Assembly: GCA_949286215.1 (NCBI GenBank)
Contig: CASDYX010000014.1
Span: 18,373-82,372, forward strand
Reading direction: 5' to 3'
DNA: 64,000 nt
Source: an uncultured Pseudomonadota bacterium
Lineage (GTDB): Bacteria > Pseudomonadota > Alphaproteobacteria > RF32 > CAG-239
Shown here: in pieces, positions 1 to 64,000 of the stretch
How positions within the stretch are numbered: position 1 is the stretch's first letter
How the letters are laid out: each line of letters begins with the position of its first letter
The notes under the pieces: generated by a model
What the model saw: only the letters and a program-made list of their open reading frames with translations
Database searches by the model: none
Told to the model about the DNA's origin: nothing
Position numbers and translations under genes: made by a program

Positions 1-20
1 TGTTTTATAGGAGAAAGCTT

Positions 21-470
21 ATGGAAAATAATAGTGAATATAAAGCAAAAGCAGATGAATATATAAGCCAACTTAATCAAAATGGGTTACAATTGTCCGA
101 AAAAGAGAAAGAGATAATTTATAAGCAATTTCAAAAATATGGTCGTCCGGCCACTATGGAAGAAATAATTTCAGATACGGAAGCTAATATACAAAAAATG
201 GATCAAGCCCAGCAAAAAATGGCTGATGCAAAAGCTAAAATAATTGAGAGTTATAAGAAAGTATATAAAGTCGGTGCCGCCTTAGGGGAAGACCACGAAA
301 TTTATAAAGAAGACTTAGCTAAATTGGATAGCATCTATTCCAAAGGAATCTCCGAAAAAGAACTCAATCAAATCAAACAATCAGCTAAAAAAGCTCTAAA
401 GAAAGAAGAATTTCAAGAAAAAGTATTAGGAGGTCCCGAAAGAGACAACCTTGAGAAAATAGCCCATTGA
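21..470 (+). CDS. Hypothetical protein (charged, helical)
   Basis: 149-aa ORF with GGAGA RBS upstream; no motif recognised. Confidence 0.55.
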   Translation: MENNSEYKAKADEYISQLNQNGLQLSEKEKEIIYKQFQKYGRPATMEEIISDTEANIQKMDQAQQKMADAKAKIIESYKKVYKVGAALGEDHEIYKEDLAKLDSIYSKGISEKELNQIKQSAKKALKKEEFQEKVLGGPERDNLEKIAH

Positions 471-691
471 GAAAAATCACAGCTAAATATCCGCAAGAAG
501 AATTTTTTAAAGATGAATTAAATGAGGCAGAAAATAAAGTCAATAACGCTTATGAATCTGTTAACCCCGAGCTTGGACGTCTCAGAAAAGAGGAAAAGGA
601 AGAAATAGCCAAAGGAGTAGATTCTAAAGAGGCTCAAAAGAAAAGACGTACAGCGGTCAAAGCGCATTATAACAAACAAAGTATTAGATAA
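467..691 (+). CDS. Small hypothetical protein
   Basis: 74-aa ORF, TTG start overlapping upstream stop (TTGA), followed by a terminator. Confidence 0.4.
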   Translation: MRKITAKYPQEEFFKDELNEAENKVNNAYESVNPELGRLRKEEKEEIAKGVDSKEAQKKRRTAVKAHYNKQSIR

Positions 692-728
692 AAACAACGG
701 CAGGAGAAAACCCTGCCGTTTGATTTTG
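692..728. terminator. Bidirectional intrinsic terminator
   Basis: AACGGCAGG (696-704)/CCTGCCGTT (712-720) stem with A/T tracts between convergent genes. Confidence 0.7.
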
Positions 729-746
729 TAAACTGAAAATGAACGT

Positions 747-1046
747 CTAAAAGATCTCTATGCTTTTTTTTAGACGGTAAAGTACAAAAACAGATAAAGG
801 GGAAAGCAGAAACAATGCAAAAAATGCATGGTCTGAAGGCTTAAATAAACCCAATCCTCCTAAAACAATAAGGATTGGAGCTGCTCCAAAAATAAATTTT
901 AGGATATGCCAACCATTGGTCTCTGTGTCCTGATCGCAATCAGTCCAGCGATAGACTTTGGGATAGAGATAAATTCCCAAACCTAACAGCAATATTCCAG
1001 CAACAACCAAGGAAATTCCCTGTATAACCATCTTGTCCATAAGCAA
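747..1046 (-). CDS. Small membrane protein
   Basis: 99 aa, about three hydrophobic segments. Confidence 0.6.
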   Translation of the reverse strand: MLMDKMVIQGISLVVAGILLLGLGIYLYPKVYRWTDCDQDTETNGWHILKFIFGAAPILIVLGGLGLFKPSDHAFFALFLLSPLSVFVLYRLKKSIEIF

Positions 1047-1285
1047 TAATATTTAAGTTAAATAAAATAATTAAATTTTCTCAAAATATAAAGATTTAGA
1101 GAAAAAAGTCAAGAAAGGAAATAAAACTTCATTCACGTTAAATGTTGCAAAACATCTAAACTCATCGACCTCTTGAACTGACAAAATCTTCATCACTATA
1201 AGCAACTTATTTTTTATTTACTTTTCAAAATGAATACTTATAATGCGAGTCAAATAAATATAATTGTATCATCTAATAAATTTTT

Positions 1286-1639
1286 ATGCGTATGAAAAAT
1301 GTAAAAAAATTATTGTTAATGTTGATGGCTCCTTTATTTACACTTTTTGTGTCTTGGGCATTGTCAATAACACATGAATTTAATTGGCAGGGTATCATCA
1401 TCTTCGTTAGTGTAATTACGCTTTTAGAAATCTGGCTTGCTTTTAGATGTCCTCAAAAACTACTTGCAGCCAGTATAGGCTGGGTTTTGTCCGGAGTACT
1501 TTTTGCTTTTATAGCAACAAAAGGAATACTGGCAGTTTATATTAACTTGTTCGAAACCGTGGCATTGGCAATATTTGCCTTTACCATATTTTTTATTTGT
1601 ATCCCTACCATGATTAGATCCCAAAAACAGAAGCCTTAA
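1286..1639 (+). CDS. Small membrane protein
   Basis: 117 aa, about four hydrophobic segments. Confidence 0.6.
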   Translation: MRMKNVKKLLLMLMAPLFTLFVSWALSITHEFNWQGIIIFVSVITLLEIWLAFRCPQKLLAASIGWVLSGVLFAFIATKGILAVYINLFETVALAIFAFTIFFICIPTMIRSQKQKP

Positions 1640-1681
1640 AAAGCTTCTGTTTTTTATAATATAAAGGAAAATGTAAATAAA

Positions 1682-1711
1682 AAACGACAGCCATTTTCAT
1701 GACTGCCGTTT
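1682..1711. terminator. Imperfect hairpin between convergent genes
   Basis: AAACGaCAGcCAT-tttc-ATGaCTGcCGTTT. Confidence 0.5.
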
Positions 1712-1718
1712 GAATTGG
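1688..1718 (+). repeat. 31-bp direct repeat, copy 1 (copy 2 at 3136-3166)
   Basis: CAGCCATTTTCATGACTGCCGTTTGAATTGG is identical at both positions. Confidence 0.9.
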
Positions 1719-1750
1719 TGATGCTTAACTCACGTTTTACGAAGTGTTAA

Positions 1751-2377
1751 TTACCAATTGTTGATATGTAACCTATCCTCAATATTAATAATTTTTTGTT
1801 TAGGTAGGAAAGCATTTTCAGCAGGATATCCCATTGTTAGTAGACAGATAAACTCGTAGCCTTCCGGTGCATTTACGATTTTTTTAATTTTCTCTGCTTC
1901 ATCCCTTACAGGAATATGAAAAACTGTTCCCAAACCTTCTGCTGTGGCAGCTAGCAACATATTCTCCAGAGCACACCAGGCCGAAGCAAAATAATTAAGG
2001 GAGCTTTGTTCTACAGGTTTAAGCAATGGCCATGTCAATTGGTGAAAAAAGGGAAGAATAAGCAAGCCACTTTGCATTAACATTCTTTGCTGTTTGGGTA
2101 GTGCATCAGCAAACATTGCCATTTTGTCCTTATCATCAGATTCGTCCACCTCAGCTACCAATTTTTTAAATGCGGCCATATTCTTGGCAAGCGGAGCAAT
2201 TACTTTTTCAATATTCTCACGACCACGCACTATGACAAATTCCAGCTGCCTCAGATGGTCGTTGGTTGGTGCCTTGAAGGCAGCACCAATCACTTTTTTA
2301 AGAATTTCATCGCTTACTTCACGATTAGAAAAATCTCGATATGTGCGACGCTTCTCCAATACTTCATAAAATTCCAT
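1751..2377 (-). CDS. Nitroreductase family protein
   Basis: N-terminal KRRTYRDF, AFKAPT and ALENMLLAATAEGLGT motifs. Confidence 0.9.
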   Translation of the reverse strand: MEFYEVLEKRRTYRDFSNREVSDEILKKVIGAAFKAPTNDHLRQLEFVIVRGRENIEKVIAPLAKNMAAFKKLVAEVDESDDKDKMAMFADALPKQQRMLMQSGLLILPFFHQLTWPLLKPVEQSSLNYFASAWCALENMLLAATAEGLGTVFHIPVRDEAEKIKKIVNAPEGYEFICLLTMGYPAENAFLPKQKIINIEDRLHINNW

Positions 2378-2388
2378 TTTATATTCTC

Positions 2389-2841
2389 CTATTTCAACTC
2401 ATCAAATTTTTCCTTCATTATATCTGCAAATAAAGTTGTCAACCGAACGAGTTCGGTAATGTCTTCTTTTTCCTCCAGTTTTTCCATTGCATCAATTTCA
2501 GCCTTAGCTGCCGGCGGAATAATTCTTTCAGCATAATGATAACCATTCTCTGTAAAGCGAATAATTTTGTTTCGACGATCATTTTCGCATTCAGTCAAGC
2601 TAACAAAACCCAATTTTAAAAATTTCTTTACAATCGCACTTATTGTTTGCTTAGTTGCCGACATCCGTTCACAAATATAAGACGGTGAACATCCTTCAGA
2701 TGCAAACCATAGAATATCTAAAACAAATAATTCGTTCGTTGTTAGATTATGTTTTCTGGCATATTGAGTATAAGCGGCATATTGGACATCTCGTAAATGG
2801 CAATATTGATTCACACAAGCTCTTACTTCTTCCCTTTTCAT
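2389..2841 (-). CDS. MarR-family transcriptional regulator
   Basis: 150 aa winged HTH with TKQTISAIVKKF and DRRNKIIRFTENG; directly upstream of the nitroreductase. Confidence 0.88.
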   Translation of the reverse strand: MKREEVRACVNQYCHLRDVQYAAYTQYARKHNLTTNELFVLDILWFASEGCSPSYICERMSATKQTISAIVKKFLKLGFVSLTECENDRRNKIIRFTENGYHYAERIIPPAAKAEIDAMEKLEEKEDITELVRLTTLFADIMKEKFDELK

Positions 2842-3039
2842 AGTCCCTCTTTATTTAAGTAAAATATTTGACGGTCTAATATTTGACTATTATATAAAAA
2901 ATAACCACGAATTGTCAATAGAAAATATGATTTTATAAGTTATTATAAAAAATAAACAAGATTAAAAAAGTTCGGACAAATTGAAAAAATGACTATTAAA
3001 GAAAAAGAAACATCCGAACTCAAGATAAGCCTTGGAAAT

Positions 3040-3279
3040 AAAAGAACCTTCTCTTAGCTTTGCTAGGCTTTAGCCTAAGCCAAAGGTTAGTTGGTCGCGC
3101 AAGTAGGAAACTTGTTTCCGTAGCGGCGCAAACAGCAGCCATTTTCATGACTGCCGTTTGAATTGGAGTCTTGCTTCGTAAGGCTCGCCTGACGGCTTAC
3201 CAACTGCGCTTCGGGCACTTGACTTGTAACATCGCATTCGGAAAGCTGTCGCGTTCCTCAGCGCTTAACAAGTCGGCGC
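3040..3279. other. Hairpin-rich, GC-enriched non-coding element downstream of tRNA-Glu
   Basis: Several short inverted repeats (e.g. CTAGGCTTTAGCCTAAG); no ORF; includes repeat copy 2. Confidence 0.35.
3136..3166 (+). repeat. 31-bp direct repeat, copy 2
   Basis: Identical to 1688-1718. Confidence 0.9.
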
Positions 3280-3326
3280 ATCACCACTAAAAAAAGCGCC
3301 TTAATGGCGCTTTTTTTAGTGGTGAT
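3280..3326 (-). terminator. tRNA-Glu terminator within a perfect 21-bp inverted repeat
   Basis: ATCACCACTAAAAAAAGCGCC-ttaat-GGCGCTTTTTTTAGTGGTGAT. Confidence 0.8.
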
Positions 3327-3395
3327 CCCAACGAGATTCGAACTCGTGTTACCGCCGTGAAAGGGCGATGTCCTAGGCCTCTAGACGATGGGACC
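3320..3395 (-). tRNA. tRNA-Glu (anticodon TTC)
   Basis: GGTCCCATCGTCTAGAGGCCTAGGACATCGCCCTTTCACGGCGGTAACACGAGTTCGAATCTCGTTGGGATCACCA; cloverleaf, GTTCGAA T-loop, encoded CCA. Confidence 0.97.
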
Positions 3396-3413
3396 AGCGA
3401 AAGTACGAAAGCA

Positions 3414-3442
3414 TATATACTTGCAAATTTGCATAAGGTCAA
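3414..3442 (-). promoter_or_regulatory. sigma70-like promoter of tRNA-Glu
   Basis: TTGACC-N17-TATATA on the minus strand. Confidence 0.6.
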
Positions 3443-3548
3443 GTAAAAAAACACCAAAATAATAAATTTTTTTATTTATTTATAAAAAACAGGGAAAATC
3501 AATATGTTAAAAATATTAATTTTCCCTATTGATTATTAAGAAAATAGT

Positions 3549-4202
3549 TTAAGCTGAGAGTGCGCTGTTTTCTTTATTGTAATTAATATCATCAAAAATG
3601 ACTGGAATTTCATTCCTTAATTTAACTAGGAGCATATCCATCACTTCTTGTACGGTAGGGTGAGCTGCCGGAGCACAACGTAGTTTGAAGATATGGCGCC
3701 ATTCTCTTAAATTGGCTGTCATGATAACATCGGCTTTTGTAGAATGCGGCAACAACATTCTCAGTTGGTCAGGACGACAGCCCAAGGCAGCCATTTGATT
3801 ATAATTTTTTTCAATTGTTTGCATGGTGCTGAGCCACAAATCATATTCAGGTGTATTTTCTTTAATGTGGCATGGTTTTATAACAGAAAGCTCATTACCG
3901 AATTTTCCTTTGGAGTAGTTGCAGTAGCGAGTGCTCTCAATCGCAAAAGAGACAAGGCGATGTCTGGTTAAATCTTTATAAACCCCAATATCACAAGTAA
4001 GTTTGACCGTAAGATTATAGTGCTCAATCATTGCCTCATGCCCGAGTTCAAGTAGTTTTTTTATCATGGTGCGGGCTGAATCGGGGGTAATTTTATCTTC
4101 ACTTTTGTAGCAGTTACGAGCGCATAGTTCCAAATGTTTTAAGATAGCTTCTCCATCCAAGGGGGTAATAATCTCAACATGGGGTTCAATAATTTTAACC
4201 AT
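3549..4202 (-). CDS. thyX: FAD-dependent thymidylate synthase
   Basis: GHEAMIEH, RHRLVSFAIESTRY and NLREWRH ThyX signatures. Confidence 0.93.
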   Translation of the reverse strand: MVKIIEPHVEIITPLDGEAILKHLELCARNCYKSEDKITPDSARTMIKKLLELGHEAMIEHYNLTVKLTCDIGVYKDLTRHRLVSFAIESTRYCNYSKGKFGNELSVIKPCHIKENTPEYDLWLSTMQTIEKNYNQMAALGCRPDQLRMLLPHSTKADVIMTANLREWRHIFKLRCAPAAHPTVQEVMDMLLVKLRNEIPVIFDDINYNKENSALSA

Positions 4203-4330
4203 TTTTAGACATCCTTTTTCATAAAACTAAAGATACTTTATAAGTATTACTATCAAACGTCTAGTATTAAAGGAGAGTTATCATACCATAAAAGGCGAAG
4301 GAAGAGACCTTCGCCTTTTATAAGAGAAAT

Positions 4331-4534
4331 TTATAAATACTCATCTAATTTTTTGGAGAGTTTTATAAATATTATCAATATTCCAATTAAAATAATAATG
4401 GAAACAGGCTGCCAATGAATAATCTGATTCGTAATCGAGATTAACCATCCGGCAAATAGACCTAGCCCCACCAGTAAAATGGTCTGAAAAAGGAGCCATA
4501 GCAAAAATTTAAAAAGAGCTGTAATCCACTTCAT
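4331..4534 (-). CDS. Small membrane protein
   Basis: 67 aa, two hydrophobic helices. Confidence 0.45.
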   Translation of the reverse strand: MKWITALFKFLLWLLFQTILLVGLGLFAGWLISITNQIIHWQPVSIIILIGILIIFIKLSKKLDEYL

Positions 4535-4626
4535 AATATAAAAATTATAAGTTCATAAGGTCTCTATAACCTTTTTTTCATAAATTTGCAATAAGAATCA
4601 AAAAAACAAAGTGTTAAGGATATGAG

Positions 4627-6009
4627 ATGAATTCACGCTTAAAATTTATATTATTGCTAGCAATCTTTATTGGTGGTTTTGCAAGCCTTTCGCTGGAATT
4701 AATTGTTATGCGGCAATTAAGCAGTTTTGTTGGCTCCACAGCCATCACCGCCTCAATTATAATTGGTGTTATAATGGCTTTTATGTCTTGGGGATATTAT
4801 GCGGGCTCAATCTATCCCCTCAGAGGAAAAGCTGTACGTCGCCGTGTGGTTCATGCTTTTTATTCTTTGGCGTTGTTGGTTATACTTTCAGCCAGCTATA
4901 TTTTAATAGATTTATATTTTTCGCTAATGGATTGGTTGTCTGTTGATAATAACATCGCCAAAACCTTCATCTATTGTTTGTTGTTGCTGTCTTGTCCGGC
5001 TTATTTGTTTGGGCTTATTACATCGCTGTTGAGTCGCTATTTGCACAAATACAATCGTAACTTTACCGGTAAATTGATGGCGGTGGATACCATAGGTTCA
5101 GTCTTGGGCTCAATTCTTTCCACTTTGGTCTTAATGCCTTTAATTGGGGTAAATTACACCATCGTTTTGTTAGTCGTCTTGTGTTTGCTTGGCGCTAGCT
5201 TATTAAATAAAAAGCCGGAAATCTATTGGTCTGTTCTAATTTTGGCTTTTGCCGTTATGCTCAACCGGAGTTCATTATTATATAAATTGTTTTATATTGT
5301 TGAGAATAACGCAGTTTCCACAATTTCCATCTTTGATACTGACGAAGGTCGGTCAAAGTTTATGTCCATTAACGGGAGTTCATCTTCCAAAATTTCGGCA
5401 GATGAAAAATTGTTGTTTCCTTATATTCGTTATATTGAGCAAAATTTCATCAAAAATCTGCCTCAACAGAAAGTCAGTAATATCCTGATTCTAGGGGCAG
5501 GGGGCTTTACTTTGGGACGAGATGATGACCAAAACACATATACTTACGTTGATGTAGATAAGGTTTTGCTCCCTTTATCTGAGAAATATTTTCTGAAAGA
5601 AAAATTAGGTGCCAATAAAAAATTTGTTGTACAAGATGCCAATCAATTTCTGAAGGAAGATACAACCAAGTATGACTTAATTGTTTTGGATACCTATTCC
5701 TCTGCGCGGGTAATCCCTTCAGATTTGGTAACAAAAGAATATTTTCAGCGCGTTAAAAATCATTTGAAGAGTAATGGCATTGTGGTAATGAATTTAATTA
5801 CCGACGCCGCATTTAAAACCGATTTTAGTATGAATTTGGATAATACCTTGCGTTCGGTTTTCCCGCTTAATCTATCAAGACAAGTTATAGGAGAAATAAA
5901 TCCATGGCAAATAGATGAGCCCAAAAACTTAATCTATGTTTACTATCATCATGCCAACCCGCAGAAAATATATACCATCAATAAAAATAGCTCTTATTTG
6001 GATAACTAA
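4627..6009 (+). CDS. Fused membrane domain / spermidine-synthase-like SAM-dependent methyltransferase
   Basis: About six TM helices followed by ILILGAGG, VDVD, VQDA and YDLIVLDTY motifs. Confidence 0.8.
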   Translation: MNSRLKFILLLAIFIGGFASLSLELIVMRQLSSFVGSTAITASIIIGVIMAFMSWGYYAGSIYPLRGKAVRRRVVHAFYSLALLVILSASYILIDLYFSLMDWLSVDNNIAKTFIYCLLLLSCPAYLFGLITSLLSRYLHKYNRNFTGKLMAVDTIGSVLGSILSTLVLMPLIGVNYTIVLLVVLCLLGASLLNKKPEIYWSVLILAFAVMLNRSSLLYKLFYIVENNAVSTISIFDTDEGRSKFMSINGSSSSKISADEKLLFPYIRYIEQNFIKNLPQQKVSNILILGAGGFTLGRDDDQNTYTYVDVDKVLLPLSEKYFLKEKLGANKKFVVQDANQFLKEDTTKYDLIVLDTYSSARVIPSDLVTKEYFQRVKNHLKSNGIVVMNLITDAAFKTDFSMNLDNTLRSVFPLNLSRQVIGEINPWQIDEPKNLIYVYYHHANPQKIYTINKNSSYLDN

Positions 6010-6040
6010 AAAAATAACCCCCGTCTAAAACGGGGGTTTT
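6008..6040. terminator. Bidirectional terminator
   Basis: AACCCCCGT/ACGGGGGTT stem between convergent genes. Confidence 0.75.
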
Positions 6041-6056
6041 AAGTTTAGAACTAAAA

Positions 6057-6512
6057 CTAGTTAGGAATGACTCTGGCTCTATCCCCAAAGATAATTTGAC
6101 AACGTTGTCCGGGGTTGAGCAAAACATCTCCACCTTGAGTGGTTGAAACGGTGCTTCCGTTATCCAAACGAACAACATATTCATAGCCATATTGTGAGGT
6201 CATTTCTTTTTGCGCCAAGTCTCCGGCAATGCCGCCCAAGATTGCGCCACCGACAGCGCCTAACAAGTGAGCCGTGCTTCCGCCGCCGATTTGCGAGCCG
6301 GCCAAACCACCTGCAATACCGCCGACGGCAGTACCGACACCATTTTGTGTGGCTACTTGAATAGGTCTGACAGAAACCACTGTACAACCTTGAGATTGAG
6401 CCACTTGACCGACGGAACTTGTGTTGTAATAGTTGGAGTTAATATCGCTTGCGCAACCGCTCAAAGAGGCCAAAGCGAAAGGCAAAGCCATTAAAAGAGT
6501 AGATTTATTCAT
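6057..6512 (-). CDS. Outer-membrane lipoprotein with glycine zipper (SlyB/17-kDa antigen-like)
   Basis: Lipobox LSGC; GGIAGGLAG...GGAILGGIAG zipper. Confidence 0.85.
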   Translation of the reverse strand: MNKSTLLMALPFALASLSGCASDINSNYYNTSSVGQVAQSQGCTVVSVRPIQVATQNGVGTAVGGIAGGLAGSQIGGGSTAHLLGAVGGAILGGIAGDLAQKEMTSQYGYEYVVRLDNGSTVSTTQGGDVLLNPGQRCQIIFGDRARVIPN

Positions 6513-6684
6513 AACAGTCTCCTTGCAAAAATGAGAGTAGGTATATATTTATCCATGGATTAACAATTGTCAATGCTGGACAATTAAAGATAAGTGATAT
6601 ATATTAGCCTCCGCGATGGTAAAATTATCGTAAAAAGAAAGAAATCTCAAACAAGAATAAAGGTAATAATTGAGGAAATTTAAG

Positions 6685-8073
6685 ATGTTAAAAAGGACAA
6701 AGATTGTCAGCCTGATTAATGCTGACCAAACGATTGACCAAGTTTTGGTAAAAGGTTGGGTAAGAACCCGCCGTGATTCTAAAGATTTTTCGTTTATTGA
6801 AATAAATGATGGTTCCTGCCTTAAAAATATCCAAGTTATTGCCAATAATAATTTAGCCAACTATGAGGAAGTCAAAAAATTAACCACCGGTTCATCTGTT
6901 GCCATTACCGGTGCATTGGTTGAATCTAAAGGTGGTAACCAAAAATATGAAATTGTTGCCCAAGAAGTAGAAATTTACTCTCTTGCTCCTGATGATTATC
7001 CTCTGCAAAAGAAAAAGCACACCGATGAATATTTGCGCACGATTGCGCACTTAAGACCGCGCACCAACAAATATGGGGCAGCATTCCGTGTTCGTTCAGA
7101 GCTGTCTTTTGCCATTCATAAATTTTTCAATGATCGTGGTTTCCGTTATGTTCACACGCCGATTATCACCGGTTCGGACTGCGAAGGGGCCGGCGAAATG
7201 TTCCAAGTTACCACTTTGGATTTGAACAACGTTCCCAAACTGCCCAATGGTGAAGTTGATTATAGCCAAGACTTTTTCGGTAAAGCTGCGCATTTAACCG
7301 TTTCCGGACAACTCAATGGTGAAATGTATGCTTTGGGCTTGGGCGATATTTATACTTTCGGTCCGACTTTCAGAGCCGAAAACTCCAACACCACGCGCCA
7401 TGCTGCTGAGTTCTGGATGATTGAGCCGGAAATGGCCTTTGCTGATATTTATGATGATATGGACCTGGCTGAGGATATGGTTCGTTTTTGCGTCAAACAT
7501 GTGATGGAAAAATGCGCAGATGACTTAGCTTTGTTTGATAAGTTTGTTGAGCCGGGCTTGATTGCCAAATTGCAAAATATTGTCGATAATGGATTCGCCC
7601 GCATTACCTATGCTGAGGCTATTGAAATTATGCAAAAATCAGGACACAATTTTGAATATAAGCCGGAATTTGGTATTGATATGCAAACCGAGCATGAGCG
7701 CTATTTGGCAGAAACGCACTTCAAACGTCCGGTTATTGTCAGAGATTACCCTAAAGAAATCAAAGCTTTCTATATGCGCTTGAATGATGATGGCCGCACG
7801 GTTGCCGCAATGGATGTTTTGGTTCCAGGCATCGGTGAAATGATTGGTGGTTCTCAACGTGAAGAGCGCTATGATGTTTTGGTTCAAAAAATCAACGAAA
7901 TGGGCATGAAGGAAGAGGACTACTCTTGGTATTTGGATTCGCGCAAATACGGTTCGGTTCCGCATGCCGGATTTGGTCTGGGATTTGAACGTATGATGAT
8001 GTTGGTAACAGGTATTGCCAACATTCGTGACGTTATTCCTTTCCCAAGAACACCGAATAGCATTAATTTTTAA
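6685..8073 (+). CDS. asnS: Asparaginyl-tRNA synthetase
   Basis: [43 protein letters not shown] and GFGLGFER motifs; ATG at 6685 follows GAGGA. Confidence 0.95.
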
Positions 8074-8084
8074 CTCTTAAGGAG

Positions 8085-8699
8085 ATGAATATGCGCAAGT
8101 TGTTGTTTTTAGCAAGCCTCTTGTCATTCTTGAGCTTTTCAGGCTATTGTGCGGCACAAGAAAGCGAGCTGAAAGAGCAAGTTGCGCAAATTCAAACCGA
8201 AGAAGAAAAAGAGATTGCCGAAGACGGACTTGAGGAAGAAAACACTGTTGAAGAGTTGGATTTATCTCAAACACCTGAAGTCGGTTCTTATATCGAGCAA
8301 GTTCCAACCGTTACGCTGCCTGATTGTAATGATGATGTGTTGATAGCCTTGGTTTCGGCCAAAGTTGCGGAATATTACCAACGCCATCCGGCAGAAAATA
8401 TTTTAGAATATCGCCGTCAGACATTACTGCTCAAAAATTTACGTGCGTTTAATGCGGTTCCGACTGCTGGTTTTACTTCCAAACAAAACTATAATGTAGC
8501 TAATCACTTGCTCATGACCAAAATCAATCTAGGGCTAGAAGATAACGAGGTCAAATTGTGCAAGAATGCCGGTTATGGTAACGCCTCGGATATTTACCTT
8601 CTGATATATCCCCAGAATTTTCAAGCCAAGGTCAGCATTCTGAATCTTACCCAGAACCCGCAAGAAGAATTTTCTGTAATTTATCCGAATATTTTCTAA
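8085..8699 (+). CDS. Exported hypothetical protein
   Basis: Signal-peptide-like N-terminus, acidic linker; GGAG RBS (start may be 8091). Confidence 0.65.
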   Translation: MNMRKLLFLASLLSFLSFSGYCAAQESELKEQVAQIQTEEEKEIAEDGLEEENTVEELDLSQTPEVGSYIEQVPTVTLPDCNDDVLIALVSAKVAEYYQRHPAENILEYRRQTLLLKNLRAFNAVPTAGFTSKQNYNVANHLLMTKINLGLEDNEVKLCKNAGYGNASDIYLLIYPQNFQAKVSILNLTQNPQEEFSVIYPNIF

Positions 8700-8708
8700 T
8701 AACGCCTA

Positions 8709-8737
8709 TTGCAAAATTTCAAAAAAAGGACTAGTAT
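8709..8737 (+). promoter_or_regulatory. sigma70-like promoter upstream of rpoH
   Basis: TTGCAA-N17-TAGTAT. Confidence 0.5.
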
Positions 8738-8806
8738 TCAAAAATGCACTAAAGAGGAATATATTCTTTAGAGCAAGATTTTATAAAGAAAGAAGGTTGA
8801 ATATAT

Positions 8807-9706
8807 ATGTCTGAGAATACAAATGTAATGGTTGTGAACAACAACGCTAAATTACCTCTTGTTATTGAAGAAAACAGTTTATTTGCCTATTTTGAAAGCA
8901 TAAAAAAATTCCCGGTATTAAGTGAAACGGAAGAACAAAATCTGATTGTCGATTTTAAGCAAAACGGCAACTTGAAAGCTGCTGAAAAATTGGTTACCTC
9001 TCATTTGCGTCTGGCAGCCAAAATTGCGCTGACATATCGTCGTTATGGACTTCCTTTAGCTGATATTGTATCTGAAGCAAACATTGGTTTGATGCAAGCT
9101 GTTAAAAAATTTGACCTTGATAAAAAGGTTCGCCTTTCAACCTACGCAATTTGGTGGATTAAGGCGGCCATTAATGATTATATTTTGCGTTCTTGGTCCT
9201 TGGTAAAGATAGGGACGGTTGCAGCGCAAAAGAAGCTGTTCTACAATTTGAGCCGCATTAAGGCACGTTTAGGTTTGTATGAAAATAAAGCCCTTGAGCC
9301 TGAAGTCGTCAAAACCATTGCAAAAGAATTGGTTGTAGATGAGCAAGATGTTGTGGAGATGAATCAACGCCTTGGCGGAGATAAGTCTTTGAACGTTGCC
9401 GCCGGAGATGACGGAACAAGTGAACAGATAGACTTTTTGGTAGATAACCGCCAAAACATAGAGGCTAAAATCGCCAATAAAGAAGAAGCCAAATTCAAAC
9501 AAAAGATTTTGCAAGATTGTTTGAAAAAATTAAATGAGCGTGAGCGTTATATTATCACCAATCGTATGTTGGTTGATGAGCCGGTTACGCTGGAGGAATT
9601 AGGGGCGAAATTTGGTGTCAGCCGCGAGCGTGTTCGTCAAGTAGAAAAGAAGGCTTTTGAGCATTTGTCAGAGCTTGTCAAACTTGCATTAGCGGAAAAA
9701 TTGTGA
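8807..9706 (+). CDS. rpoH: RNA polymerase sigma-32 factor
   Basis: Region 2 (DIVSEANIGLMQAVKKFD, TYAIWWI), RpoH box WSLVKIGTVAAQKKLFYNL, region 4 SRERVRQVE. Confidence 0.93.
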   Translation: MSENTNVMVVNNNAKLPLVIEENSLFAYFESIKKFPVLSETEEQNLIVDFKQNGNLKAAEKLVTSHLRLAAKIALTYRRYGLPLADIVSEANIGLMQAVKKFDLDKKVRLSTYAIWWIKAAINDYILRSWSLVKIGTVAAQKKLFYNLSRIKARLGLYENKALEPEVVKTIAKELVVDEQDVVEMNQRLGGDKSLNVAAGDDGTSEQIDFLVDNRQNIEAKIANKEEAKFKQKILQDCLKKLNERERYIITNRMLVDEPVTLEELGAKFGVSRERVRQVEKKAFEHLSELVKLALAEKL

Positions 9707-9743
9707 TATAATAAAGCTCCACAAACAATAAGGGAACTCAAAG

Positions 9744-9941
9744 ATGAACGTATCAACTGCAAATGGCGAAAAACAAGGTCTGATGTATCAGGGAAAATTC
9801 TCTGAAAACCTTGATTTTCAAACTTTGCACGATAAAATAAATCAGCATTTGAGTTTTATTCGCGCCCAAAAAAATGAGGAAGAAAACGCAAACGAAACTG
9901 TTGAGCATGAAAAGCCGGCAGTATCCCATGAGCGCAATTAA
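9744..9941 (+). CDS. Small hypothetical protein
   Basis: 65-aa ORF with AAGGGA RBS between rpoH and prmC. Confidence 0.4.
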   Translation: MNVSTANGEKQGLMYQGKFSENLDFQTLHDKINQHLSFIRAQKNEEENANETVEHEKPAVSHERN

Positions 9942-9983
9942 TTCTCATTTTGAGGCGTGCGAATACTTGTGTGAAAATTTCCG

Positions 9984-10829
9984 ATGAATCAACTCTTAAA
10001 TAAAATTTCCTTGACCTTGAGCCAAAGCCACATAGATTCGCCCAAACTTGAGGCAAGAAGAATTTTGAGCTTTATCTGTCACCAAAGTGAGGATGAAGTT
10101 GCTTTGCTCGATAGAGAGCTGAGCACAGAAGAAACTCAAAAATTAAATGAAATTATCCGTCAAAGACAAGCCCATAAACCGCTTGATAAAATTTTAGGAA
10201 CCAAAGGGTTTTATAAATATGACTTTGTTGTGAGCGAAGATGTGTTATCGCCGCGTCCGGATACGGAAATTTTGGTAGAAGAGGCGATTCGACTGTTGAC
10301 CTCAGATAAAGCCCAAAAAATAATAGACTTTGGTACCGGTTCGGGATGTATTTTACTCTCTCTTTTGGCAGAGAATAAATTATGGCAAGGACAAGGCGTG
10401 GATATTTCGTCTAAAGCCTTAGATATCGCCCGACAAAATGCCGCGCTTTTAGGCGTTGCACAACAAGTTAGGTGGATAAACAAGGGCTGGTTTGATGCTG
10501 ATTTAGGGCTATCTCTGGATTCTCCGGTGGATATGATTGTTTCAAACCCACCTTATATTCCAAGCCAAGATATTCAGTCTTTGGATGAAGAGGTTAAAAA
10601 TTATGACCCCCTATTAGCCTTAGACGGCGGAGAAGATGGTCTGAACCACTATCGACAAATTGCGAAAGTATCATCTCCTTTGCTCAAAGAAGGTGGCTAT
10701 ATTTTGTTGGAAGTAGGAATTTACCAAGCCCAAGAAGTAGCAGAAATCTTTTGCCAAGCAGGGTTTAATTTGGTCAAAATCGTTTCTGACTTAGGCCAAA
10801 TAGCAAGATGTGTAATTTTGAAAAAATAA
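9984..10829 (+). CDS. prmC: Release factor glutamine methyltransferase
   Basis: VLSPRPDTE, DFGTGSGC, SNPPY and LDGGEDGL motifs. Confidence 0.95.
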   Translation: MNQLLNKISLTLSQSHIDSPKLEARRILSFICHQSEDEVALLDRELSTEETQKLNEIIRQRQAHKPLDKILGTKGFYKYDFVVSEDVLSPRPDTEILVEEAIRLLTSDKAQKIIDFGTGSGCILLSLLAENKLWQGQGVDISSKALDIARQNAALLGVAQQVRWINKGWFDADLGLSLDSPVDMIVSNPPYIPSQDIQSLDEEVKNYDPLLALDGGEDGLNHYRQIAKVSSPLLKEGGYILLEVGIYQAQEVAEIFCQAGFNLVKIVSDLGQIARCVILKK

Positions 10830-10982
10830 GTTGCAATTATAACTTTTTTAAGTATTATGAGCGCATAATAGCTCAAGAAAGTTAGGAGAGCTTTTTACTT
10901 TTTCCAAAAACGCAAGTTTTTAATTTTTTTTTGATGGTGAAAAACCTATCCGTTTTTCATGTAACAGTTATGGTATAAACTT

Positions 10983-11585
10983 ATGAAAAGAACAAACAAC
11001 AAATTTCGTAATAATAATTACAACAACCAGATTTATTCATTAAACTATAAGTTTGACAGCAACTCGATTGCCGGAAAAATCAGCGGCACAGCGTTAGACT
11101 TAATCAAACGCTATAACGAGTTAGCCAAAGAGGCTCATACGAACAATGACTATGTGAGCGCTGAAGTGTTCCGTCAATATGCTGAACACTATCGTAAAAT
11201 CGTGACCGAAATCAACGAGAAGAAGACCCAAGCTCAAAATGCTAAAAATGCAGCTCAACTGACTTTGGTTGAAAATAAGACCGAAGAAGACAAAGCTGAT
11301 TCTCAAGAGCAAGTCCAAGATTTAGCTGAAAGTGATTCTCAGTCTATTCGTGAAGACGAGGATATTGAGCCTCACTTAGCTTCTGTTACATCGCTGGAAA
11401 CCTTTTTAGCCGAAGCAGATGCTGAAACTCAACCGCAAGCCTCATTACCGGAAGAAAAGCCCACAACAGCTGAGAAAAAATCTTTTACTGTGATTGAAAT
11501 TCCTACATCAGAAGCAAAAGTTTTGAGTTCTGAAGAAAGCAAACCCAAAAGAACATATCGTCGTAAATTAGCCGCATCGGAGTAA
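10983..11585 (+). CDS. DUF4167-domain protein
   Basis: FDSNS..KISGTA..LIKRYNELAKEA...AEVFRQYAEHYRKI; usual alphaproteobacterial position between prmC and clpB. Confidence 0.8.
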   Translation: MKRTNNKFRNNNYNNQIYSLNYKFDSNSIAGKISGTALDLIKRYNELAKEAHTNNDYVSAEVFRQYAEHYRKIVTEINEKKTQAQNAKNAAQLTLVENKTEEDKADSQEQVQDLAESDSQSIREDEDIEPHLASVTSLETFLAEADAETQPQASLPEEKPTTAEKKSFTVIEIPTSEAKVLSSEESKPKRTYRRKLAASE

Positions 11586-11609
11586 ACGCGGCTCTCAAAG
11601 GGAGGAGTA

Positions 11610-12764
11610 ATGTTTATGATAGGGGCCTTGATAGTAGCCATTGCCGCAACTGTTATCACCATCAAGACTTTAGTTGGCTATATAGATTTACGTCTATCTG
11701 TAAAAATTATTGCTTCTCTGGCGATTATATTTTCTTGGTTCGCACCGGTAATTGTTGGTGGATTGCGTGCAACATCTTTGGGTGATAGCGCAGTCTTCCC
11801 GTACTTTTCTAATGTTGCTTATTTTTTGTTTGGAGCAGCTTTTATATTATTGGTTTTGCTTTTAGTTCGAGATTTTATTTGGTTTGGGGTTTATGAAATT
11901 GCCAAAGTGTTGAAATCAGTTCATGCCCCAATTTTTAATCCCTCAGATAATCACAAATTAAATCTAGCCAATGTCTATACTTTGGGACTGACTTTTGCCT
12001 TGAGTTTTTATGCTTGCTATGAGGCATTGAAGGTTCCGAGCGTTAAGGAAGTTACCATTTCCAGCCCCAAAATAACCCAAGCCTACACAATAGTTCAGTT
12101 AAGTGATATTCACGTTAACCGCACCACGCCTCTGGCTCACCTGCAAAAACTAGTTGAAGAGGTCAACGCTCTTAATCCGGATTTGATTTTGCTCACGGGG
12201 GATATTGGTGACGACAAAGTGTCTAAAGTTGAAGCACAAATGTCGGTTTTAAAAGGCTTAAAAAGCAAGTACGGCGAATATATTGTCTATGGCAATCATG
12301 AGCTTTATAATGGTTTCCCTGGTTGGCAGTTTAAATATTCCAACCAAGGCTGGACAGCTTTGTTTAATTCAGGTGTAAAGATTAAGGATACAAATCTCTA
12401 TATTGGTGGCATTCCTGATATTAGTTTTATTCGAGGAGCACGTTTTTTTAAATTAGATATGAATAAAACATTTGAAAATGCTCACTCTGATGATTATAAA
12501 ATTTTATTGTCGCACTCTCCCAAGTTTTATAAGGAAGATGAGTTCAAACCGAGCTATGACTTACAGCTCTCTGGTCACACCCACGGTGGGCAAATTTTCC
12601 CGTTCCATTATTTGGTATGGCAAGCAAATAAGTATTTGGCAGGGCTTTATGATTTAGAAGGAGCCAAACTTTATGTTTCCCGAGGAGCCGGATATTGGGG
12701 CGCTCCGTTACGTCTGTTTGCGCCATCGGAAATCACGCTGATAAAATTAGTTCCGCAAAAATAA
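11610..12764 (+). CDS. Membrane-anchored metallophosphoesterase (YkuE/YaeI-like)
   Basis: TM N-terminus; SDIH, TGD, GNHE, LSH and SGHTHGGQ motifs. Confidence 0.9.
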   Translation: MFMIGALIVAIAATVITIKTLVGYIDLRLSVKIIASLAIIFSWFAPVIVGGLRATSLGDSAVFPYFSNVAYFLFGAAFILLVLLLVRDFIWFGVYEIAKVLKSVHAPIFNPSDNHKLNLANVYTLGLTFALSFYACYEALKVPSVKEVTISSPKITQAYTIVQLSDIHVNRTTPLAHLQKLVEEVNALNPDLILLTGDIGDDKVSKVEAQMSVLKGLKSKYGEYIVYGNHELYNGFPGWQFKYSNQGWTALFNSGVKIKDTNLYIGGIPDISFIRGARFFKLDMNKTFENAHSDDYKILLSHSPKFYKEDEFKPSYDLQLSGHTHGGQIFPFHYLVWQANKYLAGLYDLEGAKLYVSRGAGYWGAPLRLFAPSEITLIKLVPQK

Positions 12765-12839
12765 TTTTTCTAAAAAACTTGATTTACCCCTCCTTTCATA
12801 ACTATATTCTAATAAGAAGTAGAAAGAAGGGATAAGACA

Positions 12840-15428
12840 ATGGATTTTGAAAAACTAACCAATAAGGCTAAAGAATTAGTTCAGGATGTGGTTAACTTGG
12901 CATCAACCAAGAAGCACCAATATATCGCGCCTGAACATATACTAAAAGTTCTTCTTGAAGATAAAGATACACTGATAAAAGACCTCCTGCAAAAATCAGG
13001 CGGAAATGTCGAAACCGTTATCAGTCAAACCGATGATGCTATCCGTAAAATTCCGCAAGTCTCCGGAGCCGCAGTTCAAAGCTTGATGTCACAAGATTTC
13101 ACTTGTGTTATGCAAGAGGCTGAAGATTTGGCCGAAAAATCAGGTGACCAATTTGTTACGACCGAGAGAATTTTGCAAGCATTAGCCGCCACATCGGGAA
13201 CCAAGGCTTATGATATTTTGCGTAACGCTGGCGTCAACTATGGACGTTTGGAACAAGCTATTAACGAGTATCGTAAAGGCCGAGTTGCGGATTCGGAAAG
13301 CGCAGAAGAAAATTTTGAAGCCTTAAAGAAATACGCTATTGATATCACAGCTAAAGCCAGAGAAGGAAAACTTGACCCGGTTGTTGGCAGAGAGCATGAG
13401 ATTCGTCGAACCATACAAGTTTTGTCTCGTCGAACCAAAAACAATCCGGTATTGATTGGTGAGCCTGGTGTTGGTAAAACCGCAATTGTCGAGGGCTTGG
13501 CAATGCGAATTGTTAATAACGACGTTCCTGAAAGCTTGCATGATAAAAGATTGCTGGCTCTGGATATGGGAGCCTTGATTGCCGGCGCTAAGTTTAGAGG
13601 AGAGTTTGAGGAACGCTTAAAAGCCGTTCTGAAAGACGTTGAAGCCTCTGATGGCAATATCATCTTGTTTATTGATGAAATGCACACCATCGTTGGAGCC
13701 GGAGCAAGTGAAGGTTCAATGGATGCCTCTAACTTGCTGAAACCAGCATTAGCAAGAGGCGAGCTTCACTGCCTTGGCGCTACCACTTTGAATGAATATA
13801 AAAAATACGTCGAAAAAGATGCGGCTTTAGCAAGAAGGTTCCAACCGGTATTTGTTGATGAGCCGAGCGTTGAAGAAACCATTTCGATTCTGCGTGGCAT
13901 TAAGGATAAGTTTGAGCTCCACCACGGGGTTAAAATTTCTGATAATGCATTGATTGCAGCAGCTACTTTGTCGAACAGATATATTAGCGACCGTTTCTTG
14001 CCTGATAAGGCAATAGACCTGATGGATGAAGCCGCCAGTGCTTTGCGAATGTCAATTGATTCAAAACCCGAGGAGTTAGATGAACTTGACCGCCGAATTT
14101 TGCAGCTCAAAATAGAGCGTGAAGCCCTCAAGAAAGAAACCGACGAGGCCTCAAAATCGCGTCTTGAACAAATCGGCTATGAAATTTCAGGGCTTGAAGT
14201 TAAAGCCAAAGGACTAAATGAGAAATGGAAAGCTGAAAAACAAGGTCTTGCCAATGTAACCGAATTAAAGGATAAATTGGATAAGGCGCGTATTGAGGCA
14301 GAAATTGCTCAACGTGAAGGTCGTTTTGAAAGAGCAGGGGAACTGCAGTATAGTGTCATTCCTGACTTGCAAAATCAGCTCAAGAAAATTGAAGAAAAAG
14401 CTGCTTCAGCGAATGCTCATATTCACGAAACCGTCACCGATGAAAATATTGCAGCGGTTGTTTCAAAGTGGACAGGCATTCCGGTTGATAAGATGTTGCA
14501 AGGCGAACGTGAAAAACTGGTTCATATGGAAGACTACCTTGGCAAACGTGTCATTGGTCAAAAAGAGGCAATTGCCGCGGTTTCAAATGCGGTCAGACGC
14601 TCTCGAGCCGGTATTAATGACGGTAGCCAACCCATAGGTTCGTTCTTGTTCTTAGGACCGACCGGTGTAGGTAAAACTGAATTAAGCAAGGCATTGGCAG
14701 AGTTCTTGTTCAATGATGAGCATGCTCTGTTGCGAATAGATATGTCAGAATATATGGAAAAGCATGCCGTTGCTCGTTTAATTGGTTCACCTCCGGGCTA
14801 TGTCGGCTATGAAGAAGGCGGTGTTTTAACCGAAGCGGTACGTCGTCGTCCATATCAGGTTATTTTGTTTGATGAGGTTGAAAAAGCGCATCCTGATATT
14901 TTCAATGTCTTGTTACAAGTCTTGGATGATGGCCGTTTGACAGATGGTAAAGGCCGCACGGTTGACTTTAAGAATACTTTGATAATCATGACCTCAAACT
15001 TAGGCTCAGATATCTTGGCTAATGCCACGGGAGCAGATGATCCCAAAAAGATAAAGGCAAGAGTAATGGAAATTGTCAAAGCGTCATTCCGTCCGGAATT
15101 TATCAACCGTATTGATGAAATAAGCTTGTTCCATCGCTTAGATAAGAGTAATATAAAAGAAATCGCCAAGATACAAATAGCAGGCATTGAAAAACGCTTA
15201 GCCGAGAAGAATATTAAGTTGCATGTCAACGAGATGGCTGAAGCGTGGATTGTCAATAACGGTTATGATCCGATTTATGGAGCAAGACCACTAAAACGCT
15301 TGCTAAAAAATCAAATAGAGAATAAATTGGCGTTAAAGATTCTGGATGGTGAAATCGCCGAGAATGATACGGCGGACATCATTGTCAGCAACGGACAATT
15401 AGAAATAGTAAAGAGTAAGAAAAAGTAA
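12840..15428 (+). CDS. clpB: ATP-dependent disaggregase ClpB
   Basis: Two AAA+ modules ([16 protein letters not shown]), coiled-coil middle domain, GARPLKR. Confidence 0.97.
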
Positions 15429-15856
15429 TGAACAAATTATTTCAGCAAGCATTGGAGGTGGCACGCACCTATAGTGTGTCCACCCCCGAAAACAGCATTG
15501 TGCTATACAGCATTAGTTTTCAGCCGACCAAAGAAAATCGGGACAAGGCTTTTGACTATACCAGTAAACACAGTGATAAAATGGTAATCGAGCATACGGA
15601 TTGCGGTGCCAAATTGGTTGAAATGGGACTGCTTAGCCACGATTCCGGCCTAAGTCAGGAGCAAGTTGCCGAAATTTGGAGTATTGCCTCCAAAAGATTT
15701 ATTGGCGAGGCCAAAGGCGAAGTAACGGCATTTGTAAATAATGCCGACCCCAGAAGTGTGTTCTGCAAGATGGAATTGCCGAATATTCTGACTAATCCGA
15801 ACTTAACTAAGATTAATGGCATAGATAAACACGAATTTGCCCGTCAGTTTAAATAA
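15428..15856 (+). CDS. Putative ADP-ribosyl cyclase/CD38-like NAD+ glycohydrolase domain protein
   Basis: IVLYS, VIEHT..G, IWSIASKRF..EAKGEVTAFV and SVF..MELP.I follow the order of CD38 LLWS, TLEDTLLG, FWKTVSRRFAEAA..VHVML and STFGSVEV.NL; alignment by eye. Confidence 0.55.
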   Translation: MNKLFQQALEVARTYSVSTPENSIVLYSISFQPTKENRDKAFDYTSKHSDKMVIEHTDCGAKLVEMGLLSHDSGLSQEQVAEIWSIASKRFIGEAKGEVTAFVNNADPRSVFCKMELPNILTNPNLTKINGIDKHEFARQFK

Positions 15857-15939
15857 AACTTTACAAAGTAAGGATTAAAGCTTAAATAAAGACTCAAATA
15901 ACAATTATTGGGTCTTTATTTATTTTAAAAATCAAAATT

Positions 15940-16518
15940 ATGGAAGCAAATCGAGAAATCGTAAAAGTTCTGCAAGGTATTGTGCTACCGGCAGTTAAAC
16001 AATTAAATGCTCTATCTTCAGCCGAAAGGGAATTTTATGCACCTTACATGATAGGGGGCAAAGATGCCATTATGAAAGTTCAAGTTCTGTTGTTTCAGAA
16101 TTTGTACACGCCGGCAGTGATTACGGAACTCATCAAGCGAGATGCTTGCTTGTGCAAACCCTATTTAAAAATGTCGCAAAATAAACTCTTGCAACGCAAT
16201 GCTAATTTACCCGAGTTTAGAAGGCAAATGATTGCCGTAGGTAATGAAAAGCTATTGCAAGATTTTTTAGAGATTTATTCTCTGGGTGCCGAGGATGAAA
16301 AACAGCTTTTAGATTATCGCCTAGAGCATGGCAAAATTTCGACAGAGGAGCCAGATGAGTTTATGAGGTTGTATTTTCAAACCAAAGGCCTCCAAAATAC
16401 AACATTATCATTGTTAAGCCGCAAAGAATACCAACTCTATTGGGATTTATATTGCGATTCCGTCCCCGTTTCTACAGGACAAAAATTAAAACACAAACTT
16501 TTGTCTTGGTTTCATTAA
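15940..16518 (+). CDS. Hypothetical protein
   Basis: 192-aa ORF, no motif recognised. Confidence 0.6.
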   Translation: MEANREIVKVLQGIVLPAVKQLNALSSAEREFYAPYMIGGKDAIMKVQVLLFQNLYTPAVITELIKRDACLCKPYLKMSQNKLLQRNANLPEFRRQMIAVGNEKLLQDFLEIYSLGAEDEKQLLDYRLEHGKISTEEPDEFMRLYFQTKGLQNTTLSLLSRKEYQLYWDLYCDSVPVSTGQKLKHKLLSWFH

Positions 16519-16521
16519 AAG

Positions 16522-16558
16522 ACACAAAATCCGAAGATTAACTCTTCGGATTTTGTGT
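16522..16558. terminator. Bidirectional terminator
   Basis: Perfect 16-bp stem ACACAAAATCCGAAGA/TCTTCGGATTTTGTGT. Confidence 0.8.
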
Positions 16559-16577
16559 ATCATGCAATTTGAGAAAA

Positions 16578-18025
16578 TTAATACTTGATAACATATCTGC
16601 CACCACATGGAACTATGGAACCTATTGATTCAATTCCACCTGATTGGTTACCCCAAGAAGCAAAAACTTTATCATCTCTTTGTACGCAGAGACCTCCATT
16701 CGCACTATATAATTGTGGTTTAGATAACCTCATTAAAGCTACATTGACATCTCCACGAACTTTATATAATGAGGAAAATGCAGTTGGAGTTAATACTGTC
16801 CATTTCCCTGCAGAACACCAAGAACAATCTGCACTGAAGGAGGAAACACGTCTAGGATATTTAAGCGCTGAACCTGAACTTTCATCTAAACTAATTGCTA
16901 ATTTTGCCACAGGATCAAAAACAACAGCTACTGCAGTTTTGTTATAGTTAACGGAAGAAATTGAACAAGTTTTATCGGAATATAAAATAGAGCCTGCGGA
17001 ACAGTCTGCCACACAACTATTTCCCGACTTAGTATATCCAGAATTACAACTCCAAGATTGAATTTTAGATTGGCAATCAGAAAAATAAGAGCAGCTAGCG
17101 TTACTAGGACAAGAACTAATGACGGCAGAGCGATTATGACAATTATCAGTATAAGCTATTTCGCATTTTGATTGACAATCACCAAATGCTTGCTTGCAAC
17201 CATAAGGAGCAGAAACAGCTGTACGATTTCGACAATTATCAGCGTATGCTTTTTGACATTTAGATTTGCAATCAGAAAAATATGTCTCACATCCATAAGG
17301 AGTCTGTACTGAAGTTCTATTGTGACAATTGTCAGGATATGGAGTTTTACATATATTATTGCAAGGTGCAGCATAATATTCTTTACACCCCCATTGTCCG
17401 TTATTGGCATTAGGACAGACACAAGTAGCATATCTTGTACCAGTATCATCGCTACAAGAATTTCCTTTTATTTGAGGGGAATTACATGCCGGATAAGGAT
17501 AAGCGGCAGTATCGCAGTAACAACGGTATTTTCCGCCACAACTATCAGAACTTAATCTTTTAGGACTAGAACATTGAGCTGCTGTATATTTATAGATTGC
17601 ATCACAACATCTGTCATATAATTTATCATTATAAGGGCACGCTCGATTAAATAAACCGGATGCACAAGATGTAATGCTATAGCCTAGGCGCTTACAATTA
17701 TCTCCAGTAGGATCAGAAAAGTCATTGTTTTTAGCGTCTTCATTATTAAAGTCCATATCTTTATTTCCGGTGATAAAATAGACACCGGCTGTTTGATAGT
17801 TTGTACGATAGGGCAAGCCCTCATTCAGGCTTGCCCCTGACAAAGATTCAAAGGTTTGGTTTAGACTGGTTCTTACGAAGTGCGTGTATTGTGGACTTGC
17901 ACCTTGTAATTTGGTTGAAACATAAGACTTGCACCTTGTAATTTGGTTGAAACATAATTTTCACTTACACCGCCCAATCCGGTTAGTGCAAGAATTGATA
18001 CTCCTATCACAAGCTGCTTTCTCAT
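16578..18025 (-). pseudogene. Secreted cysteine-rich repeat protein, frameshifted by a 32-bp tandem duplication
   Basis: ATG at 18025 encodes a signal-like MRKQLVIGVSILALTGLGG; it is out of frame with ORF 16578..17843 unless one repeat copy is removed; three ~31-aa Y.DNC.NR..V..PYGC...F.DC.SKC repeats. Confidence 0.75.
17894..17957 (+). repeat. Tandem duplication, 2 x 32 bp
   Basis: GACTTGCACCTTGTAATTTGGTTGAAACATAA at 17894-17925 and 17926-17957. Confidence 0.95.
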
Positions 18026-18140
18026 AATACACCTCATTATAACTGAACTTTGTCACTTTATAATCTAGCATATTGTGAAAACGATGTCAAATATTTTTAT
18101 TTGAGCAGTTTTATTTTGGCTAAAGAGGATAAATCGATTT

Positions 18141-19193
18141 TTATAAGAGCCTTCGAGCAGAAAGTATGGCGCTCTCGATACAGCACGGATAATTTTTCAT
18201 TGTCCAGTCGCCGCAGATTTGCAAGTTTGCCCATTTTGTTTGGGCTGAAGAGGGGCGTAAAGCATTGTTTAGTTTATCTTGTTTTATGGTGGCACGCTTG
18301 TGTCGCAAAACTCTATATTCAGGCATAAAGGCAGCCGCTCTTCCTCTCAAAGCACAAATCTCTTCCCAAATAAGTCTCGCCAATTCATCGTCACTTAAAG
18401 TACAAGCATTGGCATTACTGATTGTTACGGCTAAGATATTCGGAAAAGAAAATACCCATTGCGCTTTATAGCCTTTGAGGCCGATGAAATGTAATCTCTT
18501 GGGTAAGGTTAGCGCCATGCTGGTGTGAAAATAAATATTGATGATTGCATTATATTCAAAATTTGTCGGCTCAAATATTTTTCCAAAATTATAGCTATCC
18601 AGAGCCGAAATCACTTGCTCACCTTCTTTAATTTCAATTGCGCGTTGGTTGAAAATAAGTTTGGTGATGAGCTCTCCTTGTTGTTCAATACTTAAGAGCT
18701 TATAGCCATAATTAATATGAATATCAGGAAGTTGCAAAATTTGCATAAGGTCTTGAGTTAAATTTCCTTGCGAAAATGAAGCTTTAAATTGCTTCGGCAA
18801 AAACGGAAAAAGTTGCCCGGCAATATTAAGCCACTGCTTAAAGCCAACCTCACCAAAAGAGGTATTAAAAACCGCCTCGGCAATTTCATCACGAAATTTC
18901 CACTTGTTTGTTTGGAGAGAATTTTGCCCTTTTTCCATAAAGAAAACTTTTTGCCATTCTTTGAAAGATGGAAAGACGCGATAAGCATTTTTGTTTGCTC
19001 TGAGAATAACATGCGTGGCATTATCCAGACTTAACTGCCAATTCTTATCAAAAAAAGAATAAGCTCTGCCGCCGATATGATGAGCCGCTTCATAAAGATA
19101 AACTTTTGCTTGAGGAAATTTTTGTTTGATAAATTTGGCAGCGCACAAACCGGCAACTCCCGCGCCGATAATATGGTATGCCTTATTTTTCAT
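18141..19193 (-). CDS. hpnE: Hydroxysqualene dehydroxylase HpnE-like FAD oxidoreductase
   Basis: IIGAGVAGL FAD motif, LDNATHVI, CGDWT...CCIESAILSA; third gene after hpnC-hpnD; shorter than usual. Confidence 0.75.
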   Translation of the reverse strand: MKNKAYHIIGAGVAGLCAAKFIKQKFPQAKVYLYEAAHHIGGRAYSFFDKNWQLSLDNATHVILRANKNAYRVFPSFKEWQKVFFMEKGQNSLQTNKWKFRDEIAEAVFNTSFGEVGFKQWLNIAGQLFPFLPKQFKASFSQGNLTQDLMQILQLPDIHINYGYKLLSIEQQGELITKLIFNQRAIEIKEGEQVISALDSYNFGKIFEPTNFEYNAIINIYFHTSMALTLPKRLHFIGLKGYKAQWVFSFPNILAVTISNANACTLSDDELARLIWEEICALRGRAAAFMPEYRVLRHKRATIKQDKLNNALRPSSAQTKWANLQICGDWTMKNYPCCIESAILSARRLL

Positions 19194-19196
19194 TGC

Positions 19197-20030
19197 TTAT
19201 TTTCCAAAATATGCTCTTAAAGCAAGCGTAAGCTTTTTCATTTTGCTGATTTGGGGTTTAGGCGAAATAATTTCCCAACCTCTGTTTTGCATAATCTTAA
19301 AATATTTACGATAAATTGCTGCAATCATCTTAACCGGACGAGCCGTTTGTTTATCGAGTTTTTGAATCAAAAATTCAGATTTTTTGAAATATTCGTCAGC
19401 TAATTGTGCTAACTCTTCTCTGGCTTTAGCCAAATTTTTATCGACCACTACGGTCTTTGGGTCATTTGAAGAAATATCAGCCTTGAGCAAAAATTCTTTT
19501 GGAATATAAAGACGGTTACTCATGGCATCTTCTTTCACATCTCGCAATATATTTGTAATTTGCAGGGCATTACCGAGATTTGTTGCTAATTCATTGATAA
19601 TTTCTTCATCTTTGCACCCAAAAATGCGTAAAGACAAATTTCCCGGAACACCGGCAACCCCGCGACAATATTCCAAAAATTTATCCAAAGACGGAGCTTG
19701 TACAGGGTCAGGAATATCCATTGAGATACTGTTTATAAGGCGTAAAAATTCTTCCTTAGGGAGCTTAAAACGCATACAATTTTTATAGATACGACGCCCG
19801 ATTTCTGTAGCCGGTACTTTTTTATCGTAAATATTATTCATTTCTTCACGCCAAGCATTGAGGAGTTCTTGCTTTTCAGCCACATCATCATCCCCGTCAA
19901 CAATATCATCAATATGCCGACAAAAGGCATAAATCGTGTACATTGCTTCACGTTTGGCTTTAGGGAGCATACGCATACTCCAGAAAAAAGAAGTGCCGGA
20001 TTTTTTTACAATTTGTTTAATGTCGTTCAT
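19197..20030 (-). CDS. hpnD: Presqualene diphosphate synthase
   Basis: SGTSFFWSM, YAFCRHIDDIVD and ALQITNILRDVKEDA..RLYIP motifs. Confidence 0.88.
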   Translation of the reverse strand: MNDIKQIVKKSGTSFFWSMRMLPKAKREAMYTIYAFCRHIDDIVDGDDDVAEKQELLNAWREEMNNIYDKKVPATEIGRRIYKNCMRFKLPKEEFLRLINSISMDIPDPVQAPSLDKFLEYCRGVAGVPGNLSLRIFGCKDEEIINELATNLGNALQITNILRDVKEDAMSNRLYIPKEFLLKADISSNDPKTVVVDKNLAKAREELAQLADEYFKKSEFLIQKLDKQTARPVKMIAAIYRKYFKIMQNRGWEIISPKPQISKMKKLTLALRAYFGK

Positions 20031-20888
20031 CTATAAACCTTTATGAGTCAAAGTTTTTCGGCGAATAAACAATCCCTTGCCAATTCCGAGAAGAACAGCT
20101 CTCGCCCAATCAAATTTGTTGAGCTTAATTTGCGAGGCTAAAACATCTCCTTTTAATATTTTATATATCATAATATTGGTTAAGGAAAAGATAACGCAGA
20201 GCACCAATCTTAATCTTAAGTTCTTGACAATGCAAGGCAAAATTTCAGCATCTTTAAGTAATCCTTTAACTCTTTTAAGCATTTCGTTAATGAGTTTTTG
20301 AAAAGCCTCGGGACTTTTGTTTTGTTCTAGAATGCTTTCAGATAAGTTAAATTGTTTCCAAAGTTCATCAGGAATATAAACTCTTTTAAGTACTTGAAAA
20401 TCATATTTTACATCTTGAATATGGTTAACAATTTGCAAAGCGGCGCAAAGCGCATCAGCCGGTAAGTAGGTTGAAGGGTTTTCATTATTAATGGCAAGCA
20501 TAAAACGTCCCACCGGAGCAGCAGAGTTTTTGCAGTAATCAATCAGCTGTCCCCAAGTCTGATACAAAAATCCCTCAGAATCTTGGCGAAAGGCTTTGAG
20601 TAAATCAGCCGCCAAAGAAAAGCTCAAATTTTCTTTTAAGAAAACTTTGCGCAAATGAGCAGCTTGTTTATTCTTTTTTGCCTCTTTTTCTTTAAAGAGA
20701 GCTTGTTCTGCAGCCTCCAAGCGTTCCAACTTTTGTTGAGACGTCAGGGCAGGGTTGTCAGCCACGTCATCACAATATCTGGCAAAATCATAATAAGCGG
20801 TTACGACTTTTTGCGTGTCTTTTGAAAATAAAAAAGAGGCAACCGGAAAATTTTCATCTTTTTGTTGTTTGTGGCGCATCGTAGGCAT
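20031..20888 (-). CDS. hpnC: Hydroxysqualene synthase
   Basis: ENFPVAS, YDFARYCDDVAD, YCKNSAAPVGR and LQIVNHIQD motifs. Confidence 0.88.
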   Translation of the reverse strand: MPTMRHKQQKDENFPVASFLFSKDTQKVVTAYYDFARYCDDVADNPALTSQQKLERLEAAEQALFKEKEAKKNKQAAHLRKVFLKENLSFSLAADLLKAFRQDSEGFLYQTWGQLIDYCKNSAAPVGRFMLAINNENPSTYLPADALCAALQIVNHIQDVKYDFQVLKRVYIPDELWKQFNLSESILEQNKSPEAFQKLINEMLKRVKGLLKDAEILPCIVKNLRLRLVLCVIFSLTNIMIYKILKGDVLASQIKLNKFDWARAVLLGIGKGLFIRRKTLTHKGL

Positions 20889-22232
20889 TTACTTTTTCTC
20901 CAGCCAAGTTTTAATGTCATCAAGTGCACGACGGCAATAAGCTTCTTTGCGCTCCATTCCTTTGAGCTTTTTGAATTTGCCATTAGCGGTGGTTTCACCT
21001 CTTATTGTCGGAAAAATTCCAAAATTAATATTCATTGGCTGAAAATTCTCAATATCCGTATCATCAATTAGGTGATTCAGCATAGCGCCCAAAGCGGTTG
21101 TTTGAGGTGGCAACAGAGCTTCTTTTCCCTGTGCACGGCAAACAGCAAAATATCCCGCCAACAGTCCGATGGCTGTACTTTCCACATAACCCTCGCAACC
21201 GGTAATCTGTCCGGCAAAGCTAATATAGGGTTTGGATTTGAGACGTAAGGTTGAATCAAGCAAAATCGGGCTCTTGATAAAAGTGTTTTTGTGGATGCCG
21301 CCAAAACGGGCAAATTCGGCATTTTCCAGCCCCGGAATCATCTGAAAAATTCTTTTTTGCTCGCCATATTTCATTTTGGTCTGAAAACCGACGATATTGC
21401 GTAAAGTGTCTTCTTTATTGTCTTGGCGGAGTTGTACGACGGCATAAGGTTTTTCCGAGCTATGCGGATTGGTCAAGCCAACCGGTTTCATTGGGCCGAA
21501 TACAAGAGTTTCGATTCCGCGCTCAGCCATCACTTCGATAGGCAAACAGCCATCAAAATAATTGACCTTTTCCCAATCGTGAAATTCGGCCTTTTCGGCT
21601 TTTAAGAGCTCCTCAACAAAATGGTAATATTCCTCTTTGGAGAGAGGGCAGTTGATGTAGTCAAATTTATCGCCTTTGTCATAGCGTGATTGATACCAAG
21701 CCTTATCAAAATTAATACTGTCTTTATAAACAACCGGCGCGATTGCATCGTAAAAAGAAAGGGATTGTTCATTGACCTCATCTAAAATAGCGTGAGCCAA
21801 AGATTCGCTGGTCAATGGACCTGTGGCAATAATCACATCACCCCAAGATTCATCGGGCAAAGTTGTAATTTCTTCATGGCTAAATTGAATAAACGGGTGA
21901 GATGAAAGCTTTTGTGTAACAAGGCGCGCAAAACCATCTCTGTCCACGGCCAAAGCTCCGCCGGCGGGAACTTTTGTTTCATCGGCACAAGCCATGATGA
22001 GGGAACCCGCACGGCGCAATTCTTCATGCAATAAACCGACGGCATTGTGTTCAAAATCATCAGAACGAAGAGAATTGGAGCAAACCAATTCGGCACAATC
22101 GGGATTTTTGTGAGCCGGAGAAAAGCGTTTAGGCTTCATCTCGTGAATAATAACGTTAATTCCGGCTTGAGCAATTTGCCAAGCGGCTTCAGAGCCTGCC
22201 AGACCGGCACCGATAATATGAACAGTTTTCAT
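20889..22232 (-). CDS. trmFO: Folate-dependent tRNA (uracil-54) methyltransferase
   Basis: [37 protein letters not shown] and FQPMNINFG motifs. Confidence 0.96.
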
Positions 22233-22388
22233 TGTTTTTCCTAAAAGAATTTAATTGAGTTTCTTTATATCAATATTCACAAAAAAGTAAACCCCCGAAA
22301 ACAGGCGGATAACTTTGCTTAAAATTTGAAATATAAGAAAAACAGGTTATACTAAAAAAAATTTTTAAGAAAATATCAGTACTGAAAA

Positions 22389-23552
22389 ATGAAATTAAGG
22401 ATTTTACTTTGTGTTACCACGGCGATTCTCTTGCCGTCAGTTTGTTGGAGTAGTGAGGAATATGACCCGCTGCTCTATCCTGACATGGCGCAAGAAGAGG
22501 CTGTTCCGCTCTCCGAGCCCATACCTTATAATGAGAGCCAAACCTTAGCCTTGCCCAAAGTAATGTCTGATGAAGATTTAAATTTTGAGAATATGGACTT
22601 TGATTCTTTAGATGCTGAGACGCCTAGTGCCTCAGATGAAGAAGTTTCACAAACACCTCTTCCTCAAGCCGCCAAGGCAGAGGCTCAATCCACTCAATCC
22701 CAAGCAGCCACGCCGCCCAAGGTCGATAAAAATAAAACCCTAACCGATAATTTGGAAGCTAAACCCACCTCGGCAGAAGGAGAAGTTGTCTCTGTTCCCA
22801 AAGTAGATAGTACTTGGTTGTCCAAAATAAAAGAGCCCTTGTTGGGTGATACACCTCAGGCAAATGGGCAGGCGCCGTCATCAAATAACGAGCAAGGCAA
22901 AGTCAACTTAAGCAGCCTTATGGAAAAATCCAAAACAACGGTTAAGCGTTCGAATGCATCTGTGTTTGATATTTCTGGCGCAATGTTGCGTATGTCGTTT
23001 GCGCAAATAGATGAAGCCTTAAGCCGTCGAGGTTTTCGTCGCACCATGCAGAAAATGGATATTCCGAATTTTATTCGTTGGCGCAATGAAGACAAATGCC
23101 GCGCCTCAGGAGTCGTAGGCTATGAGCGATTAGAAAACTGCGTCATCCAAATGGCCAAGAAGGATGGCTACCAATTTATTGAGCGTGTAACTTATTCAAA
23201 ATTTAAGACCCGTGAGGAAATAGAGGTTCGCTTTACCAGTACTTTTACGAATAATAAGGCTTACCGCATATCCTATAAAAGTGAGGCTGCTACAAATATC
23301 AGCGGCAATAGTCAAAAACAAATTTATCTGAGAAACATAAAAGTTTACGATTTTTGGAAAAAAATTAACCAAAAGTATGGTACACCCGATAACAAAGACG
23401 ATGTGATTTGGGGACTAGGCGGTAATAAACCTTATCTCCAAGCCGGAACGGGACGTTTGGTGTTAGAAGATCCGATGCTTCGAGAGTTGGACTATACACG
23501 GATGTCGCGTGAAGATCAAAAGTTTATGAATACGGATTTATATAGTTTTTAA
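22389..23552 (+). CDS. Exported hypothetical protein
   Basis: Signal peptide, acidic/Pro-rich linker, globular C-terminal half; first gene of the run ending in cheR. Confidence 0.7.
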   Translation: MKLRILLCVTTAILLPSVCWSSEEYDPLLYPDMAQEEAVPLSEPIPYNESQTLALPKVMSDEDLNFENMDFDSLDAETPSASDEEVSQTPLPQAAKAEAQSTQSQAATPPKVDKNKTLTDNLEAKPTSAEGEVVSVPKVDSTWLSKIKEPLLGDTPQANGQAPSSNNEQGKVNLSSLMEKSKTTVKRSNASVFDISGAMLRMSFAQIDEALSRRGFRRTMQKMDIPNFIRWRNEDKCRASGVVGYERLENCVIQMAKKDGYQFIERVTYSKFKTREEIEVRFTSTFTNNKAYRISYKSEAATNISGNSQKQIYLRNIKVYDFWKKINQKYGTPDNKDDVIWGLGGNKPYLQAGTGRLVLEDPMLRELDYTRMSREDQKFMNTDLYSF

Positions 23553-23561
23553 GAGGGTGAA

Positions 23562-24179
23562 ATGAGCGAAATATTAACACAAACGGAGCTGACGGAATTA
23601 ATCTGTACCCGTATTAGTCATGATGTTATCGGTAATGTCGGAGCTGTTTCCAACGCGGTTGAGTTGTTGGAAGAAGGGGATATGGACTTTATTGATGATA
23701 TTCGCTCGATTCTCAAAGTAAGCTCAACGGTTTTATCGGCACGTCTAAAGTTTTTTCGCATGGCATTTGGTTTGAATAACTCCAATTTAGAAGACTTTGC
23801 AACGATTCAAACCACAACCGAAAACTATCTCAAAACGCTTGGTTCGCAAAATCATCCGATATCTCTGGCATTAGAACTGCACACCCCTCGTTTTTCGCGT
23901 CTTGCTATGCTGGCAATTATGATTTTGGCAGATACTTTGATAAAAGGCGGTCAAATAGAGGCCAGAGAAGTAGGGGATAAACTGGCTGTAATTATTAATA
24001 CATCTACCTCTCTGTCTGCCGAAAAAATCAAAAACATCAAATTGGTTCTTGCCAGCAATAAGCCTGAAAACAACATTGCGCAATATGCACCGGTCTTTTA
24101 TATGCAAACTTTGTTAGCCAATCAAAATCGCCATGTCACATTAATCGAAGACCCCACATTGGGTTTGATAATGGAGTAA
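23562..24179 (+). CDS. chpT: Histidine phosphotransferase ChpT
   Basis: LICTRISHDVIGNVGAVSNAVELLE phospho-His helix and ARLKFFRMAFG. Confidence 0.85.
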   Translation: MSEILTQTELTELICTRISHDVIGNVGAVSNAVELLEEGDMDFIDDIRSILKVSSTVLSARLKFFRMAFGLNNSNLEDFATIQTTTENYLKTLGSQNHPISLALELHTPRFSRLAMLAIMILADTLIKGGQIEAREVGDKLAVIINTSTSLSAEKIKNIKLVLASNKPENNIAQYAPVFYMQTLLANQNRHVTLIEDPTLGLIME

Positions 24180-24185
24180 ATTACA

Positions 24186-24551
24186 ATGTCAAAATGTTTA
24201 GTTGCTGACGATTCTAAAATAATTCGAATGTTGTTCGATAAAATTATGGGCAATTTAGGTTTTGACGTGGTTGAAGCTGAAGATGGCGAGGAAGTTGTTG
24301 AGCTCTGCCAATTAAATGAACCCGATGTTATCATAATGGATTATCGTTTGCCTGTTTTAGATGGTATAGATGCGATGTATAAAATTCGTAGCTCAAAAAT
24401 TTCCAAACAGCCAAAAATAATCTTTTGTTCATCATTAAATGATATAGATACAATAAAAGATGCTCTTGAGAGCGGAGCAGATGATTATGTATTAAAACCT
24501 TTTGATGAGGAAATCATCACCTCAAAGTTAGCAATTCTGGGATTGGTCTAG
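24186..24551 (+). CDS. Single-domain response regulator (CheY-like)
   Basis: LVADDS, DVIIMDYRLPVLDG and ADDYVLKPF receiver motifs. Confidence 0.9.
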   Translation: MSKCLVADDSKIIRMLFDKIMGNLGFDVVEAEDGEEVVELCQLNEPDVIIMDYRLPVLDGIDAMYKIRSSKISKQPKIIFCSSLNDIDTIKDALESGADDYVLKPFDEEIITSKLAILGLV

Positions 24552-24560
24552 GAAAAAGCA

Positions 24561-25526
24561 ATGAAGAAAAGTGATTTTGAATATGTATTAAGCCTTCTCA
24601 GACAATATGCCGGTTGGGATTTATCCAACGACAAATATTTCATTATAGATAAAAAGCTCTACAATTTTATTTGTGAAAAGGGATATCCGTCGGTAGAAGA
24701 ATTGATTGCCGAACTCAAACTTGGACAAAAAGCGCTAATCTGGCAAGTTGTAGAAGCACTTACGCTGTCGGATACTTACTTTTACCGTGATTATCCTGTT
24801 TTTAAGGGGTTTGAAACTTATATGTTGCCGCAGCTCCGCGAAATCAATCGCAGTTCGAAAAAACTACGTATATGGAGTTTAGGCTGTTCAACCGGACAAG
24901 AAACTTATTCCATAGCCATGGCTGTAAAGAATAATCTGAAGGGAATAAGTGATTGGAAAGTCGATATTATTGGTACTGATATATCAAACTATGCGATTTC
25001 TCGTGCCCAGAAAGGGGTATATAGCCAGTTTGATGTGCAACGCGGGCTTAATATGCGTCAAATATTGGATAATTTTCATCAAGAAAACGGCCAATGGGTT
25101 GTAAATGATGATATCGCTTCCATGGTCGAGTTTCGACGCTACAATTTATTGGATGAATTAACGCATAGCGATTTATATGATGTTATTTTCTGCCGCTATG
25201 TGTTGCAATATTTTGCACCGGATATTCAAGAAAAATTAATTGCTAAAATATACAGTCGCCAAGTTCCGGGAGGCTTCCTCTATTTAGGGGTAAATGCCAA
25301 AATAGAAGGACTAGAACATTTTTATGAACCTGTCGGAGGAATGGATTGTTTATTCCAAGCCAAACCTGATGTTGAAATTCCTAATTTGGAAATTGAAAAG
25401 GTAACGGCTCAGAAAGACACGTTAGAGCGAGATGAGGATGATATTCCAAGCTTCGTGCGTCCGAGTAACTTATCTTACCGCGCCCCAACAGCTGAAATCT
25501 TGAACGAGCTCAAAAAAAGAGATTAA
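24561..25526 (+). CDS. cheR: CheR-type protein-glutamate O-methyltransferase
   Basis: TYFYRD, IWSLGCSTGQETYSIAM, GTDIS, YDVIFCRYVLQYF. Confidence 0.88.
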   Translation: MKKSDFEYVLSLLRQYAGWDLSNDKYFIIDKKLYNFICEKGYPSVEELIAELKLGQKALIWQVVEALTLSDTYFYRDYPVFKGFETYMLPQLREINRSSKKLRIWSLGCSTGQETYSIAMAVKNNLKGISDWKVDIIGTDISNYAISRAQKGVYSQFDVQRGLNMRQILDNFHQENGQWVVNDDIASMVEFRRYNLLDELTHSDLYDVIFCRYVLQYFAPDIQEKLIAKIYSRQVPGGFLYLGVNAKIEGLEHFYEPVGGMDCLFQAKPDVEIPNLEIEKVTAQKDTLERDEDDIPSFVRPSNLSYRAPTAEILNELKKRD

Positions 25527-25531
25527 GATTT

Positions 25532-26932
25532 TTACTTGAATTTTTTCTCATCAATCTTAGGGTAAAGGTTTTTAATTCGTTGCTTTAGGTCTTCAAGTTT
25601 GAGAGTAAGACCGGTGTTAGTATTTTTGCGCTTTGCATTTTGAATCTGTCGCAAAGCCACTTCCGGCTCTCCCATACGCAAAGAATACTCAGCCGCAGCA
25701 TAATCGGCATAGGCAGGTTGTCCTGCTTGATAATAGGCTTGAGAGAGTAAGAGCCAACCTTGTGAATTGGAGCGACGAATAAGAGCTTGGTTAAGAACTT
25801 TAATAACTTCTGCAATTTCTTGTGAGTTAGGAGTTCCAGCCAAAACCACTTGAGCCCAATCAAGTTGAAACAAAGCCGTATTGGGGCGAAGCTTGAGAAT
25901 GAGAGCATACTCTTGCTTGGCTTGAGAAATCTTCCCTTGCTCCAAATAAATTTGTGCCTTCACTTCATGAAAATAAGGATTATTAGGCTCCGCTTTTATC
26001 AAAGCATCTATAATATTATGTGCATTCTTAAAATCTAACTTTTTCATAAAAGCAATTGCCTGAGCATAGCGTGCAGGGATAGAGCTGTTAGTTAAGGGAT
26101 AACGTAAAAAAGTCTGCTCCGGTTCATATAAAAAAGCACTGAGCTTGGCTTTAATTCGTAAGTAGGCTTCGTCCGAATTTGTTTCTGGGCTGTAAGGAGA
26201 TGCTTTAACTGCTTGTTGCAAAAAAGTGATTCTCTCTGAGGTCAGAGGGTGTGTCCTGAAATATAAACTTTCTTCTACGCCATTGAGGGTATTTTGCTTT
26301 TGTAATTTTTTCATAAAGTCTAAAAGCCCTTTAGGGGAGGTGTTATCTTTTTTTAAGAAGGTGATGGCTGCTTCATCGGCACTTCTTTCTTCCTCCACTC
26401 GATAAGCCAAATAGTTGGAAAGAAGAGAGCTTTGAGAGCCCATCATCACCGCGATTGCCACATCTCCGCGCCCACTGGCAGCACCCAATGCTCCGGCTAA
26501 TACCATAGAGGCCAGAGATGCTTCTTGAATATCTTGAATTTTAAGCTTTTGGCGTAAAATATGTCCGCCGGTTATATGCCCAACTTCGTGAGCTAACACT
26601 CCTTTGAGTTGTTCAGGGTTATTGGCTTTAATGAGTGTTCCCGTGTGTACAAACAGGTTATTCCCGTCAGCTACAAAAGCATTAAGACTATCATCATTTA
26701 CAATGTATATTTTGTTACGATTAAAGGGAATACCAGCAGACTTAAAAATCGGTTGAATAAGTTTACTCAAATAAAGCTCAGTTTCTTCATCTGAAATAAT
26801 ACTGATTTGAGCGCAAGCCGGAGTACTTAAAGCCAAAAAGGCTAATATCGGTAAAATACCGATAATTAGCCTTTTACAATTCTGCTCGAAACGAGTGAGC
26901 AAATCTAACTTTTGATGAGTTTTCTCCACCAA
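25532..26932 (-). CDS. M48 metalloprotease with TPR repeats (BepA/YfgC-like)
   Basis: DSLNAF, LAHEVGH, EERSAD and YFRTHP motifs; true start probably TTG at ~26902. Confidence 0.9.
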   Translation of the reverse strand: MVEKTHQKLDLLTRFEQNCKRLIIGILPILAFLALSTPACAQISIISDEETELYLSKLIQPIFKSAGIPFNRNKIYIVNDDSLNAFVADGNNLFVHTGTLIKANNPEQLKGVLAHEVGHITGGHILRQKLKIQDIQEASLASMVLAGALGAASGRGDVAIAVMMGSQSSLLSNYLAYRVEEERSADEAAITFLKKDNTSPKGLLDFMKKLQKQNTLNGVEESLYFRTHPLTSERITFLQQAVKASPYSPETNSDEAYLRIKAKLSAFLYEPEQTFLRYPLTNSSIPARYAQAIAFMKKLDFKNAHNIIDALIKAEPNNPYFHEVKAQIYLEQGKISQAKQEYALILKLRPNTALFQLDWAQVVLAGTPNSQEIAEVIKVLNQALIRRSNSQGWLLLSQAYYQAGQPAYADYAAAEYSLRMGEPEVALRQIQNAKRKNTNTGLTLKLEDLKQRIKNLYPKIDEKKFK

Positions 26933-29640
26933 GTTGCCTTTTCTTTTGGTTCGTTTCCTTCTTTTACCTCTGCTTGAGGTTGAGGGGCGATATCTTCGTG
27001 ACTGTTGTACAAGATAACGGCCTCACTTTTTTCTTTTTTATGTTCAGAGAAATTTGTTTGCTCGTTATCGTTATCACGATTTCTGCGTCCTCTGTTTCTG
27101 CCGCGTCTGTCAAAGCGATTTCTTCTGTCTCTGCGACGATTGTTGAAACGGCGTTCTCTTTCCGGAGCCTCATTTTCAGCCATTTCGTTGCTTTCGGTAA
27201 CTACGGTTTCTTCAGTAGGGACTTCTTCCTCTTTGGTTTCAGCCGTCGGTTCATTTTCTTCTGCCGGTACTGATTTTTCAGCCTCAATCGGAGCTTCATC
27301 TTTTCTGCGACGACCTCTTTTGCCTTTCTTTTCAGGCTTAGAATTTTGCTTGTCATCTGTAATTTCAGCAGTACTTGCGGTATCGGTTTCTTCCGATTTA
27401 ACCTCTTCTGCCTGAGGTTTAGCAACGACCTTTACGCGCTCAATGCGATAATCTGCAATGTTCTTAATTGAATCATCGGCACAAATAATAACTTCCATAT
27501 TATATTTATCTTCTAAGGCCGAAAGATTTTTGCGCTTTTGGTTTAAGAGGTAAACTGCAAATTCGCTTGGGAGGTACAGATTAATTCTGGAAGATTTATT
27601 TTTAATGCCTTCTTCTTCAATGCAGCGCAAAATATACATGGCACCGGACTCAATCGTTCTGACAATACCTTTACCATGGCAATGCGGACAAACTTGATAG
27701 TTGCTTTCAAAGAAAGAAGAATGCATTCTTTGTCTTGAAATCTCAAGTAAACCGAAACAACTCATTTTGGCGATTTGAATTCTGGCTCTATCTTTTTTCA
27801 TAGCCTCTTTCATACGTTTTTCAACGGCTTGATTGTTTTTTGGGTCTTCCATATCAATAAAGTCAACCACAACCAACCCAGCCAAATTACGCATTCTGAG
27901 TTGTTTTGCAATTTCATCAGCTGCTTCCAAATTGGTTTTAAGAGCGGTTTCTTCCAAATCTTTTTCTTTGGTAGCTCGACCGGAGTTTACGTCAATAGAA
28001 ACAAGAGCCTCGGTCGGGTTAATAACGAGATAGCCCCCGGATTCCAATTGAACATTGGTATCATGCAGTTTATCCAATTGAGATTCAACTTGAAATCTTT
28101 GGAAAAGAGGCAATTCATTCTTTTTGTTTTCTTTAATTTTCTTCAGATTATTCGGAGATAAAATTTTTACAAATTCTCTTGCAGATTTATAAGCTTGCTC
28201 ACCATCAACAATAATTTCCGAAATATCTTTAGTAAACATATCACGCAAAGCGCGTCTGATTAAGTTTCCTTCTTCATGAATGAGAGCAGGGGCTTTTACC
28301 TTTAATGCATCAAGTCGAATTTGATTCCAACTTCTGATGAGGTAATTATAGTCGCGCACGATGTCAGCTTTAGTCTTTTCCTCACCGGCGGTGCGTACAA
28401 TCATGGACATTTCGTCATTCAACGGCAGTTCTTTAACAATGCCTTTTAAGCGTTTTCTGTCTGCAACATTTGTAATTTTGCGAGAAACACCGCCGCTCTT
28501 AATGCGGTTAGGCATTAAAACGCAGTAACGTCCGGCCAAAGACAAATAGGTGGTAAGAGCGGCACCTTTGTTTCCTCTTTCTTCTTTAACGACTTGTACC
28601 AATAAAGTCTGACCTTCTTTAATGACGTCTTGAATTTTACTGCGGTGGAACATTTTACGGATTCTGAGCAGTTTGCGTTGAATTTCAAAATCAGTTTCAA
28701 CGTCGTCGTCTTCATCGTCATCATCACCTTCTTCGGCCACATCTTCTTCAGCCAAATGTTGAGACGTTGTTGATGGCTTGTGCTCATTTTCAACTTCAGC
28801 CGAAACGACTTCATCTGAATTTTCAATTTCGGCAGACATAACAACTAATTTTTCTTTATCTTCTTCAGTTTCTTCACTTTTGCTTTCTTTTGCCGCAGAA
28901 ACGTTTTCGGAATCTGATGATTTAACGTCTTCTTTATGAGCTGCTTCTAATGCTTTGCGAGCACGTTTTTTCAAAATTCTTTTTTTGCGAGGATGTTTGC
29001 GGTCATTGACAGGTTCTTCGGCAACTTCTGCTTCTGGAGCAGATTCTGCAGTCCCTTGAACCGCCTCAGCTTCTTTTGTCTCCTCTTGTGAGGTAGAAGA
29101 ATTTTCAGCTTCCAAACTTTTTGAGGCCTCTTCTTCCAAAGTTAATTGTTGAGGTTCACTCGTTTTAATCTCTGAATTTTCTTGAGCTTCTTGAGCTTGT
29201 GCATCTTGTTCAGCTTTTAGAGCTTCAGCTTCGAGTCTTGCTTTTTCTTCAGCTTCTCTTGCGCGACGCTCTTCTTCGCGAGCAGCTTTTTCTGCACGAT
29301 ATCTTTCTCTTTCTAATTCACGTTCTTTTAGGGCTTGTTTTTTTGCTTCAATAATTTCATCAACTTCATTATCAATTTCAGCTAATTCTTCTTTGCTGAG
29401 ATTATAATAATCGGGGTGAATTTCACCAAAAGCCAAAAAACCATGTTTATTTCCGCCGTAATCAACGAATGCGGCTTGCAAAGAAGGCTCAACCCTCATA
29501 ACTTTAGCAAGATAAATATTTCCTTTAATTTGTTTGCGAGTTGTCGATTCGAATTCAACATCTTCAACCTTATTGCCGTTAACAATGACGACACGAGTTT
29601 CTTCTGCACAAGTGTCATCAATCAGCATTCTTTTAGTCAT
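26905..29640 (-). CDS. rne: Ribonuclease E/G
   Basis: KGNIYLAKVMRVEPSLQAAFVDYG, KEERGNKGAALTT and IDVNSGR motifs; acidic insertion in S1; Arg-rich tail. Confidence 0.95.
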   Translation of the reverse strand: MTKRMLIDDTCAEETRVVIVNGNKVEDVEFESTTRKQIKGNIYLAKVMRVEPSLQAAFVDYGGNKHGFLAFGEIHPDYYNLSKEELAEIDNEVDEIIEAKKQALKERELERERYRAEKAAREEERRAREAEEKARLEAEALKAEQDAQAQEAQENSEIKTSEPQQLTLEEEASKSLEAENSSTSQEETKEAEAVQGTAESAPEAEVAEEPVNDRKHPRKKRILKKRARKALEAAHKEDVKSSDSENVSAAKESKSEETEEDKEKLVVMSAEIENSDEVVSAEVENEHKPSTTSQHLAEEDVAEEGDDDDEDDDVETDFEIQRKLLRIRKMFHRSKIQDVIKEGQTLLVQVVKEERGNKGAALTTYLSLAGRYCVLMPNRIKSGGVSRKITNVADRKRLKGIVKELPLNDEMSMIVRTAGEEKTKADIVRDYNYLIRSWNQIRLDALKVKAPALIHEEGNLIRRALRDMFTKDISEIIVDGEQAYKSAREFVKILSPNNLKKIKENKKNELPLFQRFQVESQLDKLHDTNVQLESGGYLVINPTEALVSIDVNSGRATKEKDLEETALKTNLEAADEIAKQLRMRNLAGLVVVDFIDMEDPKNNQAVEKRMKEAMKKDRARIQIAKMSCFGLLEISRQRMHSSFFESNYQVCPHCHGKGIVRTIESGAMYILRCIEEEGIKNKSSRINLYLPSEFAVYLLNQKRKNLSALEDKYNMEVIICADDSIKNIADYRIERVKVVAKPQAEEVKSEETDTASTAEITDDKQNSKPEKKGKRGRRRKDEAPIEAEKSVPAEENEPTAETKEEEVPTEETVVTESNEMAENEAPERERRFNNRRRDRRNRFDRRGRNRGRRNRDNDNEQTNFSEHKKEKSEAVILYNSHEDIAPQPQAEVKEGNEPKEKATWWRKLIKS

Positions 29641-30172
29641 AAATAATTCTCCCTTTATCACAAATTTTCATTTGTGAAATGATTGTCACAATCTGGAGAG
29701 GCTGAGCGAAAGTATATGTTTCTCGGCACGCAAACAAAAGTCCTAAAACGACCAAACGCACCCATCATAAATCTTATCTTGGGGCAAAATCCCCAAAGTA
29801 TATATCATCTTTCTTTTACTTCCGGCAAACCGCTTATTGTTTACTTTATTATTTATGGGCTTGCAGGCGAAAACCTTCCAGTATAAATCTTTCCCTTATA
29901 TGGCGTCAGCAAAACTGACCGCACCTGTCAACGTGGTTCAGAGAGAAAACGCTCTCAAATGAACAAAATTCCGATGCATAGCGCATATAATTAAAGTTAG
30001 CATATACATTTTTGCATAAAACACAATAAGTTTTTTCAAGCACATTGCAAAAATCTGCTTGCCAGTTTGGGGGAAGAAATGTAAATTGCAAAAGAATTAA
30101 AACTTTTAACCTCTTGGTAAGAAGTAATCTATTATACTATTCTCATAATAGACTAGTTGGATTTTATTTGAA

Positions 30173-31426
30173 ATGAAGGAACTTTTGCCCCATATCGTCA
30201 GTCTCTGTAAAAAACTGACATCGCTAACGGCTAAGCTGATGCTTTTAGCCCTCTTGGGGCAATTGTGCGTTAATTCGGCTCAGGCTGCGGGCATTAGTTC
30301 AATGCGCATCGGTCAAGGCGTGGGAAATGTTCGTATCGTTTTTGATGCTGACCGTAAATTCGATTATAATGTATTTTTGTTAAGCGAACCCAAAAGATTG
30401 GTGGTTGATACATTTAATGTTCCTGTCAGTTCAAAAATTGAAAAACAGCAAGATAAAAACAACTTGCTTTCATCTCCAAGGCTTGGAACTGTCGGAGTGG
30501 ACGGTACCAGAATTGTGTTTGATTTGAAAAAGCCGGTGATTGTCAAAAAGGCTTTTATGTTGGCTCCTCAAAGCAATTTTGGCTGGCGCTTCGTGGTAGA
30601 TGTTGCAATTGCATCAGAAAGGGAGTTCGCTTCTAAAGTCGGCTCTAAATATGCTCTCAGTGCAGAAAATTCTTTTGCCGGAAGCTACTCTTCATCAAAA
30701 TCAAGCAAAAGCGAAAAAGCACGCAGTACGAATAAAAAGAAAGTTGTTGTTCTTGATCCCGGACATGGCGGAAAAGACCCCGGAGCCATTGGTTACTCAG
30801 GTGTCTATGAAAAAAACATTACTTTGGCCATGGCTAAAGAGCTGAAAACGATTCTCGAAAAAGAAGGTTATAAAGTTTATCTAACGCGTAGCACGGATAT
30901 TTTTATTCCTCTGCGAGATAGAGTAAAAATTGCACGCAAACATAATGCCGATTTGTTTATGTCTATCCATGCAGATAGCGCCGTTAATCGCAGTGCAAAA
31001 GGTTTGTCGGTTTATACCTTGTCTGAAACGGCATCAGACAAAGAGGCTGCCGCTTTGGCTGAACGTGAAAACAAAGTGGATGTTGTGGCCGGCTTAAATT
31101 TGTTGGAGCATTCCAAAGAAGTTTCAGATATTTTAATTAACTTAGCGCAAAGAGAAACCATGAACCGTTCTTCCGAATTTGCAACATTTATGGTTCAAGA
31201 AATGCGCAAGTCGGTTAAGTTAAAAGACAATACACATCGTTTTGCAGGCTTTGCAGTCTTGAAAGCACCTGATGTTCCGTCAGTATTGTTAGAGATGGGC
31301 TATCTTTCCAATCGCACCGAAGAAAAACTTTTAAAGCAAAAGAGCTATCGTAAAAAATTGGCTGTATCTACCAGTAAAGCGGTTGAAAAATATTTTGATA
31401 ATATGCAACACGCCTCCGTATTCTGA
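30173..31426 (+). CDS. amiC: N-acetylmuramoyl-L-alanine amidase (AMIN + Amidase_3)
   Basis: LDPGHGGKDPGA, FMSIHADS and SVLLEMGYLSN motifs. Confidence 0.9.
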   Translation: MKELLPHIVSLCKKLTSLTAKLMLLALLGQLCVNSAQAAGISSMRIGQGVGNVRIVFDADRKFDYNVFLLSEPKRLVVDTFNVPVSSKIEKQQDKNNLLSSPRLGTVGVDGTRIVFDLKKPVIVKKAFMLAPQSNFGWRFVVDVAIASEREFASKVGSKYALSAENSFAGSYSSSKSSKSEKARSTNKKKVVVLDPGHGGKDPGAIGYSGVYEKNITLAMAKELKTILEKEGYKVYLTRSTDIFIPLRDRVKIARKHNADLFMSIHADSAVNRSAKGLSVYTLSETASDKEAAALAERENKVDVVAGLNLLEHSKEVSDILINLAQRETMNRSSEFATFMVQEMRKSVKLKDNTHRFAGFAVLKAPDVPSVLLEMGYLSNRTEEKLLKQKSYRKKLAVSTSKAVEKYFDNMQHASVF

Positions 31427-31546
31427 AAACTATTCACAGTAAATTTAAGTTTTGCCTGTGAAAAGCAAATTTCTTTTTGCTTTTTTTATAAATTGTAATA
31501 GATTAAAGCTAATTTTGTGAAGTTATAAATAAAAGTGGAATAATTC

Positions 31547-34009
31547 ATGTTTAAGACGTTATCTTCTCTGCTCAGCACGTTTTTCTTTTTTGCGGTTATT
31601 GCCGTAGTCTTGGTTATTACAACTTTATGGGAATATTCCGAACAGCTTCCGGACTATCATCAATTAGCCAAATACGAACCGGCTGTTACCACACGTCTTT
31701 ATGCCGGCGATGGTCAGTTATTAATGGAATATGCTGCCGAAAAGAGAATTTTTGTGCCCGTAGATAAGATTCCCGATCAAGTCAAAAACGCTTTTATTGC
31801 GGCTGAAGATAAAAAGTTTTATTCTCACTCAGGTATTGACTATGTCGGAATTATTCGTGCCGTTATCGGTAATATCAAAAATATTGGAACGGGACGTCGT
31901 CCGGCGGGAGCCTCAACCATTACTCAACAAGTAGCCAAAAACTTTTTGCTGAGTTCTGAATTGTCTTATATTCGTAAACTCAAAGAAGCCATTTTAGCGA
32001 CCCGTATGGAGCAAGCCTTCACCAAAGACCATATTTTGGAATTATACTTAAACGAAATCTATCTTGGCAATCGTTCTTACGGTGTAGCCGCTGCTGCTTT
32101 GAATTATTTCGGAAAATCTCTTAACGAACTCACCATTGAAGAGATGGCATATTTGGCAGCCTTGCCTAAAGGTCCGAATAACTATAATCCCAAAACAAAA
32201 TATGATGCAGCCATTGCACGTCGTAACTGGGTTATTGACCGTATGGTTGAAGATGAATATATCACCCCGGATGAAGGAGCGGCAGCCAAACAAAAACCGC
32301 TCGTTACCATAAATCGTAATGCCGAATTTATAAAAAGTGCGCAATATTTCAGTGAAGAAGTCAGACGCGAAATCAGTGATAAATTTGGCTCTGATGCTCT
32401 CTATGAAGGTGGGCTAATTGTCCGGACCACAATTAATCCGAAATTACAAGAACTTGCCACCAAAGTCTTCCAGAAACAAATTAAAAATTACGATTTAAGA
32501 CATGGTTGGCGTGGACCTCTGACCAATATTCAGTTAAATGAAGATTATCAAAAAGCTCTGAAGGAATTTAAAGCCCCTGCCGGAGCAGATAAAACTTGGC
32601 AAAAGGCTGTCGTGCTCAAGGTTGAGGCTAATCAAGCCGTAATCGAAACCGTTGATGGTCAACAAGGCATAATTCCGTTGCAACTCCTTTCTTGGGCCAG
32701 AAAAAATTTAGCCAAACAAGGTATTGGCTATGCACCCAAGTCTGTAACGGAAGTGTTAAAAGAAGGCGATGTCATCTTTGTAGAGCCTGCATCTGAAAAA
32801 GTCAAAGCCTCTAAAAATTTGGCACAAAACAGCTATGAATTGCGCCAAATTCCGGATGTTGAAGGTGCATTGATTGTTATGGATCCGCACACGGGTAAAG
32901 TTTTGGCAGTAGTTGGTGGCTATTCTTTTGCCAAATCGCAGTTTAACCGAGCCACTCAGGCTTATCGTCAAACCGGTTCATCTTTCAAGCCCTTTGTATA
33001 TTTGACCGCTCTTGAAAACGGATACTCTCCGACGGATTTGATTTTGGATGCCCCGTTTGTGCTTGATCAAGGAGCTGGTCAAAAACGTTGGAAACCGGAA
33101 AACTATACCAAGAAATTTTATGGTCTGATGACCTTGCGTGAGGGAATAGAAAAATCTCGTAACTTAATGACGGTACGTCTGGCACAAGATGTCGGTATGG
33201 ATAAAGTATCTGAAATGTCAAGACGCATTGGCGTTAACAAGAATTTGCCTGAATTGTTGTCAATGTCTTTGGGTGCAGGAGATACGCGCTTAATAGATAT
33301 GGCAAGTGCTTATTCTGTTTTGGTCAATGGTGGCAAAAAGGTTGAACCTTACTTTATTGAACGCATTCAAGATCGTAACGGTAAAACTATTTACAAACAC
33401 GACCAAAGAGAATGCAAAGGTTGCACGGCAGACAAATGGGATAATCAACCTATTCCTGAAATTGCCGACAACAGAGAACAAATCGTTGACCCGATGTCAG
33501 CTTATCAAATGACCTCCATTTTGGAAGGTGTTGCCGTTCGCGGAACAGGTGCACGTTTGCGTCAACTCAAACGCCATTTGGCAGGAAAGACCGGAACCAC
33601 CAATGACAATAAAGACGGTTGGTTTATGGGCTTTTCACCTGACTTGGTTGTCGGAACTTATGTCGGATTTGATAACCCACGTTCACTTGGACGCAGAGAA
33701 ACCGGAGCCTCTGTTGCTTTGCCGATATTCTATGACTATATGGCAGAAGCTCTCCAAGGCCAACCGGACATTCCGTTCCGTATTCCGCAAGGCATCAAAT
33801 TGGTTCGTATCAACAGTAAAACCGGTAAACCGGCAACCCCGAGTGATACTTCGGTAATTTTTGAGGCCTTAAAACCAGATTTTGACTTCAACAAAAATAA
33901 ACAAAGAATTATCGGTGAGAGTGATAAGCCGGCACACTCTTTGGAAGACACAGCCAAGGTCTTTGGTGTGGATGAGAGTGATGATTTTCAAATGGGAACA
34001 GAGTATTAG
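31547..34009 (+). CDS. mrcA: Penicillin-binding protein 1A
   Basis: AEDKKFY, GASTITQQVAKN, RQTGSSFKP, SRN and KTGT motifs. Confidence 0.93.
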   Translation: MFKTLSSLLSTFFFFAVIAVVLVITTLWEYSEQLPDYHQLAKYEPAVTTRLYAGDGQLLMEYAAEKRIFVPVDKIPDQVKNAFIAAEDKKFYSHSGIDYVGIIRAVIGNIKNIGTGRRPAGASTITQQVAKNFLLSSELSYIRKLKEAILATRMEQAFTKDHILELYLNEIYLGNRSYGVAAAALNYFGKSLNELTIEEMAYLAALPKGPNNYNPKTKYDAAIARRNWVIDRMVEDEYITPDEGAAAKQKPLVTINRNAEFIKSAQYFSEEVRREISDKFGSDALYEGGLIVRTTINPKLQELATKVFQKQIKNYDLRHGWRGPLTNIQLNEDYQKALKEFKAPAGADKTWQKAVVLKVEANQAVIETVDGQQGIIPLQLLSWARKNLAKQGIGYAPKSVTEVLKEGDVIFVEPASEKVKASKNLAQNSYELRQIPDVEGALIVMDPHTGKVLAVVGGYSFAKSQFNRATQAYRQTGSSFKPFVYLTALENGYSPTDLILDAPFVLDQGAGQKRWKPENYTKKFYGLMTLREGIEKSRNLMTVRLAQDVGMDKVSEMSRRIGVNKNLPELLSMSLGAGDTRLIDMASAYSVLVNGGKKVEPYFIERIQDRNGKTIYKHDQRECKGCTADKWDNQPIPEIADNREQIVDPMSAYQMTSILEGVAVRGTGARLRQLKRHLAGKTGTTNDNKDGWFMGFSPDLVVGTYVGFDNPRSLGRRETGASVALPIFYDYMAEALQGQPDIPFRIPQGIKLVRINSKTGKPATPSDTSVIFEALKPDFDFNKNKQRIIGESDKPAHSLEDTAKVFGVDESDDFQMGTEY

Positions 34010-34018
34010 GAAAGACAA

Positions 34019-35120
34019 ATGCGCGCAGAATTAGTGGAGATAATTGATGATATCAAGCAGTCATTGGAGCTGCTGAGGAGGTCTCTTTGACTACGACAAC
34101 GCACTTATTCGTTTGGATGAATTAACATCTCTCAGTTCAGATCCCAATTTGTGGAATGATGCCGCCAAAGCTCAAAAGCTGATGAGTGAAAAAAACACCT
34201 TGGAAGAAAATTTAACCAACTTCCAAGAGATGGAACGTAATCTTCAAGATTTATCTGATTTGGCAGAAATGGCAGAAGCCGAGAATGACGAAGCCACCAT
34301 TCAAGAATGCTTGCAGCAACTCAACCACCTCAAGGAGCAAACCAAAAGAGGTGAGCTGGAAGCACTCCTTTGCGGCGAAGTTGATGCAAATGATGCTTTC
34401 TTGGAAGTACACTCCGGCAGTGGCGGAACAGAGGCGCAAGATTGGGCAGAGATGTTGCTTAGAATGTACACCCGCTGGGCAGAAGATCATCATTATAAAG
34501 TAGAATATGTCGAAGAAACCGAAGGCGACGTTGCCGGCCTGAAATCCGCCACAATCAAAATTTGCGGACATAATGCTTACGGTTGGCTCAAATCCGAAAG
34601 CGGGGTACATCGTTTGGTTCGCATTTCACCTTTTGACAGCAATGCTCGCCGACATACCAGCTTTGCCTCGGTCGGGGTTTATCCCGTGATTGATGATGAA
34701 ATTCATATCGAAATCAATGAGGCGGATTGTCGCATAGACACCTATCGTTCATCTGGTGCCGGCGGTCAACATATTAACAAAACCGATTCTGCCGTTCGAA
34801 TTACCCATATTCCGACCGGCATAGTAGTCTCTTGTCAAACCCAGCGTTCGCAATTTCAAAACCGAGATGCCGCATGGAAAATGTTGAAAGCGCGTCTTTA
34901 TGAAATTGAGTTAAAAAAACGCGAAGCCGAAGCTCAAGGCATACGAGATGCTCAGGGAGATAACGGCTGGGGCAACCAAATTCGTTCTTATGTCTTGCAA
35001 CCTTATAAAATGGTAAAAGACTTGCGAACCGAGGCCGAAACATCAGATACCAAAGCGGTTTTGGATGGAGATATTGATTTGTTTTTATCGGCGGCATTAG
35101 CAGCCAAAGTGGGGAAATAA
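34019..35120 (+). CDS. prfB: Peptide chain release factor 2, with programmed +1 frameshift
   Basis: 23-codon first frame MRAEL...RRSL ends CTT TGA; second frame has SPF and GGQ motifs. Confidence 0.96.
34076..34091 (+). promoter_or_regulatory. RF2 autoregulatory +1 frameshift site
   Basis: AGGAGG TCT CTT TGA C (internal SD plus CUU-UGA-C). Confidence 0.95.
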
Positions 35121-35998
35121 TGGAATTATTAAAAAAAATCGGTTGTTGGCTTTTAGGGCTTTTTGCCGGAGCTTATTTTTTGACTTGTGGATTGGTACTG
35201 GTTGCTCCGCAACTTTTCTTTTACAATCCTTCGTCCACACCATCGGATATTACGCACGCCCACAAATATGGCTATCCTGCGCGTGAAGTGACCTATAATT
35301 CCACAGACGGTACCCCTTTGTTTGCGTGGTACACCAAGCCTCATTCCGGTCAAAATAAGGTGGTGATTTTTATGCATGGAAATTCTTATAATATTGAAGA
35401 ATTCTATCATAAATTAAAAACCTTTGAGCAAGCCGGTTATGGTACATTCTTGCCCGAATATCGAGGCTTCGGAGGCCTTCCTGGCGCCATCACGCAAACC
35501 AACTTGGAAAATGATGCCATTGCCGCCGTTCAATATCTTCACTCACAAGGCTATGAAAATGAAGATATTTATGTTTACGGAATGTCTTTAGGGTCGCACA
35601 TGGCTGTCAACAGTGTCTATCAATTACAAAAAAAGAAGCATCCGTTTGCCGGCCTGATTTTGGAAGTACCGTTTGATAGCTTGCTTAATGTTGCCAAATT
35701 GGTCGTTCCTGTTCCGATGCCTTTTGAGGCTATTATGCGAGATAAATATGATAATTTATCCATGATTGGCGAGATTAACTCTCCGATTCTGATTATGGGC
35801 GGAAGCATAGACACGACAGTTCCGGTAGCTCTGGCGCAAAATCTGTATAATTATGCCTCAGAGCCCAAACAGATAATTATTTATGAAAATGGCAAGCACA
35901 GCAATTTGTTTAATTTCCGCAATGACTTGGATGTTTTAAGTTGGATGAAGGCTAATGAAAAAGGGTGGTTAAAGGTCAATGAAGAAAGTCTCGACTAA
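35120..35998 (+). CDS. Alpha/beta hydrolase
   Basis: FMHGN, EYRGFG and GMSLG nucleophile elbow; D and H triad candidates. Confidence 0.88.
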   Translation: MELLKKIGCWLLGLFAGAYFLTCGLVLVAPQLFFYNPSSTPSDITHAHKYGYPAREVTYNSTDGTPLFAWYTKPHSGQNKVVIFMHGNSYNIEEFYHKLKTFEQAGYGTFLPEYRGFGGLPGAITQTNLENDAIAAVQYLHSQGYENEDIYVYGMSLGSHMAVNSVYQLQKKKHPFAGLILEVPFDSLLNVAKLVVPVPMPFEAIMRDKYDNLSMIGEINSPILIMGGSIDTTVPVALAQNLYNYASEPKQIIIYENGKHSNLFNFRNDLDVLSWMKANEKGWLKVNEESLD

Positions 35999-38900
35999 AT
36001 TATACATCACCCAAAAAATCATTGACTACATCGGGGTGGTATTTCTCAGTCTGCTGTTGCTGTTTATCTGGCAACTTTATCGCGGACCGATAGAATTACC
36101 GTTTTTAAAACCCTATATGATTCGCGCGCTAAATCATGATGATTCTCAGTATCAGGTAAGTGTTGAAAGTGTAAATATTGAATTGGTTCGCTCAATTCAA
36201 CCGATAAAAATTATTGCCAATAACGTTGTTTACAAAAAAACAGATGAGAGTTTCATTATCAATGCCCCAAAGACATCTGTATCTTTTAGTATCAGAGCCT
36301 TATTAAGAGGTGTAATTGCACCAAGTTCCATGGTGGTTAATAATCCGAGTGTTTATATCTTTAACACTTACGGAGTAGATAAGACCAAAACCGAAGAAGT
36401 AAATCAGAAAAAAATCGCTTATTATTTTGACGCATTTGAGGATTTTATTGAGCGCTTTAATTCTCATGATAATCTGTACCCTGAAAGCTATATTAATGAA
36501 ATATCAATTCGTAATGCAGCGGTTGAATTGCATGAAGTTGATTTGGGACGCAAATGGGTATTTACGGATGTGAATTATCATTTAGAGCGTAATTTGACGA
36601 ATATCACGACAGAGGTAAACGCGCTGATAAAATTGCGCAATCAAATAGCCTCGGTTGGACTTGAGGGAGAGTATCGTACCTTAAACAACAAGTTGGCCTT
36701 AGATTTTTATTTTTCCGACTTGGTTCCTGATGCGTTAGCCGAAACATTTTTGGAACCGCAAACCGCTAAAGAATTATATAAAATTAATTTACCCGTCAAT
36801 GGTCGCATTTCCACGCTGATAAATTTCAATGAGGTAATCAAACACAAAAACAACATCATGACCAGCGTTGATACGGCATTTGAAAAAATTGCTTTTCAGT
36901 TTGAAGGCGGACAAGGCAACATCATCTTTAATGAAAATTCAGAGTATAATTACGATGTCTCAGCCTTTTTATTGGAAGGGGATATAAACGGTGGCTTGAA
37001 TAATATTCGAATTAATAATGCCAGCTTTGACTTAGGAGAGCAAAAAGCCAAAATTGATGTCGAATTAAATGGATTTAAGCAATATCTGTTGGCCGGTTCT
37101 CTAAAGGATTTAAAGGTCAAAGTTTCCACATCAATCAAAGAAATGAAGTTTGATGACCTCTATAAATATTGGCCGAAATATATTTCGGAAGATGCTTGGA
37201 GCTGGTGTGAAGACAGTCTCTATGGTGGAAAAATAGCAGATGCAAAATTTGCTTTTACTTTTGGCTGGGATGAAAAATCCAAAGCCTTTGGGTTAACCGA
37301 TTTGGATGGTCAAGGAAAAATTATTGATACGAATTTGAATTATCTGCGAGGAATGCCAGATATTGCCAATTTGTATGGTCAAGCTCACTTTAGTAAAGAT
37401 ACGATAAAAATAGATGTAGATAAAGGCGCTTCTAAAGGTGTTATTTTAACGGGAGGCTATGTTCGCCTTTATGATTTAGATAAATATAATAATTATGCCG
37501 ATATTGATTTGGAACTCAATTCCAGTGTGAGTGATGCCTTGCGCTTAATTGATAATCCGCCGTTAGGCTATACGTCGGAAATGGGTTTGAAACCAGACGC
37601 TATTATCGGAGAAGCCGATACCAAGCTAAAATTAAATTTTGAATTAAAAAATGACCTAGGTACGGATGAAGTCAAAGTAAATGTTTTGTCTGATTTGAAA
37701 AATGTCGTATTTCCGAAAGCCTTTCAAAATAAAACTTTATCAGCGGATGCCTTAAAGTTGGAAGTGAATAATCAAGGCTTATCTTTGACAGGTGATGCCA
37801 AGCTGGAAAATATTCCCTTAGAGTTAGTTTGGAATGAAAATTTTTCAGCCAAAAAATATCAAAGTCGTTATAAATTGGCATTTAAGTTCAACAATGCAGC
37901 CAGACAAACCTTAGGGGTTGATTCTTCCATTTTGAATCCTCCTTACGTGGACGGCTATGCAATGATAGATTCTGAAATTACGGTTTACGATTCTTCCAGA
38001 ACATCGGTTAGTCTGAATGCTCAGCTAGATAAGATGCTGGTAGATTTTTCTTTCCTAGGTTTTAAGAAAGAGTTGAATGAGCCCGGCAACTTAACCATGA
38101 ATTTGGATTTATATAACAATAAGCTGGTATCGATTCCGCAATTTTCTCTTTTTAAGGATGATTTTAGAATTTCGGGCAAAGTTGAGCTCACTGAGCAAGG
38201 TAACATGAAAACGGTTGACATCAGCGAGATAAAAGGCCCTAAAACGGCGGCGAAAGCCAGAATAGACTTTAGTTATAATCCAAAGAAAAAAGTCAAGATA
38301 AACGTTTCGGGAACAAGCTATGATTTGACGCCGTTTTTTGAAAGAAATGAGAATAAAATCAAAATAGATAAAAATACGGTAGTTGCCAGCACCGAAAAAG
38401 ACGATGAGTTAGAAAAAGTCACCGATACGGATGTATTTATTGCCGTAAACAGCCTCTGGACCAATCCTACAATGCCGATAACCAATTTTGCAGGCTCGGC
38501 TCAGCTCAGAAACGGTATTGGCGTAAACGAAATTCACTTGATAGGAAACTTCAGTAACAATCAACAAAAACGTATCAAGTTTGATTATGTTCCACGCCCA
38601 AATAATGAATTTTTGCTTTCTGTAGATAGTAATGATGCCGGAGCGACACTCAAAGCCTTAAGAGTATATGACAATATGCAAAATGGCATTGTTCAAATTG
38701 AGGCACGCCGCACAAAAGATAAAACATTCATCGGTCATGCCAAGATTCGCAACTTTAGTATTTATAATACTCCGGTTATAGCCAAATTGCTGACTGTTGC
38801 CTCATTCAGCGGTATGGTAGATTTATTAAAAGGAGAGGGGTTAAAATTCTCGCATTTGGATGCCCCGTTTGAATACCAAAACAAACAACTCCGCCTCAAA

Positions 38901-39203
38901 GATGCAAAAGCTTTTGGCGATGTTGTAGGAATTACGGCTACCGGAACCTATGATCGCCGGTTTGATGATGTTAACGTCAATGGTGTTATAGCTCCGGCGT
39001 ATAGTCTAAATACCATGCTGGGCAGAATTCCTTTAGTAGGGGGCTTATTGGTCGGAAAGGATGGTACCGTTTTTGCCGCAAACTATACGGTAACGGGTAA
39101 TCTAGAGGATGCCGACATCAACATCAATCCGCTATCAGCTTTAAGCCCAAGCTCACTGAAAGATAAATTAAACGAACTGTTTGGAAACGCTAATGACAAC
39201 TGA
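35979..39203 (+). CDS. AsmA/YhdP-like (DUF3971) envelope protein
   Basis: 1074 aa, N-terminal TM, beta-rich; C-terminal G.IAPAYSLNTMLGRIPLVG. Confidence 0.8.
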   Translation: MKKVSTKLYITQKIIDYIGVVFLSLLLLFIWQLYRGPIELPFLKPYMIRALNHDDSQYQVSVESVNIELVRSIQPIKIIANNVVYKKTDESFIINAPKTSVSFSIRALLRGVIAPSSMVVNNPSVYIFNTYGVDKTKTEEVNQKKIAYYFDAFEDFIERFNSHDNLYPESYINEISIRNAAVELHEVDLGRKWVFTDVNYHLERNLTNITTEVNALIKLRNQIASVGLEGEYRTLNNKLALDFYFSDLVPDALAETFLEPQTAKELYKINLPVNGRISTLINFNEVIKHKNNIMTSVDTAFEKIAFQFEGGQGNIIFNENSEYNYDVSAFLLEGDINGGLNNIRINNASFDLGEQKAKIDVELNGFKQYLLAGSLKDLKVKVSTSIKEMKFDDLYKYWPKYISEDAWSWCEDSLYGGKIADAKFAFTFGWDEKSKAFGLTDLDGQGKIIDTNLNYLRGMPDIANLYGQAHFSKDTIKIDVDKGASKGVILTGGYVRLYDLDKYNNYADIDLELNSSVSDALRLIDNPPLGYTSEMGLKPDAIIGEADTKLKLNFELKNDLGTDEVKVNVLSDLKNVVFPKAFQNKTLSADALKLEVNNQGLSLTGDAKLENIPLELVWNENFSAKKYQSRYKLAFKFNNAARQTLGVDSSILNPPYVDGYAMIDSEITVYDSSRTSVSLNAQLDKMLVDFSFLGFKKELNEPGNLTMNLDLYNNKLVSIPQFSLFKDDFRISGKVELTEQGNMKTVDISEIKGPKTAAKARIDFSYNPKKKVKINVSGTSYDLTPFFERNENKIKIDKNTVVASTEKDDELEKVTDTDVFIAVNSLWTNPTMPITNFAGSAQLRNGIGVNEIHLIGNFSNNQQKRIKFDYVPRPNNEFLLSVDSNDAGATLKALRVYDNMQNGIVQIEARRTKDKTFIGHAKIRNFSIYNTPVIAKLLTVASFSGMVDLLKGEGLKFSHLDAPFEYQNKQLRLKDAKAFGDVVGITATGTYDRRFDDVNVNGVIAPAYSLNTMLGRIPLVGGLLVGKDGTVFAANYTVTGNLEDADININPLSALSPSSLKDKLNELFGNANDN

Positions 39204-39681
39204 GCATTCTTTAAAAATAGGATTAGACTTTCATGGCGTAATAAATCGTCATCCTTCTTATTTTAAAGATTTTACGGAAATAGCGGTCTCCAGAGGGCAC
39301 AAAATTTACATCATTACCGGAGGTCCGGCCGAAAAAATAGCCTGCTTTTTGAAGGGTTGGGGAATTTGCTATAATGAGCTGTTTGCCATAATGGATTATT
39401 ATGCGTCCAAAGGAGAAATTAAATTTTTTCCGGATGGAAGTTTTCACGTTGATGATGAGTTATGGAATACGGCCAAGGCCAAATTTTGCAAAAAATACCA
39501 AATTGATATTCATATTGATGATTCGGATGTTTACGGACAAAGTTTTTCCACGCCTTACTGTCAGTATGATGAAAAGAGCGGTATCTGCATGATTGATAAC
39601 AAATACAAGCTCAATTTATCATTACCTCCCGAAGAAGCCGTTATTCAATTGGAAAGAATTTTATCTAAACTTGAGAATTAG
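39193..39681 (+). CDS. HAD-superfamily-like protein
   Basis: IGLDFHGVI, IITGG, KAKFC and IHIDDS motifs (first motif atypical). Confidence 0.6.
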   Translation: MTTEHSLKIGLDFHGVINRHPSYFKDFTEIAVSRGHKIYIITGGPAEKIACFLKGWGICYNELFAIMDYYASKGEIKFFPDGSFHVDDELWNTAKAKFCKKYQIDIHIDDSDVYGQSFSTPYCQYDEKSGICMIDNKYKLNLSLPPEEAVIQLERILSKLEN

Positions 39682-40324
39682 CCTTCTTTTTCGCTTGATA
39701 AGTGTCAAATTTATCTTCAGCCCAAGTAACGTCAGACTTAACCAATCGAGCAGGGTTTCCGGCATAAATCGAGTGGCTTTCAGTTAAATCTTTTGTAACA
39801 ATACTTCCAGCCGCAACAATTACATCATCAGCGATTGTATTATTTTTGAGGACCATCACACGTTCGCCGAGCCACACATGGTTACCGATAGTAATTTCTT
39901 TTCCTTGGTTAATGGCATTCATGGAGTTAATATCAATAATGCTATGAAAGTCGGAAACATAAAGTCTGGTATCTTTAGCCGCCATAACTTCATCACCAAG
40001 TGTGAGAGAACTTCCTTTTTCCCACAAACCGCATTCTGTTCCTCTAAAAATACATCCTTTTCCGATTTTAACTTGAGTATTGTCGGTATCAATAATAATT
40101 TTTAAGGAACCCCAACACCCTTCATCAATCGAAATGGAGTTATCAGAACCGTTAATGATGATTTCTAATTTATAGAATTGGTTATTAGGGTGAATGTTCA
40201 GAACATTGTTGTTGCCGATAATTTTCACGGGACTACGGTCGTAAAAACCATTTCCTTTTATTTTCGGCGAAAGAATTTGATTGTTAGTACCTTTGATTTT
40301 AATGAGCTTTTTAAAGAGTTTCAT
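39665..40324 (-). CDS. Hexapeptide-repeat (LbH) O-acyltransferase
   Basis: SDFHSI, ITIGNHVWLGE, AAGSIVTK and YAGNPAR motifs. Confidence 0.88.
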   Translation of the reverse strand: MKLFKKLIKIKGTNNQILSPKIKGNGFYDRSPVKIIGNNNVLNIHPNNQFYKLEIIINGSDNSISIDEGCWGSLKIIIDTDNTQVKIGKGCIFRGTECGLWEKGSSLTLGDEVMAAKDTRLYVSDFHSIIDINSMNAINQGKEITIGNHVWLGERVMVLKNNTIADDVIVAAGSIVTKDLTESHSIYAGNPARLVKSDVTWAEDKFDTYQAKKKANSQV

Positions 40325-40979
40325 GATTTGTTTCTTTCCAGTTAATTAAGGCTTGGTCATAAGCCTCTTCCACCCAGTCAATATTTGTTTTTTTGCAGAT
40401 TGCGGGATTGCCGGCAAACATAGCATGTTCTGTTGACAAATCTTTGGTAACAATAGCACCGATGGCAAGAATAACATTGTCACAAATATGACAGTTTTTC
40501 AAAACCTTAACAGCTTCTCCAAGCCATACATGATTTCCGATAACAATTTCTTTTCCCTGATTAAGCGGCTTTTTTGATAAGGGGTCTATCACCGCATGAA
40601 AATCAGAGCAATAAAGCCTAGTTTCTTTGGCAAACATACAGCCTTCGCCAATAATAACCTGACTGTTATTTTCTTGCAAAACAATATCTGTGCCCATAAA
40701 GCCGGTTTTCAGTCCGACTTTGACTAAAGTGTTAGATGCTCTGATATCCAAATGTAGTTTTCCGTAACATCCTGCAGGCAAAATGACGGTGTTATTATTT
40801 CCCGTAATATTAATGTCTGTAAATTTCAGATAGTTAGGACCACCGATGTCAACTTTATTATTATTGCCATCAATTTTAAGAGAACCGTATTTCAAAAGTT
40901 CATTACGGCAATCTTTGGGAGTAATAAAGGAATTATTTTCGCCCTTGATAATGAATCTCTTTTTTCGAAACAATCTCAT
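40311..40979 (-). CDS. Hexapeptide-repeat O-acyltransferase, tandem paralog
   Basis: SDFHAV, IGNHVWLGE and FAGNPA motifs; same architecture as its neighbour. Confidence 0.88.
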   Translation of the reverse strand: MRLFRKKRFIIKGENNSFITPKDCRNELLKYGSLKIDGNNNKVDIGGPNYLKFTDINITGNNNTVILPAGCYGKLHLDIRASNTLVKVGLKTGFMGTDIVLQENNSQVIIGEGCMFAKETRLYCSDFHAVIDPLSKKPLNQGKEIVIGNHVWLGEAVKVLKNCHICDNVILAIGAIVTKDLSTEHAMFAGNPAICKKTNIDWVEEAYDQALINWKETNHETL

Positions 40980-41218
40980 AAGTTTTTATCTCCCAAGCAT
41001 TTACAAGCATAATCTCGATAAATGCGCAGTTGTTTTTGCAAAATATTGCAACGCCTTGAATGCAGACGATACTTTGCACTCTCTTTGGTATAGTTATAGC
41101 AAAGACGCTCCAAAGAGGGCAAGTAAGAAATATCACTTTTGAGAGGAAATACGTCGAATTTTAATTCTTTTTCCCAAAGAGCTTCAACACTTAAATGAAA
41201 ATAACCATTATCCGCCAT
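40976..41218 (-). CDS. Small hypothetical protein
   Basis: 80-aa ORF; start and stop overlap both neighbours. Confidence 0.5.
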   Translation of the reverse strand: MADNGYFHLSVEALWEKELKFDVFPLKSDISYLPSLERLCYNYTKESAKYRLHSRRCNILQKQLRIYRDYACKCLGDKNL

Positions 41219-41838
41219 TATTGTTCAGCCCAAACGATTCGGTTAATGAGCTTAATGTCTGTCATTTTCACTTGGACTTCTTGGTTTGGATTTAATATAT
41301 CACCAAACACGATTGTAGATGTTGTCCTATGCTTAAATTCTTTAATTAAAGGATTTCCTTGTTGCATTAGTACAATGACGCGGTCTCCTTTTCTGATTTC
41401 CAAATCTTTGGTAGCCACCAAAGTACAACCTTTTCGGTAAAGCGGTTCAAAATCGGCCGTGTCTAAATTAATGGCATAGAGGTTCACACTGCTGTCCGGA
41501 AATTGAACCTTATCCCACTTTTCTGTAACCAGTTTAGATGTTTTAATTGCAGCTTTAGTCGATAAATCCGAATAAGTAATAAAGGGAATCCCTGCAGGTT
41601 TAATGGTTAAATCTTCATCAATGAGTTGATAGAATTGTTCAAAAGAGACATTGCAGGCTTCCAAAATTTTATTAATGCTGTCAAGAGAAGGCCAGCGTTG
41701 TTTCCCGTCATTGCGAATTCTTTTGCTCTTATTAAAAGTTGTGGCGTCCAGACCGGCTTTTTTAGCCAATCCAGAAGGGGTTAAGCCGTGTAATTTTGCC
41801 AACTTATCAACAGCATCCCAAACTTGTTCATATTGCAT
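41218..41838 (-). CDS. XRE-type HTH + degenerate S24 domain repressor (CI/LexA-like)
   Basis: VWDAVDKLAK.HGLTPSGLAKKAGLDATTFNKSKR...RWPS HTH; C-terminal FEPLYRKG...GDRV..KEF S24-like fold lacking a clear catalytic Ser. Confidence 0.85.
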   Translation of the reverse strand: MQYEQVWDAVDKLAKLHGLTPSGLAKKAGLDATTFNKSKRIRNDGKQRWPSLDSINKILEACNVSFEQFYQLIDEDLTIKPAGIPFITYSDLSTKAAIKTSKLVTEKWDKVQFPDSSVNLYAINLDTADFEPLYRKGCTLVATKDLEIRKGDRVIVLMQQGNPLIKEFKHRTTSTIVFGDILNPNQEVQVKMTDIKLINRIVWAEQ

Positions 41839-41898
41839 TGTTCCTCCTTATTTTCTCAGATTTTTGCGAGAGTAAAACTACTATACAATAAAAAATCT

Positions 41899-41935
41899 TA
41901 GGAATCAATTCTTTTTTATGTTGAAATTCCTACAA
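41899..41935. promoter_or_regulatory. Putative repressor operator region
   Basis: TAGGAA-tcaa-TTCTT (41899-41913) and half-site TTCCTACAA (41927-41935); the motif recurs at 42727-42744. Confidence 0.5.
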
Positions 41936-41955
41936 CCTAATATATAACAGATAAA

Positions 41956-41971
41956 GTTAACGATTAGTTAA
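41956..41971 (-). promoter_or_regulatory. CtrA-box consensus
   Basis: Minus strand reads TTAA-CTAATCG-TTAAC (TTAA-N7-TTAAC), ~30 bp upstream of 42001. Confidence 0.5.
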
Positions 41972-42000
41972 AATAGAATATCAACACTGGGGGTTACTAA

Positions 42001-42336
42001 ATGCGAGAGGATTATGAACCTTTTGAAAACGCCGAAGAGGTCTGGTTTTGGTTTTGTGGTTGTATTATGGCAAGAGATGGAGGGTTGCGCTCTTGTAATG
42101 ATTTCAAAGGAAAAATCAGAAATTGTGAAGTAGCGGATATTTATCGTATCATCAAGAAGATGAAGCTAAATCATCAAATCACCAATCGCCACCTTCGTGT
42201 AATGGTTAAATGGGGACAGCTAGAGTGCTCGCCTTATTATCACTATCGCGCCAAAAGGAGTGAAATCAGACTCTGGGATGAAGGTTTACATGCGCTGGAA
42301 GGCTGGCTCTTGTCAAAGGGAATAATTACTCTATGA
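42001..42336 (+). CDS. Hypothetical protein, candidate activator/antiterminator of the cluster
   Basis: 111 aa, divergent from the repressor; PF..AEE.WFW...CE..DI...H..V...G...W...L..LE..L..KGI pattern that I recall from Rhodospirillales proteins (unverified). Confidence 0.6.
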   Translation: MREDYEPFENAEEVWFWFCGCIMARDGGLRSCNDFKGKIRNCEVADIYRIIKKMKLNHQITNRHLRVMVKWGQLECSPYYHYRAKRSEIRLWDEGLHALEGWLLSKGIITL

Positions 42337-42746
42337 GGTTAGATATCTTTGCTCCCAAGGCTTGTGAGCAATGTTATGTTGTCTTTGCCGATAATACCAC
42401 TTTGTGGTGGCTAAGGCTCCTCAAGCCCGGATTCAGGCATTGCTATATTTTGCTAAAGCTCAGAGGAAGAGGGCTCTGGGTCGAGCTTAATCCTTTGTCA
42501 AATCAAACAGCCATATTTGTTTATGAATATCCAGACACTTTTGATTTTGCTGATTATATTCGAAGGAGTCGCAATGTAATTTTGTGCCCGATAGATATAG
42601 CACAAGCCCCGCTCAAATGTGCACCGTTATCTTTTTTTACCTGTGTTGAATTTGTCAAGCGTGTGATAGGGCTACACGATTGTTTCATCCATACGCCGTG
42701 GCAACTTTATAAAAAAATATTAAAAATTGTAGGAAAAAGTTCTTGA
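42333..42746 (+). CDS. Hypothetical protein, possibly permuted papain-like (His...Cys)
   Basis: ATGA overlap with the upstream gene; GFRHCYI and FTCVEFVKRVIG motifs. Confidence 0.6.
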   Translation: MRLDIFAPKACEQCYVVFADNTTLWWLRLLKPGFRHCYILLKLRGRGLWVELNPLSNQTAIFVYEYPDTFDFADYIRRSRNVILCPIDIAQAPLKCAPLSFFTCVEFVKRVIGLHDCFIHTPWQLYKKILKIVGKSS

Positions 42747-42771
42747 CAAACGAAAAAAAATTTGCTACATA
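42727..42771 (+). promoter_or_regulatory. Promoter of the virion operon, overlapped by an operator-like motif
   Basis: TTGACA at 42743-42748 with weak -10 (CTACAT/TACATA); TTGTAGGAA-aaag-TTCTT overlaps the -35. Confidence 0.55.
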
Positions 42772-42813
42772 CAAAAACGCCACTTGCTATTAGTGTGTCC
42801 AAAGCAAAGTTAG

Positions 42814-42848
42814 ATTCGCAAGACATCAAGTCTTAGCGAATTTTTTTT
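42814..42848 (+). terminator. Leader intrinsic terminator ahead of terS
   Basis: 11-bp stem ATTCGCAAGAC/GTCTT(A)GCGAAT followed by a T8 run. Confidence 0.65.
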
Positions 42849-42878
42849 ATACCCAAAACCTGTAAGAAAGGAGTTAAA

Positions 42879-43196
42879 ATGCATTTCAAAAAGGCCAAGA
42901 CCTTAAAGTCCTTAAAGAAAAACTTGCAAAAGACTCTTCCCGAAAAGGTTTCACAGGTGTTAGAAAGTTATGAAACATTTTCGGAAAGACCAATCCCCGA
43001 AGATGCCAAAGGCTTTAGTGCACACCACAGCGCCTGCAAATCAGCGGTAACGCATGCAGAAACATTATTAAAGCTGGCTAAGTGGACCGAAGGCGAAACG
43101 TCTGAAAGCACAACTTCATCGGGCACGGAAGATATTCTAAAATTGCTTGCGGAAGCGAGAGCGGAATTGGACGGTGCGGAAGATGAAACAGATTAG
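42879..43196 (+). CDS. Probable terminase small subunit
   Basis: 105-aa helical protein with AAGGAG RBS, overlapping the terL start; assigned by position. Confidence 0.55.
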   Translation: MHFKKAKTLKSLKKNLQKTLPEKVSQVLESYETFSERPIPEDAKGFSAHHSACKSAVTHAETLLKLAKWTEGETSESTTSSGTEDILKLLAEARAELDGAEDETD

Positions 43197-44670
43197 TTTT
43201 TACGAGTTTATTTTCATCTGGTTCAAACTGCAAAATCTGAAAGTCCCGAAACACCAACGCAAAATAGCCAAGTGGCTGAGCTCACTTTGGCAAAACGAGC
43301 AAGACCGCCAAGGATTACTGATGGCATTTCGTAACTCAGGCAAATCCACCATTGTCGGTCTATTTTGTGCATGGGTCTTATATACCAAACCCTCAACCAG
43401 AATTTTGGTAATGGCAGCAGACCACGCTTTAGCCAAGAAAATGGTACGCAATGTCAAACGTATTATAGAGCAGCATCCGCTAACCCAACAGCTCAAACCC
43501 GAAAAATTGGAGCAATGGGCATCCGACCAATTTACCATTAGGCGAGATATGGAGTTACGCGACCCATCAATGTTGGCCAAAGGAATAGGGGCTAATATCA
43601 CGGGCTTGCGTGCCGACTTGATAATTTGTGATGACGTCGAGGTTCCCAAAAACTGCGATACACCTCTCAAACGGATTGAACTAAGGGAAAAACTCGAGGA
43701 GTTGGACTATATTCTAACGCCCGAGGGCATGCAGTTATACATCGGAACACCGCATACGTTTTATACCATTTATCAGGTGGACTATGATAATTCACGTCCG
43801 GAGATCGAGCCGTTTTTGCTTAATTTCAAAAAATTGGAAATTCCGATTTTAGATAAGAAAAATCAAAGCAGTTGGCCTGAGCGTTTTTCGGTAGAGAAAA
43901 TTGCCTCTCTTCGCCAACGTTCGGGAGAAAATAAGTTTTTGTCGCAGATGATGTTGCAACCTGTTAATTTCAGAGATTGCATACTCAATCCGGAAAGACT
44001 GTGTGTTTACAATTTGGAACTCACACAAACTTATGCCAACGGTCGAGAGGTTTTGCACTTGGGTGATAAAAAATTGCTTTCGGCATCTTGCTGGTGGGAT
44101 CCGTCTTTTGCCTCCTCATCGGGAGACAACAGCGTTATCGCTTGTGTCTTTACCGATGAAGATGGTAAGTTCTGGCTTCATGATATTGAATATATCAAAC
44201 TATCGGCTCAGTCGCAAGACAATCAAGCTTCGCTCCAATGTGAAAAGGTCGCTGATTTTATTGAGAGAAATCACCTGCCGTCCATTCGGGTAGAAGCCAA
44301 CGGTATTGGTAAGTTCTTACCCGGTATCTTAAAGCAAACCCTGCAAAGGCGCAAGATTCGAACAGCGGTTTTAGAGATGTATTCATCCACCGGCAAAGCC
44401 GCCCGTATTTTAGAGGCTTTTGAAGTTTTGCTGGCCGATAGGGCACTTAATGCGCATCGCCGAATATGGAACACGCCGTTTATTGAAGAAATGCGGGAGT
44501 GGAATACCGAAGGCAGCGTTCATGATGATGGTTTAGACGCGGTTGCCGGTTGTTTGTCATCTGAGCCGATACGTTTCACACAAGCTTATGCTGATATGGG
44601 CGACTATAAACGTTTCTCTTGGCAGGGAACTTCCGGTCAGTTTAAGGCGCAAACCAATTTTAGCATATAA
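43183..44670 (+). CDS. terL: Terminase large subunit (T7-like)
   Basis: Walker A LMAFRNSGKST, Walker B LIICDDVE, GTPH coupling motif, nuclease WWDPS and HDDGLDA. Confidence 0.92.
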   Translation: MKQISFYEFIFIWFKLQNLKVPKHQRKIAKWLSSLWQNEQDRQGLLMAFRNSGKSTIVGLFCAWVLYTKPSTRILVMAADHALAKKMVRNVKRIIEQHPLTQQLKPEKLEQWASDQFTIRRDMELRDPSMLAKGIGANITGLRADLIICDDVEVPKNCDTPLKRIELREKLEELDYILTPEGMQLYIGTPHTFYTIYQVDYDNSRPEIEPFLLNFKKLEIPILDKKNQSSWPERFSVEKIASLRQRSGENKFLSQMMLQPVNFRDCILNPERLCVYNLELTQTYANGREVLHLGDKKLLSASCWWDPSFASSSGDNSVIACVFTDEDGKFWLHDIEYIKLSAQSQDNQASLQCEKVADFIERNHLPSIRVEANGIGKFLPGILKQTLQRRKIRTAVLEMYSSTGKAARILEAFEVLLADRALNAHRRIWNTPFIEEMREWNTEGSVHDDGLDAVAGCLSSEPIRFTQAYADMGDYKRFSWQGTSGQFKAQTNFSI

Positions 44671-44681
44671 GGAATAAAACC

Positions 44682-44969
44682 ATGTTTAATGAATTGATAA
44701 ATTGGATGGCAATGATTGAAATACCGTTGTTTGTTGCGGTTTTTCGAATGTTGGTCAAACAAAGAAAAGAAATGGAGGAACAACTCCTAGCCACTCAAAA
44801 TCATACGGAGGGTAGAGTTGATATCTGTAAAGAATCATTAGCAGATTTCAAATTACATGTTGCCAGAAACTATGTTTCCACGGGCTACCTGAAAGATGTT
44901 GAAAACCGTTTAACCAATCACTTATTGAGAATTGAGAAAAAACTCGATGAAGTCGGGAGGTCAAGATGA
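44682..44969 (+). CDS. Holin-like or lysis accessory protein
   Basis: One N-terminal TM plus coiled coil ending RIEKKLD; directly upstream of the endolysin. Confidence 0.5.
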   Translation: MFNELINWMAMIEIPLFVAVFRMLVKQRKEMEEQLLATQNHTEGRVDICKESLADFKLHVARNYVSTGYLKDVENRLTNHLLRIEKKLDEVGRSR

Positions 44970-45382
44970 GTGAAGATTTGGACACATTAGCCCGTACGAT
45001 TTATGGGGAGGCACGAGGCGAGAGCATATCCGGAATGGAAGCTGTCGCCTCAGTTGTTTTAAATCGCTTGGCTTTCAGCCGAAGAAAAGGACGTTATTGG
45101 TGGGGCAATACGATTAAAGGCATATGTCGTTGTCCCTACCAATTTTCGTGTTGGAACAAGTCAGATTCCAACTATGCTCTGATACAAAGGGTTACAGATA
45201 CGGATATTATTTTTTGTATTTGCAAACGCATTGCAGGCAGAGCAATTTCTGGGGTTTTGGAAGATAATACGGCACATGCCACGCATTATCATACCAAAAA
45301 CACCAATCCTTCTTGGTCAAGGGGAAAAATTCCCTGTGCCGAGATAGGTCGTCATCTCTTTTACAATGATATTGAGACATAA
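44966..45382 (+). CDS. Cell wall hydrolase (SleB/Hydrolase_2), probable endolysin
   Basis: LARTIYGEARGE, VVLNR, PYQFSCWN, ATHYH and IGRHLFY motifs. Confidence 0.9.
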   Translation: MSEDLDTLARTIYGEARGESISGMEAVASVVLNRLAFSRRKGRYWWGNTIKGICRCPYQFSCWNKSDSNYALIQRVTDTDIIFCICKRIAGRAISGVLEDNTAHATHYHTKNTNPSWSRGKIPCAEIGRHLFYNDIET

Positions 45383-45742
45383 ATGATTTTTAAAACAAAG
45401 GCACCGATGACGCTGATGAAACTCATGCGTCATTTTTTTTGTGGCAGCGCGCTTGAAAGACGAAAGAGGCATGGTTCGTCTTGGGAGTGCAATTGGCGTC
45501 CGCTTTTTGGCTATTCGGTATGTCTGACATGGGTTTTGCAAATGAGCACGATATGTTGGGTTGTCTGGATAAATCACCCTCGAGCGGAAAAAATTATTAT
45601 GGCACTTGTTGAAACAACATCACTTTGGAGTATGGCTTTGGGTGTTATGGGAATTTCAGTGGTTAAAAGTCCCAACTTTACCGAGAAAAAATCTCAAACC
45701 TCAAAGTCATCTTCAAAGTCAAATCAAACACCCAACAACTGA
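45383..45742 (+). CDS. 3TM-type holin-like protein
   Basis: WRPLFGYSVCLTWVLQM followed by hydrophobic helices and a basic tail. Confidence 0.65.
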   Translation: MIFKTKAPMTLMKLMRHFFCGSALERRKRHGSSWECNWRPLFGYSVCLTWVLQMSTICWVVWINHPRAEKIIMALVETTSLWSMALGVMGISVVKSPNFTEKKSQTSKSSSKSNQTPNN

Positions 45743-45753
45743 AAGGAAAAACA

Positions 45754-45975
45754 ATGGGAGGAGTATTTAAAGTATTCAGCACACCAAAAATAAAACAACC
45801 GATTATTCCGGTAGTTGATACAGAGGCAGAAGCTCAAAAAAATGCCGAGCAAGAAAAACAAGAAAATATTGAACGTCAACGCCGAGGTCAAGAAGGTACA
45901 ATTCGCACATCATATAATGGCATTTTGGGAGAAAAGGAAGACAACCTAAAACGCAAAAACCTCTTGGGAGAATAG
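45754..45975 (+). CDS. Small virion protein preceding the portal
   Basis: 73 aa, MGG start, RRRG..GTI.TS..G...LLG pattern typical of podoviral pre-portal genes. Confidence 0.55.
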   Translation: MGGVFKVFSTPKIKQPIIPVVDTEAEAQKNAEQEKQENIERQRRGQEGTIRTSYNGILGEKEDNLKRKNLLGE

Positions 45976-45977
45976 AC

Positions 45978-47477
45978 ATGGAGCAGCAACTCGAAACCTT
46001 GGTCAGTCGCTACAAAAAGGCTGCCGAGAGAAAACAAAATTGGGAGGAACATTGGCGCGAATGCTATGAATATGCTTTTCCGCTCAGAGAAAATGTTAGC
46101 TCTTTTGGTGTTGACTCGCCGCAAGGCACCAAGAAAAACTTATGCTTGTTTGATGGTACGGCACCTGATGCGGTTGACCAATTAGCTTCTTCCTTGCTTT
46201 CCGAATTAACCCCTCCTTGGGCAAAGTGGTTTGGTCTCAGACCGGGCAATGAACTAAGCCCGACCGAGCAAGAGCAAGTTGCCCCGATTTTGGATAAATC
46301 TTCAGAAATTATGCTGCAAAACTTTGAGCACTCTAATTTTGCAGTCGAAGTTCATCAATGCTATCTAGATTTGGTAACAGTTGGTACGGCTTGTTTAATG
46401 TTTGAGGAGGCAGCAATTGGAGAGGCTACGGCATTTCACTTTTACGCGGTTCCCTTAAGAGAAATAGCCATAGAGGAAAGTTCGGATGGAAAAATTGATA
46501 CCACGTTTCGTTGCTCCAAACTTAATTTGGAAGGCATACGCACACGTTTTCCCGAAGCCCAAATGCCATCTTTCTTGCAGGAACGCCTAGAGCAAGACCG
46601 TGACTATCAGTTAAGCATTATAGAAGCTGTCTTGCCCAGAAATTACAATGCCGGTGCTTGTGGCTATGATTACATAGCTTTTGCTTGGGATGAAAACAGC
46701 GGTTATGAAGAGAGTTGTATCTTAAAAGAAGGTATTTTTGAAACCTCTCCCTTTATCAACTTTCGTTGGCTCAAGGCTCCGGGAGAAATTTATGGCCGCT
46801 CACCGGTTATGAAAGCTCTGCCGGATATTAAGACCGCCAACAAAGTCGTGGAGTTAATTTTGAAAAATGCCTCCATTTCGGTAACCGGAATTTGGCAAGC
46901 AGATGACGACGGCATCTTAAATCCTGATAACATCAAACTTGTTCCCGGAGCAATCATTCCTAAGGCGGTGGGCTCAAAAGGCTTAACTCCGCTGAGTGCT
47001 CCTGGCAATTTTGATGTTTCTCAGCTTATTCTTTCGGATTTACGTCAAAGAATAAACCATGCATTGCTGGCGGATAGACTGGCTCAAATTGCCACTCCGA
47101 ATATGACAGCTACGGAAGTTTTGGAGCGTTCGGCAGAAGTTGCAAGAATCTTAGGCGCCACATTTGGACGCCTGCAATCAGAATTGCTGACCCCGCTCTT
47201 GAAGCGAGCATTTCAAATTTTACGACGTCGTGGTGATATTCCGAATTTTGACTTAGACGGGAAAATTGTTGATCTGCAGTATAAATCACCTCTGGCTTTG
47301 GCACAAACCCGCAAGGACATTACCAATGTCAGTGAGTGGGTGTCAATGCTTGCCACCTTTGGGACAGACGCTTTAAATGCCGTCAATGTGGAAGAAGCCT
47401 CCAGATGGTTAGGCAAAACCCTTTGTGTCCCCTCTCAGTTGATAAGGGAAACACCGCTCGCCTCTGAGGCAAAGTAG
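45978..47477 (+). CDS. Portal (T7 gp8-like head-tail connector)
   Basis: LFDGTAPDAVDQLASSL..ELTPP..KWF, RW.K.PGE.YGRSP and MTATEVLER motifs. Confidence 0.92.
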   Translation: MEQQLETLVSRYKKAAERKQNWEEHWRECYEYAFPLRENVSSFGVDSPQGTKKNLCLFDGTAPDAVDQLASSLLSELTPPWAKWFGLRPGNELSPTEQEQVAPILDKSSEIMLQNFEHSNFAVEVHQCYLDLVTVGTACLMFEEAAIGEATAFHFYAVPLREIAIEESSDGKIDTTFRCSKLNLEGIRTRFPEAQMPSFLQERLEQDRDYQLSIIEAVLPRNYNAGACGYDYIAFAWDENSGYEESCILKEGIFETSPFINFRWLKAPGEIYGRSPVMKALPDIKTANKVVELILKNASISVTGIWQADDDGILNPDNIKLVPGAIIPKAVGSKGLTPLSAPGNFDVSQLILSDLRQRINHALLADRLAQIATPNMTATEVLERSAEVARILGATFGRLQSELLTPLLKRAFQILRRRGDIPNFDLDGKIVDLQYKSPLALAQTRKDITNVSEWVSMLATFGTDALNAVNVEEASRWLGKTLCVPSQLIRETPLASEAK

Positions 47478-47489
47478 CGGAGCAAGAGA

Positions 47490-47711
47490 ATGCAACCGTA
47501 TGATACCCGACACATGTCGGAAGCACAGATTCGTGAAGCATTTGTAAAATGCTTTTCGAGTAGGGAAGGGAGAATAGTCCTCTCTTACCTAAAACGTCTG
47601 ACACAGGAGCGATATTTGGGACCCGAAAGTTCTTCTGATGCATTGCGTCATCTGGAAGGGCAAAGACATCTGGTTTCAATAATTCAAAACAAGATATCAG
47701 ACGATAATTAA
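47490..47711 (+). CDS. Bbp19-like phage protein
   Basis: F.SREGRIVLSYL...LRHLEGQRHLV, located between portal and scaffold. Confidence 0.7.
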   Translation: MQPYDTRHMSEAQIREAFVKCFSSREGRIVLSYLKRLTQERYLGPESSSDALRHLEGQRHLVSIIQNKISDDN

Positions 47712-47729
47712 TCAAAGAAAGGAAAAAAC

Positions 47730-48452
47730 ATGAAAGAAAGACCAGTTGAAAATCTCAACGAAATGAATCTTGCAGCAGCTCAGAGTTCAGGTCCTTCAGC
47801 CCCGGCACAAGGGAAACCGGCAAATTTGCCGCCCAAATTCTGGGATGAAGCTACCCAAACAATAAAACTGCAAGAATTGATTGATGACTATAACTCTATG
47901 GCCATGAGAGATGAAAATCTGATAGAAACGCACAACCGCAATATGCCGGAAAGCTATGATAAATATCAGATAAAAATCCCAAATGAATTGTTGGATCATG
48001 ATGAAGAATTGTTCAAACAGTTTTATGAGCATGGCTTTACCAATGACCAAGCACAATTTGTCTATGACTTGGCCAATGAACGAGTCATTCCGGTTCTAGA
48101 CCAATTGACCGTAAATTTTGAGGCTCAAAAACAGCTTGCCAAGCTGACCAATTACTTTGGAGGCAGAGAGAGATTTGATGAAGTTTCTCGCCAAATTTCA
48201 GCTTGGGCAAAACAAAATTTGAGCGGGGACGTCTATGACGCTTTGGGCTCCACAGCCGAAGGCGTAATAGCCTTGTATAAGATGATGTCGTCTAACGAAC
48301 CTCTTCTTAGCAAAGATAATGGCTATGAAGGAGGGTTAAACGAACAAACCTTACGCAAGATGATGGAAGATCCACGTTACTGGCGAGATAAAGACAGTGC
48401 TTATATCAATAAGATTACGCGCGGATTTGAAAAACTCTACCCTGAAAAATAA
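47730..48452 (+). CDS. Capsid assembly scaffolding protein
   Basis: LPPKFWD, acidic helical body, C-terminal MMEDPRYWRDKD; immediately upstream of the capsid gene. Confidence 0.78.
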   Translation: MKERPVENLNEMNLAAAQSSGPSAPAQGKPANLPPKFWDEATQTIKLQELIDDYNSMAMRDENLIETHNRNMPESYDKYQIKIPNELLDHDEELFKQFYEHGFTNDQAQFVYDLANERVIPVLDQLTVNFEAQKQLAKLTNYFGGRERFDEVSRQISAWAKQNLSGDVYDALGSTAEGVIALYKMMSSNEPLLSKDNGYEGGLNEQTLRKMMEDPRYWRDKDSAYINKITRGFEKLYPEK

Positions 48453-48472
48453 ACCTTTTCAGGGCTTTTTTT
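48440..48472 (+). terminator. Intrinsic terminator between scaffold and capsid genes
   Basis: CCCTGAAAA/TTTTCAGGG stem plus T7. Confidence 0.55.
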
Positions 48473-48502
48473 ATATAGGTTAATCACAAATAGGAGGAAA
48501 AT

Positions 48503-49342
48503 ATGTCAACACAAATAACCGAATCCTTTATCAAACAATTTGAAGCTGATGTTCACTTGGCTTACCAACAAAACGGCTCAAAATTGAGAAATGCGGTTCG
48601 CACCAAAAACAATGTTAAAGGCTCATCCACCGTCTTCCAAAAAGTCGGCAAAGGTATGGCTTCACAAAAGGCACGCCACGGCTTGGTTCCGGTAATGTCT
48701 TTGGACCACACGCCGATTGAGTGCGAACTTCAAGACTACTATGCCGGCGATTGGGTAGATGCTTTGGATGAATTAAAAGTAAGCATTGATGAGCGCCGTG
48801 TTATTGCCAATTCCGGTGCTTATGCCTTGGGTCGCAAAACCGATGAATTAATTATTGATGCCTTGAGCAAAGCTCCCGAAGACAACGATGTCGGTGATTA
48901 TGGCTTGGCTATGAGCAAAAAGGATATTTTGGATGCTTTTGCCAAATTAAACTCTAACGATGTTCCCGATGACGGACAACGTTTTGGTTTGGTAGGTCCT
49001 TACCAATGGAATGCATTGCTCAACATTGCCGAGTTCTCAAATTCTGATTATGCCGGCGACAATCTGCCGTTCTTAAAAGGAACCGAGAGCCGTAAATGGT
49101 TGGGCATCAACTGGATTATGCACACCGGTTTGCCTTTAAGCGGAACAGAGCGTCAATGCTTTATTTTCCATAAAACAGCAGTCGGACATGCCTGCGGACA
49201 AGATGTCAAAAGCGATATCACCTGGCACGGTGACCATGCCGCACACTTCGTCAATAATATGATGAGCCAAGGCGCATGCTTAATCGACCCGACCGGTGTC
49301 GTTCGCATTAAGTGCAAAGAAGAATCTTCAATCAGCGAATAA
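48503..49342 (+). CDS. Major capsid protein (HK97 fold, podoviral)
   Basis: FIKQFEADVHLAYQQ.GSKLR, AYALGRKTDELII and WLGINWIMH motifs; strong GGAGG RBS; 279 aa. Confidence 0.88.
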   Translation: MSTQITESFIKQFEADVHLAYQQNGSKLRNAVRTKNNVKGSSTVFQKVGKGMASQKARHGLVPVMSLDHTPIECELQDYYAGDWVDALDELKVSIDERRVIANSGAYALGRKTDELIIDALSKAPEDNDVGDYGLAMSKKDILDAFAKLNSNDVPDDGQRFGLVGPYQWNALLNIAEFSNSDYAGDNLPFLKGTESRKWLGINWIMHTGLPLSGTERQCFIFHKTAVGHACGQDVKSDITWHGDHAAHFVNNMMSQGACLIDPTGVVRIKCKEESSISE

Positions 49343-49353
49343 GGAGAAAGAAA

Positions 49354-49611
49354 ATGTCGTTTATGTCAAAAGATTTTAGTGTAATGGCCTATGCCAATGG
49401 TTTTACACTTTGGAACTATTCTTCATCTGATGCATTAGCCACCATCAAAGGAGCAAATTACTTTGATGATATTGCGCCATTTGCTCGTGTAGGAGATATG
49501 ATTTTGACGGTAGCCGATAATCAAAGCACGGTTGCACCGGCCATTTTGGCGGTCACATCAATTGTAGACGGAGCTGTGAGCGTATCAGAGTTAGGCTCTG
49601 CTGCGGCATAA
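49354..49611 (+). CDS. Small virion protein (possible capsid decoration)
   Basis: 85 aa, AAGGAG RBS, YANGFTLWNY...NYF...RVGDMI. Confidence 0.6.
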   Translation: MSFMSKDFSVMAYANGFTLWNYSSSDALATIKGANYFDDIAPFARVGDMILTVADNQSTVAPAILAVTSIVDGAVSVSELGSAAA

Positions 49612-49639
49612 AATCACCAACACATTAATAGCAAAGGCG

Positions 49640-49675
49640 GGAGAAACCTTTTCATTAAAAGGTTTCTCCTTTTTT
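49640..49675 (+). terminator. Intrinsic terminator after the capsid genes
   Basis: Perfect 13-bp stem GGAGAAACCTTTT/AAAAGGTTTCTCC plus T6. Confidence 0.75.
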
Positions 49676-49691
49676 ATCAATGGAGAAATTC

Positions 49692-50261
49692 ATGAGTTAC
49701 ACCAACATAGGAATCTGTTCCAACGCATTATTAAAAATTGGTGCGGAAGGCATCACCTCGTTTGAAGACGGCACGGCGGAAGCAGAAATAGCCTACAGCT
49801 TGTATCCTCTGATTCGCGATAGCTTGCTGTCCTCATATCCGTGGAGTTTTGCCAAAGCGCAAAAAACTTTACCGCGATTAAATGATGTCCCGGTGGCTGA
49901 TTATCAGTATGCTTACTTATTGCCCAATGATTTTTTAAGAGTAATTTCTGCCGGTAACGGACGTAGAGGGCGGGGCATAGAATATCGCATTTACGAAAAT
50001 AGACTTCATACCAATTCAGAAAATGTAAGTCTGAGTTATATCTTTCGTCCGCATGAAAGTACTTTTCCGGCATTTTTCTGCGAGGCACTAATTTCCAAAT
50101 TAGCGGCAGAATTTTGCTTGCCCTTAACCGAGAGCACCACCCGTGCCGAGTTGTTAGAAAAACTAGCCGAAGAAACCATCAATAAAGCACGTCTGGTTGA
50201 TGCGCAACAAGGAACCCCCAGAACATTGGAAGACTATTCATTAATGGAGGCGAGGTTATGA
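49692..50261 (+). CDS. Tail tubular protein A (T7 gp11-like adaptor)
   Basis: ICSNALLKIGA..I, YP..RD.LL..YPWSFA, Y.LP.DFLR and F..ALISKLAAE motifs. Confidence 0.82.
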   Translation: MSYTNIGICSNALLKIGAEGITSFEDGTAEAEIAYSLYPLIRDSLLSSYPWSFAKAQKTLPRLNDVPVADYQYAYLLPNDFLRVISAGNGRRGRGIEYRIYENRLHTNSENVSLSYIFRPHESTFPAFFCEALISKLAAEFCLPLTESTTRAELLEKLAEETINKARLVDAQQGTPRTLEDYSLMEARL

Positions 50262-52159
50262 GTAATTTAGGTTCAGTAAAAACCAATTTTACGGCAGGAC
50301 AGGTTTCCATAGATTTGTTAGGTCGGGGTGATTTGCGGGTTTATGCCAACGGAGCGAGGCACCTTGAAAATGTAATAATTCATCCGACCGGTGGAGTTTC
50401 GCGCCGAAGAGGACTAAAGTTCATCAGCAAGATAGAAAAGCCCATGCGTCTTTTGCCGTTTGAATTTAATACCGAGCAAATATATTTATTGTGTTTGACA
50501 GATAATAAATTGCAGGTTCTAAAGGACGATAAGGTCATTGCCGAATTAGAAACACCGTGGGCAGGGGAACAATTGTTTCAGTTAAACTACACCCAAAGCG
50601 CCGATACATTTTTGATAGTTCACCCCGATGTTCCGCCCAAACAAATCACGCGTAACAATAACGAGGTTTGGAAAATTGAAGATTGGGAATATTATACGAA
50701 GGACGATATGATTTATATGCCTTACTATAATTTCTATCAGAAAAAGCCCAAACTTAAATCGAGCGGCAGTAGCGGGACTGTAACCATGACTTGCGATACG
50801 GATGTGTGGTTTGCAAGCCATGTCGGGAGTTATATTAACTTTCAAAAAGGCCTGGCAAAAATAACCGAAGTAACCGATTCCAAAGTTGTTCAAGCGCAAG
50901 TTATTAAAAGTTTTAGTTCATCCAGTCAAACCAATGATTGGTCAGAGTCAGCGTTTTCTAATGCCAGAGGTTGGCCTGTCTCTGTAACCTTCCATCAAAA
51001 CCGGATGGTAATAGGTGGTTCAAGGGATTTGCCTAACCGTCTATGGTTATCCAAATCATCAGATTTGTTTAACTTTGACTTAGGTACGGCGCTTGATGAT
51101 GAAGCGATAGAATTTGGAATTTTATCTGACCAGGTAAATGCCATCAAGGCGGTAGTTTCTTCCAGACACTTACTAGTGTTTACCACCGGTGCCGAGTGGA
51201 TGGTTACTGGCGAGCCTTTAACTCCTGAAAAAATCCAACTCAAACGTCAAACCAATGTTGGCATTTATTCGGAGAAAGTTTTGGCTCCCCAACAAATTGA
51301 TGGAGCAACGGTATTTGTTTCCAGAAGTGGCAGACAATTAAGAGAGTTTCTCTATACCGATGTTGAGCAAGCCTATCAAGCTAAGGACTTAACAATTCTA
51401 TCTAATGATATTATTCAGTCTCCACGAGATATAGGCTTTGACCAAGATGCTTGTGTTTTATATCTGGTTTTGGAAGATGGAACGATTTCTTGCCTTACAA
51501 CTTATCGCACAGAGGAAGTAACGGCTTGGAGTAAATTAACAACATCTGGAAAATTTTTATCCGTTGCCGTAATTGGTACCGAAATTTATTTTTGTGTGCA
51601 GCGCGCTAACGGTTATTTTCTGGAGAAACTAGCAGATGATTATTATTCTGATTGCGCCATACGCCTTACATCAGAAGTAGCACAAAGAGAGTGGGGTGGG
51701 CTTGAAAATCTGGAAGGAGAGAAGGTTGTTGTTCTGGCCAATGGCTTTAGTTTAGGTGAATTTCAGGTAGAAGAGGGAGAAATACACCTCTTAGATGAAG
51801 CAACTGAAATTTTGGTCGGTATCCCCTATGAACATTGGATAGAACCTCTGCCATACATGGTAGAGAGTGAAAGGCCATATTCTCCGAAAGCACTAAGAGT
51901 AATCAATGCACGCTTTCGAATTATAAATTCCAAATCTTTGTGTATTGATATTGGCGGTGGATATTTCCAATATCCATTAAAAAGAATTCATCAGGATCAG
52001 ATTTTTGATGCTCCGCCAATGACTTATTCAGGAGATGTGCAGATGAGAGCTTTAGGCTGGATAAGAGATATGAATAAACCGATGTGGAGTATAAAAAGTA
52101 ATGAGCCTTTGGCTTTTACGCTTTTATCCGCAGTAGTAGAAATAAAACTCAAAGAATAA
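50258..52159 (+). CDS. Tail tubular protein B (T7 gp12-like nozzle)
   Basis: NFTAGQVS...GR.D, GG..RRRG, FHQNRMVIGG..P.RLWLS and W.KL.T.G.F motifs. Confidence 0.85.
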   Translation: MSNLGSVKTNFTAGQVSIDLLGRGDLRVYANGARHLENVIIHPTGGVSRRRGLKFISKIEKPMRLLPFEFNTEQIYLLCLTDNKLQVLKDDKVIAELETPWAGEQLFQLNYTQSADTFLIVHPDVPPKQITRNNNEVWKIEDWEYYTKDDMIYMPYYNFYQKKPKLKSSGSSGTVTMTCDTDVWFASHVGSYINFQKGLAKITEVTDSKVVQAQVIKSFSSSSQTNDWSESAFSNARGWPVSVTFHQNRMVIGGSRDLPNRLWLSKSSDLFNFDLGTALDDEAIEFGILSDQVNAIKAVVSSRHLLVFTTGAEWMVTGEPLTPEKIQLKRQTNVGIYSEKVLAPQQIDGATVFVSRSGRQLREFLYTDVEQAYQAKDLTILSNDIIQSPRDIGFDQDACVLYLVLEDGTISCLTTYRTEEVTAWSKLTTSGKFLSVAVIGTEIYFCVQRANGYFLEKLADDYYSDCAIRLTSEVAQREWGGLENLEGEKVVVLANGFSLGEFQVEEGEIHLLDEATEILVGIPYEHWIEPLPYMVESERPYSPKALRVINARFRIINSKSLCIDIGGGYFQYPLKRIHQDQIFDAPPMTYSGDVQMRALGWIRDMNKPMWSIKSNEPLAFTLLSAVVEIKLKE

Positions 52160-52169
52160 AGGAGGAACC

Positions 52170-52568
52170 ATGGGAGAGTTAATGACGGCTCAAAATGCAA
52201 GTAAGGGAGCAAGCAGTACTCAAGAAATTTATAATATGATTGAAGACAATAAAAATCTTCGAGATAATTATGAGCTTAATCAATATAATCTCGTTCACAA
52301 ACAACGCTCCAATCACTTGAAAAAACAAAATATCCTAGAGGAGAACCTAGCCAAACGCCGAGCGCGTGTGGCGGCAATGGGTATGAGCGGCGATGGTTCT
52401 GCTTCTGCCGAACAAAAAAGAGAAGCCTATGAAGGATATAAAGATATTGCGGAAGATGATTACGATTATTATCAGCAATATAAAACCAACAGGGTTAACA
52501 CAAAATATAAAATTCGCAGCAATGCGGTAAATGGTATTTTAAATGCGACCCAAAGCCTACTCAAATAA
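52170..52568 (+). CDS. Putative internal virion (ejection) protein
   Basis: 132 aa helical, RARVAAMGMSGDGS motif; last gene before the terminator. Confidence 0.5.
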   Translation: MGELMTAQNASKGASSTQEIYNMIEDNKNLRDNYELNQYNLVHKQRSNHLKKQNILEENLAKRRARVAAMGMSGDGSASAEQKREAYEGYKDIAEDDYDYYQQYKTNRVNTKYKIRSNAVNGILNATQSLLK

Positions 52569-52574
52569 AAAAAC

Positions 52575-52610
52575 AACTCCGCCGTTTTACGGCGGAGTTA
52601 TTTTTTTTTT
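52575..52610 (+). terminator. Terminator ending the virion operon
   Basis: AACTCCGCCGT/ACGGCGGAGTT stem plus long T run. Confidence 0.8.
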
Positions 52611-52677
52611 GTAAGGAATTAAGAGAATTTTAAAAAAATGGGGGTAACTTCAAAAAAAATCAAAAAAAAGGTTAACA

Positions 52678-53376
52678 ATGAAAGGCGATATTACGGAAGA
52701 AATAGTTCACGTACGCGGTATTCCGCAAAAGGTGATTGTTTTTTTGCATGGTTATATAGATAACTGTGAATGCCTAAATCATCGAATAGAAGCCTTTGCC
52801 GATAGTTTTGATAATACGGCATTTCATATTCCAGAAGCTCCGCTTTTGTGCGAAATTCATGAAGGAAAACGTCAGTGGTTTTCAATGCATCGTTTTGACC
52901 CTAATGATGACCGCAAAACCGTACCAAGCCTTGAGGAATGTCTGGACTTTTACGAAAAAATGACCCCCGGTTTCGAAGAAAGCAGTACGATTGTACAACG
53001 CTATATAGAAAATTGCCTTAATCTTTATGGTTTGGAATATAAAGATTTGTGTCTGTGCGGTTTTTCACAAGGCGCCATGCTAGCCATATATACGGCATTA
53101 AGAATGCAAGAAAAAATAGCCGGCTGTGTTAGTTTTAGCGGTTTACTGACGGCATCAAAATTTTTTGCTAAACACAAACCCAATACGCCGCCGCTTTTGT
53201 TAATCCATGGTACTGCAGACAATTTGGTTCGTTATTCTGTAATGGAATATTCCAAAGAAAAGTTGGAAAAGTTGGGGTGTGCTGTGCAAACTTACACCGT
53301 TCCTGACGGACAACATCGAATTACGGAAGATGGCCTCCAAGCAGCAACCAAATTTATCACTCAGTGTTTTAAATAA
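52678..53376 (+). CDS. Phospholipase/carboxylesterase family hydrolase
   Basis: FLHGY, GFSQGAM, IHGTADNLV and GQHRI motifs. Confidence 0.88.
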   Translation: MKGDITEEIVHVRGIPQKVIVFLHGYIDNCECLNHRIEAFADSFDNTAFHIPEAPLLCEIHEGKRQWFSMHRFDPNDDRKTVPSLEECLDFYEKMTPGFEESSTIVQRYIENCLNLYGLEYKDLCLCGFSQGAMLAIYTALRMQEKIAGCVSFSGLLTASKFFAKHKPNTPPLLLIHGTADNLVRYSVMEYSKEKLEKLGCAVQTYTVPDGQHRITEDGLQAATKFITQCFK

Positions 53377-54394
53377 AAGGTTCGGCAATGATTAAACCGC
53401 CGTTTCCAATCAGGTTGTTTCCTTTGCGCTCAATTTTTAAGTCAGAACCTGAGCCAAAATTTCTCTCATAAATTTCCCCATAGTTGCCGATATCACTCAT
53501 AGAGTTTCGAAGCCAATTGGGAGAAAGACCGAATTTTGCCCAAAGTTTGGGATTGTCGCCTAAAAGATTTTGTAAAGACAAATCTTTAGCACCGATGAAA
53601 ATATTTATGTTTTGCGAAGAGATATTATGTTCTTCAGAGAGTTTCAAAGCATTAAAAATCCATTTTACGATAATGCGTAAACTATTATTGTCTTTTGCAA
53701 CCAAAGCATAAATAGGTTTAATGGCAATTGGTTCCGGTAACAATACAACATCATTTTTAGAGCTAAAGCGTTTTTCTTTCAGCGCTTGCAAGACAAGAGC
53801 ATTACCGGTCAGAAGTTGGCACCGATTGAGTAAGAAAGCCTCTTCTGCCCGTTTTTTTGTTTTAAAAGACAAAAGCTTAAAATCAAGTTTGTAAGTATCA
53901 CTGTAATTTAATAAGTTGTGGTAATCAATAGTGTCATTAACCACACAAACTTTTGCGCCTTTATAAGCCTCCATAGATTTTGCATCAGGAATTTTTTTTG
54001 CTAAAAATGTTTGCTGTTCATAATAGAGAATATCTACCGGCATAAATTTTGATGTAATTTCATCTTTAGCGGAATAATTGCTACCACTGAGCATGATGTC
54101 AATTTTATTAGAAGCGAGAGCTTGTGTTACATCTTCTGGAGCGATATTAACCATTTGAAAGCGGTCGCCACGATTAAAAACGCCGTAAGAAATAGCTTTG
54201 CAGATATCTACGTCAAAACCATGCCAAAAGCCATCTTCATCTTTGTTGGCAAAGGCTTTCGTTTGCAGGTCTGTTCCGCAACGCACAATCCCGCGAGTTT
54301 GAATGTAGCGCAAACCGGCATCTCCGGCAGCCAAAGCGCCATTGGCTGAACTCACAAAAAGACTTAAACAAGCAAACAAGCGGAATAGTTTCAT
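53369..54394 (-). CDS. Amino-acid ABC transporter substrate-binding protein (AapJ/BztA-like)
   Basis: RGIVRCG, GFDVDICKAI and GNYGEIYERNFG motifs; no permease adjacent. Confidence 0.85.
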   Translation of the reverse strand: MKLFRLFACLSLFVSSANGALAAGDAGLRYIQTRGIVRCGTDLQTKAFANKDEDGFWHGFDVDICKAISYGVFNRGDRFQMVNIAPEDVTQALASNKIDIMLSGSNYSAKDEITSKFMPVDILYYEQQTFLAKKIPDAKSMEAYKGAKVCVVNDTIDYHNLLNYSDTYKLDFKLLSFKTKKRAEEAFLLNRCQLLTGNALVLQALKEKRFSSKNDVVLLPEPIAIKPIYALVAKDNNSLRIIVKWIFNALKLSEEHNISSQNINIFIGAKDLSLQNLLGDNPKLWAKFGLSPNWLRNSMSDIGNYGEIYERNFGSGSDLKIERKGNNLIGNGGLIIAEPFI

Positions 54395-54454
54395 TTTATT
54401 AACCAATTTTTGTTAAACTACCAATAATTCAAAAATTAATATAAGGCAATTTTT

Positions 54455-55132
54455 ATGAAAAGTAAGATTTTTTTACGACTTATCACATTGAGTTTATGCT
54501 CTATCTTAAGTCTGAATGCATATGCTGCGACCATTTCATCTAATGAGGCAAAAGTATGGGTCGAGGACAAAGGAAAAGAATTGTTGGATACCTTTGGTGA
54601 AACAGACTTGGAAAAACGCTACCGCGCGTTAGATAAAATGTTTTTGGAAGATATTGATTTAGATTATATTTCTAAATTTGTAGTCGGTAAATATTGGCGC
54701 CAAATGAGTGCAGAGCAACAACAACGCTATCAGCAAATTTTTCAACGCTATGCCTTGAGTGTCTATAAGAGTTTTCCGTTGGATTTTGATACTTCAAAAA
54801 TCACTTTTGATATTTTGTCTGTAAGGATTGAGCCTAATTATGCCAATGTTCGCGCCAATATTCACCTTAACCAACCATCAGAGACTTCTCAAACACAAGA
54901 ACTGCAAAATATAATTGTTGAATTTCGTCTCAATAAGACCAATGGTAAATTAAGAATTGTCGATTTGAAATTAGGCGAAAGTAGTTTGATTCTCTCATAT
55001 CGTAGTCGTTTTTATGAAATGATAGCCCAAAGCGATAATGATATGGAATGGTTTTTGGAAGATTTGGAAACAATTACCCAATCAACAGAAACTCAAAACC
55101 GCCAAAAATTAGAAAATCAACAATATTTATAA
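54455..55132 (+). CDS. MlaC/Ttg2D-like phospholipid-binding protein
   Basis: Signal peptide; FVVGKYWR, RIVDL..GE.SLILSYRSRF. Confidence 0.8.
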   Translation: MKSKIFLRLITLSLCSILSLNAYAATISSNEAKVWVEDKGKELLDTFGETDLEKRYRALDKMFLEDIDLDYISKFVVGKYWRQMSAEQQQRYQQIFQRYALSVYKSFPLDFDTSKITFDILSVRIEPNYANVRANIHLNQPSETSQTQELQNIIVEFRLNKTNGKLRIVDLKLGESSLILSYRSRFYEMIAQSDNDMEWFLEDLETITQSTETQNRQKLENQQYL

Positions 55133-55166
55133 AAAACACTCCTCAGAAAACTGAGGAGTGTTTTTT
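55131..55166. terminator. Bidirectional terminator
   Basis: AAAAAACACTCCTCAG/CTGAGGAGTGTTTTTT. Confidence 0.8.
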
Positions 55167-55184
55167 TATTGCTTAGTTAGCTAT

Positions 55185-56675
55185 TTATTTTTTAGCTACT
55201 TTGGCAGAAGAGTTTTGAGCAAACATACTGTTATATGCTTTTTTTATCTCTGCAACTTGCGTCTTAAATTTCTTTAAGTTATTACCTTTCAAATTTTCGC
55301 CTGCAGCAGCTTTAATTTTGAGAGGGTTAACGCGTCTGCCGTTTTTAACGACTTCATAGTGAAGGTGAGGACCGGTCGAGCGTCCTGTGCTGCCAACATA
55401 GCCGATAACTTGTCCTTGCTTAACGCGCACGCCGGGGCGAATTCCTTTGGCAAATCTTTGCATGTGTCCATAAGCAGTAGAATATTCCGAGTTGTGGCGA
55501 ATTTTAATGTAATTTCCGTAGCCGCCATTATATTTAGCGACTTGAACCACGCCGTCACCGCCGGCATAAATGGCAGTACCTTTAGGAGCGGCATAATCTA
55601 CGCCCCAGTGAATAATGACTCTCTTTAAGATAGGGTGTCTTCTTTTTCCAAAAGGAGAGGAGATGCGAGCATTTTGAAAAGCTAAAGGTTTGCGGTGTAA
55701 GGTGCGTTTCATTGCCAAACCTTTTTCATTATAATAATCAACATTTCCTTTAGAGTCGGTAAAACGATAAAGCTCTAATTTGTCTTTTCTTAAGATTAAG
55801 CCGGCATAAATGATGTTTCCGGTTTTAACCACTTCACCACTGGGGGTAATATGATTTTCATAAATCACTTCAAATTTATCGCCATTTCTGACATCGCGTC
55901 TAAAATCCACGGCAGCCCCAAATAAATTACTGAATTTTGCCACGATTTTTCCGGGAACGCCTTGTTTGCGCATAGAAACTGAAAGTGAGCCTGAGATTGT
56001 ACCTGTTGCGCTGTTAACTTCTTCCAGAAGCTCATCTTTTTCGGCTTTTGCAATATATTGGTTTTGGTCATTTTTTTCCAGAATATAGCGATGACCGACT
56101 TTGGGTTCAATGACTAAAGAATCTAACGAAATTAAGGCATTTGTTTGAGTATCTTGAGTGAGTGAAACATGGAGCTTTTGACCGATTCGTAAACTTGCAG
56201 GATTATAAACTTTTTTCAGAGTCGTAAAAATGGAGTGAGCATCATTATAGGACATTCCCAAGTCGGTCAATAACGAAATAAAGGTATCACCCTTTTGTAC
56301 AACAAGCTCTTTTTCCAGATGTTGCTCTTTTTCTTCAACTTCCACCATACCTTGAAGAGAGCGAATATTTTCAATAGATTTTGCCGGATAGAGAGACGGG
56401 GAAACTTCTTGTTGGAGGCTATCATCCAATGCATTTTCAAGAATAATATAATTAATAGAATCCGTCGGAGCGATAGAGGCATTAACGTTTGAGTTATTGG
56501 TCAAAGACAAAATAAAGGCAATAGCAATGGCTCCGGCATATCCCAAAGCAATAACTTTGTGTTTGTTGCGGCGTTTTACCACCAAACGAACATAACGCAA
56601 TTGACCAACGCGATTTTTGAGCAAAGTTGCGATTCTTTGAATATCAATGTTTTTATATTTTTGAAACAAATTCAT
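55185..56675 (-). CDS. M23 family peptidoglycan endopeptidase (MepM-like)
   Basis: HWGVDYAAP (HxxxD), YGHM and TGPHLHYE (HxH) motifs. Confidence 0.9.
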   Translation of the reverse strand: MNLFQKYKNIDIQRIATLLKNRVGQLRYVRLVVKRRNKHKVIALGYAGAIAIAFILSLTNNSNVNASIAPTDSINYIILENALDDSLQQEVSPSLYPAKSIENIRSLQGMVEVEEKEQHLEKELVVQKGDTFISLLTDLGMSYNDAHSIFTTLKKVYNPASLRIGQKLHVSLTQDTQTNALISLDSLVIEPKVGHRYILEKNDQNQYIAKAEKDELLEEVNSATGTISGSLSVSMRKQGVPGKIVAKFSNLFGAAVDFRRDVRNGDKFEVIYENHITPSGEVVKTGNIIYAGLILRKDKLELYRFTDSKGNVDYYNEKGLAMKRTLHRKPLAFQNARISSPFGKRRHPILKRVIIHWGVDYAAPKGTAIYAGGDGVVQVAKYNGGYGNYIKIRHNSEYSTAYGHMQRFAKGIRPGVRVKQGQVIGYVGSTGRSTGPHLHYEVVKNGRRVNPLKIKAAAGENLKGNNLKKFKTQVAEIKKAYNSMFAQNSSAKVAKK

Positions 56676-56847
56676 AGTATAATACCATTAAAGTTAAACA
56701 CAGTTATTGCGCCTAAAAAACCGCAACAATGACACGAATATATTCAATTATAGCAAAAACGCCAAGATTTTTCTAGTTATAATGTGCATAAGTTAGTATA
56801 TAAAACAGTGGTTTAGAAAAAATTAATAAAAAAATTAAAAAAAGTAC

Positions 56848-56876
56848 TTGCTTTTATTTTTAGAGTTGGTTATAAG
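56848..56876 (+). promoter_or_regulatory. sigma70-like promoter of tRNA-Asp
   Basis: TTGCTT-N17-TATAAG. Confidence 0.6.
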
Positions 56877-56890
56877 ATAAAACGTCCCTT

Positions 56891-56967
56891 GGGGGTGTAG
56901 CTCAGTTGGTTAGAGCGCCTGCCTGTCACGCAGGAGGTCGCGAGTTCGAGCCTCGTCACTCCCGCCA
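56891..56967 (+). tRNA. tRNA-Asp (anticodon GTC)
   Basis: GGGGGTGTAGCTCAGTTGGTTAGAGCGCCTGCCTGTCACGCAGGAGGTCGCGAGTTCGAGCCTCGTCACTCCCGCCA. Confidence 0.97.
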
Positions 56968-57282
56968 CTTAAAAGCCGTCGCAAGACGGTTTTTTTGTTT
57001 TTGAAGAAAAGGCGAGAAGGAGCGACCTCGGTCGCGAGCTCGAGGATAAAATCAACCGTTGCTCCGGTTGATTTTACCGCAAGAGGCGAAGTTTTGTTGT
57101 CGAGCAAAACAAGCGTGAGCTTGTAAAGCGAGACTTAAAAAACGAGTGACCGACGCGCGGTTAGTGAGCGGTATTGCGAACTTACCAAGCTAGAGGAGCA
57201 TCAATACTCCCGCCACTTAAAAGCCGTCGCAAGACGGTTTTTTGTTTTTGAAGAAAAGGCGAGAAGGAGCGACCTCGGTCGC
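56958..57282 (+). repeat. 78/77-bp direct repeat (tRNA 3' end + terminator + tail) flanking a hairpin-rich spacer
   Basis: 56958-57035 and 57206-57282 are identical except for one T in the T run. Confidence 0.9.
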
Positions 57283-57351
57283 AAATCAAATTGACATAAC
57301 TCTAAAATTCTTTAATATGACCCATAATTTCTAATTTTTAATATTACAGTT

Positions 57352-57876
57352 ATGGAACATTATTATTTTATCCGCAATTATAAGGCGGGAATTCTAGATT
57401 CTGTGGAAATGGAGCTCTTTAGAGCATGGCCGTCACCTCCACAATTTAAAGAATGGTTTAAGCTGTTTAGAGAATCTTTAGGTACGCACTCTCAAATTCT
57501 TGTTGCCTTAGATGAAAAAGAAAAAATCATTGGGGGAGCAGGAATAAAAATCAGAGACAAAGACAAACCCAAAAGAAAATCTAAAGAAATAATTCTGATG
57601 TGGATTTTTGTTATAGAAGAATATAGAAGACAAGGTCTGGCCACAAGGATGCTTAAACAGGTTCAAATGATGGAGAGAACGCCTGTGACGCAAATGGTAC
57701 ATTTTGGGTGTTGCTCAAGTATGGGAATGCAATTTTGTGGTAAAAACGGATGCAGACTTATCTCATACGAAGATTTTACCAGAAAAGATAACTATGGGTT
57801 TACCAAGAAAGACCAGTATGTATCTTACTTGCAAGAGGCTAAAAAAGCAGCACGCATGAAACTAAAAAAGAAATGA
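57352..57876 (+). CDS. GNAT-family acetyltransferase
   Basis: IFVIEEYRRQGLATRML acetyl-CoA motif A. Confidence 0.8.
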   Translation: MEHYYFIRNYKAGILDSVEMELFRAWPSPPQFKEWFKLFRESLGTHSQILVALDEKEKIIGGAGIKIRDKDKPKRKSKEIILMWIFVIEEYRRQGLATRMLKQVQMMERTPVTQMVHFGCCSSMGMQFCGKNGCRLISYEDFTRKDNYGFTKKDQYVSYLQEAKKAARMKLKKK

Positions 57877-57877
57877 T

Positions 57878-57906
57878 AAAAGGCGGAGAACTTCTCCGCC
57901 TTTTTC
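57878..57906. terminator. Bidirectional terminator
   Basis: AAAAGGCGGAGAA/TTCTCCGCCTTTT. Confidence 0.7.
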
Positions 57907-57908
57907 TT

Positions 57909-58514
57909 TTAGAGTTCGTGAACAGCTTGGTTAATAGAAAGAATAACTCTGGACTTGTTCTCAAAAAATTGAAGAACATTAATCTGGTCAAAGTCATTCC
58001 AATCGCCCACTCGCAATTTGATGATATCACCTTTTTGAGCTCCCAGAAGATGAGATGTGAATCTATCTTCGGCAAAAAAACATACAAATTCATTTGATGC
58101 TTGCGTGAGAAACCAATAATAGAGGTTAGGTGAATGATCGTTATTGGGAGAGGAAAGCACAAAACATTGTTCTAAGGTAATATTTGCTTCAAAGAAAGTG
58201 CCCCGGTTGAGTAATATTTTTTGAGTGCCAATATTTACCCACGAGCGTGTAAGATTTTTGCATTCCGAAACGCCCATTACCCATGATTTTTCATAAACAA
58301 CTTTTAATTTGAGAGAGAGGACATCATTCTCTTGTGCCAAAACAAACTGAGCAATGTCAGAAAAAAGTACTGCACAGCGAAAAAATGCATCATCCTGAGT
58401 AGTAATGTCACAACAAAATGGATAATTAAAATCTCCAACATATTCGATTTTAATTTTGCGAACACAAAGTTTCACTTCATATTCGTCCCCTGACTTACAA
58501 TAAGAAGTTTTCAT
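57909..58514 (-). CDS. Hypothetical protein
   Basis: 201-aa ORF, no motif recognised. Confidence 0.55.
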   Translation of the reverse strand: MKTSYCKSGDEYEVKLCVRKIKIEYVGDFNYPFCCDITTQDDAFFRCAVLFSDIAQFVLAQENDVLSLKLKVVYEKSWVMGVSECKNLTRSWVNIGTQKILLNRGTFFEANITLEQCFVLSSPNNDHSPNLYYWFLTQASNEFVCFFAEDRFTSHLLGAQKGDIIKLRVGDWNDFDQINVLQFFENKSRVILSINQAVHEL

Positions 58515-58602
58515 AAATTAAAAATTTTTTTAAGTCCGACAATAATTTAACAAATATAGATTATTGCCAGCAAACTATGACAAAAAATGTCAAACGTCAA
58601 GT

Positions 58603-59004
58603 CTATTCAAAAAATGAGCTCTTGACCTCATTGATTGTAGGCCAAATTTCTCCTTCTTTAGCGCACTTAACGCCTAAGAAAATTTTTGTTTTAGCGGTAA
58701 TGCGGAATAAGTTTTTCAAATCCTGAAAATATTTGCGAACATAAAAATAGTTTTCAGGCTTGAGTTCCCAAGATTCTTGTTTGATGTCATCATTTGATTG
58801 ATAAATCACCAAGTTGTTATCTAAAAAATAACCACGCGGGTAATTTTGCAAAACGTGAGAGGTTTGTTCGTTATCCAAGCCCAAATTAGCCAAAATATCT
58901 CGATGAGAAGAAGGTTGTCCGCTTTCGCCTAAGATAAGACCCACTTCTGGGATAATGATAAAAGCACGGCGTTTTTCGTGATAAGCCTTAACGGACTGAT
59001 TCAT
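58603..59004 (-). CDS. Hypothetical protein
   Basis: GAGGAG RBS before ATG at 59004 (MNQSVK). Confidence 0.55.
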   Translation of the reverse strand: MNQSVKAYHEKRRAFIIIPEVGLILGESGQPSSHRDILANLGLDNEQTSHVLQNYPRGYFLDNNLVIYQSNDDIKQESWELKPENYFYVRKYFQDLKNLFRITAKTKIFLGVKCAKEGEIWPTINEVKSSFFE

Positions 59005-59111
59005 TGTTCTCTCCTCAAAAATTAAAAATACAAACAATAGTATAGCGAGAAGGTATTTAAACATTATTAACTTTCCCTATATAAAATAAAGCCAACAGAA
59101 AGGAGAGGAAA

Positions 59112-59513
59112 ATGCCCTCAACGACAAATTTTGGAATAATCAAAAAACTCAAAAGCATTGTTCGCAAAACCGGAAATGTATTTTTTGGGAGCGGCAGGGA
59201 TAAGGGAATTACCGAAGAAATTGCCCGCAAAATTCAAAGAACGGCATATGAGGTTTCTCAAACCCATCACAAAGAAACTTTTACACCGCCTTATAAGGAA
59301 ATAGCCAAACAGCTACAAGTTCAGGACGAAACAATCTATCGAGCCGCCATTTATCGCTTAACGGATATTGCCGTCAATGAAGATCGCATGGCACTCGATA
59401 TTTTGGATATGTTGGAGCAAGAAGTAAAAAAGACTGCAAAGAACAAAGACTTGCAAGAATATATTCAACAAAAAATAGATTTTATTAAACAGGTAAGAAA
59501 AGTAAAACCATGA
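59112..59513 (+). CDS. Hypothetical protein
   Basis: 133 aa, GGAG RBS. Confidence 0.6.
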   Translation: MPSTTNFGIIKKLKSIVRKTGNVFFGSGRDKGITEEIARKIQRTAYEVSQTHHKETFTPPYKEIAKQLQVQDETIYRAAIYRLTDIAVNEDRMALDILDMLEQEVKKTAKNKDLQEYIQQKIDFIKQVRKVKP

Positions 59514-59959
59514 GTGAAGATAGACCTAATATCCCCGATGAATTGAAGCCTGCACGTCCAAGCTGGCATAAAAGAATATTAATGACAGCTTTGCGTTCAC
59601 CTCTGAGTACGATAATAATTCTGTTATTTTTATATTGTGGTATTCAAGCCTTTTTATTGAATATAAATCCGACAGGCAATAAGTTATATATGCTTTGCCT
59701 GATTTTTATCTGGATATTTTGGTATGTGGCCCGCAATTTGTTTCAGCTGATATTATTAGCCATCATCATTGCGTATGGCGTATCTTTGTATCACGATTAT
59801 TCTACCCGCGAAATTTCGCAATGTGAAGCCTCCGGCGGGGAGTGGAATGAGCAAACCGAGCAATGTGAAGAAAAAACCGGATTTTGGGCCGGAGTATTTA
59901 GAAGATTTCATGATTTGGCAACTTATGCTGAAGATAATGAAAAAAAAGCTCCCGAATAG
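59510..59959 (+). CDS. Hypothetical membrane protein
   Basis: About three TM helices plus a CEASGGEW..CEE Cys pair; ATGA coupling. Confidence 0.6.
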   Translation: MSEDRPNIPDELKPARPSWHKRILMTALRSPLSTIIILLFLYCGIQAFLLNINPTGNKLYMLCLIFIWIFWYVARNLFQLILLAIIIAYGVSLYHDYSTREISQCEASGGEWNEQTEQCEEKTGFWAGVFRRFHDLATYAEDNEKKAPE

Positions 59960-59971
59960 GGAGCTTTTTTT
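59941..59971. terminator. Bidirectional terminator
   Basis: AAAAAAAGCTCCC/GGGAGCTTTTTTT. Confidence 0.75.
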
Positions 59972-59972
59972 A

Positions 59973-61788
59973 TTATTCAACGGTGACCGACTTAGCTAAG
60001 TTTCTTGGTTGATCCACTTCTCGTCCCAATGCATCAGCCGTGTAGTAGGCCAAAAGTTGCAATTGGATATTTGCAAGCATGGGGAAAGTTGTTTCATCGG
60101 CTTGCGGGGTAAATAAGCAGGTGTCAAATAACCCTTCTTTAATATCAGAATGAGATTGCAAAACAGCAATAACTTTTGCATTTCTGGCTTTTGCCTCTTC
60201 ACAGTTTGAAATCATTTTAGCAAATGTTACGCCAGGGCCTAAAATAGCAATTACCGGCATATGTTCATCTAATAGGGCAATCGGGCCATGTTTGAGCTCT
60301 CCTGCGGCATAAGCATTAGCATTTATGTAGCTGATTTCTTTGAGCTTGAGAGCCCCTTCCAAAGCACTGGCCAAGTTAATTCCGCGTCCGATATAAACCA
60401 AATCGCTATAAGATGTAAATTTTTTTGCCAAATTTTGCGCCGCAGTAGAATTGCTTAAAATCTCTTCCATCTTAGCCGGCAATTCGGTTAAATTTTGCTT
60501 TAATGCGGCTAATTGAGCAGATGAAATAGAGGCTTTTTGCTCTGCAAAATACAACCCCATCCAGTAAAGAGCTGCCAGCTGAGCCGTATAAGATTTGGTC
60601 GCCGCCACACTTACCTCAATTCCTGCATGAAGCGGAACAACACAATCTCCATAGCGAACAATGCTTGAATCTTCACGATTGGTCAAAATAAGAATTTGCG
60701 CACCTTTTTCTTTGGCCTGCTTAACAGCAGTAATCGTATCTGCTGTTTCGCCTGATTGTGAAATTCCAATAAACAAAGTATTAGGGTTTGTAATATTTTT
60801 GCGATAAATATATTCGCTGGCCGCTTCCACATGCACCGGAATCTGGAGCCAATCTTCCCAAAGATTTTGCGCAAACATTGCGGCGTGCAAAGAAGTTCCG
60901 CAGGCAATAATGCTGATATTTTGAATTTTTTCCAAATTTAGCGTGCAAGGCAATTTGCCCCAAACAAGAGCTTCTTCGCTCAGGTGTTCTTGCACGATTT
61001 TACGAATAATAGCGGGTTGTTCGTTAATTTCTTTCAGCATAAAATGCTTATATCCGGCTTTACTGATAACTTCAGGATTAAAGCCGATTTCCTCAATTTC
61101 TTTATTAATGAGATTTCCGTTTAAGTCTTTGACTACCACCGAGTTTTGTTTAACAATGGCCAACTCGCCGTCATTGAGGTGAATAATTTTTTTAACCTTG
61201 CCGAGAACGGCCGGAATATCGCTGGCAATAAAGTTTTCATTGTCACCCAAACCGATAATGAGGGGAGCATTTTTGCGCACGGCAATAATTTTGTCGGGCT
61301 CGTCTTTGTGCATAATGCAAAAGGCAAACGCCCCTTCCAACTGCTTAACGGCTTTGATGACGGCTTGCTCCAGATTAGCGCAAATTTTGTATTCTTTATC
61401 AATCAAATGCACGGCAGTTTCGGTATCTGTTTGTGAGTGAAACACAAAACCTTCTTTTTCAAGGCGGTTGCGTAATTCTTGATAGTTTTCAATAATGCCG
61501 TTGTGAACCAAAACCAACTTTGTGAGCATTTTCAACCGTTGCTTTGCCATGCGTTGCCCAACGAATATGTCCGATTCCCAAATGGGATGATTGGACTTGG
61601 GCTTGGTGGTTAGAGATAACCTCAAACAGGTTGTTGAGTTTTCCTTTAGCCTTAAAAACATCAATTTCGTTATTGTCGTTTAAGGCAATACCGGCAGAAT
61701 CATAGCCTCTGTATTCCAAATTTTTCAAGCCGTCAAGCAAGGTTTGAGCAACGGCATTATTGCCGATATATCCGATTAATCCACACAT
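59973..61788 (-). pseudogene. glmS: Glutamine-fructose-6-phosphate transaminase, frameshifted near 61521
   Basis: MCG...EYRGYDSAG...RWATHG..ENAH in one frame; KLVLVHNGIIENY...ELKHGPIAL...PRNLAKSVTVE in another; the intervening PHxS residues are missing. Confidence 0.85.
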
Positions 61789-61800
61789 AGTTATTTCTCC

Positions 61801-62322
61801 TTATTTGAGGTATCCGATTTTGCGTAAGGTATTGAGCACATTTTCTTTATTGCGCTTTTTGATTGGCTTAATCGGTCGTCCGGCATAAACCGTCCAAGGT
61901 TCAAATTTGTAGTTTGACGGAACAAAACTCAAAGCACCGATGCTAACCCCTTCGGGAATATTGTTGTTAGGCATAATCACAGAGTTTGTGCCGACACCTG
62001 TATATTTTCCTAAAGTAACATTACCTTGAATTTCTTTAACTTCGGGTAAGGAGTGGGTAACAAGCTCGTTGACATAGTCGTTGCTGCTGAGCCAAATTTT
62101 AACTCCTGCAGCAAGGCTTGAGCATTCCCCCATCTGAAAAGTGTATTTACCATCACCTCCGGCAATATAAGTTCCGGGAGCAATTTCGCAATCTGAGCCG
62201 ATTTTGCAGGCAGAAGAGATACGGCAAAAATCCGCGATTCTGACATTGTCGCCGATATCCATGAGTTCAGGCTTTTTAATGATGACATATTCGCCTAAAG
62301 TGAAATTCTTTCCGTGTTTCAT
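61801..62322 (-). CDS. Hexapeptide-repeat acyltransferase
   Basis: IGDNVRIADF, GTNSVIMP and WTVYAGRP motifs. Confidence 0.85.
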   Translation of the reverse strand: MKHGKNFTLGEYVIIKKPELMDIGDNVRIADFCRISSACKIGSDCEIAPGTYIAGGDGKYTFQMGECSSLAAGVKIWLSSNDYVNELVTHSLPEVKEIQGNVTLGKYTGVGTNSVIMPNNNIPEGVSIGALSFVPSNYKFEPWTVYAGRPIKPIKKRNKENVLNTLRKIGYLK

Positions 62323-62504
62323 ATTTTAGTTCCCTGTTTAATTGTTAACTAAAAATATTGTTGCGGAAAGTTCTAAAAAACACAAACCAAATAAAATTAC
62401 AAATTGTTACGTTGTTGATATTCCTAAAATATTTCAAATTATTACAAAAAAGAACTCTCTTTATTCAAGAGAGTTCTTGTAAAAAATTTTATATGCCTTG
62501 GGCA

Positions 62505-63332
62505 CTATTTATTAGCACCTTGAGCAGGCATAACTTTACCATCCAAGTCATATCTTTCGATTTTAGCTTTAGTGTTCAAACCTTCAAAAACTTGAGCAAC
62601 GGCTTGTTGAGTAAGCATGGCTTCAATTTGCGGACGAACAACTTTAAGTTCCAAAGGTTTAGTGTTACGAATGTCATCAACTTGAATAATGTGGTAACCA
62701 AATTGGGTTTTTACCGGAGATTTGGAGTAAGTACCTTTCTTCATTGCAAAGGCTGCTTTACCAAACTCTGGTACCATCATATTTTGAGTGAAATAGCCCA
62801 AATCTACAGCTTGGTCTTTAGAATATTTTTTAGCCAAATCGTTAAATTTAGCACCTTTTTTCAGCTGAGCGATAATGTCTTTAGCTTGAGATTCGGAGTT
62901 AACCAAAATATGACGAGCTTTAATTTCTTTTTGAGATTTGAAATCTTTTTTATATTTGTCATAAGCAGCTTTAATTTCTTTATCGGTAACAACTTTTTTA
63001 ACCTTCTTTTCTAAGAAGACTTTGCGAGCCACATCTTCTTGAGCGGTTTTGAGTTGTTCCTTGTATTCCGGAGTATTTGTAACATCATCAGCAACGGCAG
63101 CTTGATAAACGAGTTTGCCGTTAACATAGATATCCAAAGCTTTAGCATAAAAATCTTCAAAAGGTACTTTAGCTTTTATTTGCGGATTTTCTTCATAACC
63201 TTTTTTAATTTCGTCAACGGTAATCTCTTCACCGTTAACAACAGCGGCGATTCCGTCTTTGCCTTCTGCAAAAGCATTATGCGAGAAAGCCAAGGCAGAT
63301 ACAACAGCCAAAGCCAAATATTTGTTTTTCAT
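62505..63332 (-). CDS. Periplasmic parvulin-type peptidyl-prolyl isomerase (PrsA/PpiC-like)
   Basis: Signal peptide; ARHILV, FNDLAKKYS, DLGYF..MVPEF and TQFGYHII motifs. Confidence 0.9.
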   Translation of the reverse strand: MKNKYLALAVVSALAFSHNAFAEGKDGIAAVVNGEEITVDEIKKGYEENPQIKAKVPFEDFYAKALDIYVNGKLVYQAAVADDVTNTPEYKEQLKTAQEDVARKVFLEKKVKKVVTDKEIKAAYDKYKKDFKSQKEIKARHILVNSESQAKDIIAQLKKGAKFNDLAKKYSKDQAVDLGYFTQNMMVPEFGKAAFAMKKGTYSKSPVKTQFGYHIIQVDDIRNTKPLELKVVRPQIEAMLTQQAVAQVFEGLNTKAKIERYDLDGKVMPAQGANK

Positions 63333-63511
63333 AATATTTACCTCCGTAAAACATTAAACTTTGCTTATTTATATAATATACGGTCAAAAAAATCCAAACT
63401 ATTTTTTTATATGGTTTATAACTTTGAATGAATAAGAGTAAACTATTGACTTTATGAGAGATAAACACTAAATGTAGAAAGAATTTAAGAATTAGAATAA
63501 GGTAAAATAAT

Positions 63512-64000
63512 ATGATAGGTAAACTCGCCCGTGCCATCTTCGGCAGTGCCAATGACCGCTTTGTTAAGAAGCAATACAAAATTGTCCAAAGAATCAATGC
63601 CTTGGAGCCAGAAATTACCAAATTGAGTGATGCTGAGCTAAAAGCCAAGACCGATGAGTTCAAACAACGCCTACAAGCAGGTGAAACCTTAGATGACTTA
63701 TTGCCGGAAGCTTTTGCAACCGTTCGTGAGGCAGCCAAACGCACACTTGGTCAACGCCACTATGATGTTCAGTTGATAGGTGGTATTGTTCTGCACAAAG
63801 GTATGATAGCCGAAATGAAAACCGGTGAAGGTAAAACTCTGGTTGCCACCTTGGCTGCATATTTGAATGCGCTGACCGGTAAGGGCGTTCACATTGTTAC
63901 CGTAAACGATTACTTAGCAAAGCGTGACGCAGAGTGGATGGGACAAGTTTATCGCTTTTTGGGCTTGAGTGTTGACTATATTGTTCATGAAAAAAATGAT
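63512..64000 (+). CDS. secA: Preprotein translocase SecA (5' part, runs off the window; absent from the ORF track)
   Basis: Manual translation: [16 protein letters not shown]...[55 protein letters not shown]. Confidence 0.96.

Follow-up and report, generated by a model that had tools for sequence, protein, structure and literature searches.

A stand-alone gene with an ADP-ribosyl cyclase fold coupled to clpB in one family of uncultured Alphaproteobacteria from the gut

Organization of the clpB locus

The window, i.e. the whole 64,000-nucleotide stretch of DNA analysed here, originates from a family of uncultured gut Alphaproteobacteria with small genomes of 1.2–2.0 Mb. Directly behind clpB it contains a small gene whose product has the predicted fold of ADP-ribosyl cyclases (ARC). 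The following features, all located on the plus strand, make up the locus.

8807..9706, plus strand: rpoH (σ32), three genes upstream of clpB (NF005143, 334.6 bits versus a cut-off of 241)
10983..11585, plus strand: DUF4167 gene, part of the conserved upstream backbone (Pfam/NCBIfam)
11610..12764, plus strand: gene for a membrane YaeI-like metallophosphoesterase, part of the conserved upstream backbone (Pfam/NCBIfam)
12778..12808, plus strand: σ32-like promoter, CTTGATTT-N16-CTATAT(T), identified from the sequence, 32 nt before the clpB ATG
12840..15428, plus strand: clpB, ATP-dependent disaggregase, promoter-proximal cistron (TIGR03346)
15424..15432, plus strand: overlap of the clpB stop and the ARC start (TAATG), a translational coupling junction identified from the sequence
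15428..15856, plus strand: stand-alone gene with a predicted ADP-ribosyl cyclase (CD38/Tac1) fold, an open reading frame of 142 aa
15883..15926, plus strand: A/U-rich 15-bp hairpin followed by UUUU, a probable intrinsic terminator (RNA fold)
15940..16518, plus strand: orphan ORF of 192 aa without a match in Pfam, NCBIfam or PADLOC

TIGR03346 identifies the 862-aa product of the preceding gene as ClpB proper (1346.6 bits versus a cut-off of 1232.1). Its reading as ClpV of a T6SS was rejected, as the ClpV model scored under its own cut-off and the genome contains neither TssC nor Hcp. The ARC ATG and the clpB TAA have one base in common (aagTAATGaac). Among 85 related loci, 79 have a distance of between −23 and +15 nt from the stop of the preceding gene to the ARC start. 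The translational coupling to clpB noted in a preliminary description of this DNA is thus a conserved property of the locus.

Predicted fold and active-site residues

Searches with the single ARC protein sequence (Pfam, NCBIfam, PADLOC, PHROGs) returned sub-threshold or chance matches only, including 15.6 bits for Pfam family PF02267, which is under the 25-bit gathering cut-off. Hence, family profiles were needed. PF02267 was matched by 26 of 33 members of the ARC family (best match, 9.8e-6). A profile built from the gene family and its toxin-type relatives (profile A2), searched against the PDB, gave matches spanning residues 18–137 to the bacterial ARC toxins 9ro8 (E = 1.3e-11) and 9ouf (E = 9.1e-11) as well as to the eukaryotic enzymes porcine CD38 (E = 2.7e-8) and Aplysia cyclase (E = 1.7e-7). 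The AF2 model of the 142-aa protein (pLDDT 90.2, pTM 0.83) has the two-lobed α/β architecture of ARC enzymes according to Foldseek, and the best 50 PDB matches listed were all ARC toxins, CD38 or Aplysia cyclase with a probability of 1.00. The TM-scores of these matches were modest (about 0.5–0.6), and the sequence identity to eukaryotic CD38/Aplysia-type enzymes in the Foldseek alignments was ~15–22%. In these profile searches, the match of the family to CD38/ARC enzymes is well beyond chance, and the model and the profiles place the 142-aa protein in the ADP-ribosyl cyclase (ARC/CD38) fold superfamily. The preliminary description had predicted a stand-alone CD38/ARC-like gene at this position and had proposed to compare an AlphaFold model with CD38 structures; model, Foldseek and profile matches all agree with this prediction. 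The ARC proteins of all 85 family loci are 140–150 aa long, except for two possible 181-aa starts. In a FastTree phylogeny the family nests among stand-alone proteins, separate from the C-terminal domains of toxins.

Residues were mapped by counting the profile A2 alignments against the published residue numbers of Tac1 and ARCtox. The catalytic constellation obtained in this way comprises Y27-S28, E55-x-T57, W84, S88, R90, S110-x-F112, and E116. Y27 aligns with Tac1 W490 and ARCtox W273, E55 with Tac1 E516, ARCtox E299 and CD38 E146, and W84 with Tac1 W540 and ARCtox W323, while E116 aligns with the essential Glu of Tac1 (E573), ARCtox (E356), Aplysia cyclase (E179), and CD38 (E226). The Tac1 and ARCtox residues at these four positions are catalytic and were validated by mutation (Tac1 and ARCtox papers). 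HMM alignments also reproduced the motif correspondences drawn earlier, with VLYS matching the FFWS/VFWS/MFWS motif, IEHT matching TLE[SD]T, and IWSIASKRF and SVF...E matching the W..S and catalytic-Glu motifs, respectively, of Tac1, ARCtox, porcine CD38 and Aplysia cyclase.

S28, N37, T57, G60, W84, S88, R90, G97, F112, E116, and P118 are invariant in all 85 loci. Position 55, which aligns with the TLE(D/S)T motif and provides the second acid, is Glu in 66 sequences and Asp in the other 19. Of the two Trp residues typical of these enzymes (W125/W189 in CD38, W490/W540 in Tac1), the second corresponds to the invariant W84, and the first position is occupied by Tyr in 83 of the 85 sequences and otherwise by Phe; it is also Tyr in most toxin-type relatives found with the ARC profile. 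The family carries signature residues at D107, R109, and H56, where the toxins have Arg, Gly, and Met, respectively. As judged from the alignments, the full catalytic set of CD38 and Tac1 is kept, i.e. the aromatic-Ser pair, the second Glu, the Trp, the Ser, and the essential Glu116.

Conservation and genomic context

Within the gut alphaproteobacterial family, 165 of 201 genomes and 17 of 22 genera carry the ARC gene; none of 298 alphaproteobacterial genomes from outside this family has it. The gene is missing from 18% of the family's genomes and is therefore dispensable. Its dN/dS ratio is about 0.02 (85 loci), and it occupies a fixed position at the 3' end of a DUF4167–Metallophos–(clpB or HAD) cluster. 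The gene directly upstream is clpB in 59 of the 85 loci and a HAD hydrolase in 19, and in a sister clade the ARC gene follows directly behind the Metallophos gene and overlaps it. The genes of the neighbourhood are rpoH, prmC, clpB, and lpxC. Together, these data describe a near-core gene with a fixed place at a housekeeping locus, passed on vertically and held under strong purifying selection.

The DUF4167–metallophosphoesterase backbone is equally conserved in genomes with and without the ARC gene. We also considered clpB as a conserved functional partner, a proposal weakened by the HAD- and Metallophos-type contexts and by the ARC-less genomes that have the same backbone. More distant stand-alone ARC relatives occur in heterogeneous and uninformative contexts, some of them in small operons of unknown genes.

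Probable transcription with clpB

All 57 distinct clpB-type loci have a (C)TTGATTT…C(C/T)TATAT element between −50 and −73, and the same element, in the form TTG-N~19-CCTATAT, also lies ahead of dnaK, lon, ftsH, a dnaJ-like gene, and a Bax1-I gene of the genome analysed here. The bases at 12778..12808 can also be read as a σ70 site (TTGATT-N18-TATATT). A genome-wide search with a loose regular expression for the promoter showed no enrichment over shuffled sequences, and a strict expression had hardly any matches owing to the variable spacing. The assignment to the heat-shock regulon hence draws on the inspection of single genes and on the conservation across the 57 loci, from which we infer that the promoter at 12778..12808 is recognized by σ32. 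At the other end of the putative transcript, the hairpin at 15883..15926 (−18.3 kcal/mol, z = −4.9, none of 200 shuffles as good) probably closes the clpB–ARC unit; a simple terminator scan missed it because of the low G+C content.

Heat-shock co-expression of the ARC gene with clpB, as suggested previously, is supported indirectly. It is consistent with the conserved σ32-like clpB promoter, with the −10 element that this promoter has in common with dnaK, lon and ftsH, and with the hairpin behind the ARC gene, but it is not universal in the family: HAD replaces clpB in about a fifth of the loci, and no σ32-like element was seen in the 14 HAD-type loci checked (of 19).

Comparison with described ADP-ribosyl cyclases

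Bacterial ADP-ribosyl cyclases were characterized only in 2025, nearly all as secreted NAD-depleting toxins, and one bacterial ARC paper from that year states that ARC domains are found exclusively together with secretion domains. The best sequence and structure matches to the clpB-linked ARC are Tac1, a T7SS toxin of S. parasanguinis (9ouf), and ARCtox, a T6SS PAAR toxin of Pantoea ananatis (9ro8). All three have a minimal ARC domain of ~140–150 aa, in which the four catalytic positions align. However, Tac1 and ARCtox are C-terminal domains of secreted LXG or PAAR proteins, are encoded adjacent to Imm74-type or other immunity genes, and have spread horizontally, whereas the clpB-linked ARC is vertically inherited among housekeeping neighbours and has neither a delivery domain nor an immunity gene. 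It further differs from these toxins in the Tyr at the first Trp position, and it has an Asp at the position aligned with Tac1 R564. A similar picture emerges for Tox-ARC, a domain of polymorphic toxin systems. Toxin architecture and immunity by Imm74/Imm63 are its defining features, and its listed range does not include Alphaproteobacteria (Zhang et al., Biol Direct 2012, PMC3482391). The clpB-linked ARC belongs to the same domain superfamily and has the same pattern of conserved residues ([ST][DE], S, E), but none of the contextual features of Tox-ARC.

With CD38, CD157, and Aplysia cyclase (PF02267) the protein shares the fold and the order of the catalytic motifs, and its S-x-F-x-x-x-E motif is nearer to the CD38/Aplysia versions than to that of Tac1. 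In contrast, these eukaryotic enzymes are disulfide-rich extracellular or luminal glycoproteins of ~250 aa with an additional N-terminal helical region.

A few 'non-toxic' stand-alone ARCs have been named, and their gene neighbourhoods gave no clue to function (Colautti, Kim & Whitney, J Biol Chem 2025, PMC12356396). One of them, Nac1 from Actinophytocola, carries a Sec signal peptide and has Ala in place of the second Glu. It produces cADPR and ADPR and is tolerated in the cytoplasm of E. coli, from which its purification does not require an immunity protein (PMC12356396). The context that defines a 'Nac', i.e. a Tac1 homologue without polymorphic-toxin components or an immunity gene, is also that of the clpB-linked ARC, and like Nac1 this is a stand-alone bacterial ARC outside a polymorphic-toxin neighbourhood that keeps the catalytic Glu. 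Unlike Nac1 as published, it is predicted to be cytoplasmic, keeps the second acidic residue (E55, or Asp in 19 of 85 sequences), and is near-core in one alphaproteobacterial family, where it is joined to a clpB (or HAD) gene. The near-core distribution and the purifying selection would indirectly fit a protein that does no harm in the cytoplasm.

The clpB-linked ARC family would for the first time place bacterial enzymes of this kind in a physiological setting: a conserved, predicted cytoplasmic ARC tied to the clpB transcript across tens of species, behind a heat-shock-type promoter, in abundant uncultured Alphaproteobacteria of the human and animal gut. It may represent a natural case of a toxin-type fold tamed for intracellular use, and it offers a single small protein that is easy to express and with which one can test directly whether cADPR/ADPR plays a physiological role in bacteria at all.

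Proposed function

We consider it likely that the ARC gene encodes a cytoplasmic 'Nac'-type NAD(P)+ glycohydrolase/cyclase, a domesticated non-toxin that is co-expressed with ClpB. The gene would have been acquired once by the ancestor of the gut alphaproteobacterial family and then retained as a near-core gene. As it has no promoter of its own, its transcription would start at the σ32-type promoter of clpB and stop at the hairpin behind the ARC gene, and its translation would depend on termination-reinitiation where the clpB stop overlaps its start (TAATG). Given this promoter and the coupling, the ARC protein should accompany ClpB whenever the latter is synthesized, probably at a lower level. 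Since the full catalytic set appears to be kept, the enzyme most likely splits NAD(P)+ between nicotinamide and ribose, a reaction that may proceed via the usual ADP-ribosyl intermediate and release ADP-ribose and/or cyclic ADP-ribose. The cytoplasmic NADase or cyclase named as one option in the preliminary description fits these data. A likely role, as we infer it together with substrate and product, would be stress-linked NAD(P)+ turnover or an ADPR-type nucleotide signal, and not the killing of competitors or abortive infection against phages. As Tac1 mutants with strongly lowered NADase activity remain toxic in E. coli (Tac1 paper), an uninhibited cytoplasmic NADase would need low activity, regulation, or a different product.

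A more far-reaching version of this proposal can be put forward only tentatively. Here, a CD38-type enzyme would be wired into the σ32 heat-shock regulon, so that protein damage leads to cADPR/ADPR or to a controlled NAD(P)+ draw-down as a signal, with a degenerate ARC paralog of the same genome or another protein as the sensor. If true, this would be the first housekeeping, stress-coupled ADP-ribosyl cyclase pathway in bacteria.

Alternatively, with an unchanged fold and chemistry, the enzyme could be an N-glycosidase or transglycosidase acting on another pyridine or purine nucleotide (NMN, NaAD, damaged NAD(P)H derivatives, or base exchange to NAADP) in a nucleotide-salvage or damage-control module with the phosphoesterases encoded next to it. 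The constant placement of the ARC gene after the YaeI-like metallophosphoesterase gene points in this direction, as do the weak similarity of the upstream HAD in 19 loci to pyrimidine/NMN 5'-nucleotidases (TIGR01993, E = 1.4e-15, below the cut-off), the family-specific residues D107, R109 and H56, and the harm that a constitutive cytoplasmic NADase should cause to the cell. We nevertheless regard this as unlikely, because every known NAD(P)+-cleavage residue of Tac1, ARCtox, and CD38 is kept and because the backbone is equally conserved in ARC-less genomes, so that adjacency alone is no proof of a shared pathway.

Toxin-like and non-catalytic alternatives

Apart from Nac1, the characterized ARCs of bacteria are toxins that come with an immunity protein, some distant stand-alone relatives lie in small operons, and the genome carries a fast-evolving, dead-looking ARC paralog. 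The clpB-linked ARC could thus form the toxic half of a toxin–antitoxin or abortive-infection pair, whose unrecognized inhibitor would be the 192-aa ORF, the paralog, or ClpB-dependent turnover. We consider this very unlikely for a near-core, single-locus, vertically inherited gene with a dN/dS of 0.02, and no candidate inhibitor gene is co-conserved with it. Only 13 of 85 loci carry a homologue of the 192-aa ORF behind the ARC gene, the ORF diverges much faster than the ARC (42% versus 78% identity in locus L010), and it has just 7 close clusters among 5.8 billion proteins. This ORF was hence rejected as a general immunity or partner gene, and the earlier suggestion of 15940..16518 as a partner of the ARC gene is not borne out by co-conservation. 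The paralog is confined to one genus. The gene downstream of the ARC varies between loci and is a housekeeping gene in some; in L004 and L005 the ARC gene lies between clpB and lpxC, which leaves no space for an immunity gene. Imm74 was absent from the whole 100%-complete genome, PADLOC returned no defence-protein match for the ARC (chance-level E = 0.03 only), and the neighbours rpoH, prmC, clpB, and lpxC do not form a defence-island context. An abortive-defence enzyme, also considered in the preliminary description, is disfavoured by the near-core distribution, vertical inheritance, purifying selection and fixed housekeeping locus of the gene.

It is highly improbable that the protein is a secreted effector or interbacterial toxin exported by a non-classical route. 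Related domains are fused to ankyrin repeats, filamentous-haemagglutinin repeats or long low-complexity tails, and Nac1 carries a Sec signal (PMC12356396), but the clpB-linked ARC consists of the domain only, with neither a signal peptide, an N-terminal extension, nor a delivery domain (LXG, PAAR, Rhs, VgrG, CdiA), and its residues 3–14 already belong to the fold as helix 1, with high pLDDT in the AF2 model. In addition, the upstream ATPase is ClpB and not ClpV, and the search for a secretion system, which covered the T6SS, found neither TssC/VipB (sheath) nor Hcp in the 100%-complete genome. Housekeeping synteny and strong conservation also contrast with the diversifying pattern of effectors. 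The initial observation that the protein has no secretion domain and no obvious immunity gene is thus corroborated, and the ARC gene does not behave like a polymorphic toxin.

The tight coupling to ClpB, the Trp-to-Tyr change at the first aromatic position, and the Arg-to-Asp change at the Tac1 R564 position would suit a non-catalytic NAD/ADPR-binding regulator or chaperone accessory that kept only the fold, a reading that is hardly credible, since all 85 sequences retain Glu116 and the rest of the active-site set without change. The degenerate paralog, in contrast, has lost these residues; with E→D and W→F changes and no YS motif left, it appears to be catalytically dead. The adjacency of this paralog to nadE was considered as a functional clue but is a weak one, as it was seen in 2 of the 5 genomes checked, one of them ending at a contig end.

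Identification of an ARC protein encoded downstream of clpB

The start codon of an ADP-ribosyl cyclase (ARC)-type gene overlaps the TAA stop codon of the preceding 862-aa gene (…aagTAATGaac…).

15428..15856, + strand: ARC open reading frame, 142 aa

The earlier observation of a 142-aa ORF with its ATG on the clpB stop is confirmed. The upstream gene encodes ClpB proper (TIGR03346, 1346.6 bits vs. a cut-off of 1232.1). Its assignment to ClpV of type VI secretion systems (T6SS) was rejected, as the ClpV model scored below its own cut-off.

Matches of the 142-aa sequence on its own were weak (PF02267, E = 0.011; PDB 9ouf, the Streptococcus parasanguinis toxin Tac1, 5.7e-4; 9ro8, the Pantoea ananatis toxin ARCtox, 0.015; Aplysia cyclase, 0.11). 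Its tight family (140–150 aa, 139 clusters at E ≤ 0.01) aligned with a mean column identity of 63%, and 26 of 33 members matched PF02267 (best E = 9.8e-6). Among 1.84 billion representative proteins, 1111 relatives were found, many of them toxin-type C-terminal domains, for example on a 1084-aa haemagglutinin-repeat protein and on a 2405-aa protein. Profile A2, which mixes the family with relatives from this search, matched 9ro8 (1.3e-11), 9ouf (9.1e-11), porcine CD38 (2.7e-8) and Aplysia cyclase (1.7e-7) over residues 18–137. An AF2 model computed from the family alignment reached a pLDDT of 90.2 and a pTM of 0.83, and the best 50 PDB matches listed by Foldseek were all bacterial ARC toxins, CD38 or Aplysia cyclase. 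The A2 and PF02267 matches and this structural comparison with CD38 support the CD38/ARC identification made in the preliminary description.

In a FastTree phylogeny of domain sequences, the family was nested in a clade of stand-alone proteins and one ankyrin-repeat fusion, with the C-terminal toxin domains placed separately (path supports of 0.38–0.93). Four ARC-clade relatives outside the window (representative proteins P0138, P0155, P0158 and P0159) carry fused ankyrin repeats or long tails rich in K/E/Q or Pro and resemble effectors directed against eukaryotic cells.

Residue equivalences were established by counting the A2–PDB alignments against the numbering of two 2025 papers.

Equivalent residues of the 142-aa ARC protein and related enzymes
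Y27: Tac1 W490; ARCtox W273
E55: Tac1 E516; ARCtox E299; TLE(D/N)T motif of CD38 and Aplysia cyclase
W84: Tac1 W540; ARCtox W323
E116: Tac1 E573; ARCtox E356; Aplysia E179

By these equivalences, the motif mapping onto CD38 and Aplysia cyclase that had been proposed from the sequence was correct. The first Trp of Tac1 and ARCtox is Tyr in the 142-aa protein, and the position aligned with Tac1 R564 is Asp, with an Arg two residues on. Across 85 loci, S28, N37, T57, G60, W84, S88, R90, G97, F112, E116 and P118 were invariant.

Distribution and gene neighborhood

The ARC gene was carried by 165 of the 201 genomes in the window's order (17 of 22 genera), all belonging to a single family with genome sizes of 1.2–2.0 Mb, and by 0 of 298 other alphaproteobacterial genomes examined (~250 genera). 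The sources were uncultured gut Alphaproteobacteria of human, ruminant, chicken and mouse origin ('Candidatus Scatocola', CAG:495, and MAGs labelled 'Azospirillum sp.'). Against close relatives, dN/dS was ~0.02. ARC protein identity was 49–99%, compared to ~40–50% for the neighboring Metallophos and DUF4167 genes at the same loci, and the ARC gene is thus the better kept.

The conserved backbone consists of rpoH, prmC, DUF4167 and a YaeI-like metallophosphoesterase gene, and the ARC gene was the last gene of this cluster in every case. Directly upstream lay clpB in 59 of the 85 loci and a HAD hydrolase (227–237 aa) in 19.

L001 5325..6008 and 18 other loci (e.g. L038, L045, L053): HAD hydrolase in place of clpB, one subclade, between the metallophosphoesterase and ARC genes

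This hydrolase showed weak similarity, below the cut-off, to pyrimidine/NMN 5'-nucleotidases. Since the metallophosphoesterase, HAD and ARC genes all overlap at these loci, a phosphoesterase–nucleotidase–ARC operon is suggested. In a sister clade, the ARC gene overlaps the end of the metallophosphoesterase gene, its direct upstream neighbor, by 20 nt. In 79/85 loci, the distance of the ARC start from the upstream stop was between −23 and +15 nt, with an 8-nt overlap in 27 and TAATG in 14. ARC-less genomes of the family retained DUF4167–Metallophos–clpB (or HAD) unaltered.

Downstream of the ARC stop codon, a 15-bp hairpin is followed by a U-run (−18.3 kcal/mol, z = −4.9). The next gene differs by locus (a 301-aa orphan, a convergent 432-aa orphan, or lpxC–bamD–recN). 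Homologues of the window's 192-aa ORF occupied this place in only 13/85 loci and diverge much faster than the ARC gene.

The ARC contexts of L030, L050 and L057 were also unusual; at L052 and L060 (4887/4890..5435), which come from two related genomes and have no upstream clpB or HAD gene, the ARC frame possibly starts earlier, giving 181 aa.

Putative heat-shock expression

An CTTGATTT-N16-CTATAT element (12778-12808) is located 32 nt upstream of the clpB ATG, and (C)TTGATTT…C(C/T)TATAT was present at −50 to −73 in 57/57 distinct clpB-type loci, with largely invariant flanking C residues. The alphaproteobacterial σ32 consensus is CTTG-N17-18-CYTATNT, which the clpB element resembles in sequence; it can be read as a σ70 site, too. 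TTG-N~19-CCTATAT also precedes five other genes in the window's genome.

TTG-N~19-CCTATAT sites in the window's genome (contig:position)
C8:44192: dnaK
C15:40713: lon
C28:11530: ftsH
C4:16732: cbpA/dnaJ-like gene
C1:20647: Bax1-I/YccA-like gene

The CCTATAT heptamer is otherwise under-represented there (114 observed vs. ~300 in shuffles), and the common element points to a putative σ32 regulon in this uncultured family. In the simplest reading, clpB and the ARC gene would share one bicistronic heat-shock transcript, and the ARC protein would be translated by reinitiation after clpB. At 14 HAD-type loci examined, a σ32-like promoter was not found within 2.7 kb upstream, and the heat-shock link of the ARC gene is therefore common but not universal.

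Predicted activity and biological role

The ARC protein lacks a delivery domain, and Imm74, an immunity family of ARC toxins, was not found in the window's genome (100% complete), consistent with the initial remark that a secretion domain and an obvious immunity gene are missing. The T6SS components TssC and Hcp were not found in this genome either. The near-core, single-locus, vertical pattern of the gene, together with the absence of a delivery domain, a T6SS and a co-conserved partner, argues against a polymorphic toxin, a toxin–antitoxin toxin and a defence gene. The same pattern and the lack of a conserved partner speak against the abortive-defence role considered earlier.

With its complete catalytic set, its cytoplasmic location and the strong purifying selection on its gene, the protein is most readily taken as an active enzyme that uses NAD(P)+ as CD38 and Tac1 do. 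Even Tac1 variants with strongly reduced NADase activity remain toxic to E. coli (PMC12356396), so the 142-aa protein must turn over slowly, be regulated, act mainly as a cyclase or use another substrate. Candidate causes of attenuation would be the Asp replacing Arg at the Tac1 R564 position and low-level coupled translation.

Among published concepts, the 'Nac' group of non-toxic bacterial ARCs comes closest; its sole characterized member is a secreted protein that produces cADPR and has no second Glu, and the authors obtained no clue from gene context (PMC12356396). A parallel paper describes ARC domains exclusively alongside secretion domains (PMC12605009), and Alphaproteobacteria are absent from the taxa listed in an earlier survey of Tox-ARC (PMC3482391). 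We found no ARC–clpB link in the literature. The clpB-linked ARC is a known kind of enzyme that is distinct by its genomic context.

Additional open reading frames

The window's genome encodes a second ARC paralog outside the window.

C22:18681-19073 in genome G000, − strand (locus L094, 1495..1905, − strand): degenerate ARC paralog, 136 aa

It is 29% identical to the main copy. The YS motif and N37 are gone, and W84, S88 and the catalytic E116 are replaced by F, R and D, respectively. Its evolution is fast, with an identity of 46–72% among members of the genus (main copy, 96–99%). It lies within a conserved cluster of four small uncharacterized ORFs; of five genomes checked, two have nadE next to it, one of them truncated by a contig end. 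Its role may be that of a pseudo-enzyme, a sensor or a regulator.

Two further ORFs lie downstream in the window.

16578-17843, − strand: 421-aa protein with ~40 Cys and three ~31-aa repeats, no family match
17844-18037: separate short ORF just 5' of the 421-aa gene, with a signal-peptide-like start

What the first reader, a model, noticed from the sequence alone, without database searches (positions are those of the whole stretch)
41218..52568. Candidate new gene transfer agent built from a T7/BPP-1-like podovirus module
Seen: a compact single-strand operon of terS, terL, holin-like gene, SleB endolysin, 3TM holin, small virion gene, portal, Bbp19-like gene, scaffold, capsid, decoration-like gene, tail tubes A/B and one ejection-like gene. 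All frames are intact with good RBSs. There is no integrase, excisionase, polymerase, helicase, RNA polymerase, recombinase, att repeat or cargo, and the flanks are ordinary host genes. Established: this structure-only, host-regulated layout defines GTAs, but RcGTA and the Caulobacter GTA are siphoviral. Inference: an independently domesticated, short-tailed podoviral GTA that packages host DNA. I recall similar clusters in Rhodospirillales genomes, but this is unverified.
Basis: partly seen in the sequence, partly recalled or inferred. Interest (0 to 1): 0.9.

Follow-up and report, generated by a model that had tools for sequence, protein, structure and literature searches.

The report
Domesticated short-tailed phage cluster, candidate GTA
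A gut alphaproteobacterium carries an 11.6-kb set of phage head, short-tail, DNA-packaging and lysis genes that has been inherited vertically and kept intact across Rhodospirillales-type bacteria, which makes it a strong candidate for an undescribed family of gene transfer agents.

Summary
Window 40976..52599 holds a divergent repressor, two orphan early genes, and 15 intact T7/BPP-1-type packaging, lysis, head and short-tail genes. Ordinary chromosomal genes flank it. There is no integrase, replication gene or att repeat.

The host is not Bartonella but an uncultured gut Rhodospirillales-affiliated lineage. In related gut species the cluster sits at the same locus. Its tree matches the flank tree (r=0.99, 9/10 splits) and dN/dS is 0.01-0.45 for every gene.

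The same gene set occurs in Azospirillum brasilense, Magnetospirillum, Caenispirillum, Terasakiella and others. There it lies in host contexts shared across genera, often split by inserted host genes.

A conserved cassette of promoter, leader box and terminator follows the two early genes. It is duplicated wherever the operon is split, which points to antitermination control.

Free-living lineages keep a cleavable LexA/CI-type repressor and a GTTC-N7-GTTC box. The gut clade has lost the catalytic Ser and carries TTAA-N7-TTAA instead.

The two early genes are absent from 50,697 phage genomes. Large ejection proteins are missing everywhere, and tail fibres are missing in the gut clade.

Domestication is well supported. 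DNA packaging and transfer are untested. I found no published description.

The parts
40976..41218 (-). Small gene (80 aa) immediately downstream of, and overlapping, the repressor gene. Function unknown.
   Evidence: ORF. A small co-oriented gene of 87-109 aa lies after the repressor in L085, L167, L168 and L170. Weak tblastn hits in gut relatives. No Pfam or PHROG family.
41218..41838 (-). CI/LexA-like repressor: an N-terminal Cro/C1 HTH plus an S24-like C-terminal domain that has lost the catalytic Ser and the Ala-Gly cleavage site.
   Evidence: HTH_26 1e-4, Peptidase_S24 1e-4 (below cutoff) and phrog_4. The alignment shows GDSMEP, K and AQ^AG in free-living relatives but LDTADFEP and no A-G in the window and gut clade.
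41880..41971 (.). Divergent promoter/operator region. It holds the palindrome TAGGAATCAA...TTGAAATTCCTA (41899-41932), which overlaps both -35 elements; the g111 promoter TTGAAA(41921)-16-TATAAC(41943); the repressor promoter TTGATT-17-TATAGT on the minus strand; and TTAA-N7-TTAA at 41957-41971.
   Evidence: Sequence. A ~60-nt block is nearly invariant across gut species whose flank proteins are only ~55% identical. The minus-strand promoter was listed by the scan. TTAA-N7-TTAA is present in 25/25 gut-clade loci, with only 3 sites in the 64-kb window.
42001..42336 (+). Early gene g111 (111 aa): an orphan family, candidate late-gene regulator.
   Evidence: It sits next to the repressor and g137 in 68 of 80 loci. 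No Pfam or PHROG family. No hit in 50,697 phage genomes. The AF2 model has pLDDT 84 with no Foldseek match in PDB or BFVD. dN/dS 0.015-0.054.
42333..42746 (+). Early gene g137 (137 aa), translationally coupled to g111. It has invariant RHC and CVE..K motifs and is the candidate antiterminator or co-regulator.
   Evidence: Alignment A1. 2,473 representatives at E<=1e-3. No phage-genome hit. AF2 pLDDT 86 with no PDB fold match. Linked to a portal gene in 77 of 79 IMG/VR loci.
42743..42848 (+). Late-control cassette. It consists of TTGACA (42743-42748, overlapping the g137 stop codon), TACATA (42766-42771), the conserved leader box AACGCCACTTGCTATTAGTGTGTCCAAAGC (42776-42805), and an intrinsic terminator hairpin plus T8 (42814-42848) about 30 nt before terS.
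   Evidence: Sequence and alignment. A terminator-like hairpin follows g137 in 63/73 loci, against 13-46% at most other junctions. The same promoter-box-terminator order is seen in free-living relatives. It is duplicated before the capsid gene in 6 loci where host genes split the operon and was tool-confirmed in L167.
42879..43196 (+). Putative small terminase subunit (105 aa).
   Evidence: phrog_31793 4e-42, unknown function. The assignment rests on its position, overlapping the start of TerL.
43183..44670 (+). Large terminase subunit, T7-like.
   Evidence: Terminase_6C, Terminase-T7_RNaseH-like and phrog_38 2.5e-81. Gene call of 495 aa. Best isolated-phage match is 32%.
44682..44969 (+). Membrane-anchored coiled-coil protein (95 aa) in the lysis module; holin- or spanin-like, unproven.
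   Evidence: phrog_29007. It has an N-terminal hydrophobic segment and is conserved beside SleB in relatives.
44966..45382 (+). SleB-type cell-wall hydrolase (endolysin).
   Evidence: Hydrolase_2 2e-20 and phrog_938 endolysin. 45% identical to the homologue in pelagiphage Hodr.
45383..45742 (+). Membrane protein with 2-3 hydrophobic segments; candidate holin.
   Evidence: GTA_holin_3TM E=0.0035, below cutoff. The Telmatospirillum homologue gives a weak hit to the same family.
45754..45975 (+). Small protein (73 aa) that always precedes the portal gene; MGG(F)F...LLGE family.
   Evidence: phrog_831. Present before the portal gene in gut and free-living loci.
45978..47477 (+). Portal protein, T7 gp8 type.
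   Evidence: Head-tail_con 5e-138. Full length in 79/79 untruncated loci. Chromosomal relatives are 55-98% identical, but the best isolated phage is only 37%.
47490..47711 (+). Bbp19-like protein.
   Evidence: PF25181 1.7e-12.
47730..48452 (+). Scaffolding protein, T7 gp9 type, followed by a terminator-like hairpin at 48440-48464.
   Evidence: Phage_T7_Capsid 2.8e-18. Terminator scan.
48503..49342 (+). Major capsid protein.
   Evidence: Phage_capsid_2 1.5e-76 and phrog_3437. dN/dS 0.009-0.020. 44% identical to pelagiphage Hodr.
49354..49611 (+). Small post-capsid protein (85 aa), possibly a head decoration protein, followed by a strong terminator at 49639-49670.
   Evidence: phrog_18004. 14-bp stem terminator. 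A terminator follows this gene in 67% of loci.
49692..50261 (+). Tail tubular protein A / adaptor, gp11-like.
   Evidence: phrog_394 1.4e-50 and a weak Pfam Tube match.
50258..52159 (+). Tail tubular protein B / nozzle, gp12-like.
   Evidence: Phage_nozzle 1.4e-9 and phrog_376 6.6e-148.
52170..52568 (+). Small coiled-coil protein (132 aa) that always follows the nozzle gene. It is the fastest-evolving gene of the cluster. It occupies the position of the small proteins that follow the nozzle gene in T7-type phages (159 aa in Hodr).
   Evidence: Positional orthologues share RAR..A.G....GS..AVL and RNLL motifs. 78% identity to L001, where neighbouring genes are 95-100%. No family hit.
52575..52599 (+). 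Intrinsic terminator that closes the operon.
   Evidence: Stem of 11 pairs (7 GC) plus a T-run, the top hit of the scan.

Best explanation
This is a domesticated remnant of a T7/BPP-1-type podovirus. Selection has maintained it as a host gene cluster since before the radiation of several Rhodospirillales families. Most likely it is a gene transfer agent.

Proposed mechanism (inferred):

1. A CI-like repressor binds a palindromic operator over two divergent promoters and silences the early genes g111 and g137.
2. When repression is lifted, g111 and g137 are made.
3. They act at a conserved promoter-proximal leader box so that RNA polymerase reads through the terminator just before the first structural gene, and through the internal terminators after the scaffold and post-capsid genes.
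4. Terminase, portal, scaffold, capsid and short-tail proteins assemble DNA-filled particles.
5. The SleB hydrolase and membrane proteins lyse the producer cell.

The element has no replication, integration or large ejection genes, so it cannot spread as a virus. The DNA it packages would be host chromosome.

Free-living lineages appear SOS-coupled: they have a cleavable repressor and a GTTC-N7-GTTC box. In the gut clade of the window the repressor has lost its catalytic Ser and cleavage site, and a TTAA-N7-TTAA (CtrA-type) box sits at the early promoter. That suggests rewired control.

Shown here: gene content, conservation, vertical inheritance, purifying selection and the regulatory DNA architecture. 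Inferred: antitermination by g111/g137, particle formation, host-DNA packaging and transfer.
For: - Gene families.
- Fixed locus with the same host flanks in gut species.
- Cluster versus flank distances: r=0.99, 0/2000 Mantel permutations, 9/10 shared NJ splits. The cluster evolves at 0.74x the flank rate.
- dN/dS is 0.01-0.45 for all cluster genes, with no in-frame stop codons in five relatives.
- Key genes are full length in nearly all untruncated loci.
- The same gene set lies next to host genes in Telmatospirillum, Terasakiella, A. brasilense, a Magnetospirillum gryphiswaldense MAG and an alphaproteobacterial MAG. None has an integrase or replication gene nearby.
- Upstream host genes (LysRS, class IV aminotransferase, FabI+MetZ) are shared across genera. 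Portal and flank distances correlate: r=0.75-0.86, Mantel <=1/5000.
- Different host genes are inserted between the scaffold and capsid genes in different lineages. The promoter-box-terminator cassette is re-created before the capsid gene in those loci.
- g111 and g137 are absent from 50,697 phage genomes. The best isolated-phage portal, capsid and TerL matches are only 37, 44 and 32%.
- IMG/VR hits to the capsid are all contigs of 4-21 kb; a few contigs that hold g137 are longer (up to 94 kb).
- The nearest free phage carries 783- and 1247-aa genes after the nozzle gene that this element lacks.
- A terminator follows g137 in 86% of loci.
- Antitermination control is established for two other GTAs: GafYZ (PMC11150451) and BrrG (bioRxiv 10.1101/2024.11.20.624540).
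- RcGTA-like clusters were found in 0% of Rhodospirillales and Azospirillales genomes (PMC6821227).
Against: - There is no evidence here on what DNA is packaged, or whether particles form or transfer genes.
- The gut clade has no tail-fibre gene in the cluster or in the 64-kb window, so adsorption is unexplained. Free-living relatives do have fibre-like genes.
- If the capsid keeps the size of its 34-kb phage relative, it could hold the entire 11.6-kb cluster. That differs from RcGTA.
- g111 and g137 have no detectable similarity to any known regulator, so their assigned role rests on position and on the cassette.
- TTAA-N7-TTAA might be bound by something other than CtrA.
- My terminator finder is permissive: background is 13-46% at most other junctions (53% after g111 and after sleB).
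- Prevalence within the host clades, meaning the fraction of genomes lacking the element, was not measured.
Confidence: 0.6

Rival explanations
1. It is a domesticated defective phage kept for a function other than gene transfer. One model is B. subtilis PBSX, a defective phage reported to package host DNA and kill sensitive cells (my recollection, not checked here). Other possibilities are programmed lysis with DNA or public-goods release, or a decoy against related phages.
For: All the domestication evidence applies equally. The missing large ejection proteins everywhere, and the missing fibre in the gut clade, fit particles that do not deliver DNA into the cytoplasm. The lysis module is conserved.
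Against: Terminase, portal and the full head pathway are under strong purifying selection, so DNA packaging itself is selected. I know of no podovirus-type killer particle (my recollection). RcGTA is reported to rely on the recipient's competence machinery for DNA import (my recollection, not checked here), so a missing ejectosome would not exclude transfer.
Confidence: 0.2
2. It is a helper-dependent satellite, like a capsid-forming PICI. It would borrow fibres, ejection proteins and replication from a co-resident podophage and move between cells.
For: The element makes heads and a tail stub but lacks the fibre (gut clade) and ejection proteins. Phage-like relatives with a primase next to a g137-like gene exist (L221).
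Against: There is no integrase, primase or att site. The chromosomal position is fixed and the cluster is co-phylogenetic with flanking genes. Host genes are inserted inside the cluster, which would disrupt a unit that had to be packaged as one piece.
Confidence: 0.06
3. It is a cryptic prophage remnant decaying neutrally, or an intact temperate phage.
For: The gene content is phage-derived, the repressor is CI-like, and GC is higher than in the flanks.
Against: dN/dS is 0.01-0.45 in every gene, with no stop codons, across species whose flank proteins have diverged by up to 46%. Non-coding control elements are conserved across families. There are no replication, integration or ejection genes, and no phage genome in 50,697 carries g111 or g137.
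Confidence: 0.04

Closest known systems
RcGTA-like GTAs (Rhodogtaviriformidae; Rhodobacter capsulatus)
   Same: A structure-only, phage-derived cluster in the chromosome that is vertically inherited and under purifying selection. It has higher GC than the host average, and a CtrA-type box is plausible at the early promoter in the gut clade.
   Different: RcGTA is siphovirus-like, with small oblate heads that hold about 4 kb (PMC9662315). This element has T7-type portal, scaffold, adaptor and nozzle families instead. The regulators are unrelated. RcGTA-like clusters were found in 0% of Rhodospirillales and Azospirillales genomes (PMC6821227).
Caulobacter crescentus GTA control circuit (RogA repressor, GafY activator, GafZ antiterminator)
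   Same: The logic matches. A repressor controls a two-gene early operon, whose products activate the structural cluster and let RNA polymerase bypass terminators inside it (PMC11150451). Here a repressor controls g111-g137, followed by a terminator and by internal terminators.
   Different: No sequence or fold similarity was detected: the PDB profile and Foldseek searches found no relative of any kind, but GafY/GafZ sequences were not compared directly. The repressor here is of the CI/LexA S24 type. The particle is podovirus-like.
BaGTA (Bartonella) BrrG Q-like antitermination
   Same: A promoter is followed by a leader that attenuates expression, and a processive antiterminator is needed to read through it (bioRxiv 10.1101/2024.11.20.624540).
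   Different: The host here is not Bartonella. Foldseek found no PDB relative of g111 or g137; I assume Q-type antiterminator structures are in that library, which I did not verify. Sulfitobacter phages, which nest within BaGTA TerL (PMC9662315), are not among the 25 best-listed TerL matches. There is no run-off replication module.
FpGTA of Faecalibacterium prausnitzii
   Same: A gut bacterium with a GTA-like element inferred to be podovirus-like (PMC12946183).
   Different: It belongs to a different phylum, and its host-DNA packaging was shown experimentally. I made no homology test against it. It is organised as two loci. The present element is conserved across an order.
Pelagibacter phage EXVC031P Hodr (pelagiphage HTVC010P is also among the portal hits, 33%)
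   Same: It is the closest isolated phage. It shares the portal (37%), capsid (44%), Bbp19 (47%), SleB (45%), adaptor (32%) and nozzle (36%), and, as judged from annotated gene sizes, the order terL-small gene-portal...capsid-small gene-adaptor-nozzle.
   Different: The phage is 34.2 kb. It has 783- and 1247-aa genes after the nozzle gene and a full complement of early genes. It lacks the repressor, g111 and g137, and its TerL is not detectably similar.
R/F-pyocin control (PrtR S24 repressor, PrtN activator) and PBSX-type defective phages
   Same: In the pyocin system an SOS-cleavable CI-like repressor controls a small positive regulator, which then switches on a domesticated phage-derived structural cluster and lysis genes. 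This comparison comes from my own knowledge and was not tested here.
   Different: Pyocins have no head or terminase. g111 gave no Pfam hit of any kind.

Membership tests
Gene transfer agent (viriform) in the general sense | Phage-derived structural, packaging and lysis genes encoded in the cellular genome | tested here: met
   Pfam and PHROG assignments. Chromosomal flanks.
Gene transfer agent (viriform) in the general sense | No genes for autonomous replication, integration or excision | tested here: met
   None in the window cluster or its flanks. None in five Pfam-annotated relatives. One IMG/VR contig (L239) has an integrase island nearby, separated from the cluster by a host MoaA gene.
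Gene transfer agent (viriform) in the general sense | Vertical inheritance and co-evolution with the host under purifying selection | tested here: met
   Mantel r=0.99 and 9/10 shared splits. r=0.75-0.86 in three free-living groups. dN/dS 0.01-0.45.
Gene transfer agent (viriform) in the general sense | Particles contain essentially random host DNA and cannot transmit the full set of GTA genes | not testable with these tools
   This needs sequencing of DNase-protected particle DNA. By analogy with the 34-kb phage relative, head capacity may exceed the cluster size.
Gene transfer agent (viriform) in the general sense | Delivery of packaged DNA to recipient cells | not testable with these tools
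   No fibre gene in the gut-clade cluster, and no large ejection proteins in any lineage.
Gene transfer agent (viriform) in the general sense | Production controlled by host regulatory systems | tested here: inconclusive
   The element has its own repressor. TTAA-N7-TTAA is conserved in 25/25 gut loci, and GTTC-N7-GT[TA]C is present in 25/43 free-living loci. The proteins that bind these boxes are unknown.
Rhodogtaviriformidae (RcGTA-like) | Homologous head-tail cluster (RcGTA-type portal, prohead protease, HK97 capsid, siphovirus tail) | tested here: not met
   Portal is Head-tail_con, scaffold is of T7 type, capsid is Phage_capsid_2, and there are adaptor and nozzle genes. No protease, tail tube or tape measure.
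Bartogtaviriformidae (BaGTA-like) | TerL and capsid group with Bartonella homologues; linked run-off replication origin | tested here: inconclusive
   The host is not Bartonella. The Sulfitobacter phages that nest in the BaGTA TerL clade (PMC9662315) are not among the 25 best-listed TerL hits. No replication module is present. I made no direct comparison with BaGTA proteins.
Functional temperate podophage (prophage) | Integrase and att sites, replication module, complete virion gene set including ejection proteins and fibres | tested here: not met
   Compare with pelagiphage Hodr.
Phage satellite (PICI / capsid-forming PICI) | Integrase, primase/replication initiator, att sites, mobility between sites | tested here: not met
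   No such genes or repeats. The locus is fixed.
Lambdoid Q-type late control | Promoter followed closely by a terminator, with an antiterminator gene just upstream | tested here: met
   TTGACA-17-TACATA, the leader box and the terminator lie within ~105 nt after g137.
Lambdoid Q-type late control | Antiterminator protein homologous to Q-lambda, Q21 or Q82 | tested here: not met
   No PDB sequence or fold match for g111 or g137.

The most novel reading that the evidence does not exclude
This is an unrecognised, order-wide family of podovirus-derived gene transfer agents in Rhodospirillales/Azospirillales-type alphaproteobacteria, which are the orders that lack RcGTA-like elements. It is present in culturable models such as Azospirillum brasilense, Magnetospirillum and Caenispirillum, and in human and animal gut lineages. 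It would be run by a new two-protein antitermination system (g111/g137 plus a conserved leader box). It would be SOS-coupled in free-living hosts and rewired to a non-cleavable repressor plus a CtrA-type box in gut hosts.
Probability: 0.5. Interest if true: 0.9.

Novelty: new variant of a known kind. Interest (0 to 1): 0.8.

Why it matters
Few GTA families have been studied in detail. The best-known one (RcGTA-like) is absent from Rhodospirillales and Azospirillales.

A second, independently domesticated alphaproteobacterial family, built from a short-tailed phage, would extend GTA-type gene exchange to plant-associated, magnetotactic, marine and gut alphaproteobacteria. It would give a natural comparison for how phages are tamed: loss of replication and ejection genes, splitting by host genes with re-created control cassettes, and a switch of the induction signal. 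It would also add a new pair of candidate antitermination proteins with unknown folds.

It is directly testable because culturable, genetically tractable hosts carry it.

Tried and rejected
- **Bartonella BaGTA.** I suspected this first from the 38% GC. It is rejected: the best genomic matches are gut alphaproteobacterial MAGs and Rhodospirillales, and the listed TerL matches include no BaGTA-related Sulfitobacter phage.
- **Function of g111 and g137 by homology.** Nothing was found in Pfam or PHROGs, in PDB profile searches, with AlphaFold models plus Foldseek against PDB, or for g111 against BFVD (best E=0.16). My guess that g137 is a permuted papain-like peptidase is not supported by fold search. 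g111 is not related to the DnaA_C-like protein at the same position in L221.
- **att-type direct repeats** around the cluster: only chance-level matches.
- **Rfam:** only two tRNAs in the window, neither adjoining the cluster (the nearer, tRNA-Asp, starts about 4.3 kb beyond its terminator).
- **Other phage genes or a fibre gene elsewhere in the window:** none.
- **Literature.** Six searches found no description of this element. Azospirillum 'GTA' reports refer to RcGTA-like regions and ~10-kb particles (PMC3899980).
- **A -10-like pause element in the leader box.** TAGTGT fits the gut clade only, not the free-living relatives, so I do not claim it.
- **Collection-wide scan for further leader-box copies.** I did not run it. 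With 14-16 specified bases, I estimated that chance matches would swamp the result.

Full report
**1. What is in the window**

The window has about 38% GC, and the cluster region has 42-44%.

On the plus strand, 42001..52568 holds 17 closely spaced genes, several of them overlapping. On the minus strand, 40976..41838 holds a repressor gene and a small co-oriented gene.

Pfam and PHROGs identify these products:

- a T7-like large terminase
- a SleB-type hydrolase
- a membrane protein with a sub-threshold GTA_holin_3TM match
- a T7-type portal (5e-138)
- a Bbp19-like protein
- a T7-type scaffold
- a Phage_capsid_2 capsid
- tail tubular A
- the nozzle

The labels terS, holin-like, decoration-like and ejection-like rest on position only.

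The surrounding genes are core chromosomal: ClpB, RNase E, PBP1a, RF2 and YhdP upstream; a carboxylesterase, an amino-acid-binding protein, MlaC and an M23 peptidase downstream. Nothing in the cluster or its flanks is an integrase or a replication gene. No tRNA adjoins the cluster, and no credible att-type direct repeat flanks it.

The boundaries should widen slightly, to 40976 on the left and to the terminator at 52575-52599 on the right.

**2. Who carries it**

I first suspected Bartonella BaGTA because of the GC content. That was wrong.

A scan of one genome per species found at least 568 genomes with a relative of the portal. The closest are uncultured gut alphaproteobacterial MAGs, with labels such as CAG:495, Candidatus Scatocola and 'uncultured Azospirillum'. 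NCBI places Ca. Scatocola in Rhodospirillales.

Next, at 55-60% portal identity, come Magnetospirillum, Phaeospirillum, Caenispirillum, Terasakiella, Telmatospirillum, Azospirillum and many MAGs.

**3. Vertical inheritance in the gut clade**

In the gut-clade loci whose flanks are held, the cluster lies between the same host genes.

I compared concatenated cluster proteins with concatenated flank proteins in the window and 12 loci.

- The distances correlate with r=0.99, and no Mantel permutation out of 2000 reached that value.
- The neighbour-joining trees share 9 of 10 splits.
- The cluster evolves at 0.74 times the flank rate, while flank proteins diverge by up to 46%.

Against five relatives, every cluster gene has dN/dS between 0.01 and 0.45. 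Most are below 0.1, like the flanks, and none has an in-frame stop codon. Portal, capsid, terminase, adaptor and nozzle are full length in nearly all untruncated loci.

**4. The same element across Rhodospirillales**

Free-living relatives show this order:

- repressor on the minus strand
- then g111, g137, the small pre-portal gene, portal, Bbp19 and scaffold
- then capsid, the small post-capsid gene, adaptor and nozzle
- then the small post-nozzle gene (preceded by a fibre module in some lineages)
- then terS, terL, the membrane coiled-coil gene, SleB and the holin candidate

The gut clade differs only in that the terminase-lysis block has moved in front of the pre-portal gene and the fibre module is gone.

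The neighbours are host genes, and they are shared across genera:

- class I LysRS in 10 loci
- a class IV aminotransferase in 10 loci, next to sdhCDAB in A. brasilense
- FabI plus MetZ in 8 loci

Portal distances track these flanking genes, with r=0.81, 0.86 and 0.75 and at most 1 of 5000 Mantel permutations reaching the observed value.

Different host genes are inserted between the scaffold and capsid genes in different lineages:

- a metallo-beta-lactamase-fold gene and a chemoreceptor-like gene in Telmatospirillum and Terasakiella
- PAS-GGDEF-EAL and PRC genes in A. brasilense
- in a Magnetospirillum gryphiswaldense MAG the cluster is split, with no capsid-to-nozzle genes within the 10 kb held after the scaffold gene

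**5. Relation to real phages**

g111 and g137 have no match in 50,697 phage genomes.

The best isolated-phage matches are weak: portal 37%, capsid 44% and TerL 32%.

IMG/VR contains at least 589 capsid relatives and 427 g137 relatives. The capsid-bearing contigs are only 4-21 kb. Most contigs that hold g137 are about 4-25 kb and usually begin at the repressor, though a few are longer, up to 94 kb.

The closest free phage is Pelagibacter phage Hodr, at 34.2 kb. It shares the SleB, portal, Bbp19, capsid, adaptor and nozzle genes. After the nozzle gene it has genes of 159, 783 and 1247 aa. The cluster keeps only a small gene at that position.

One IMG/VR contig (L221) looks like a genuine phage relative. 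It has a primase and other early genes on the same strand directly upstream of a g137-like gene and the portal gene, and no terminator cassette. This suggests that g137 is an ancestral phage gene sitting at the early/late boundary.

**6. Regulatory architecture**

The repressor-g111 intergenic region contains a ~60-nt block that is nearly invariant across gut species. Its features are:

- the palindrome TAGGAATCAA...TTGAAATTCCTA, which overlaps the -35 elements of two divergent promoters
- a TTAA-N7-TTAA box

TAGGAAY half-sites also occur in free-living lineages.

Immediately after g137 comes a second cassette:

- TTGACA, overlapping the g137 stop codon
- TACATA, 17 nt further on
- a leader box, AACGCCAC...GTGTGTCCAAAGC
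- an intrinsic terminator that ends about 30 nt before terS, which leaves no room for another promoter

The same order of promoter, box and terminator appears in free-living relatives. Parts of the box are shared between the gut clade and marine genera.

By my own scan, a terminator-like hairpin follows g137 in 63 of 73 loci. Most other junctions show 13-46%; the exceptions are after the post-capsid gene (67%) and after g111 and sleB (53% each). The stem sequences differ between loci, and some changes are compensatory.

A combined search for box plus TTGAC found 26 plus-strand sites and 3 minus-strand sites in about 1 Mb. Twenty lie before the pre-portal or portal gene. Six lie before the capsid gene, in loci where host genes split the operon. 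The tool scan of L167 confirms the promoter and hairpin there.

The window also has strong terminators after the scaffold and post-capsid genes.

This layout matches late control by antitermination. That mechanism is shown experimentally for the Caulobacter GTA (PMC11150451) and for BaGTA (bioRxiv 10.1101/2024.11.20.624540). g111 and g137 are the obvious candidates for the antiterminator, but that is an inference. Both give confident AlphaFold models (pLDDT 84 and 86) with no fold match in the PDB, and g111 none in BFVD. The g137 family has 2,473 representatives.

**7. A switch of the induction signal**

In free-living lineages the repressor keeps three LexA/CI features: the AQ^AG cleavage site, the GDSMEP serine and the lysine. 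In the window and the whole gut clade the serine and the cleavage site are gone; the window reads LDTADFEP.

The promoter boxes change in parallel. GTTC-N7-GT[TA]C, which I recall as the alphaproteobacterial LexA-box form, occurs in 25 of 43 free-living intergenic regions and in none of the gut ones. TTAA-N7-TTAA, which I recall as the CtrA-box form, occurs in 25 of 25 gut ones and in none of the free-living ones.

The window has only three TTAA-N7-TTAA sites in 64 kb.

I read this as a change from SOS coupling to another signal, possibly CtrA. The proteins that bind these boxes are unknown.

**8. Interpretation**

Together the data show a phage-derived cluster that the host lineage has kept for a long time for its own benefit. 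Neutral decay, an intact prophage and a mobile satellite are all contradicted.

The conserved terminase, portal, head pathway and lysis genes imply DNA-filled particles released by lysis. With no replication module, the only DNA available for packaging is the chromosome. That is a GTA in all but proof.

The open points are:

- what DNA is packaged
- head capacity, which may exceed the cluster size
- how particles without large ejection proteins, and in the gut clade without a fibre, deliver DNA

If, as I recall for RcGTA, the recipient's competence machinery can take up the DNA, delivery to the periplasm alone might suffice. A PBSX-like non-transfer role remains a serious rival.

**9. Novelty**

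Six literature searches found no description of this element.

RcGTA-like clusters were reported in 0% of Rhodospirillales and Azospirillales genomes (PMC6821227).

A podovirus-like GTA-like element was reported in Faecalibacterium in 2026 and described as the first of that morphology (PMC12946183). So the morphology is not unprecedented. An alphaproteobacterial, order-wide family with its own control system would still be new.

I file it as a new variant of a known kind, with high interest because culturable hosts carry it.

Noticed in passing
L115 (IMGVR_UViG_3300028797_006173) 6500-20500, and about 45 similar IMG/VR loci (L089-L134): A related lineage (capsid 62-64% identical) has the large terminase split into two ORFs: an N-terminal ATPase of 201 aa and a C-terminal nuclease of 283 aa. 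Three minus-strand genes separate them: an unknown 219-aa gene, a double-HTH protein and a DnaB helicase. LipB lies upstream, and a 181-aa stub of the T7 fibre N-terminal domain follows the nozzle gene. The layout recurs in dozens of contigs.
   Followed up: partly
window 52170-52568 (also 45754-45975 and the 3' part of 50258-52159): The last gene is hypervariable. It is 78% identical to L001, where neighbouring genes are 95-100%, and its dS is 2.7 against 0.05-0.6. dS is mosaic along the cluster: ~0.05 for 42.9-45.7 kb, 0.35 for the portal gene and 0.5-0.6 for adaptor and nozzle. This suggests recombination between strains, or diversifying selection on a surface or recognition part.
   Followed up: partly
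window 52619-52633: A second of the only three TTAA-N7-TTAA sites in the 64-kb window lies just past the cluster's terminator, upstream of the carboxylesterase gene. I did not check its conservation in relatives.
   Followed up: no
L221 (IMGVR_UViG_3300022725_000237) 1-9700: A phage-like relative. It has a primase (DUF7146+Toprim), genes of 650 and 549 aa of unknown function, and a 148-aa protein with a weak DnaA_C-like HTH. These are followed by a g137-like gene, the small pre-portal gene and the portal gene, all on one strand, with no terminator cassette. It is a possible living relative of the ancestor.
   Followed up: partly
L239 (IMGVR_UViG_3300010211_000052) 400-12000: A primase/ORF6N/tyrosine-integrase island sits beside the element but is separated from it by a host MoaA gene. 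No repressor homologue was detected upstream of g111 in this locus.
   Followed up: no
L171 = MT838907.1 (5,084 bp): An 'UNVERIFIED: Bacteriophage sp.' scaffold from Mexican human faecal samples is the portal-to-capsid segment of a gut-clade relative (portal 70%, capsid 80%). So this DNA was deposited as a bacteriophage sequence. That could reflect particles or contamination.
   Followed up: partly
window 39665-40979 (-): Two tandem paralogous hexapeptide-repeat transferase genes lie between the conserved upstream flank and the element. Only some close relatives have them (L002, L004, L005, but not L001 or L003), so this is a recent indel next to the cluster.
   Followed up: no
L167 18454-20701; L168 17997-20055: Free-living relatives carry a fibre-like module after the nozzle gene. 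Terasakiella has a 501-aa protein with a weak phiTE_241_C match plus a 245-aa Laminin_G_3 protein. An alphaproteobacterial MAG has a 537-aa protein plus a tail assembly chaperone. This module is absent from the gut clade and from Telmatospirillum.
   Followed up: partly

What the first reader, a model, noticed from the sequence alone, without database searches (positions are those of the whole stretch)
41899..42744. Recurring TAGGAA-N4-TTCTT operator-like motif at both control points of the cluster
TAGGAAtcaaTTCTT lies in the divergent repressor/42001 intergenic region, with a further half-site TTCCTACAA at 41927. TTGTAGGAAaaagTTCTT overlaps the TTGACA -35 of the structural operon. A quasi-palindrome at exactly these two places is what a dimeric repressor site should look like. 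From memory (to be verified), the Caulobacter GTA repressor RogA is an HTH/S24-type protein that binds GGAA-N4-TTCC. If so, a structurally unrelated particle would be using the same host repressor family.
Basis: partly seen in the sequence, partly recalled or inferred. Interest (0 to 1): 0.65.

Follow-up and report, generated by a model that had tools for sequence, protein, structure and literature searches.

The report
RogA-type operators on a podovirus-like particle cluster
The repeated TAGGAA-N4-TTCT motif is real, deeply conserved, and most likely the DNA site of a repressor orthologous to RogA of Caulobacter, which here appears to shut off directly the promoters of a chromosomally fixed, T7-like particle gene set rather than RogA's known target, gafYZ.

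Summary
TAGGAA-N4-TTCTT occurs twice in the window against 0.09 expected, and those are its only two copies in the 1.6-Mb genome.

Both sites are conserved in orthologous promoters of about 17 genera, while the flanking DNA has diverged. A third, perfect copy (TAGGAAaaaaTTCC-TTGACA) heads an unlinked tail-fibre locus on another contig.

The 206-aa HTH/S24-like repressor is the reciprocal best hit of Caulobacter RogA: 33% identity over the full length, one hit in each genome. The Caulobacter gafYZ promoter carries the same extended site, TAGGAAtatcTTCC.

Within the family, 18 of 18 genomes with the repressor carry such operator-promoter units (45 in total). None of the 19 genomes without it do (p = 6e-11).

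The genome has no gafY or gafZ. The two neighbouring small ORFs are unrelated to them.

Each late promoter carries an operator abutting -35, a fixed -10-like box near +13 and an intrinsic terminator. This points to direct repression combined with Q-type antitermination.

The cluster sits at one chromosomal site across at least 10 genera, with empty sites elsewhere, so it looks GTA-like.

Binding itself is inferred, not shown. I rate it a new variant of a known kind.

The parts
41218..41838 (-). Repressor gene, 206 aa, with an HTH and an S24-like domain. It is the ortholog of Caulobacter RogA.
   Evidence: Pfam gives HTH_26 and Peptidase_S24. BLASTP against RogA gives 33% identity over the full length, E 3e-42. 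It is a reciprocal single best hit. The recognition helix TTFNKSKR is invariant in the family, and the catalytic Ser motif GDSM is replaced by TADF.
41899..41913 (.). Operator O1, TAGGAA-tcaa-TTCT(T). It overlaps the -35 of the repressor's own leftward promoter.
   Evidence: TAGGAA is kept in 16 of 17 orthologs. The -35 TTGATT (41908-41903, minus strand) with a 17-bp spacer and TATAGT comes from the promoter scan.
41880..41908 (-). Predicted promoter of the repressor gene: TTGATT, 17-bp spacer, TATAGT.
   Evidence: Consensus scan. The TATA block is conserved in the alignment. No transcript data are available.
41919..41935 (.). Operator O2, TGTT-gaaa-TTCCTA(CAA). The strong half-site is inverted relative to O1. 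It overlaps the -35 (TTGAAA, 41921-41926) and the spacer of the rightward promoter.
   Evidence: The block TTGAAATTCCTACAAC is almost invariant in 17 orthologs. The O1+O2 layout (14+6+14 bp) mirrors the Caulobacter PgafYZ layout (14+7+14 bp).
41921..41948 (+). Predicted promoter of ORF111/ORF137: TTGAAA, 16-bp spacer, TATAAC.
   Evidence: Read from the sequence. Both hexamers are conserved. This is an inference without a mapped transcript start.
41957..41971 (.). TTAA-N7-TTAA box of the CtrA type, between the predicted -10 and the ribosome-binding site of ORF111.
   Evidence: Both TTAA blocks lie in columns marked at least 90% conserved across the 17 aligned orthologous regions. Its position is about +3 to +17 of the predicted transcript, which is inferred.
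42001..42336 (+). ORF111, a small all-helical protein and the candidate antiterminator or activator.
   Evidence: It is conserved next to the repressor in about 20 genomes. It has no Pfam, PDB or Caulobacter homolog. The AF2 model has pLDDT 85, and its best PDB fold hits are the antiterminator Q21, but at E about 1 and TM 0.45-0.49.
42333..42746 (+). ORF137, a conserved partner of unknown fold with invariant His36, Cys37 and Cys104. Its 3' end overlaps operator O3.
   Evidence: The AF2 model has pLDDT 85 and no structural match. There is no Caulobacter homolog.
42727..42744 (.). Operator O3, (TTG)TAGGAA-aaag-TTCT, abutting and overlapping the -35 of the structural operon promoter.
   Evidence: TAGGAA is present in 17 of 17 orthologs at a fixed 7-8 bp from TTGAC. 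It is read in two different reading frames, or lies in non-coding DNA, in different orthologs, so the constraint acts on the DNA.
42743..42771 (+). Late promoter: TTGACA, 17-bp spacer, TGcTACATA.
42781..42796 (+). Leader box CACTTGCtatTAGTGT. It contains a lineage-specific box followed by a -10-like element, TAGTGT, at about +13.
   Evidence: A (T/A)A(G/A)TG(T/C) block was found 60-64 nt after TAGGAA in 26 of 36 promoters of this type. The box upstream of it varies by genome but is shared by the promoters within a genome.
42814..42848 (+). Intrinsic terminator in the leader, upstream of the first structural gene.
   Evidence: A hairpin of -13.8 kcal/mol followed by a T run. The equivalent element is present in 34 of 36 promoters of this type, with different hairpin sequences.
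42879..52568 (+). T7-like structural and lysis operon: small-terminase-like ORF, terminase, SleB-type hydrolase, portal, scaffold, capsid, tail tube A and B, and small ORFs.
   Evidence: Pfam and PHROG hits. Order and flanks are conserved in at least 10 genera.

Best explanation
The motif is the operator of the divergently encoded repressor, an ortholog of Caulobacter RogA. RogA is an HTH plus S24-like protein that has lost the self-cleavage serine.

Proposed mechanism:
1. Repressor dimers bind 14-bp sites of the form TAGGAA-N4-TTCY.
2. In the divergent region, O1 covers the -35 of the repressor's own promoter, giving autoregulation. O2 covers the -35 and spacer of the ORF111/ORF137 promoter.
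3. A single operator abuts the -35 of each 'late' promoter. In this genome those are the T7-like structural operon in the window and an unlinked tail-fibre locus on another contig.
4. Each late promoter is also followed by a lineage-specific box, a -10-like pause element near +13 and an intrinsic terminator. Expression would therefore need two events: loss of repression, and a processive antiterminator made from the derepressed ORF111/ORF137 operon. ORF111 is the better candidate.

What is shown: the motif, its conservation, its genome-wide exclusivity, its co-occurrence with the repressor gene, the orthology to RogA and the identity with the RogA site in Caulobacter.

What is inferred: physical binding, the sign of regulation, the transcript starts, the antiterminator role and the inducing signal.
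For: Orthology:
- BLASTP of the repressor against RogA gives 33% identity over 210 residues, E 3e-42.
- It is a reciprocal single best hit in both genomes.
- RogA was fetched using primer sequences from Table S3 of PMC9632790.

Same DNA word:
- Caulobacter PgafYZ reads aaTAGGAAtatcTTCCtctgtgcGGAAtataAACCTA.
- The paper reports purified RogA binding to the probes that span this region.

Link to the repressor gene:
- The recognition helix is invariant across the family, and so is TAGGAA.
- Stand-alone RogA-like genes with no ORF111/137 beside them still have every TAGGAA/TTCCTA hexamer of their 3.6-kb locus within about 110 bp upstream of the gene.

Conservation and exclusivity:
-.
- Typed operator-promoter units occur in 18 of 18 family genomes with the repressor (45 sites) and in 0 of 19 without it, Fisher p = 5.7e-11.
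- A third unit heads a tail-fibre locus.
- Site O3 is conserved regardless of reading frame.

Positions: O1 and O2 overlap the -35 elements of the two divergent promoters, which are classic repressor positions.

Second key: leader terminators in 34 of 36 units and a fixed -10-like box. The leader box co-varies with the genome while the operator does not.
Against: - No binding, transcript or expression data exist for this organism.
- At the late promoters the palindrome is centred near -41, which is also the classic position of a class II activator. Lambda cI, a relative of this protein, activates from -42.
- The right half-site is degenerate at O1 and O3, and O2 has only one good half.
- In Caulobacter, ChIP-seq found RogA only at PgafYZ and CCNA_02002, not at structural promoters. 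Direct repression of structural promoters would therefore be new behaviour for this family.
- The similarity of ORF111 to Q21 is below significance.
Confidence: 0.72

Rival explanations
1. The motif is the binding site of an activator or antiterminator encoded by ORF111 or ORF137. This would be a class II-type site centred near -41 at the late promoters and an autoregulatory site in the divergent region. The repressor would then act elsewhere or only at O2.
For: At all late promoters the site lies at a fixed 7-8 bp from TTGAC, centred at about -41. That is a typical activator geometry. ORF111 and ORF137 always accompany the motif within this family.
Against: - Caulobacter has the same TAGGAA-N4-TTCC word at a promoter that RogA binds, and it has no ORF111/137 homolog.
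- Stand-alone RogA-like genes lacking ORF111/137 still carry TAGGAA sites upstream.
- The motif is invariant, like the repressor's recognition helix. ORF111/137 diverge to 30-40% identity, and it is the leader box, not the motif, that changes with them.
- The late promoters already have a perfect TTGACA and an extended -10, so they should not need an activator.
Confidence: 0.12
2. This is an ordinary, possibly defective, temperate podovirus prophage with its own cI-like immunity repressor and operators. The resemblance to RogA reflects only the general HTH-S24 family, and there is no GTA-like domestication.
For: - A repressor divergent from a lytic operon, with operators in between, is the standard prophage layout.
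- The repressor gene is present only where the cluster is present.
- The capsid has phage relatives, at 44% identity to a Pelagibacter phage.
Against: - The relation to RogA is a specific reciprocal best hit with a shared operator word, not a generic family match.
- The surveyed locus contains no integrase or replication genes, and no tRNA lies next to it.
- The chromosomal site is the same, between asmA-HAD and est232-sbp345, in at least 10 genera whose asmA is down to 43% identical. All frames are intact, and structural-gene identity tracks host-gene identity.
- The tail-fibre locus is unlinked and embedded among housekeeping genes.
- No phage record holds a homolog of the repressor or of ORF111.
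Confidence: 0.1
3. The motif is a chance or compositional feature of AT-rich promoter DNA, for example an UP-element-like tract, with no dedicated binding protein.
For: The genome is AT-rich. The 9-mer TTGTAGGAA alone is not significant. The right halves of the sites are degenerate.
Against: - Two hits against 0.09 expected, and unique in the genome.
- Conserved across 17 genera amid diverged flanks.
- Perfect association with presence of the repressor gene.
- Kept as an AT-rich island in a high-GC genome.
Confidence: 0.03

Closest known systems
RogA (CCNA_00080) of Caulobacter crescentus and its GGAA-N4-TTCC operators at the gafYZ promoter (Gozzi et al. 2022, PMC9632790)
   Same: - It is the reciprocal best hit of the window's repressor and has the same length class (206 aa against 213 aa).
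- It has the same HTH plus S24-like architecture, with the nucleophile serine lost.
- The recognition helix is nearly identical: TTFNKSKR here, TSFNRSKR in RogA.
- The extended operator word is the same, TAGGAA-N4-TTCC.
- The layout of two 14-bp sites in inverted order over a core promoter is the same, 34 bp here against 35 bp.
- Both control phage-derived particle genes.
   Different: - Here there is no gafY or gafZ.
- The repressor is physically linked to the particle cluster.
- Operators also sit on the structural promoters themselves and on an unlinked tail-fibre locus.
- The particle is T7-like, not HK97/RcGTA-like.
- The S24 lysine is retained here, whereas RogA has Arg at that position.
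Q-type antitermination of GTA clusters: BrrG of BaGTA (bioRxiv 10.1101/2024.11.20.624540) and GafZ of CcGTA (PMC11150451), modelled on the lambdoid Q/PR'/tR' system
   Same: - A strong sigma-70-type promoter (TTGACA with a 17-bp spacer).
- A -10-like NANNNT element just downstream.
- A terminator between the promoter and the first structural gene.
- A small regulator encoded nearby.
   Different: - The antiterminator has not been identified. ORF111 resembles Q21 only weakly.
- Here a repressor operator is fused to the -35 of the same promoter. That has not been described for BaGTA or CcGTA.
- Several unlinked loci share the same unit.
Lambda cI/Cro-type immunity region of temperate phages
   Same: A divergent repressor and lytic-side promoter pair with operators overlapping both -35 elements, and a repressor of the HTH-S24 class.
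   Different: - No self-cleavage serine, so RecA-mediated induction is not expected.
- No Cro-like HTH gene was recognised.
- No integrase or replication genes.
- A fixed chromosomal site across genera.

Membership tests
RogA-family repressors | N-terminal HTH plus C-terminal LexA/cI (S24)-like domain, about 210 aa | tested here: met
   Pfam gives HTH_26 (E 1e-4) and Peptidase_S24 (E 1e-4). The full-length alignment to RogA has no large gaps.
RogA-family repressors | Orthology to CCNA_00080 by reciprocal best hit | tested here: met
   The window protein finds a single hit in C. vibrioides, which is RogA, at E 2e-31. RogA finds a single hit in the window's genome, which is this gene, at E 2e-32.
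RogA-family repressors | Key S24 catalytic residues missing | tested here: met
   The serine motif GDSM of distant homologs is TADF here and GDDL in RogA. The lysine position is K here and R in RogA, so the loss here is partial: the nucleophile only.
RogA-family repressors | Binds GGAA-N4-TTCC inverted repeats | not testable with these tools
   Matching sites lie at three promoters, and the recognition helix is conserved. Binding itself needs EMSA, SPR or footprinting.
RogA-family repressors | Represses the GTA activator operon gafYZ or gafA | tested here: not met
   tblastn finds no gafY or gafZ homolog in the genome. HMMs of ORF111 and ORF137 find nothing in Caulobacter. The target set is different.
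Gene transfer agents (domesticated phage particles) | Structural, packaging and lysis genes only, with no integration or replication module | tested here: met
   Annotation of 41218-52568 and its flanks. No tRNA lies at the borders.
Gene transfer agents (domesticated phage particles) | Vertical inheritance at a fixed chromosomal locus, co-diverging with the host | tested here: met
   The same flanks are found in at least 10 genera, and portal and capsid identity tracks asmA identity. Clean empty sites exist in other members. No formal tree test was run.
Gene transfer agents (domesticated phage particles) | Essential particle genes scattered at unlinked loci under common control | tested here: met
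   A tail-fibre locus on contig C19 has the same operator, promoter, leader and terminator, and is flanked by ftsB, an M23 peptidase, bactofilin and smpB. Homologous loci occur in four other genomes.
Gene transfer agents (domesticated phage particles) | Particles package random host DNA shorter than the cluster and transfer it | not testable with these tools
The only hint is a 5,084-bp human-faecal 'phage' contig whose capsid gene is 80% identical.
Q-type processive antitermination units | Promoter-proximal -10-like pause element plus a downstream intrinsic terminator | tested here: met
   A (T/A)A(G/A)TG(T/C) block was found 60-64 nt after TAGGAA in 26 of 36 units, and terminators in 34 of 36 units. 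This is sequence evidence only.
Q-type processive antitermination units | A Q-like DNA-binding antiterminator protein | tested here: inconclusive
   For the ORF111 model (pLDDT 85), the top PDB hits are Q21 (6jnx_P, 6p1a_C, 6p18_Q), but at E 1.2-3.8 and TM 0.45-0.49. The viral library gave nothing decisive.

The most novel reading that the evidence does not exclude
RogA-family repressors may be a master switch for domesticated phage particles in Alphaproteobacteria that does not depend on the particle type.

In this family of small-genome gut Alphaproteobacteria, such a repressor would directly gate, together with a Q-like antiterminator, a chromosomally fixed, multi-locus, T7-like gene-transfer or killer particle. 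In sister genera the regulon extends to polymorphic peptidoglycan-hydrolase and toxin-domain genes.

This would be a third independently domesticated particle lineage in the class. It would share its repressor with RcGTA/CcGTA-type agents but not their activators.
Probability: 0.45. Interest if true: 0.85.

Novelty: new variant of a known kind. Interest (0 to 1): 0.74.

Why it matters
RogA is so far known from one organism, with two bound promoters, as the repressor of the activators of an HK97-type GTA. Three things would follow if this reading holds.

1. **A portable repressor-operator pair.** The pair would be far older and more portable than the GafYZ circuit. It can be wired straight onto structural promoters, and it can serve a structurally unrelated, T7-like particle.

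2. **A testable model of how phage particles become host-controlled.** The model is a conserved 14-bp operator fused to -35, followed by a pause box and a terminator. This unit is copied to every locus of the regulon.

3. **A genomic signature.** The signature is TAGGAA-N4-TTCC-TTGACA plus the leader. With it, all the unlinked parts of such elements can be found in uncultured gut Alphaproteobacteria.

Tried and rejected
**Are ORF111 and ORF137 a GafY/GafZ pair?** Rejected.
- Pfam and NCBIfam give no hits.
- Their HMMs find nothing in Caulobacter at E up to 10.
- BLASTP against GafY and GafZ, fetched from C. vibrioides, gives only noise.

**Solved structures by sequence** for the repressor, ORF111 and ORF137: nothing below E 0.2.

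**Fold searches.**
- ORF137 has no match.
- ORF111 has only sub-threshold Q21 hits.

**Rfam** on 41700-43000: only a chance snoRNA hit.

**Phage records.** No homolog of the repressor or of ORF111.

**Word-based homolog searches.**
- For ORF111 the search reached only close, unnamed relatives.
- For the repressor alignment it returned 8000 or more S24-HTH proteins, with no Caulobacter entry among the top 120. RogA was therefore fetched through primer sequences from the paper's Table S3 instead.

**Is the structural cluster homologous to BaGTA bgtA-K?** This could not be tested.

**Site-specific integration.** No tRNA adjoins the cluster, and the surveyed locus has no integrase.

Full report
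**1. Observation**

The sequence shows TAGGAAtcaaTTCTT at 41899-41913 and TTCCTACAA at 41927-41935. It shows TTGTAGGAAaaagTTCTT at 42727-42744.

The last two bases of that third element are the first two of TTGACA (42743-42748). A 17-bp spacer and TGcTACATA follow (-10 at 42766-42771).

The pattern TAGGAANNNNTTCTT has 2 matches in the window against 0.09 expected, and no shuffle reached 2. In the whole 1.6-Mb assembly these are its only two copies. The 9-mer TTGTAGGAA alone is not significant.

**2. Surroundings**

- 41218-41838 (minus strand) encodes a 206-aa HTH plus S24-like protein.
- ORF111 (42001-42336) and ORF137 (42333-42746) lie divergent from it. Neither has a family assignment.
- A T7-like operon then runs to 52568. 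It encodes a small-terminase-like ORF, terminase, SleB-type hydrolase, portal (PF12236), T7 scaffold, capsid (PF19821), tail tubes A and B, and small ORFs.
- No integrase or replication gene is present, and there is no adjoining tRNA.

**3. Conservation**

A search of 61 relatives found the repressor in 26 of them.

In 17 genus-level orthologous regions the divergent intergenic DNA is unalignable except for four blocks:
- TAGGAAtcAAnTC-TTTTTT
- TTGAAATTCCTACAAC
- a TATAA -10
- a TTAA-N7-TTAA box

At the second site, TAGGAA lies 7-8 bp from TTGAC in all 17 regions. A conserved leader follows it.

The motif overlaps the 3' end of ORF137, but in different ways in different orthologs. It is read in one frame in the window (K I V G K S S stop) and in another in L013 (K S R K K L L T K). 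In L006 and L007 it lies mostly beyond the stop codon. The constraint therefore acts on the DNA and not on the protein.

**4. Is the repressor RogA-like?**

RogA (CCNA_00080) is 213 aa, with an HTH and an S24-like domain that lacks the catalytic residues. The gafYZ promoter fragments it binds feature two GGAA-N4-TTCC inverted repeats.

I took primer sequences from the paper's Table S3 and used them to fetch rogA from Caulobacter vibrioides DSM 9893.

- BLASTP gives 33% identity over the full length, E 3e-42.
- Each protein finds only the other in the other genome.
- The recognition helix (TTFNKSKR; RogA has TSFNRSKR) and the RWPS motif are invariant across a 14-member alignment spanning many families.
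- The serine motif GDSM of distant homologs is TADF here and GDDL in RogA.

**5. The Caulobacter site**

The gafYZ upstream region reads aaTAGGAAtatcTTCC-tctgtgc-GGAAtataAACCTA. It has the same extended word TAGGAA and the same layout of two 14-bp sites in inverted order: 35 bp in total, against 34 bp for O1+O2 here.

Stand-alone RogA-like genes in high-GC genomes have no ORF111/137 beside them. Even so, every TAGGAA/TTCCTA hexamer of their 3.6-kb loci lies within about 110 bp upstream of the gene. Caulobacter rogA itself has TAGGTTtactTTCCTA upstream.

This ties the word to the repressor rather than to ORF111/137.

**6. Different wiring**

The genome has no gafY or gafZ. HMMs of ORF111 and ORF137 find nothing in Caulobacter.

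**7. A regulon**

A third site, TAGGAAaaaaTTCC-TTGACA, lies on contig C19. It has the same leader (GCCACTTG...GTGCCCAAA) and a terminator.

It heads a podovirus tail-fibre-like gene (phrog_1640 and phrog_6518) and four small ORFs. These are embedded among ftsB, an M23 peptidase, bactofilin and smpB.

Across the family:
- Typed units (TAGGAA-N4-WTCC-TTGAC or TAGGAA-N5-TC-TTGAC) occur in 18 of 18 genomes with the repressor, 45 sites in total.
- They occur in 0 of 19 genomes without it, p = 5.7e-11.

In sister genera the extra units head several kinds of gene:
- tail-fibre homologs
- proteins with PG_binding_1 plus a lysozyme or GH108 domain
- an Ntox44-domain protein

**8. A second key**

In 34 of 36 units an intrinsic terminator lies between the promoter and the first ORF. 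Its hairpin sequence differs from unit to unit. A -10-like (T/A)A(G/A)TG(T/C) block was found 60-64 nt after TAGGAA, at about +13, in 26 of the 36 units.

The box just upstream of that block is specific to each genome but shared by all the promoters of one genome. Identity is 0.56 within genomes against 0.35 between them. The operator is nearly constant, at 0.80 against 0.70.

This is the layout of lambdoid Q systems. It is also the layout of the two GTA antitermination systems now described: BrrG of BaGTA and GafZ.

The ORF111 model (pLDDT 85) has Q21 as its best PDB match, but below significance. The ORF137 model matches nothing.

**9. Domestication**

The cluster lies between asmA-HAD(-acyltransferase) and est232-sbp345-o225 in at least 10 genera. 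All frames are intact, and identities track those of asmA.

Members without the cluster have a clean empty site, asmA-HAD-acT-est232.

Three genomes of other families, one of 5.9 Mb and high GC, carry repressor-ORF111-ORF137-portal...tail tube B with an (A/G)GAA-N4-TTCC-TTGACA promoter.

No phage record has the repressor or ORF111. The capsid is 44% identical to that of a Pelagibacter podovirus and 80% identical to one on a 5,084-bp human-faecal contig.

**10. Mechanism proposed**

The repressor binds O1, which gives autorepression, and O2, which represses the ORF111/137 promoter. It also binds the single operators abutting -35 of every late promoter.

When repression is lifted, ORF111 and ORF137 are made and one of them lets RNA polymerase pass the leader and internal terminators. 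The signal that lifts repression is unknown. RecA-type self-cleavage is unlikely because the serine is missing.

The conserved TTAA-N7-TTAA box at about +3 to +17 of the ORF111 transcript suggests an input from CtrA.

*Shown:* sequence features, conservation, co-occurrence and orthology.
*Inferred:* binding, the sign of regulation, the transcript starts and the antiterminator role.

The main rival is that the motif is an activator site centred at -41. That fits the geometry but not the Caulobacter and stand-alone-gene evidence.

**11. Limits**

No formal co-phylogeny test was run. Homology to BaGTA structural genes was not tested.

An earlier AI note on another genome reaches a similar reading. 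It counts only as a lead.

Noticed in passing
window 41957-41971: A TTAA-N7-TTAA box (here the palindrome TTAAC-N5-GTTAA) lies between the predicted -10 and the RBS of ORF111. Both TTAA blocks lie in columns marked at least 90% conserved across the 17 aligned orthologous intergenic regions. Its position, at about +3 to +17, would suit repression rather than activation by CtrA.
   Followed up: partly
G000 contig C19:33094-36100 (locus L042:3095-6100): An unlinked locus carries a perfect TAGGAAaaaaTTCC-TTGACA unit with leader box and terminator. It encodes a podovirus tail-fibre-like protein (342 aa) and four small ORFs, flanked by ftsB, an M23 peptidase, bactofilin and smpB. This is probably the 'missing' fibre of the particle.
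   Followed up: yes
loci L073-L091 (genomes G017, G019, G026, G031, G032): In sister genera up to 7 copies of the same operator-promoter-leader unit head polymorphic genes. One group shares an N-terminus with a PG_binding_1 domain, fused to phage lysozyme, GH108 or an SAA-like domain. Another gene carries an Ntox44 toxin domain. These could be ejected or cargo proteins of the particle.
   Followed up: partly
window 48503-49342 vs GenBank MT838907.1: The capsid gene is 80% identical to one on a 5,084-bp 'Bacteriophage sp.' contig from human faecal samples. The host lineage is therefore probably a human-gut alphaproteobacterium, and DNA of such elements turns up in virome data.
   Followed up: no
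L030:859-1060 (Caulobacter vibrioides, upstream of rogA): Caulobacter rogA itself has TAGGTTtactTTCCTA about 50 bp upstream of its start codon. This is a RogA-type site, although the published ChIP-seq reported only two RogA peaks elsewhere.
   Followed up: no
window 42333-42746: ORF137 gives a confident AF2 model (pLDDT 85, pTM 0.81) with invariant His36, Cys37 and Cys104, but no structural match in the PDB. It is better conserved than the repressor. Whether it inactivates the non-cleavable repressor is an open idea.
   Followed up: partly
L101, L102, L103 (genomes G060, G039, G046): Other alphaproteobacterial families, including a 5.9-Mb high-GC genome, carry the same repressor-ORF111-ORF137 module. 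There it is followed directly by portal...tail tube B, with the terminase and SleB further downstream. An AT-rich AGAA-N4-TTCC-TTGACA island stands out in the GC-rich DNA.
   Followed up: partly
window 39665-41218: The repressor overlaps, start to stop, an 80-aa ORF that is conserved next to it in many genomes (29-70% identity). In this genome two hexapeptide acyltransferase genes follow. One acyltransferase remains at the empty site in genomes without the cluster, so those genes belong to the host flank.
   Followed up: partly
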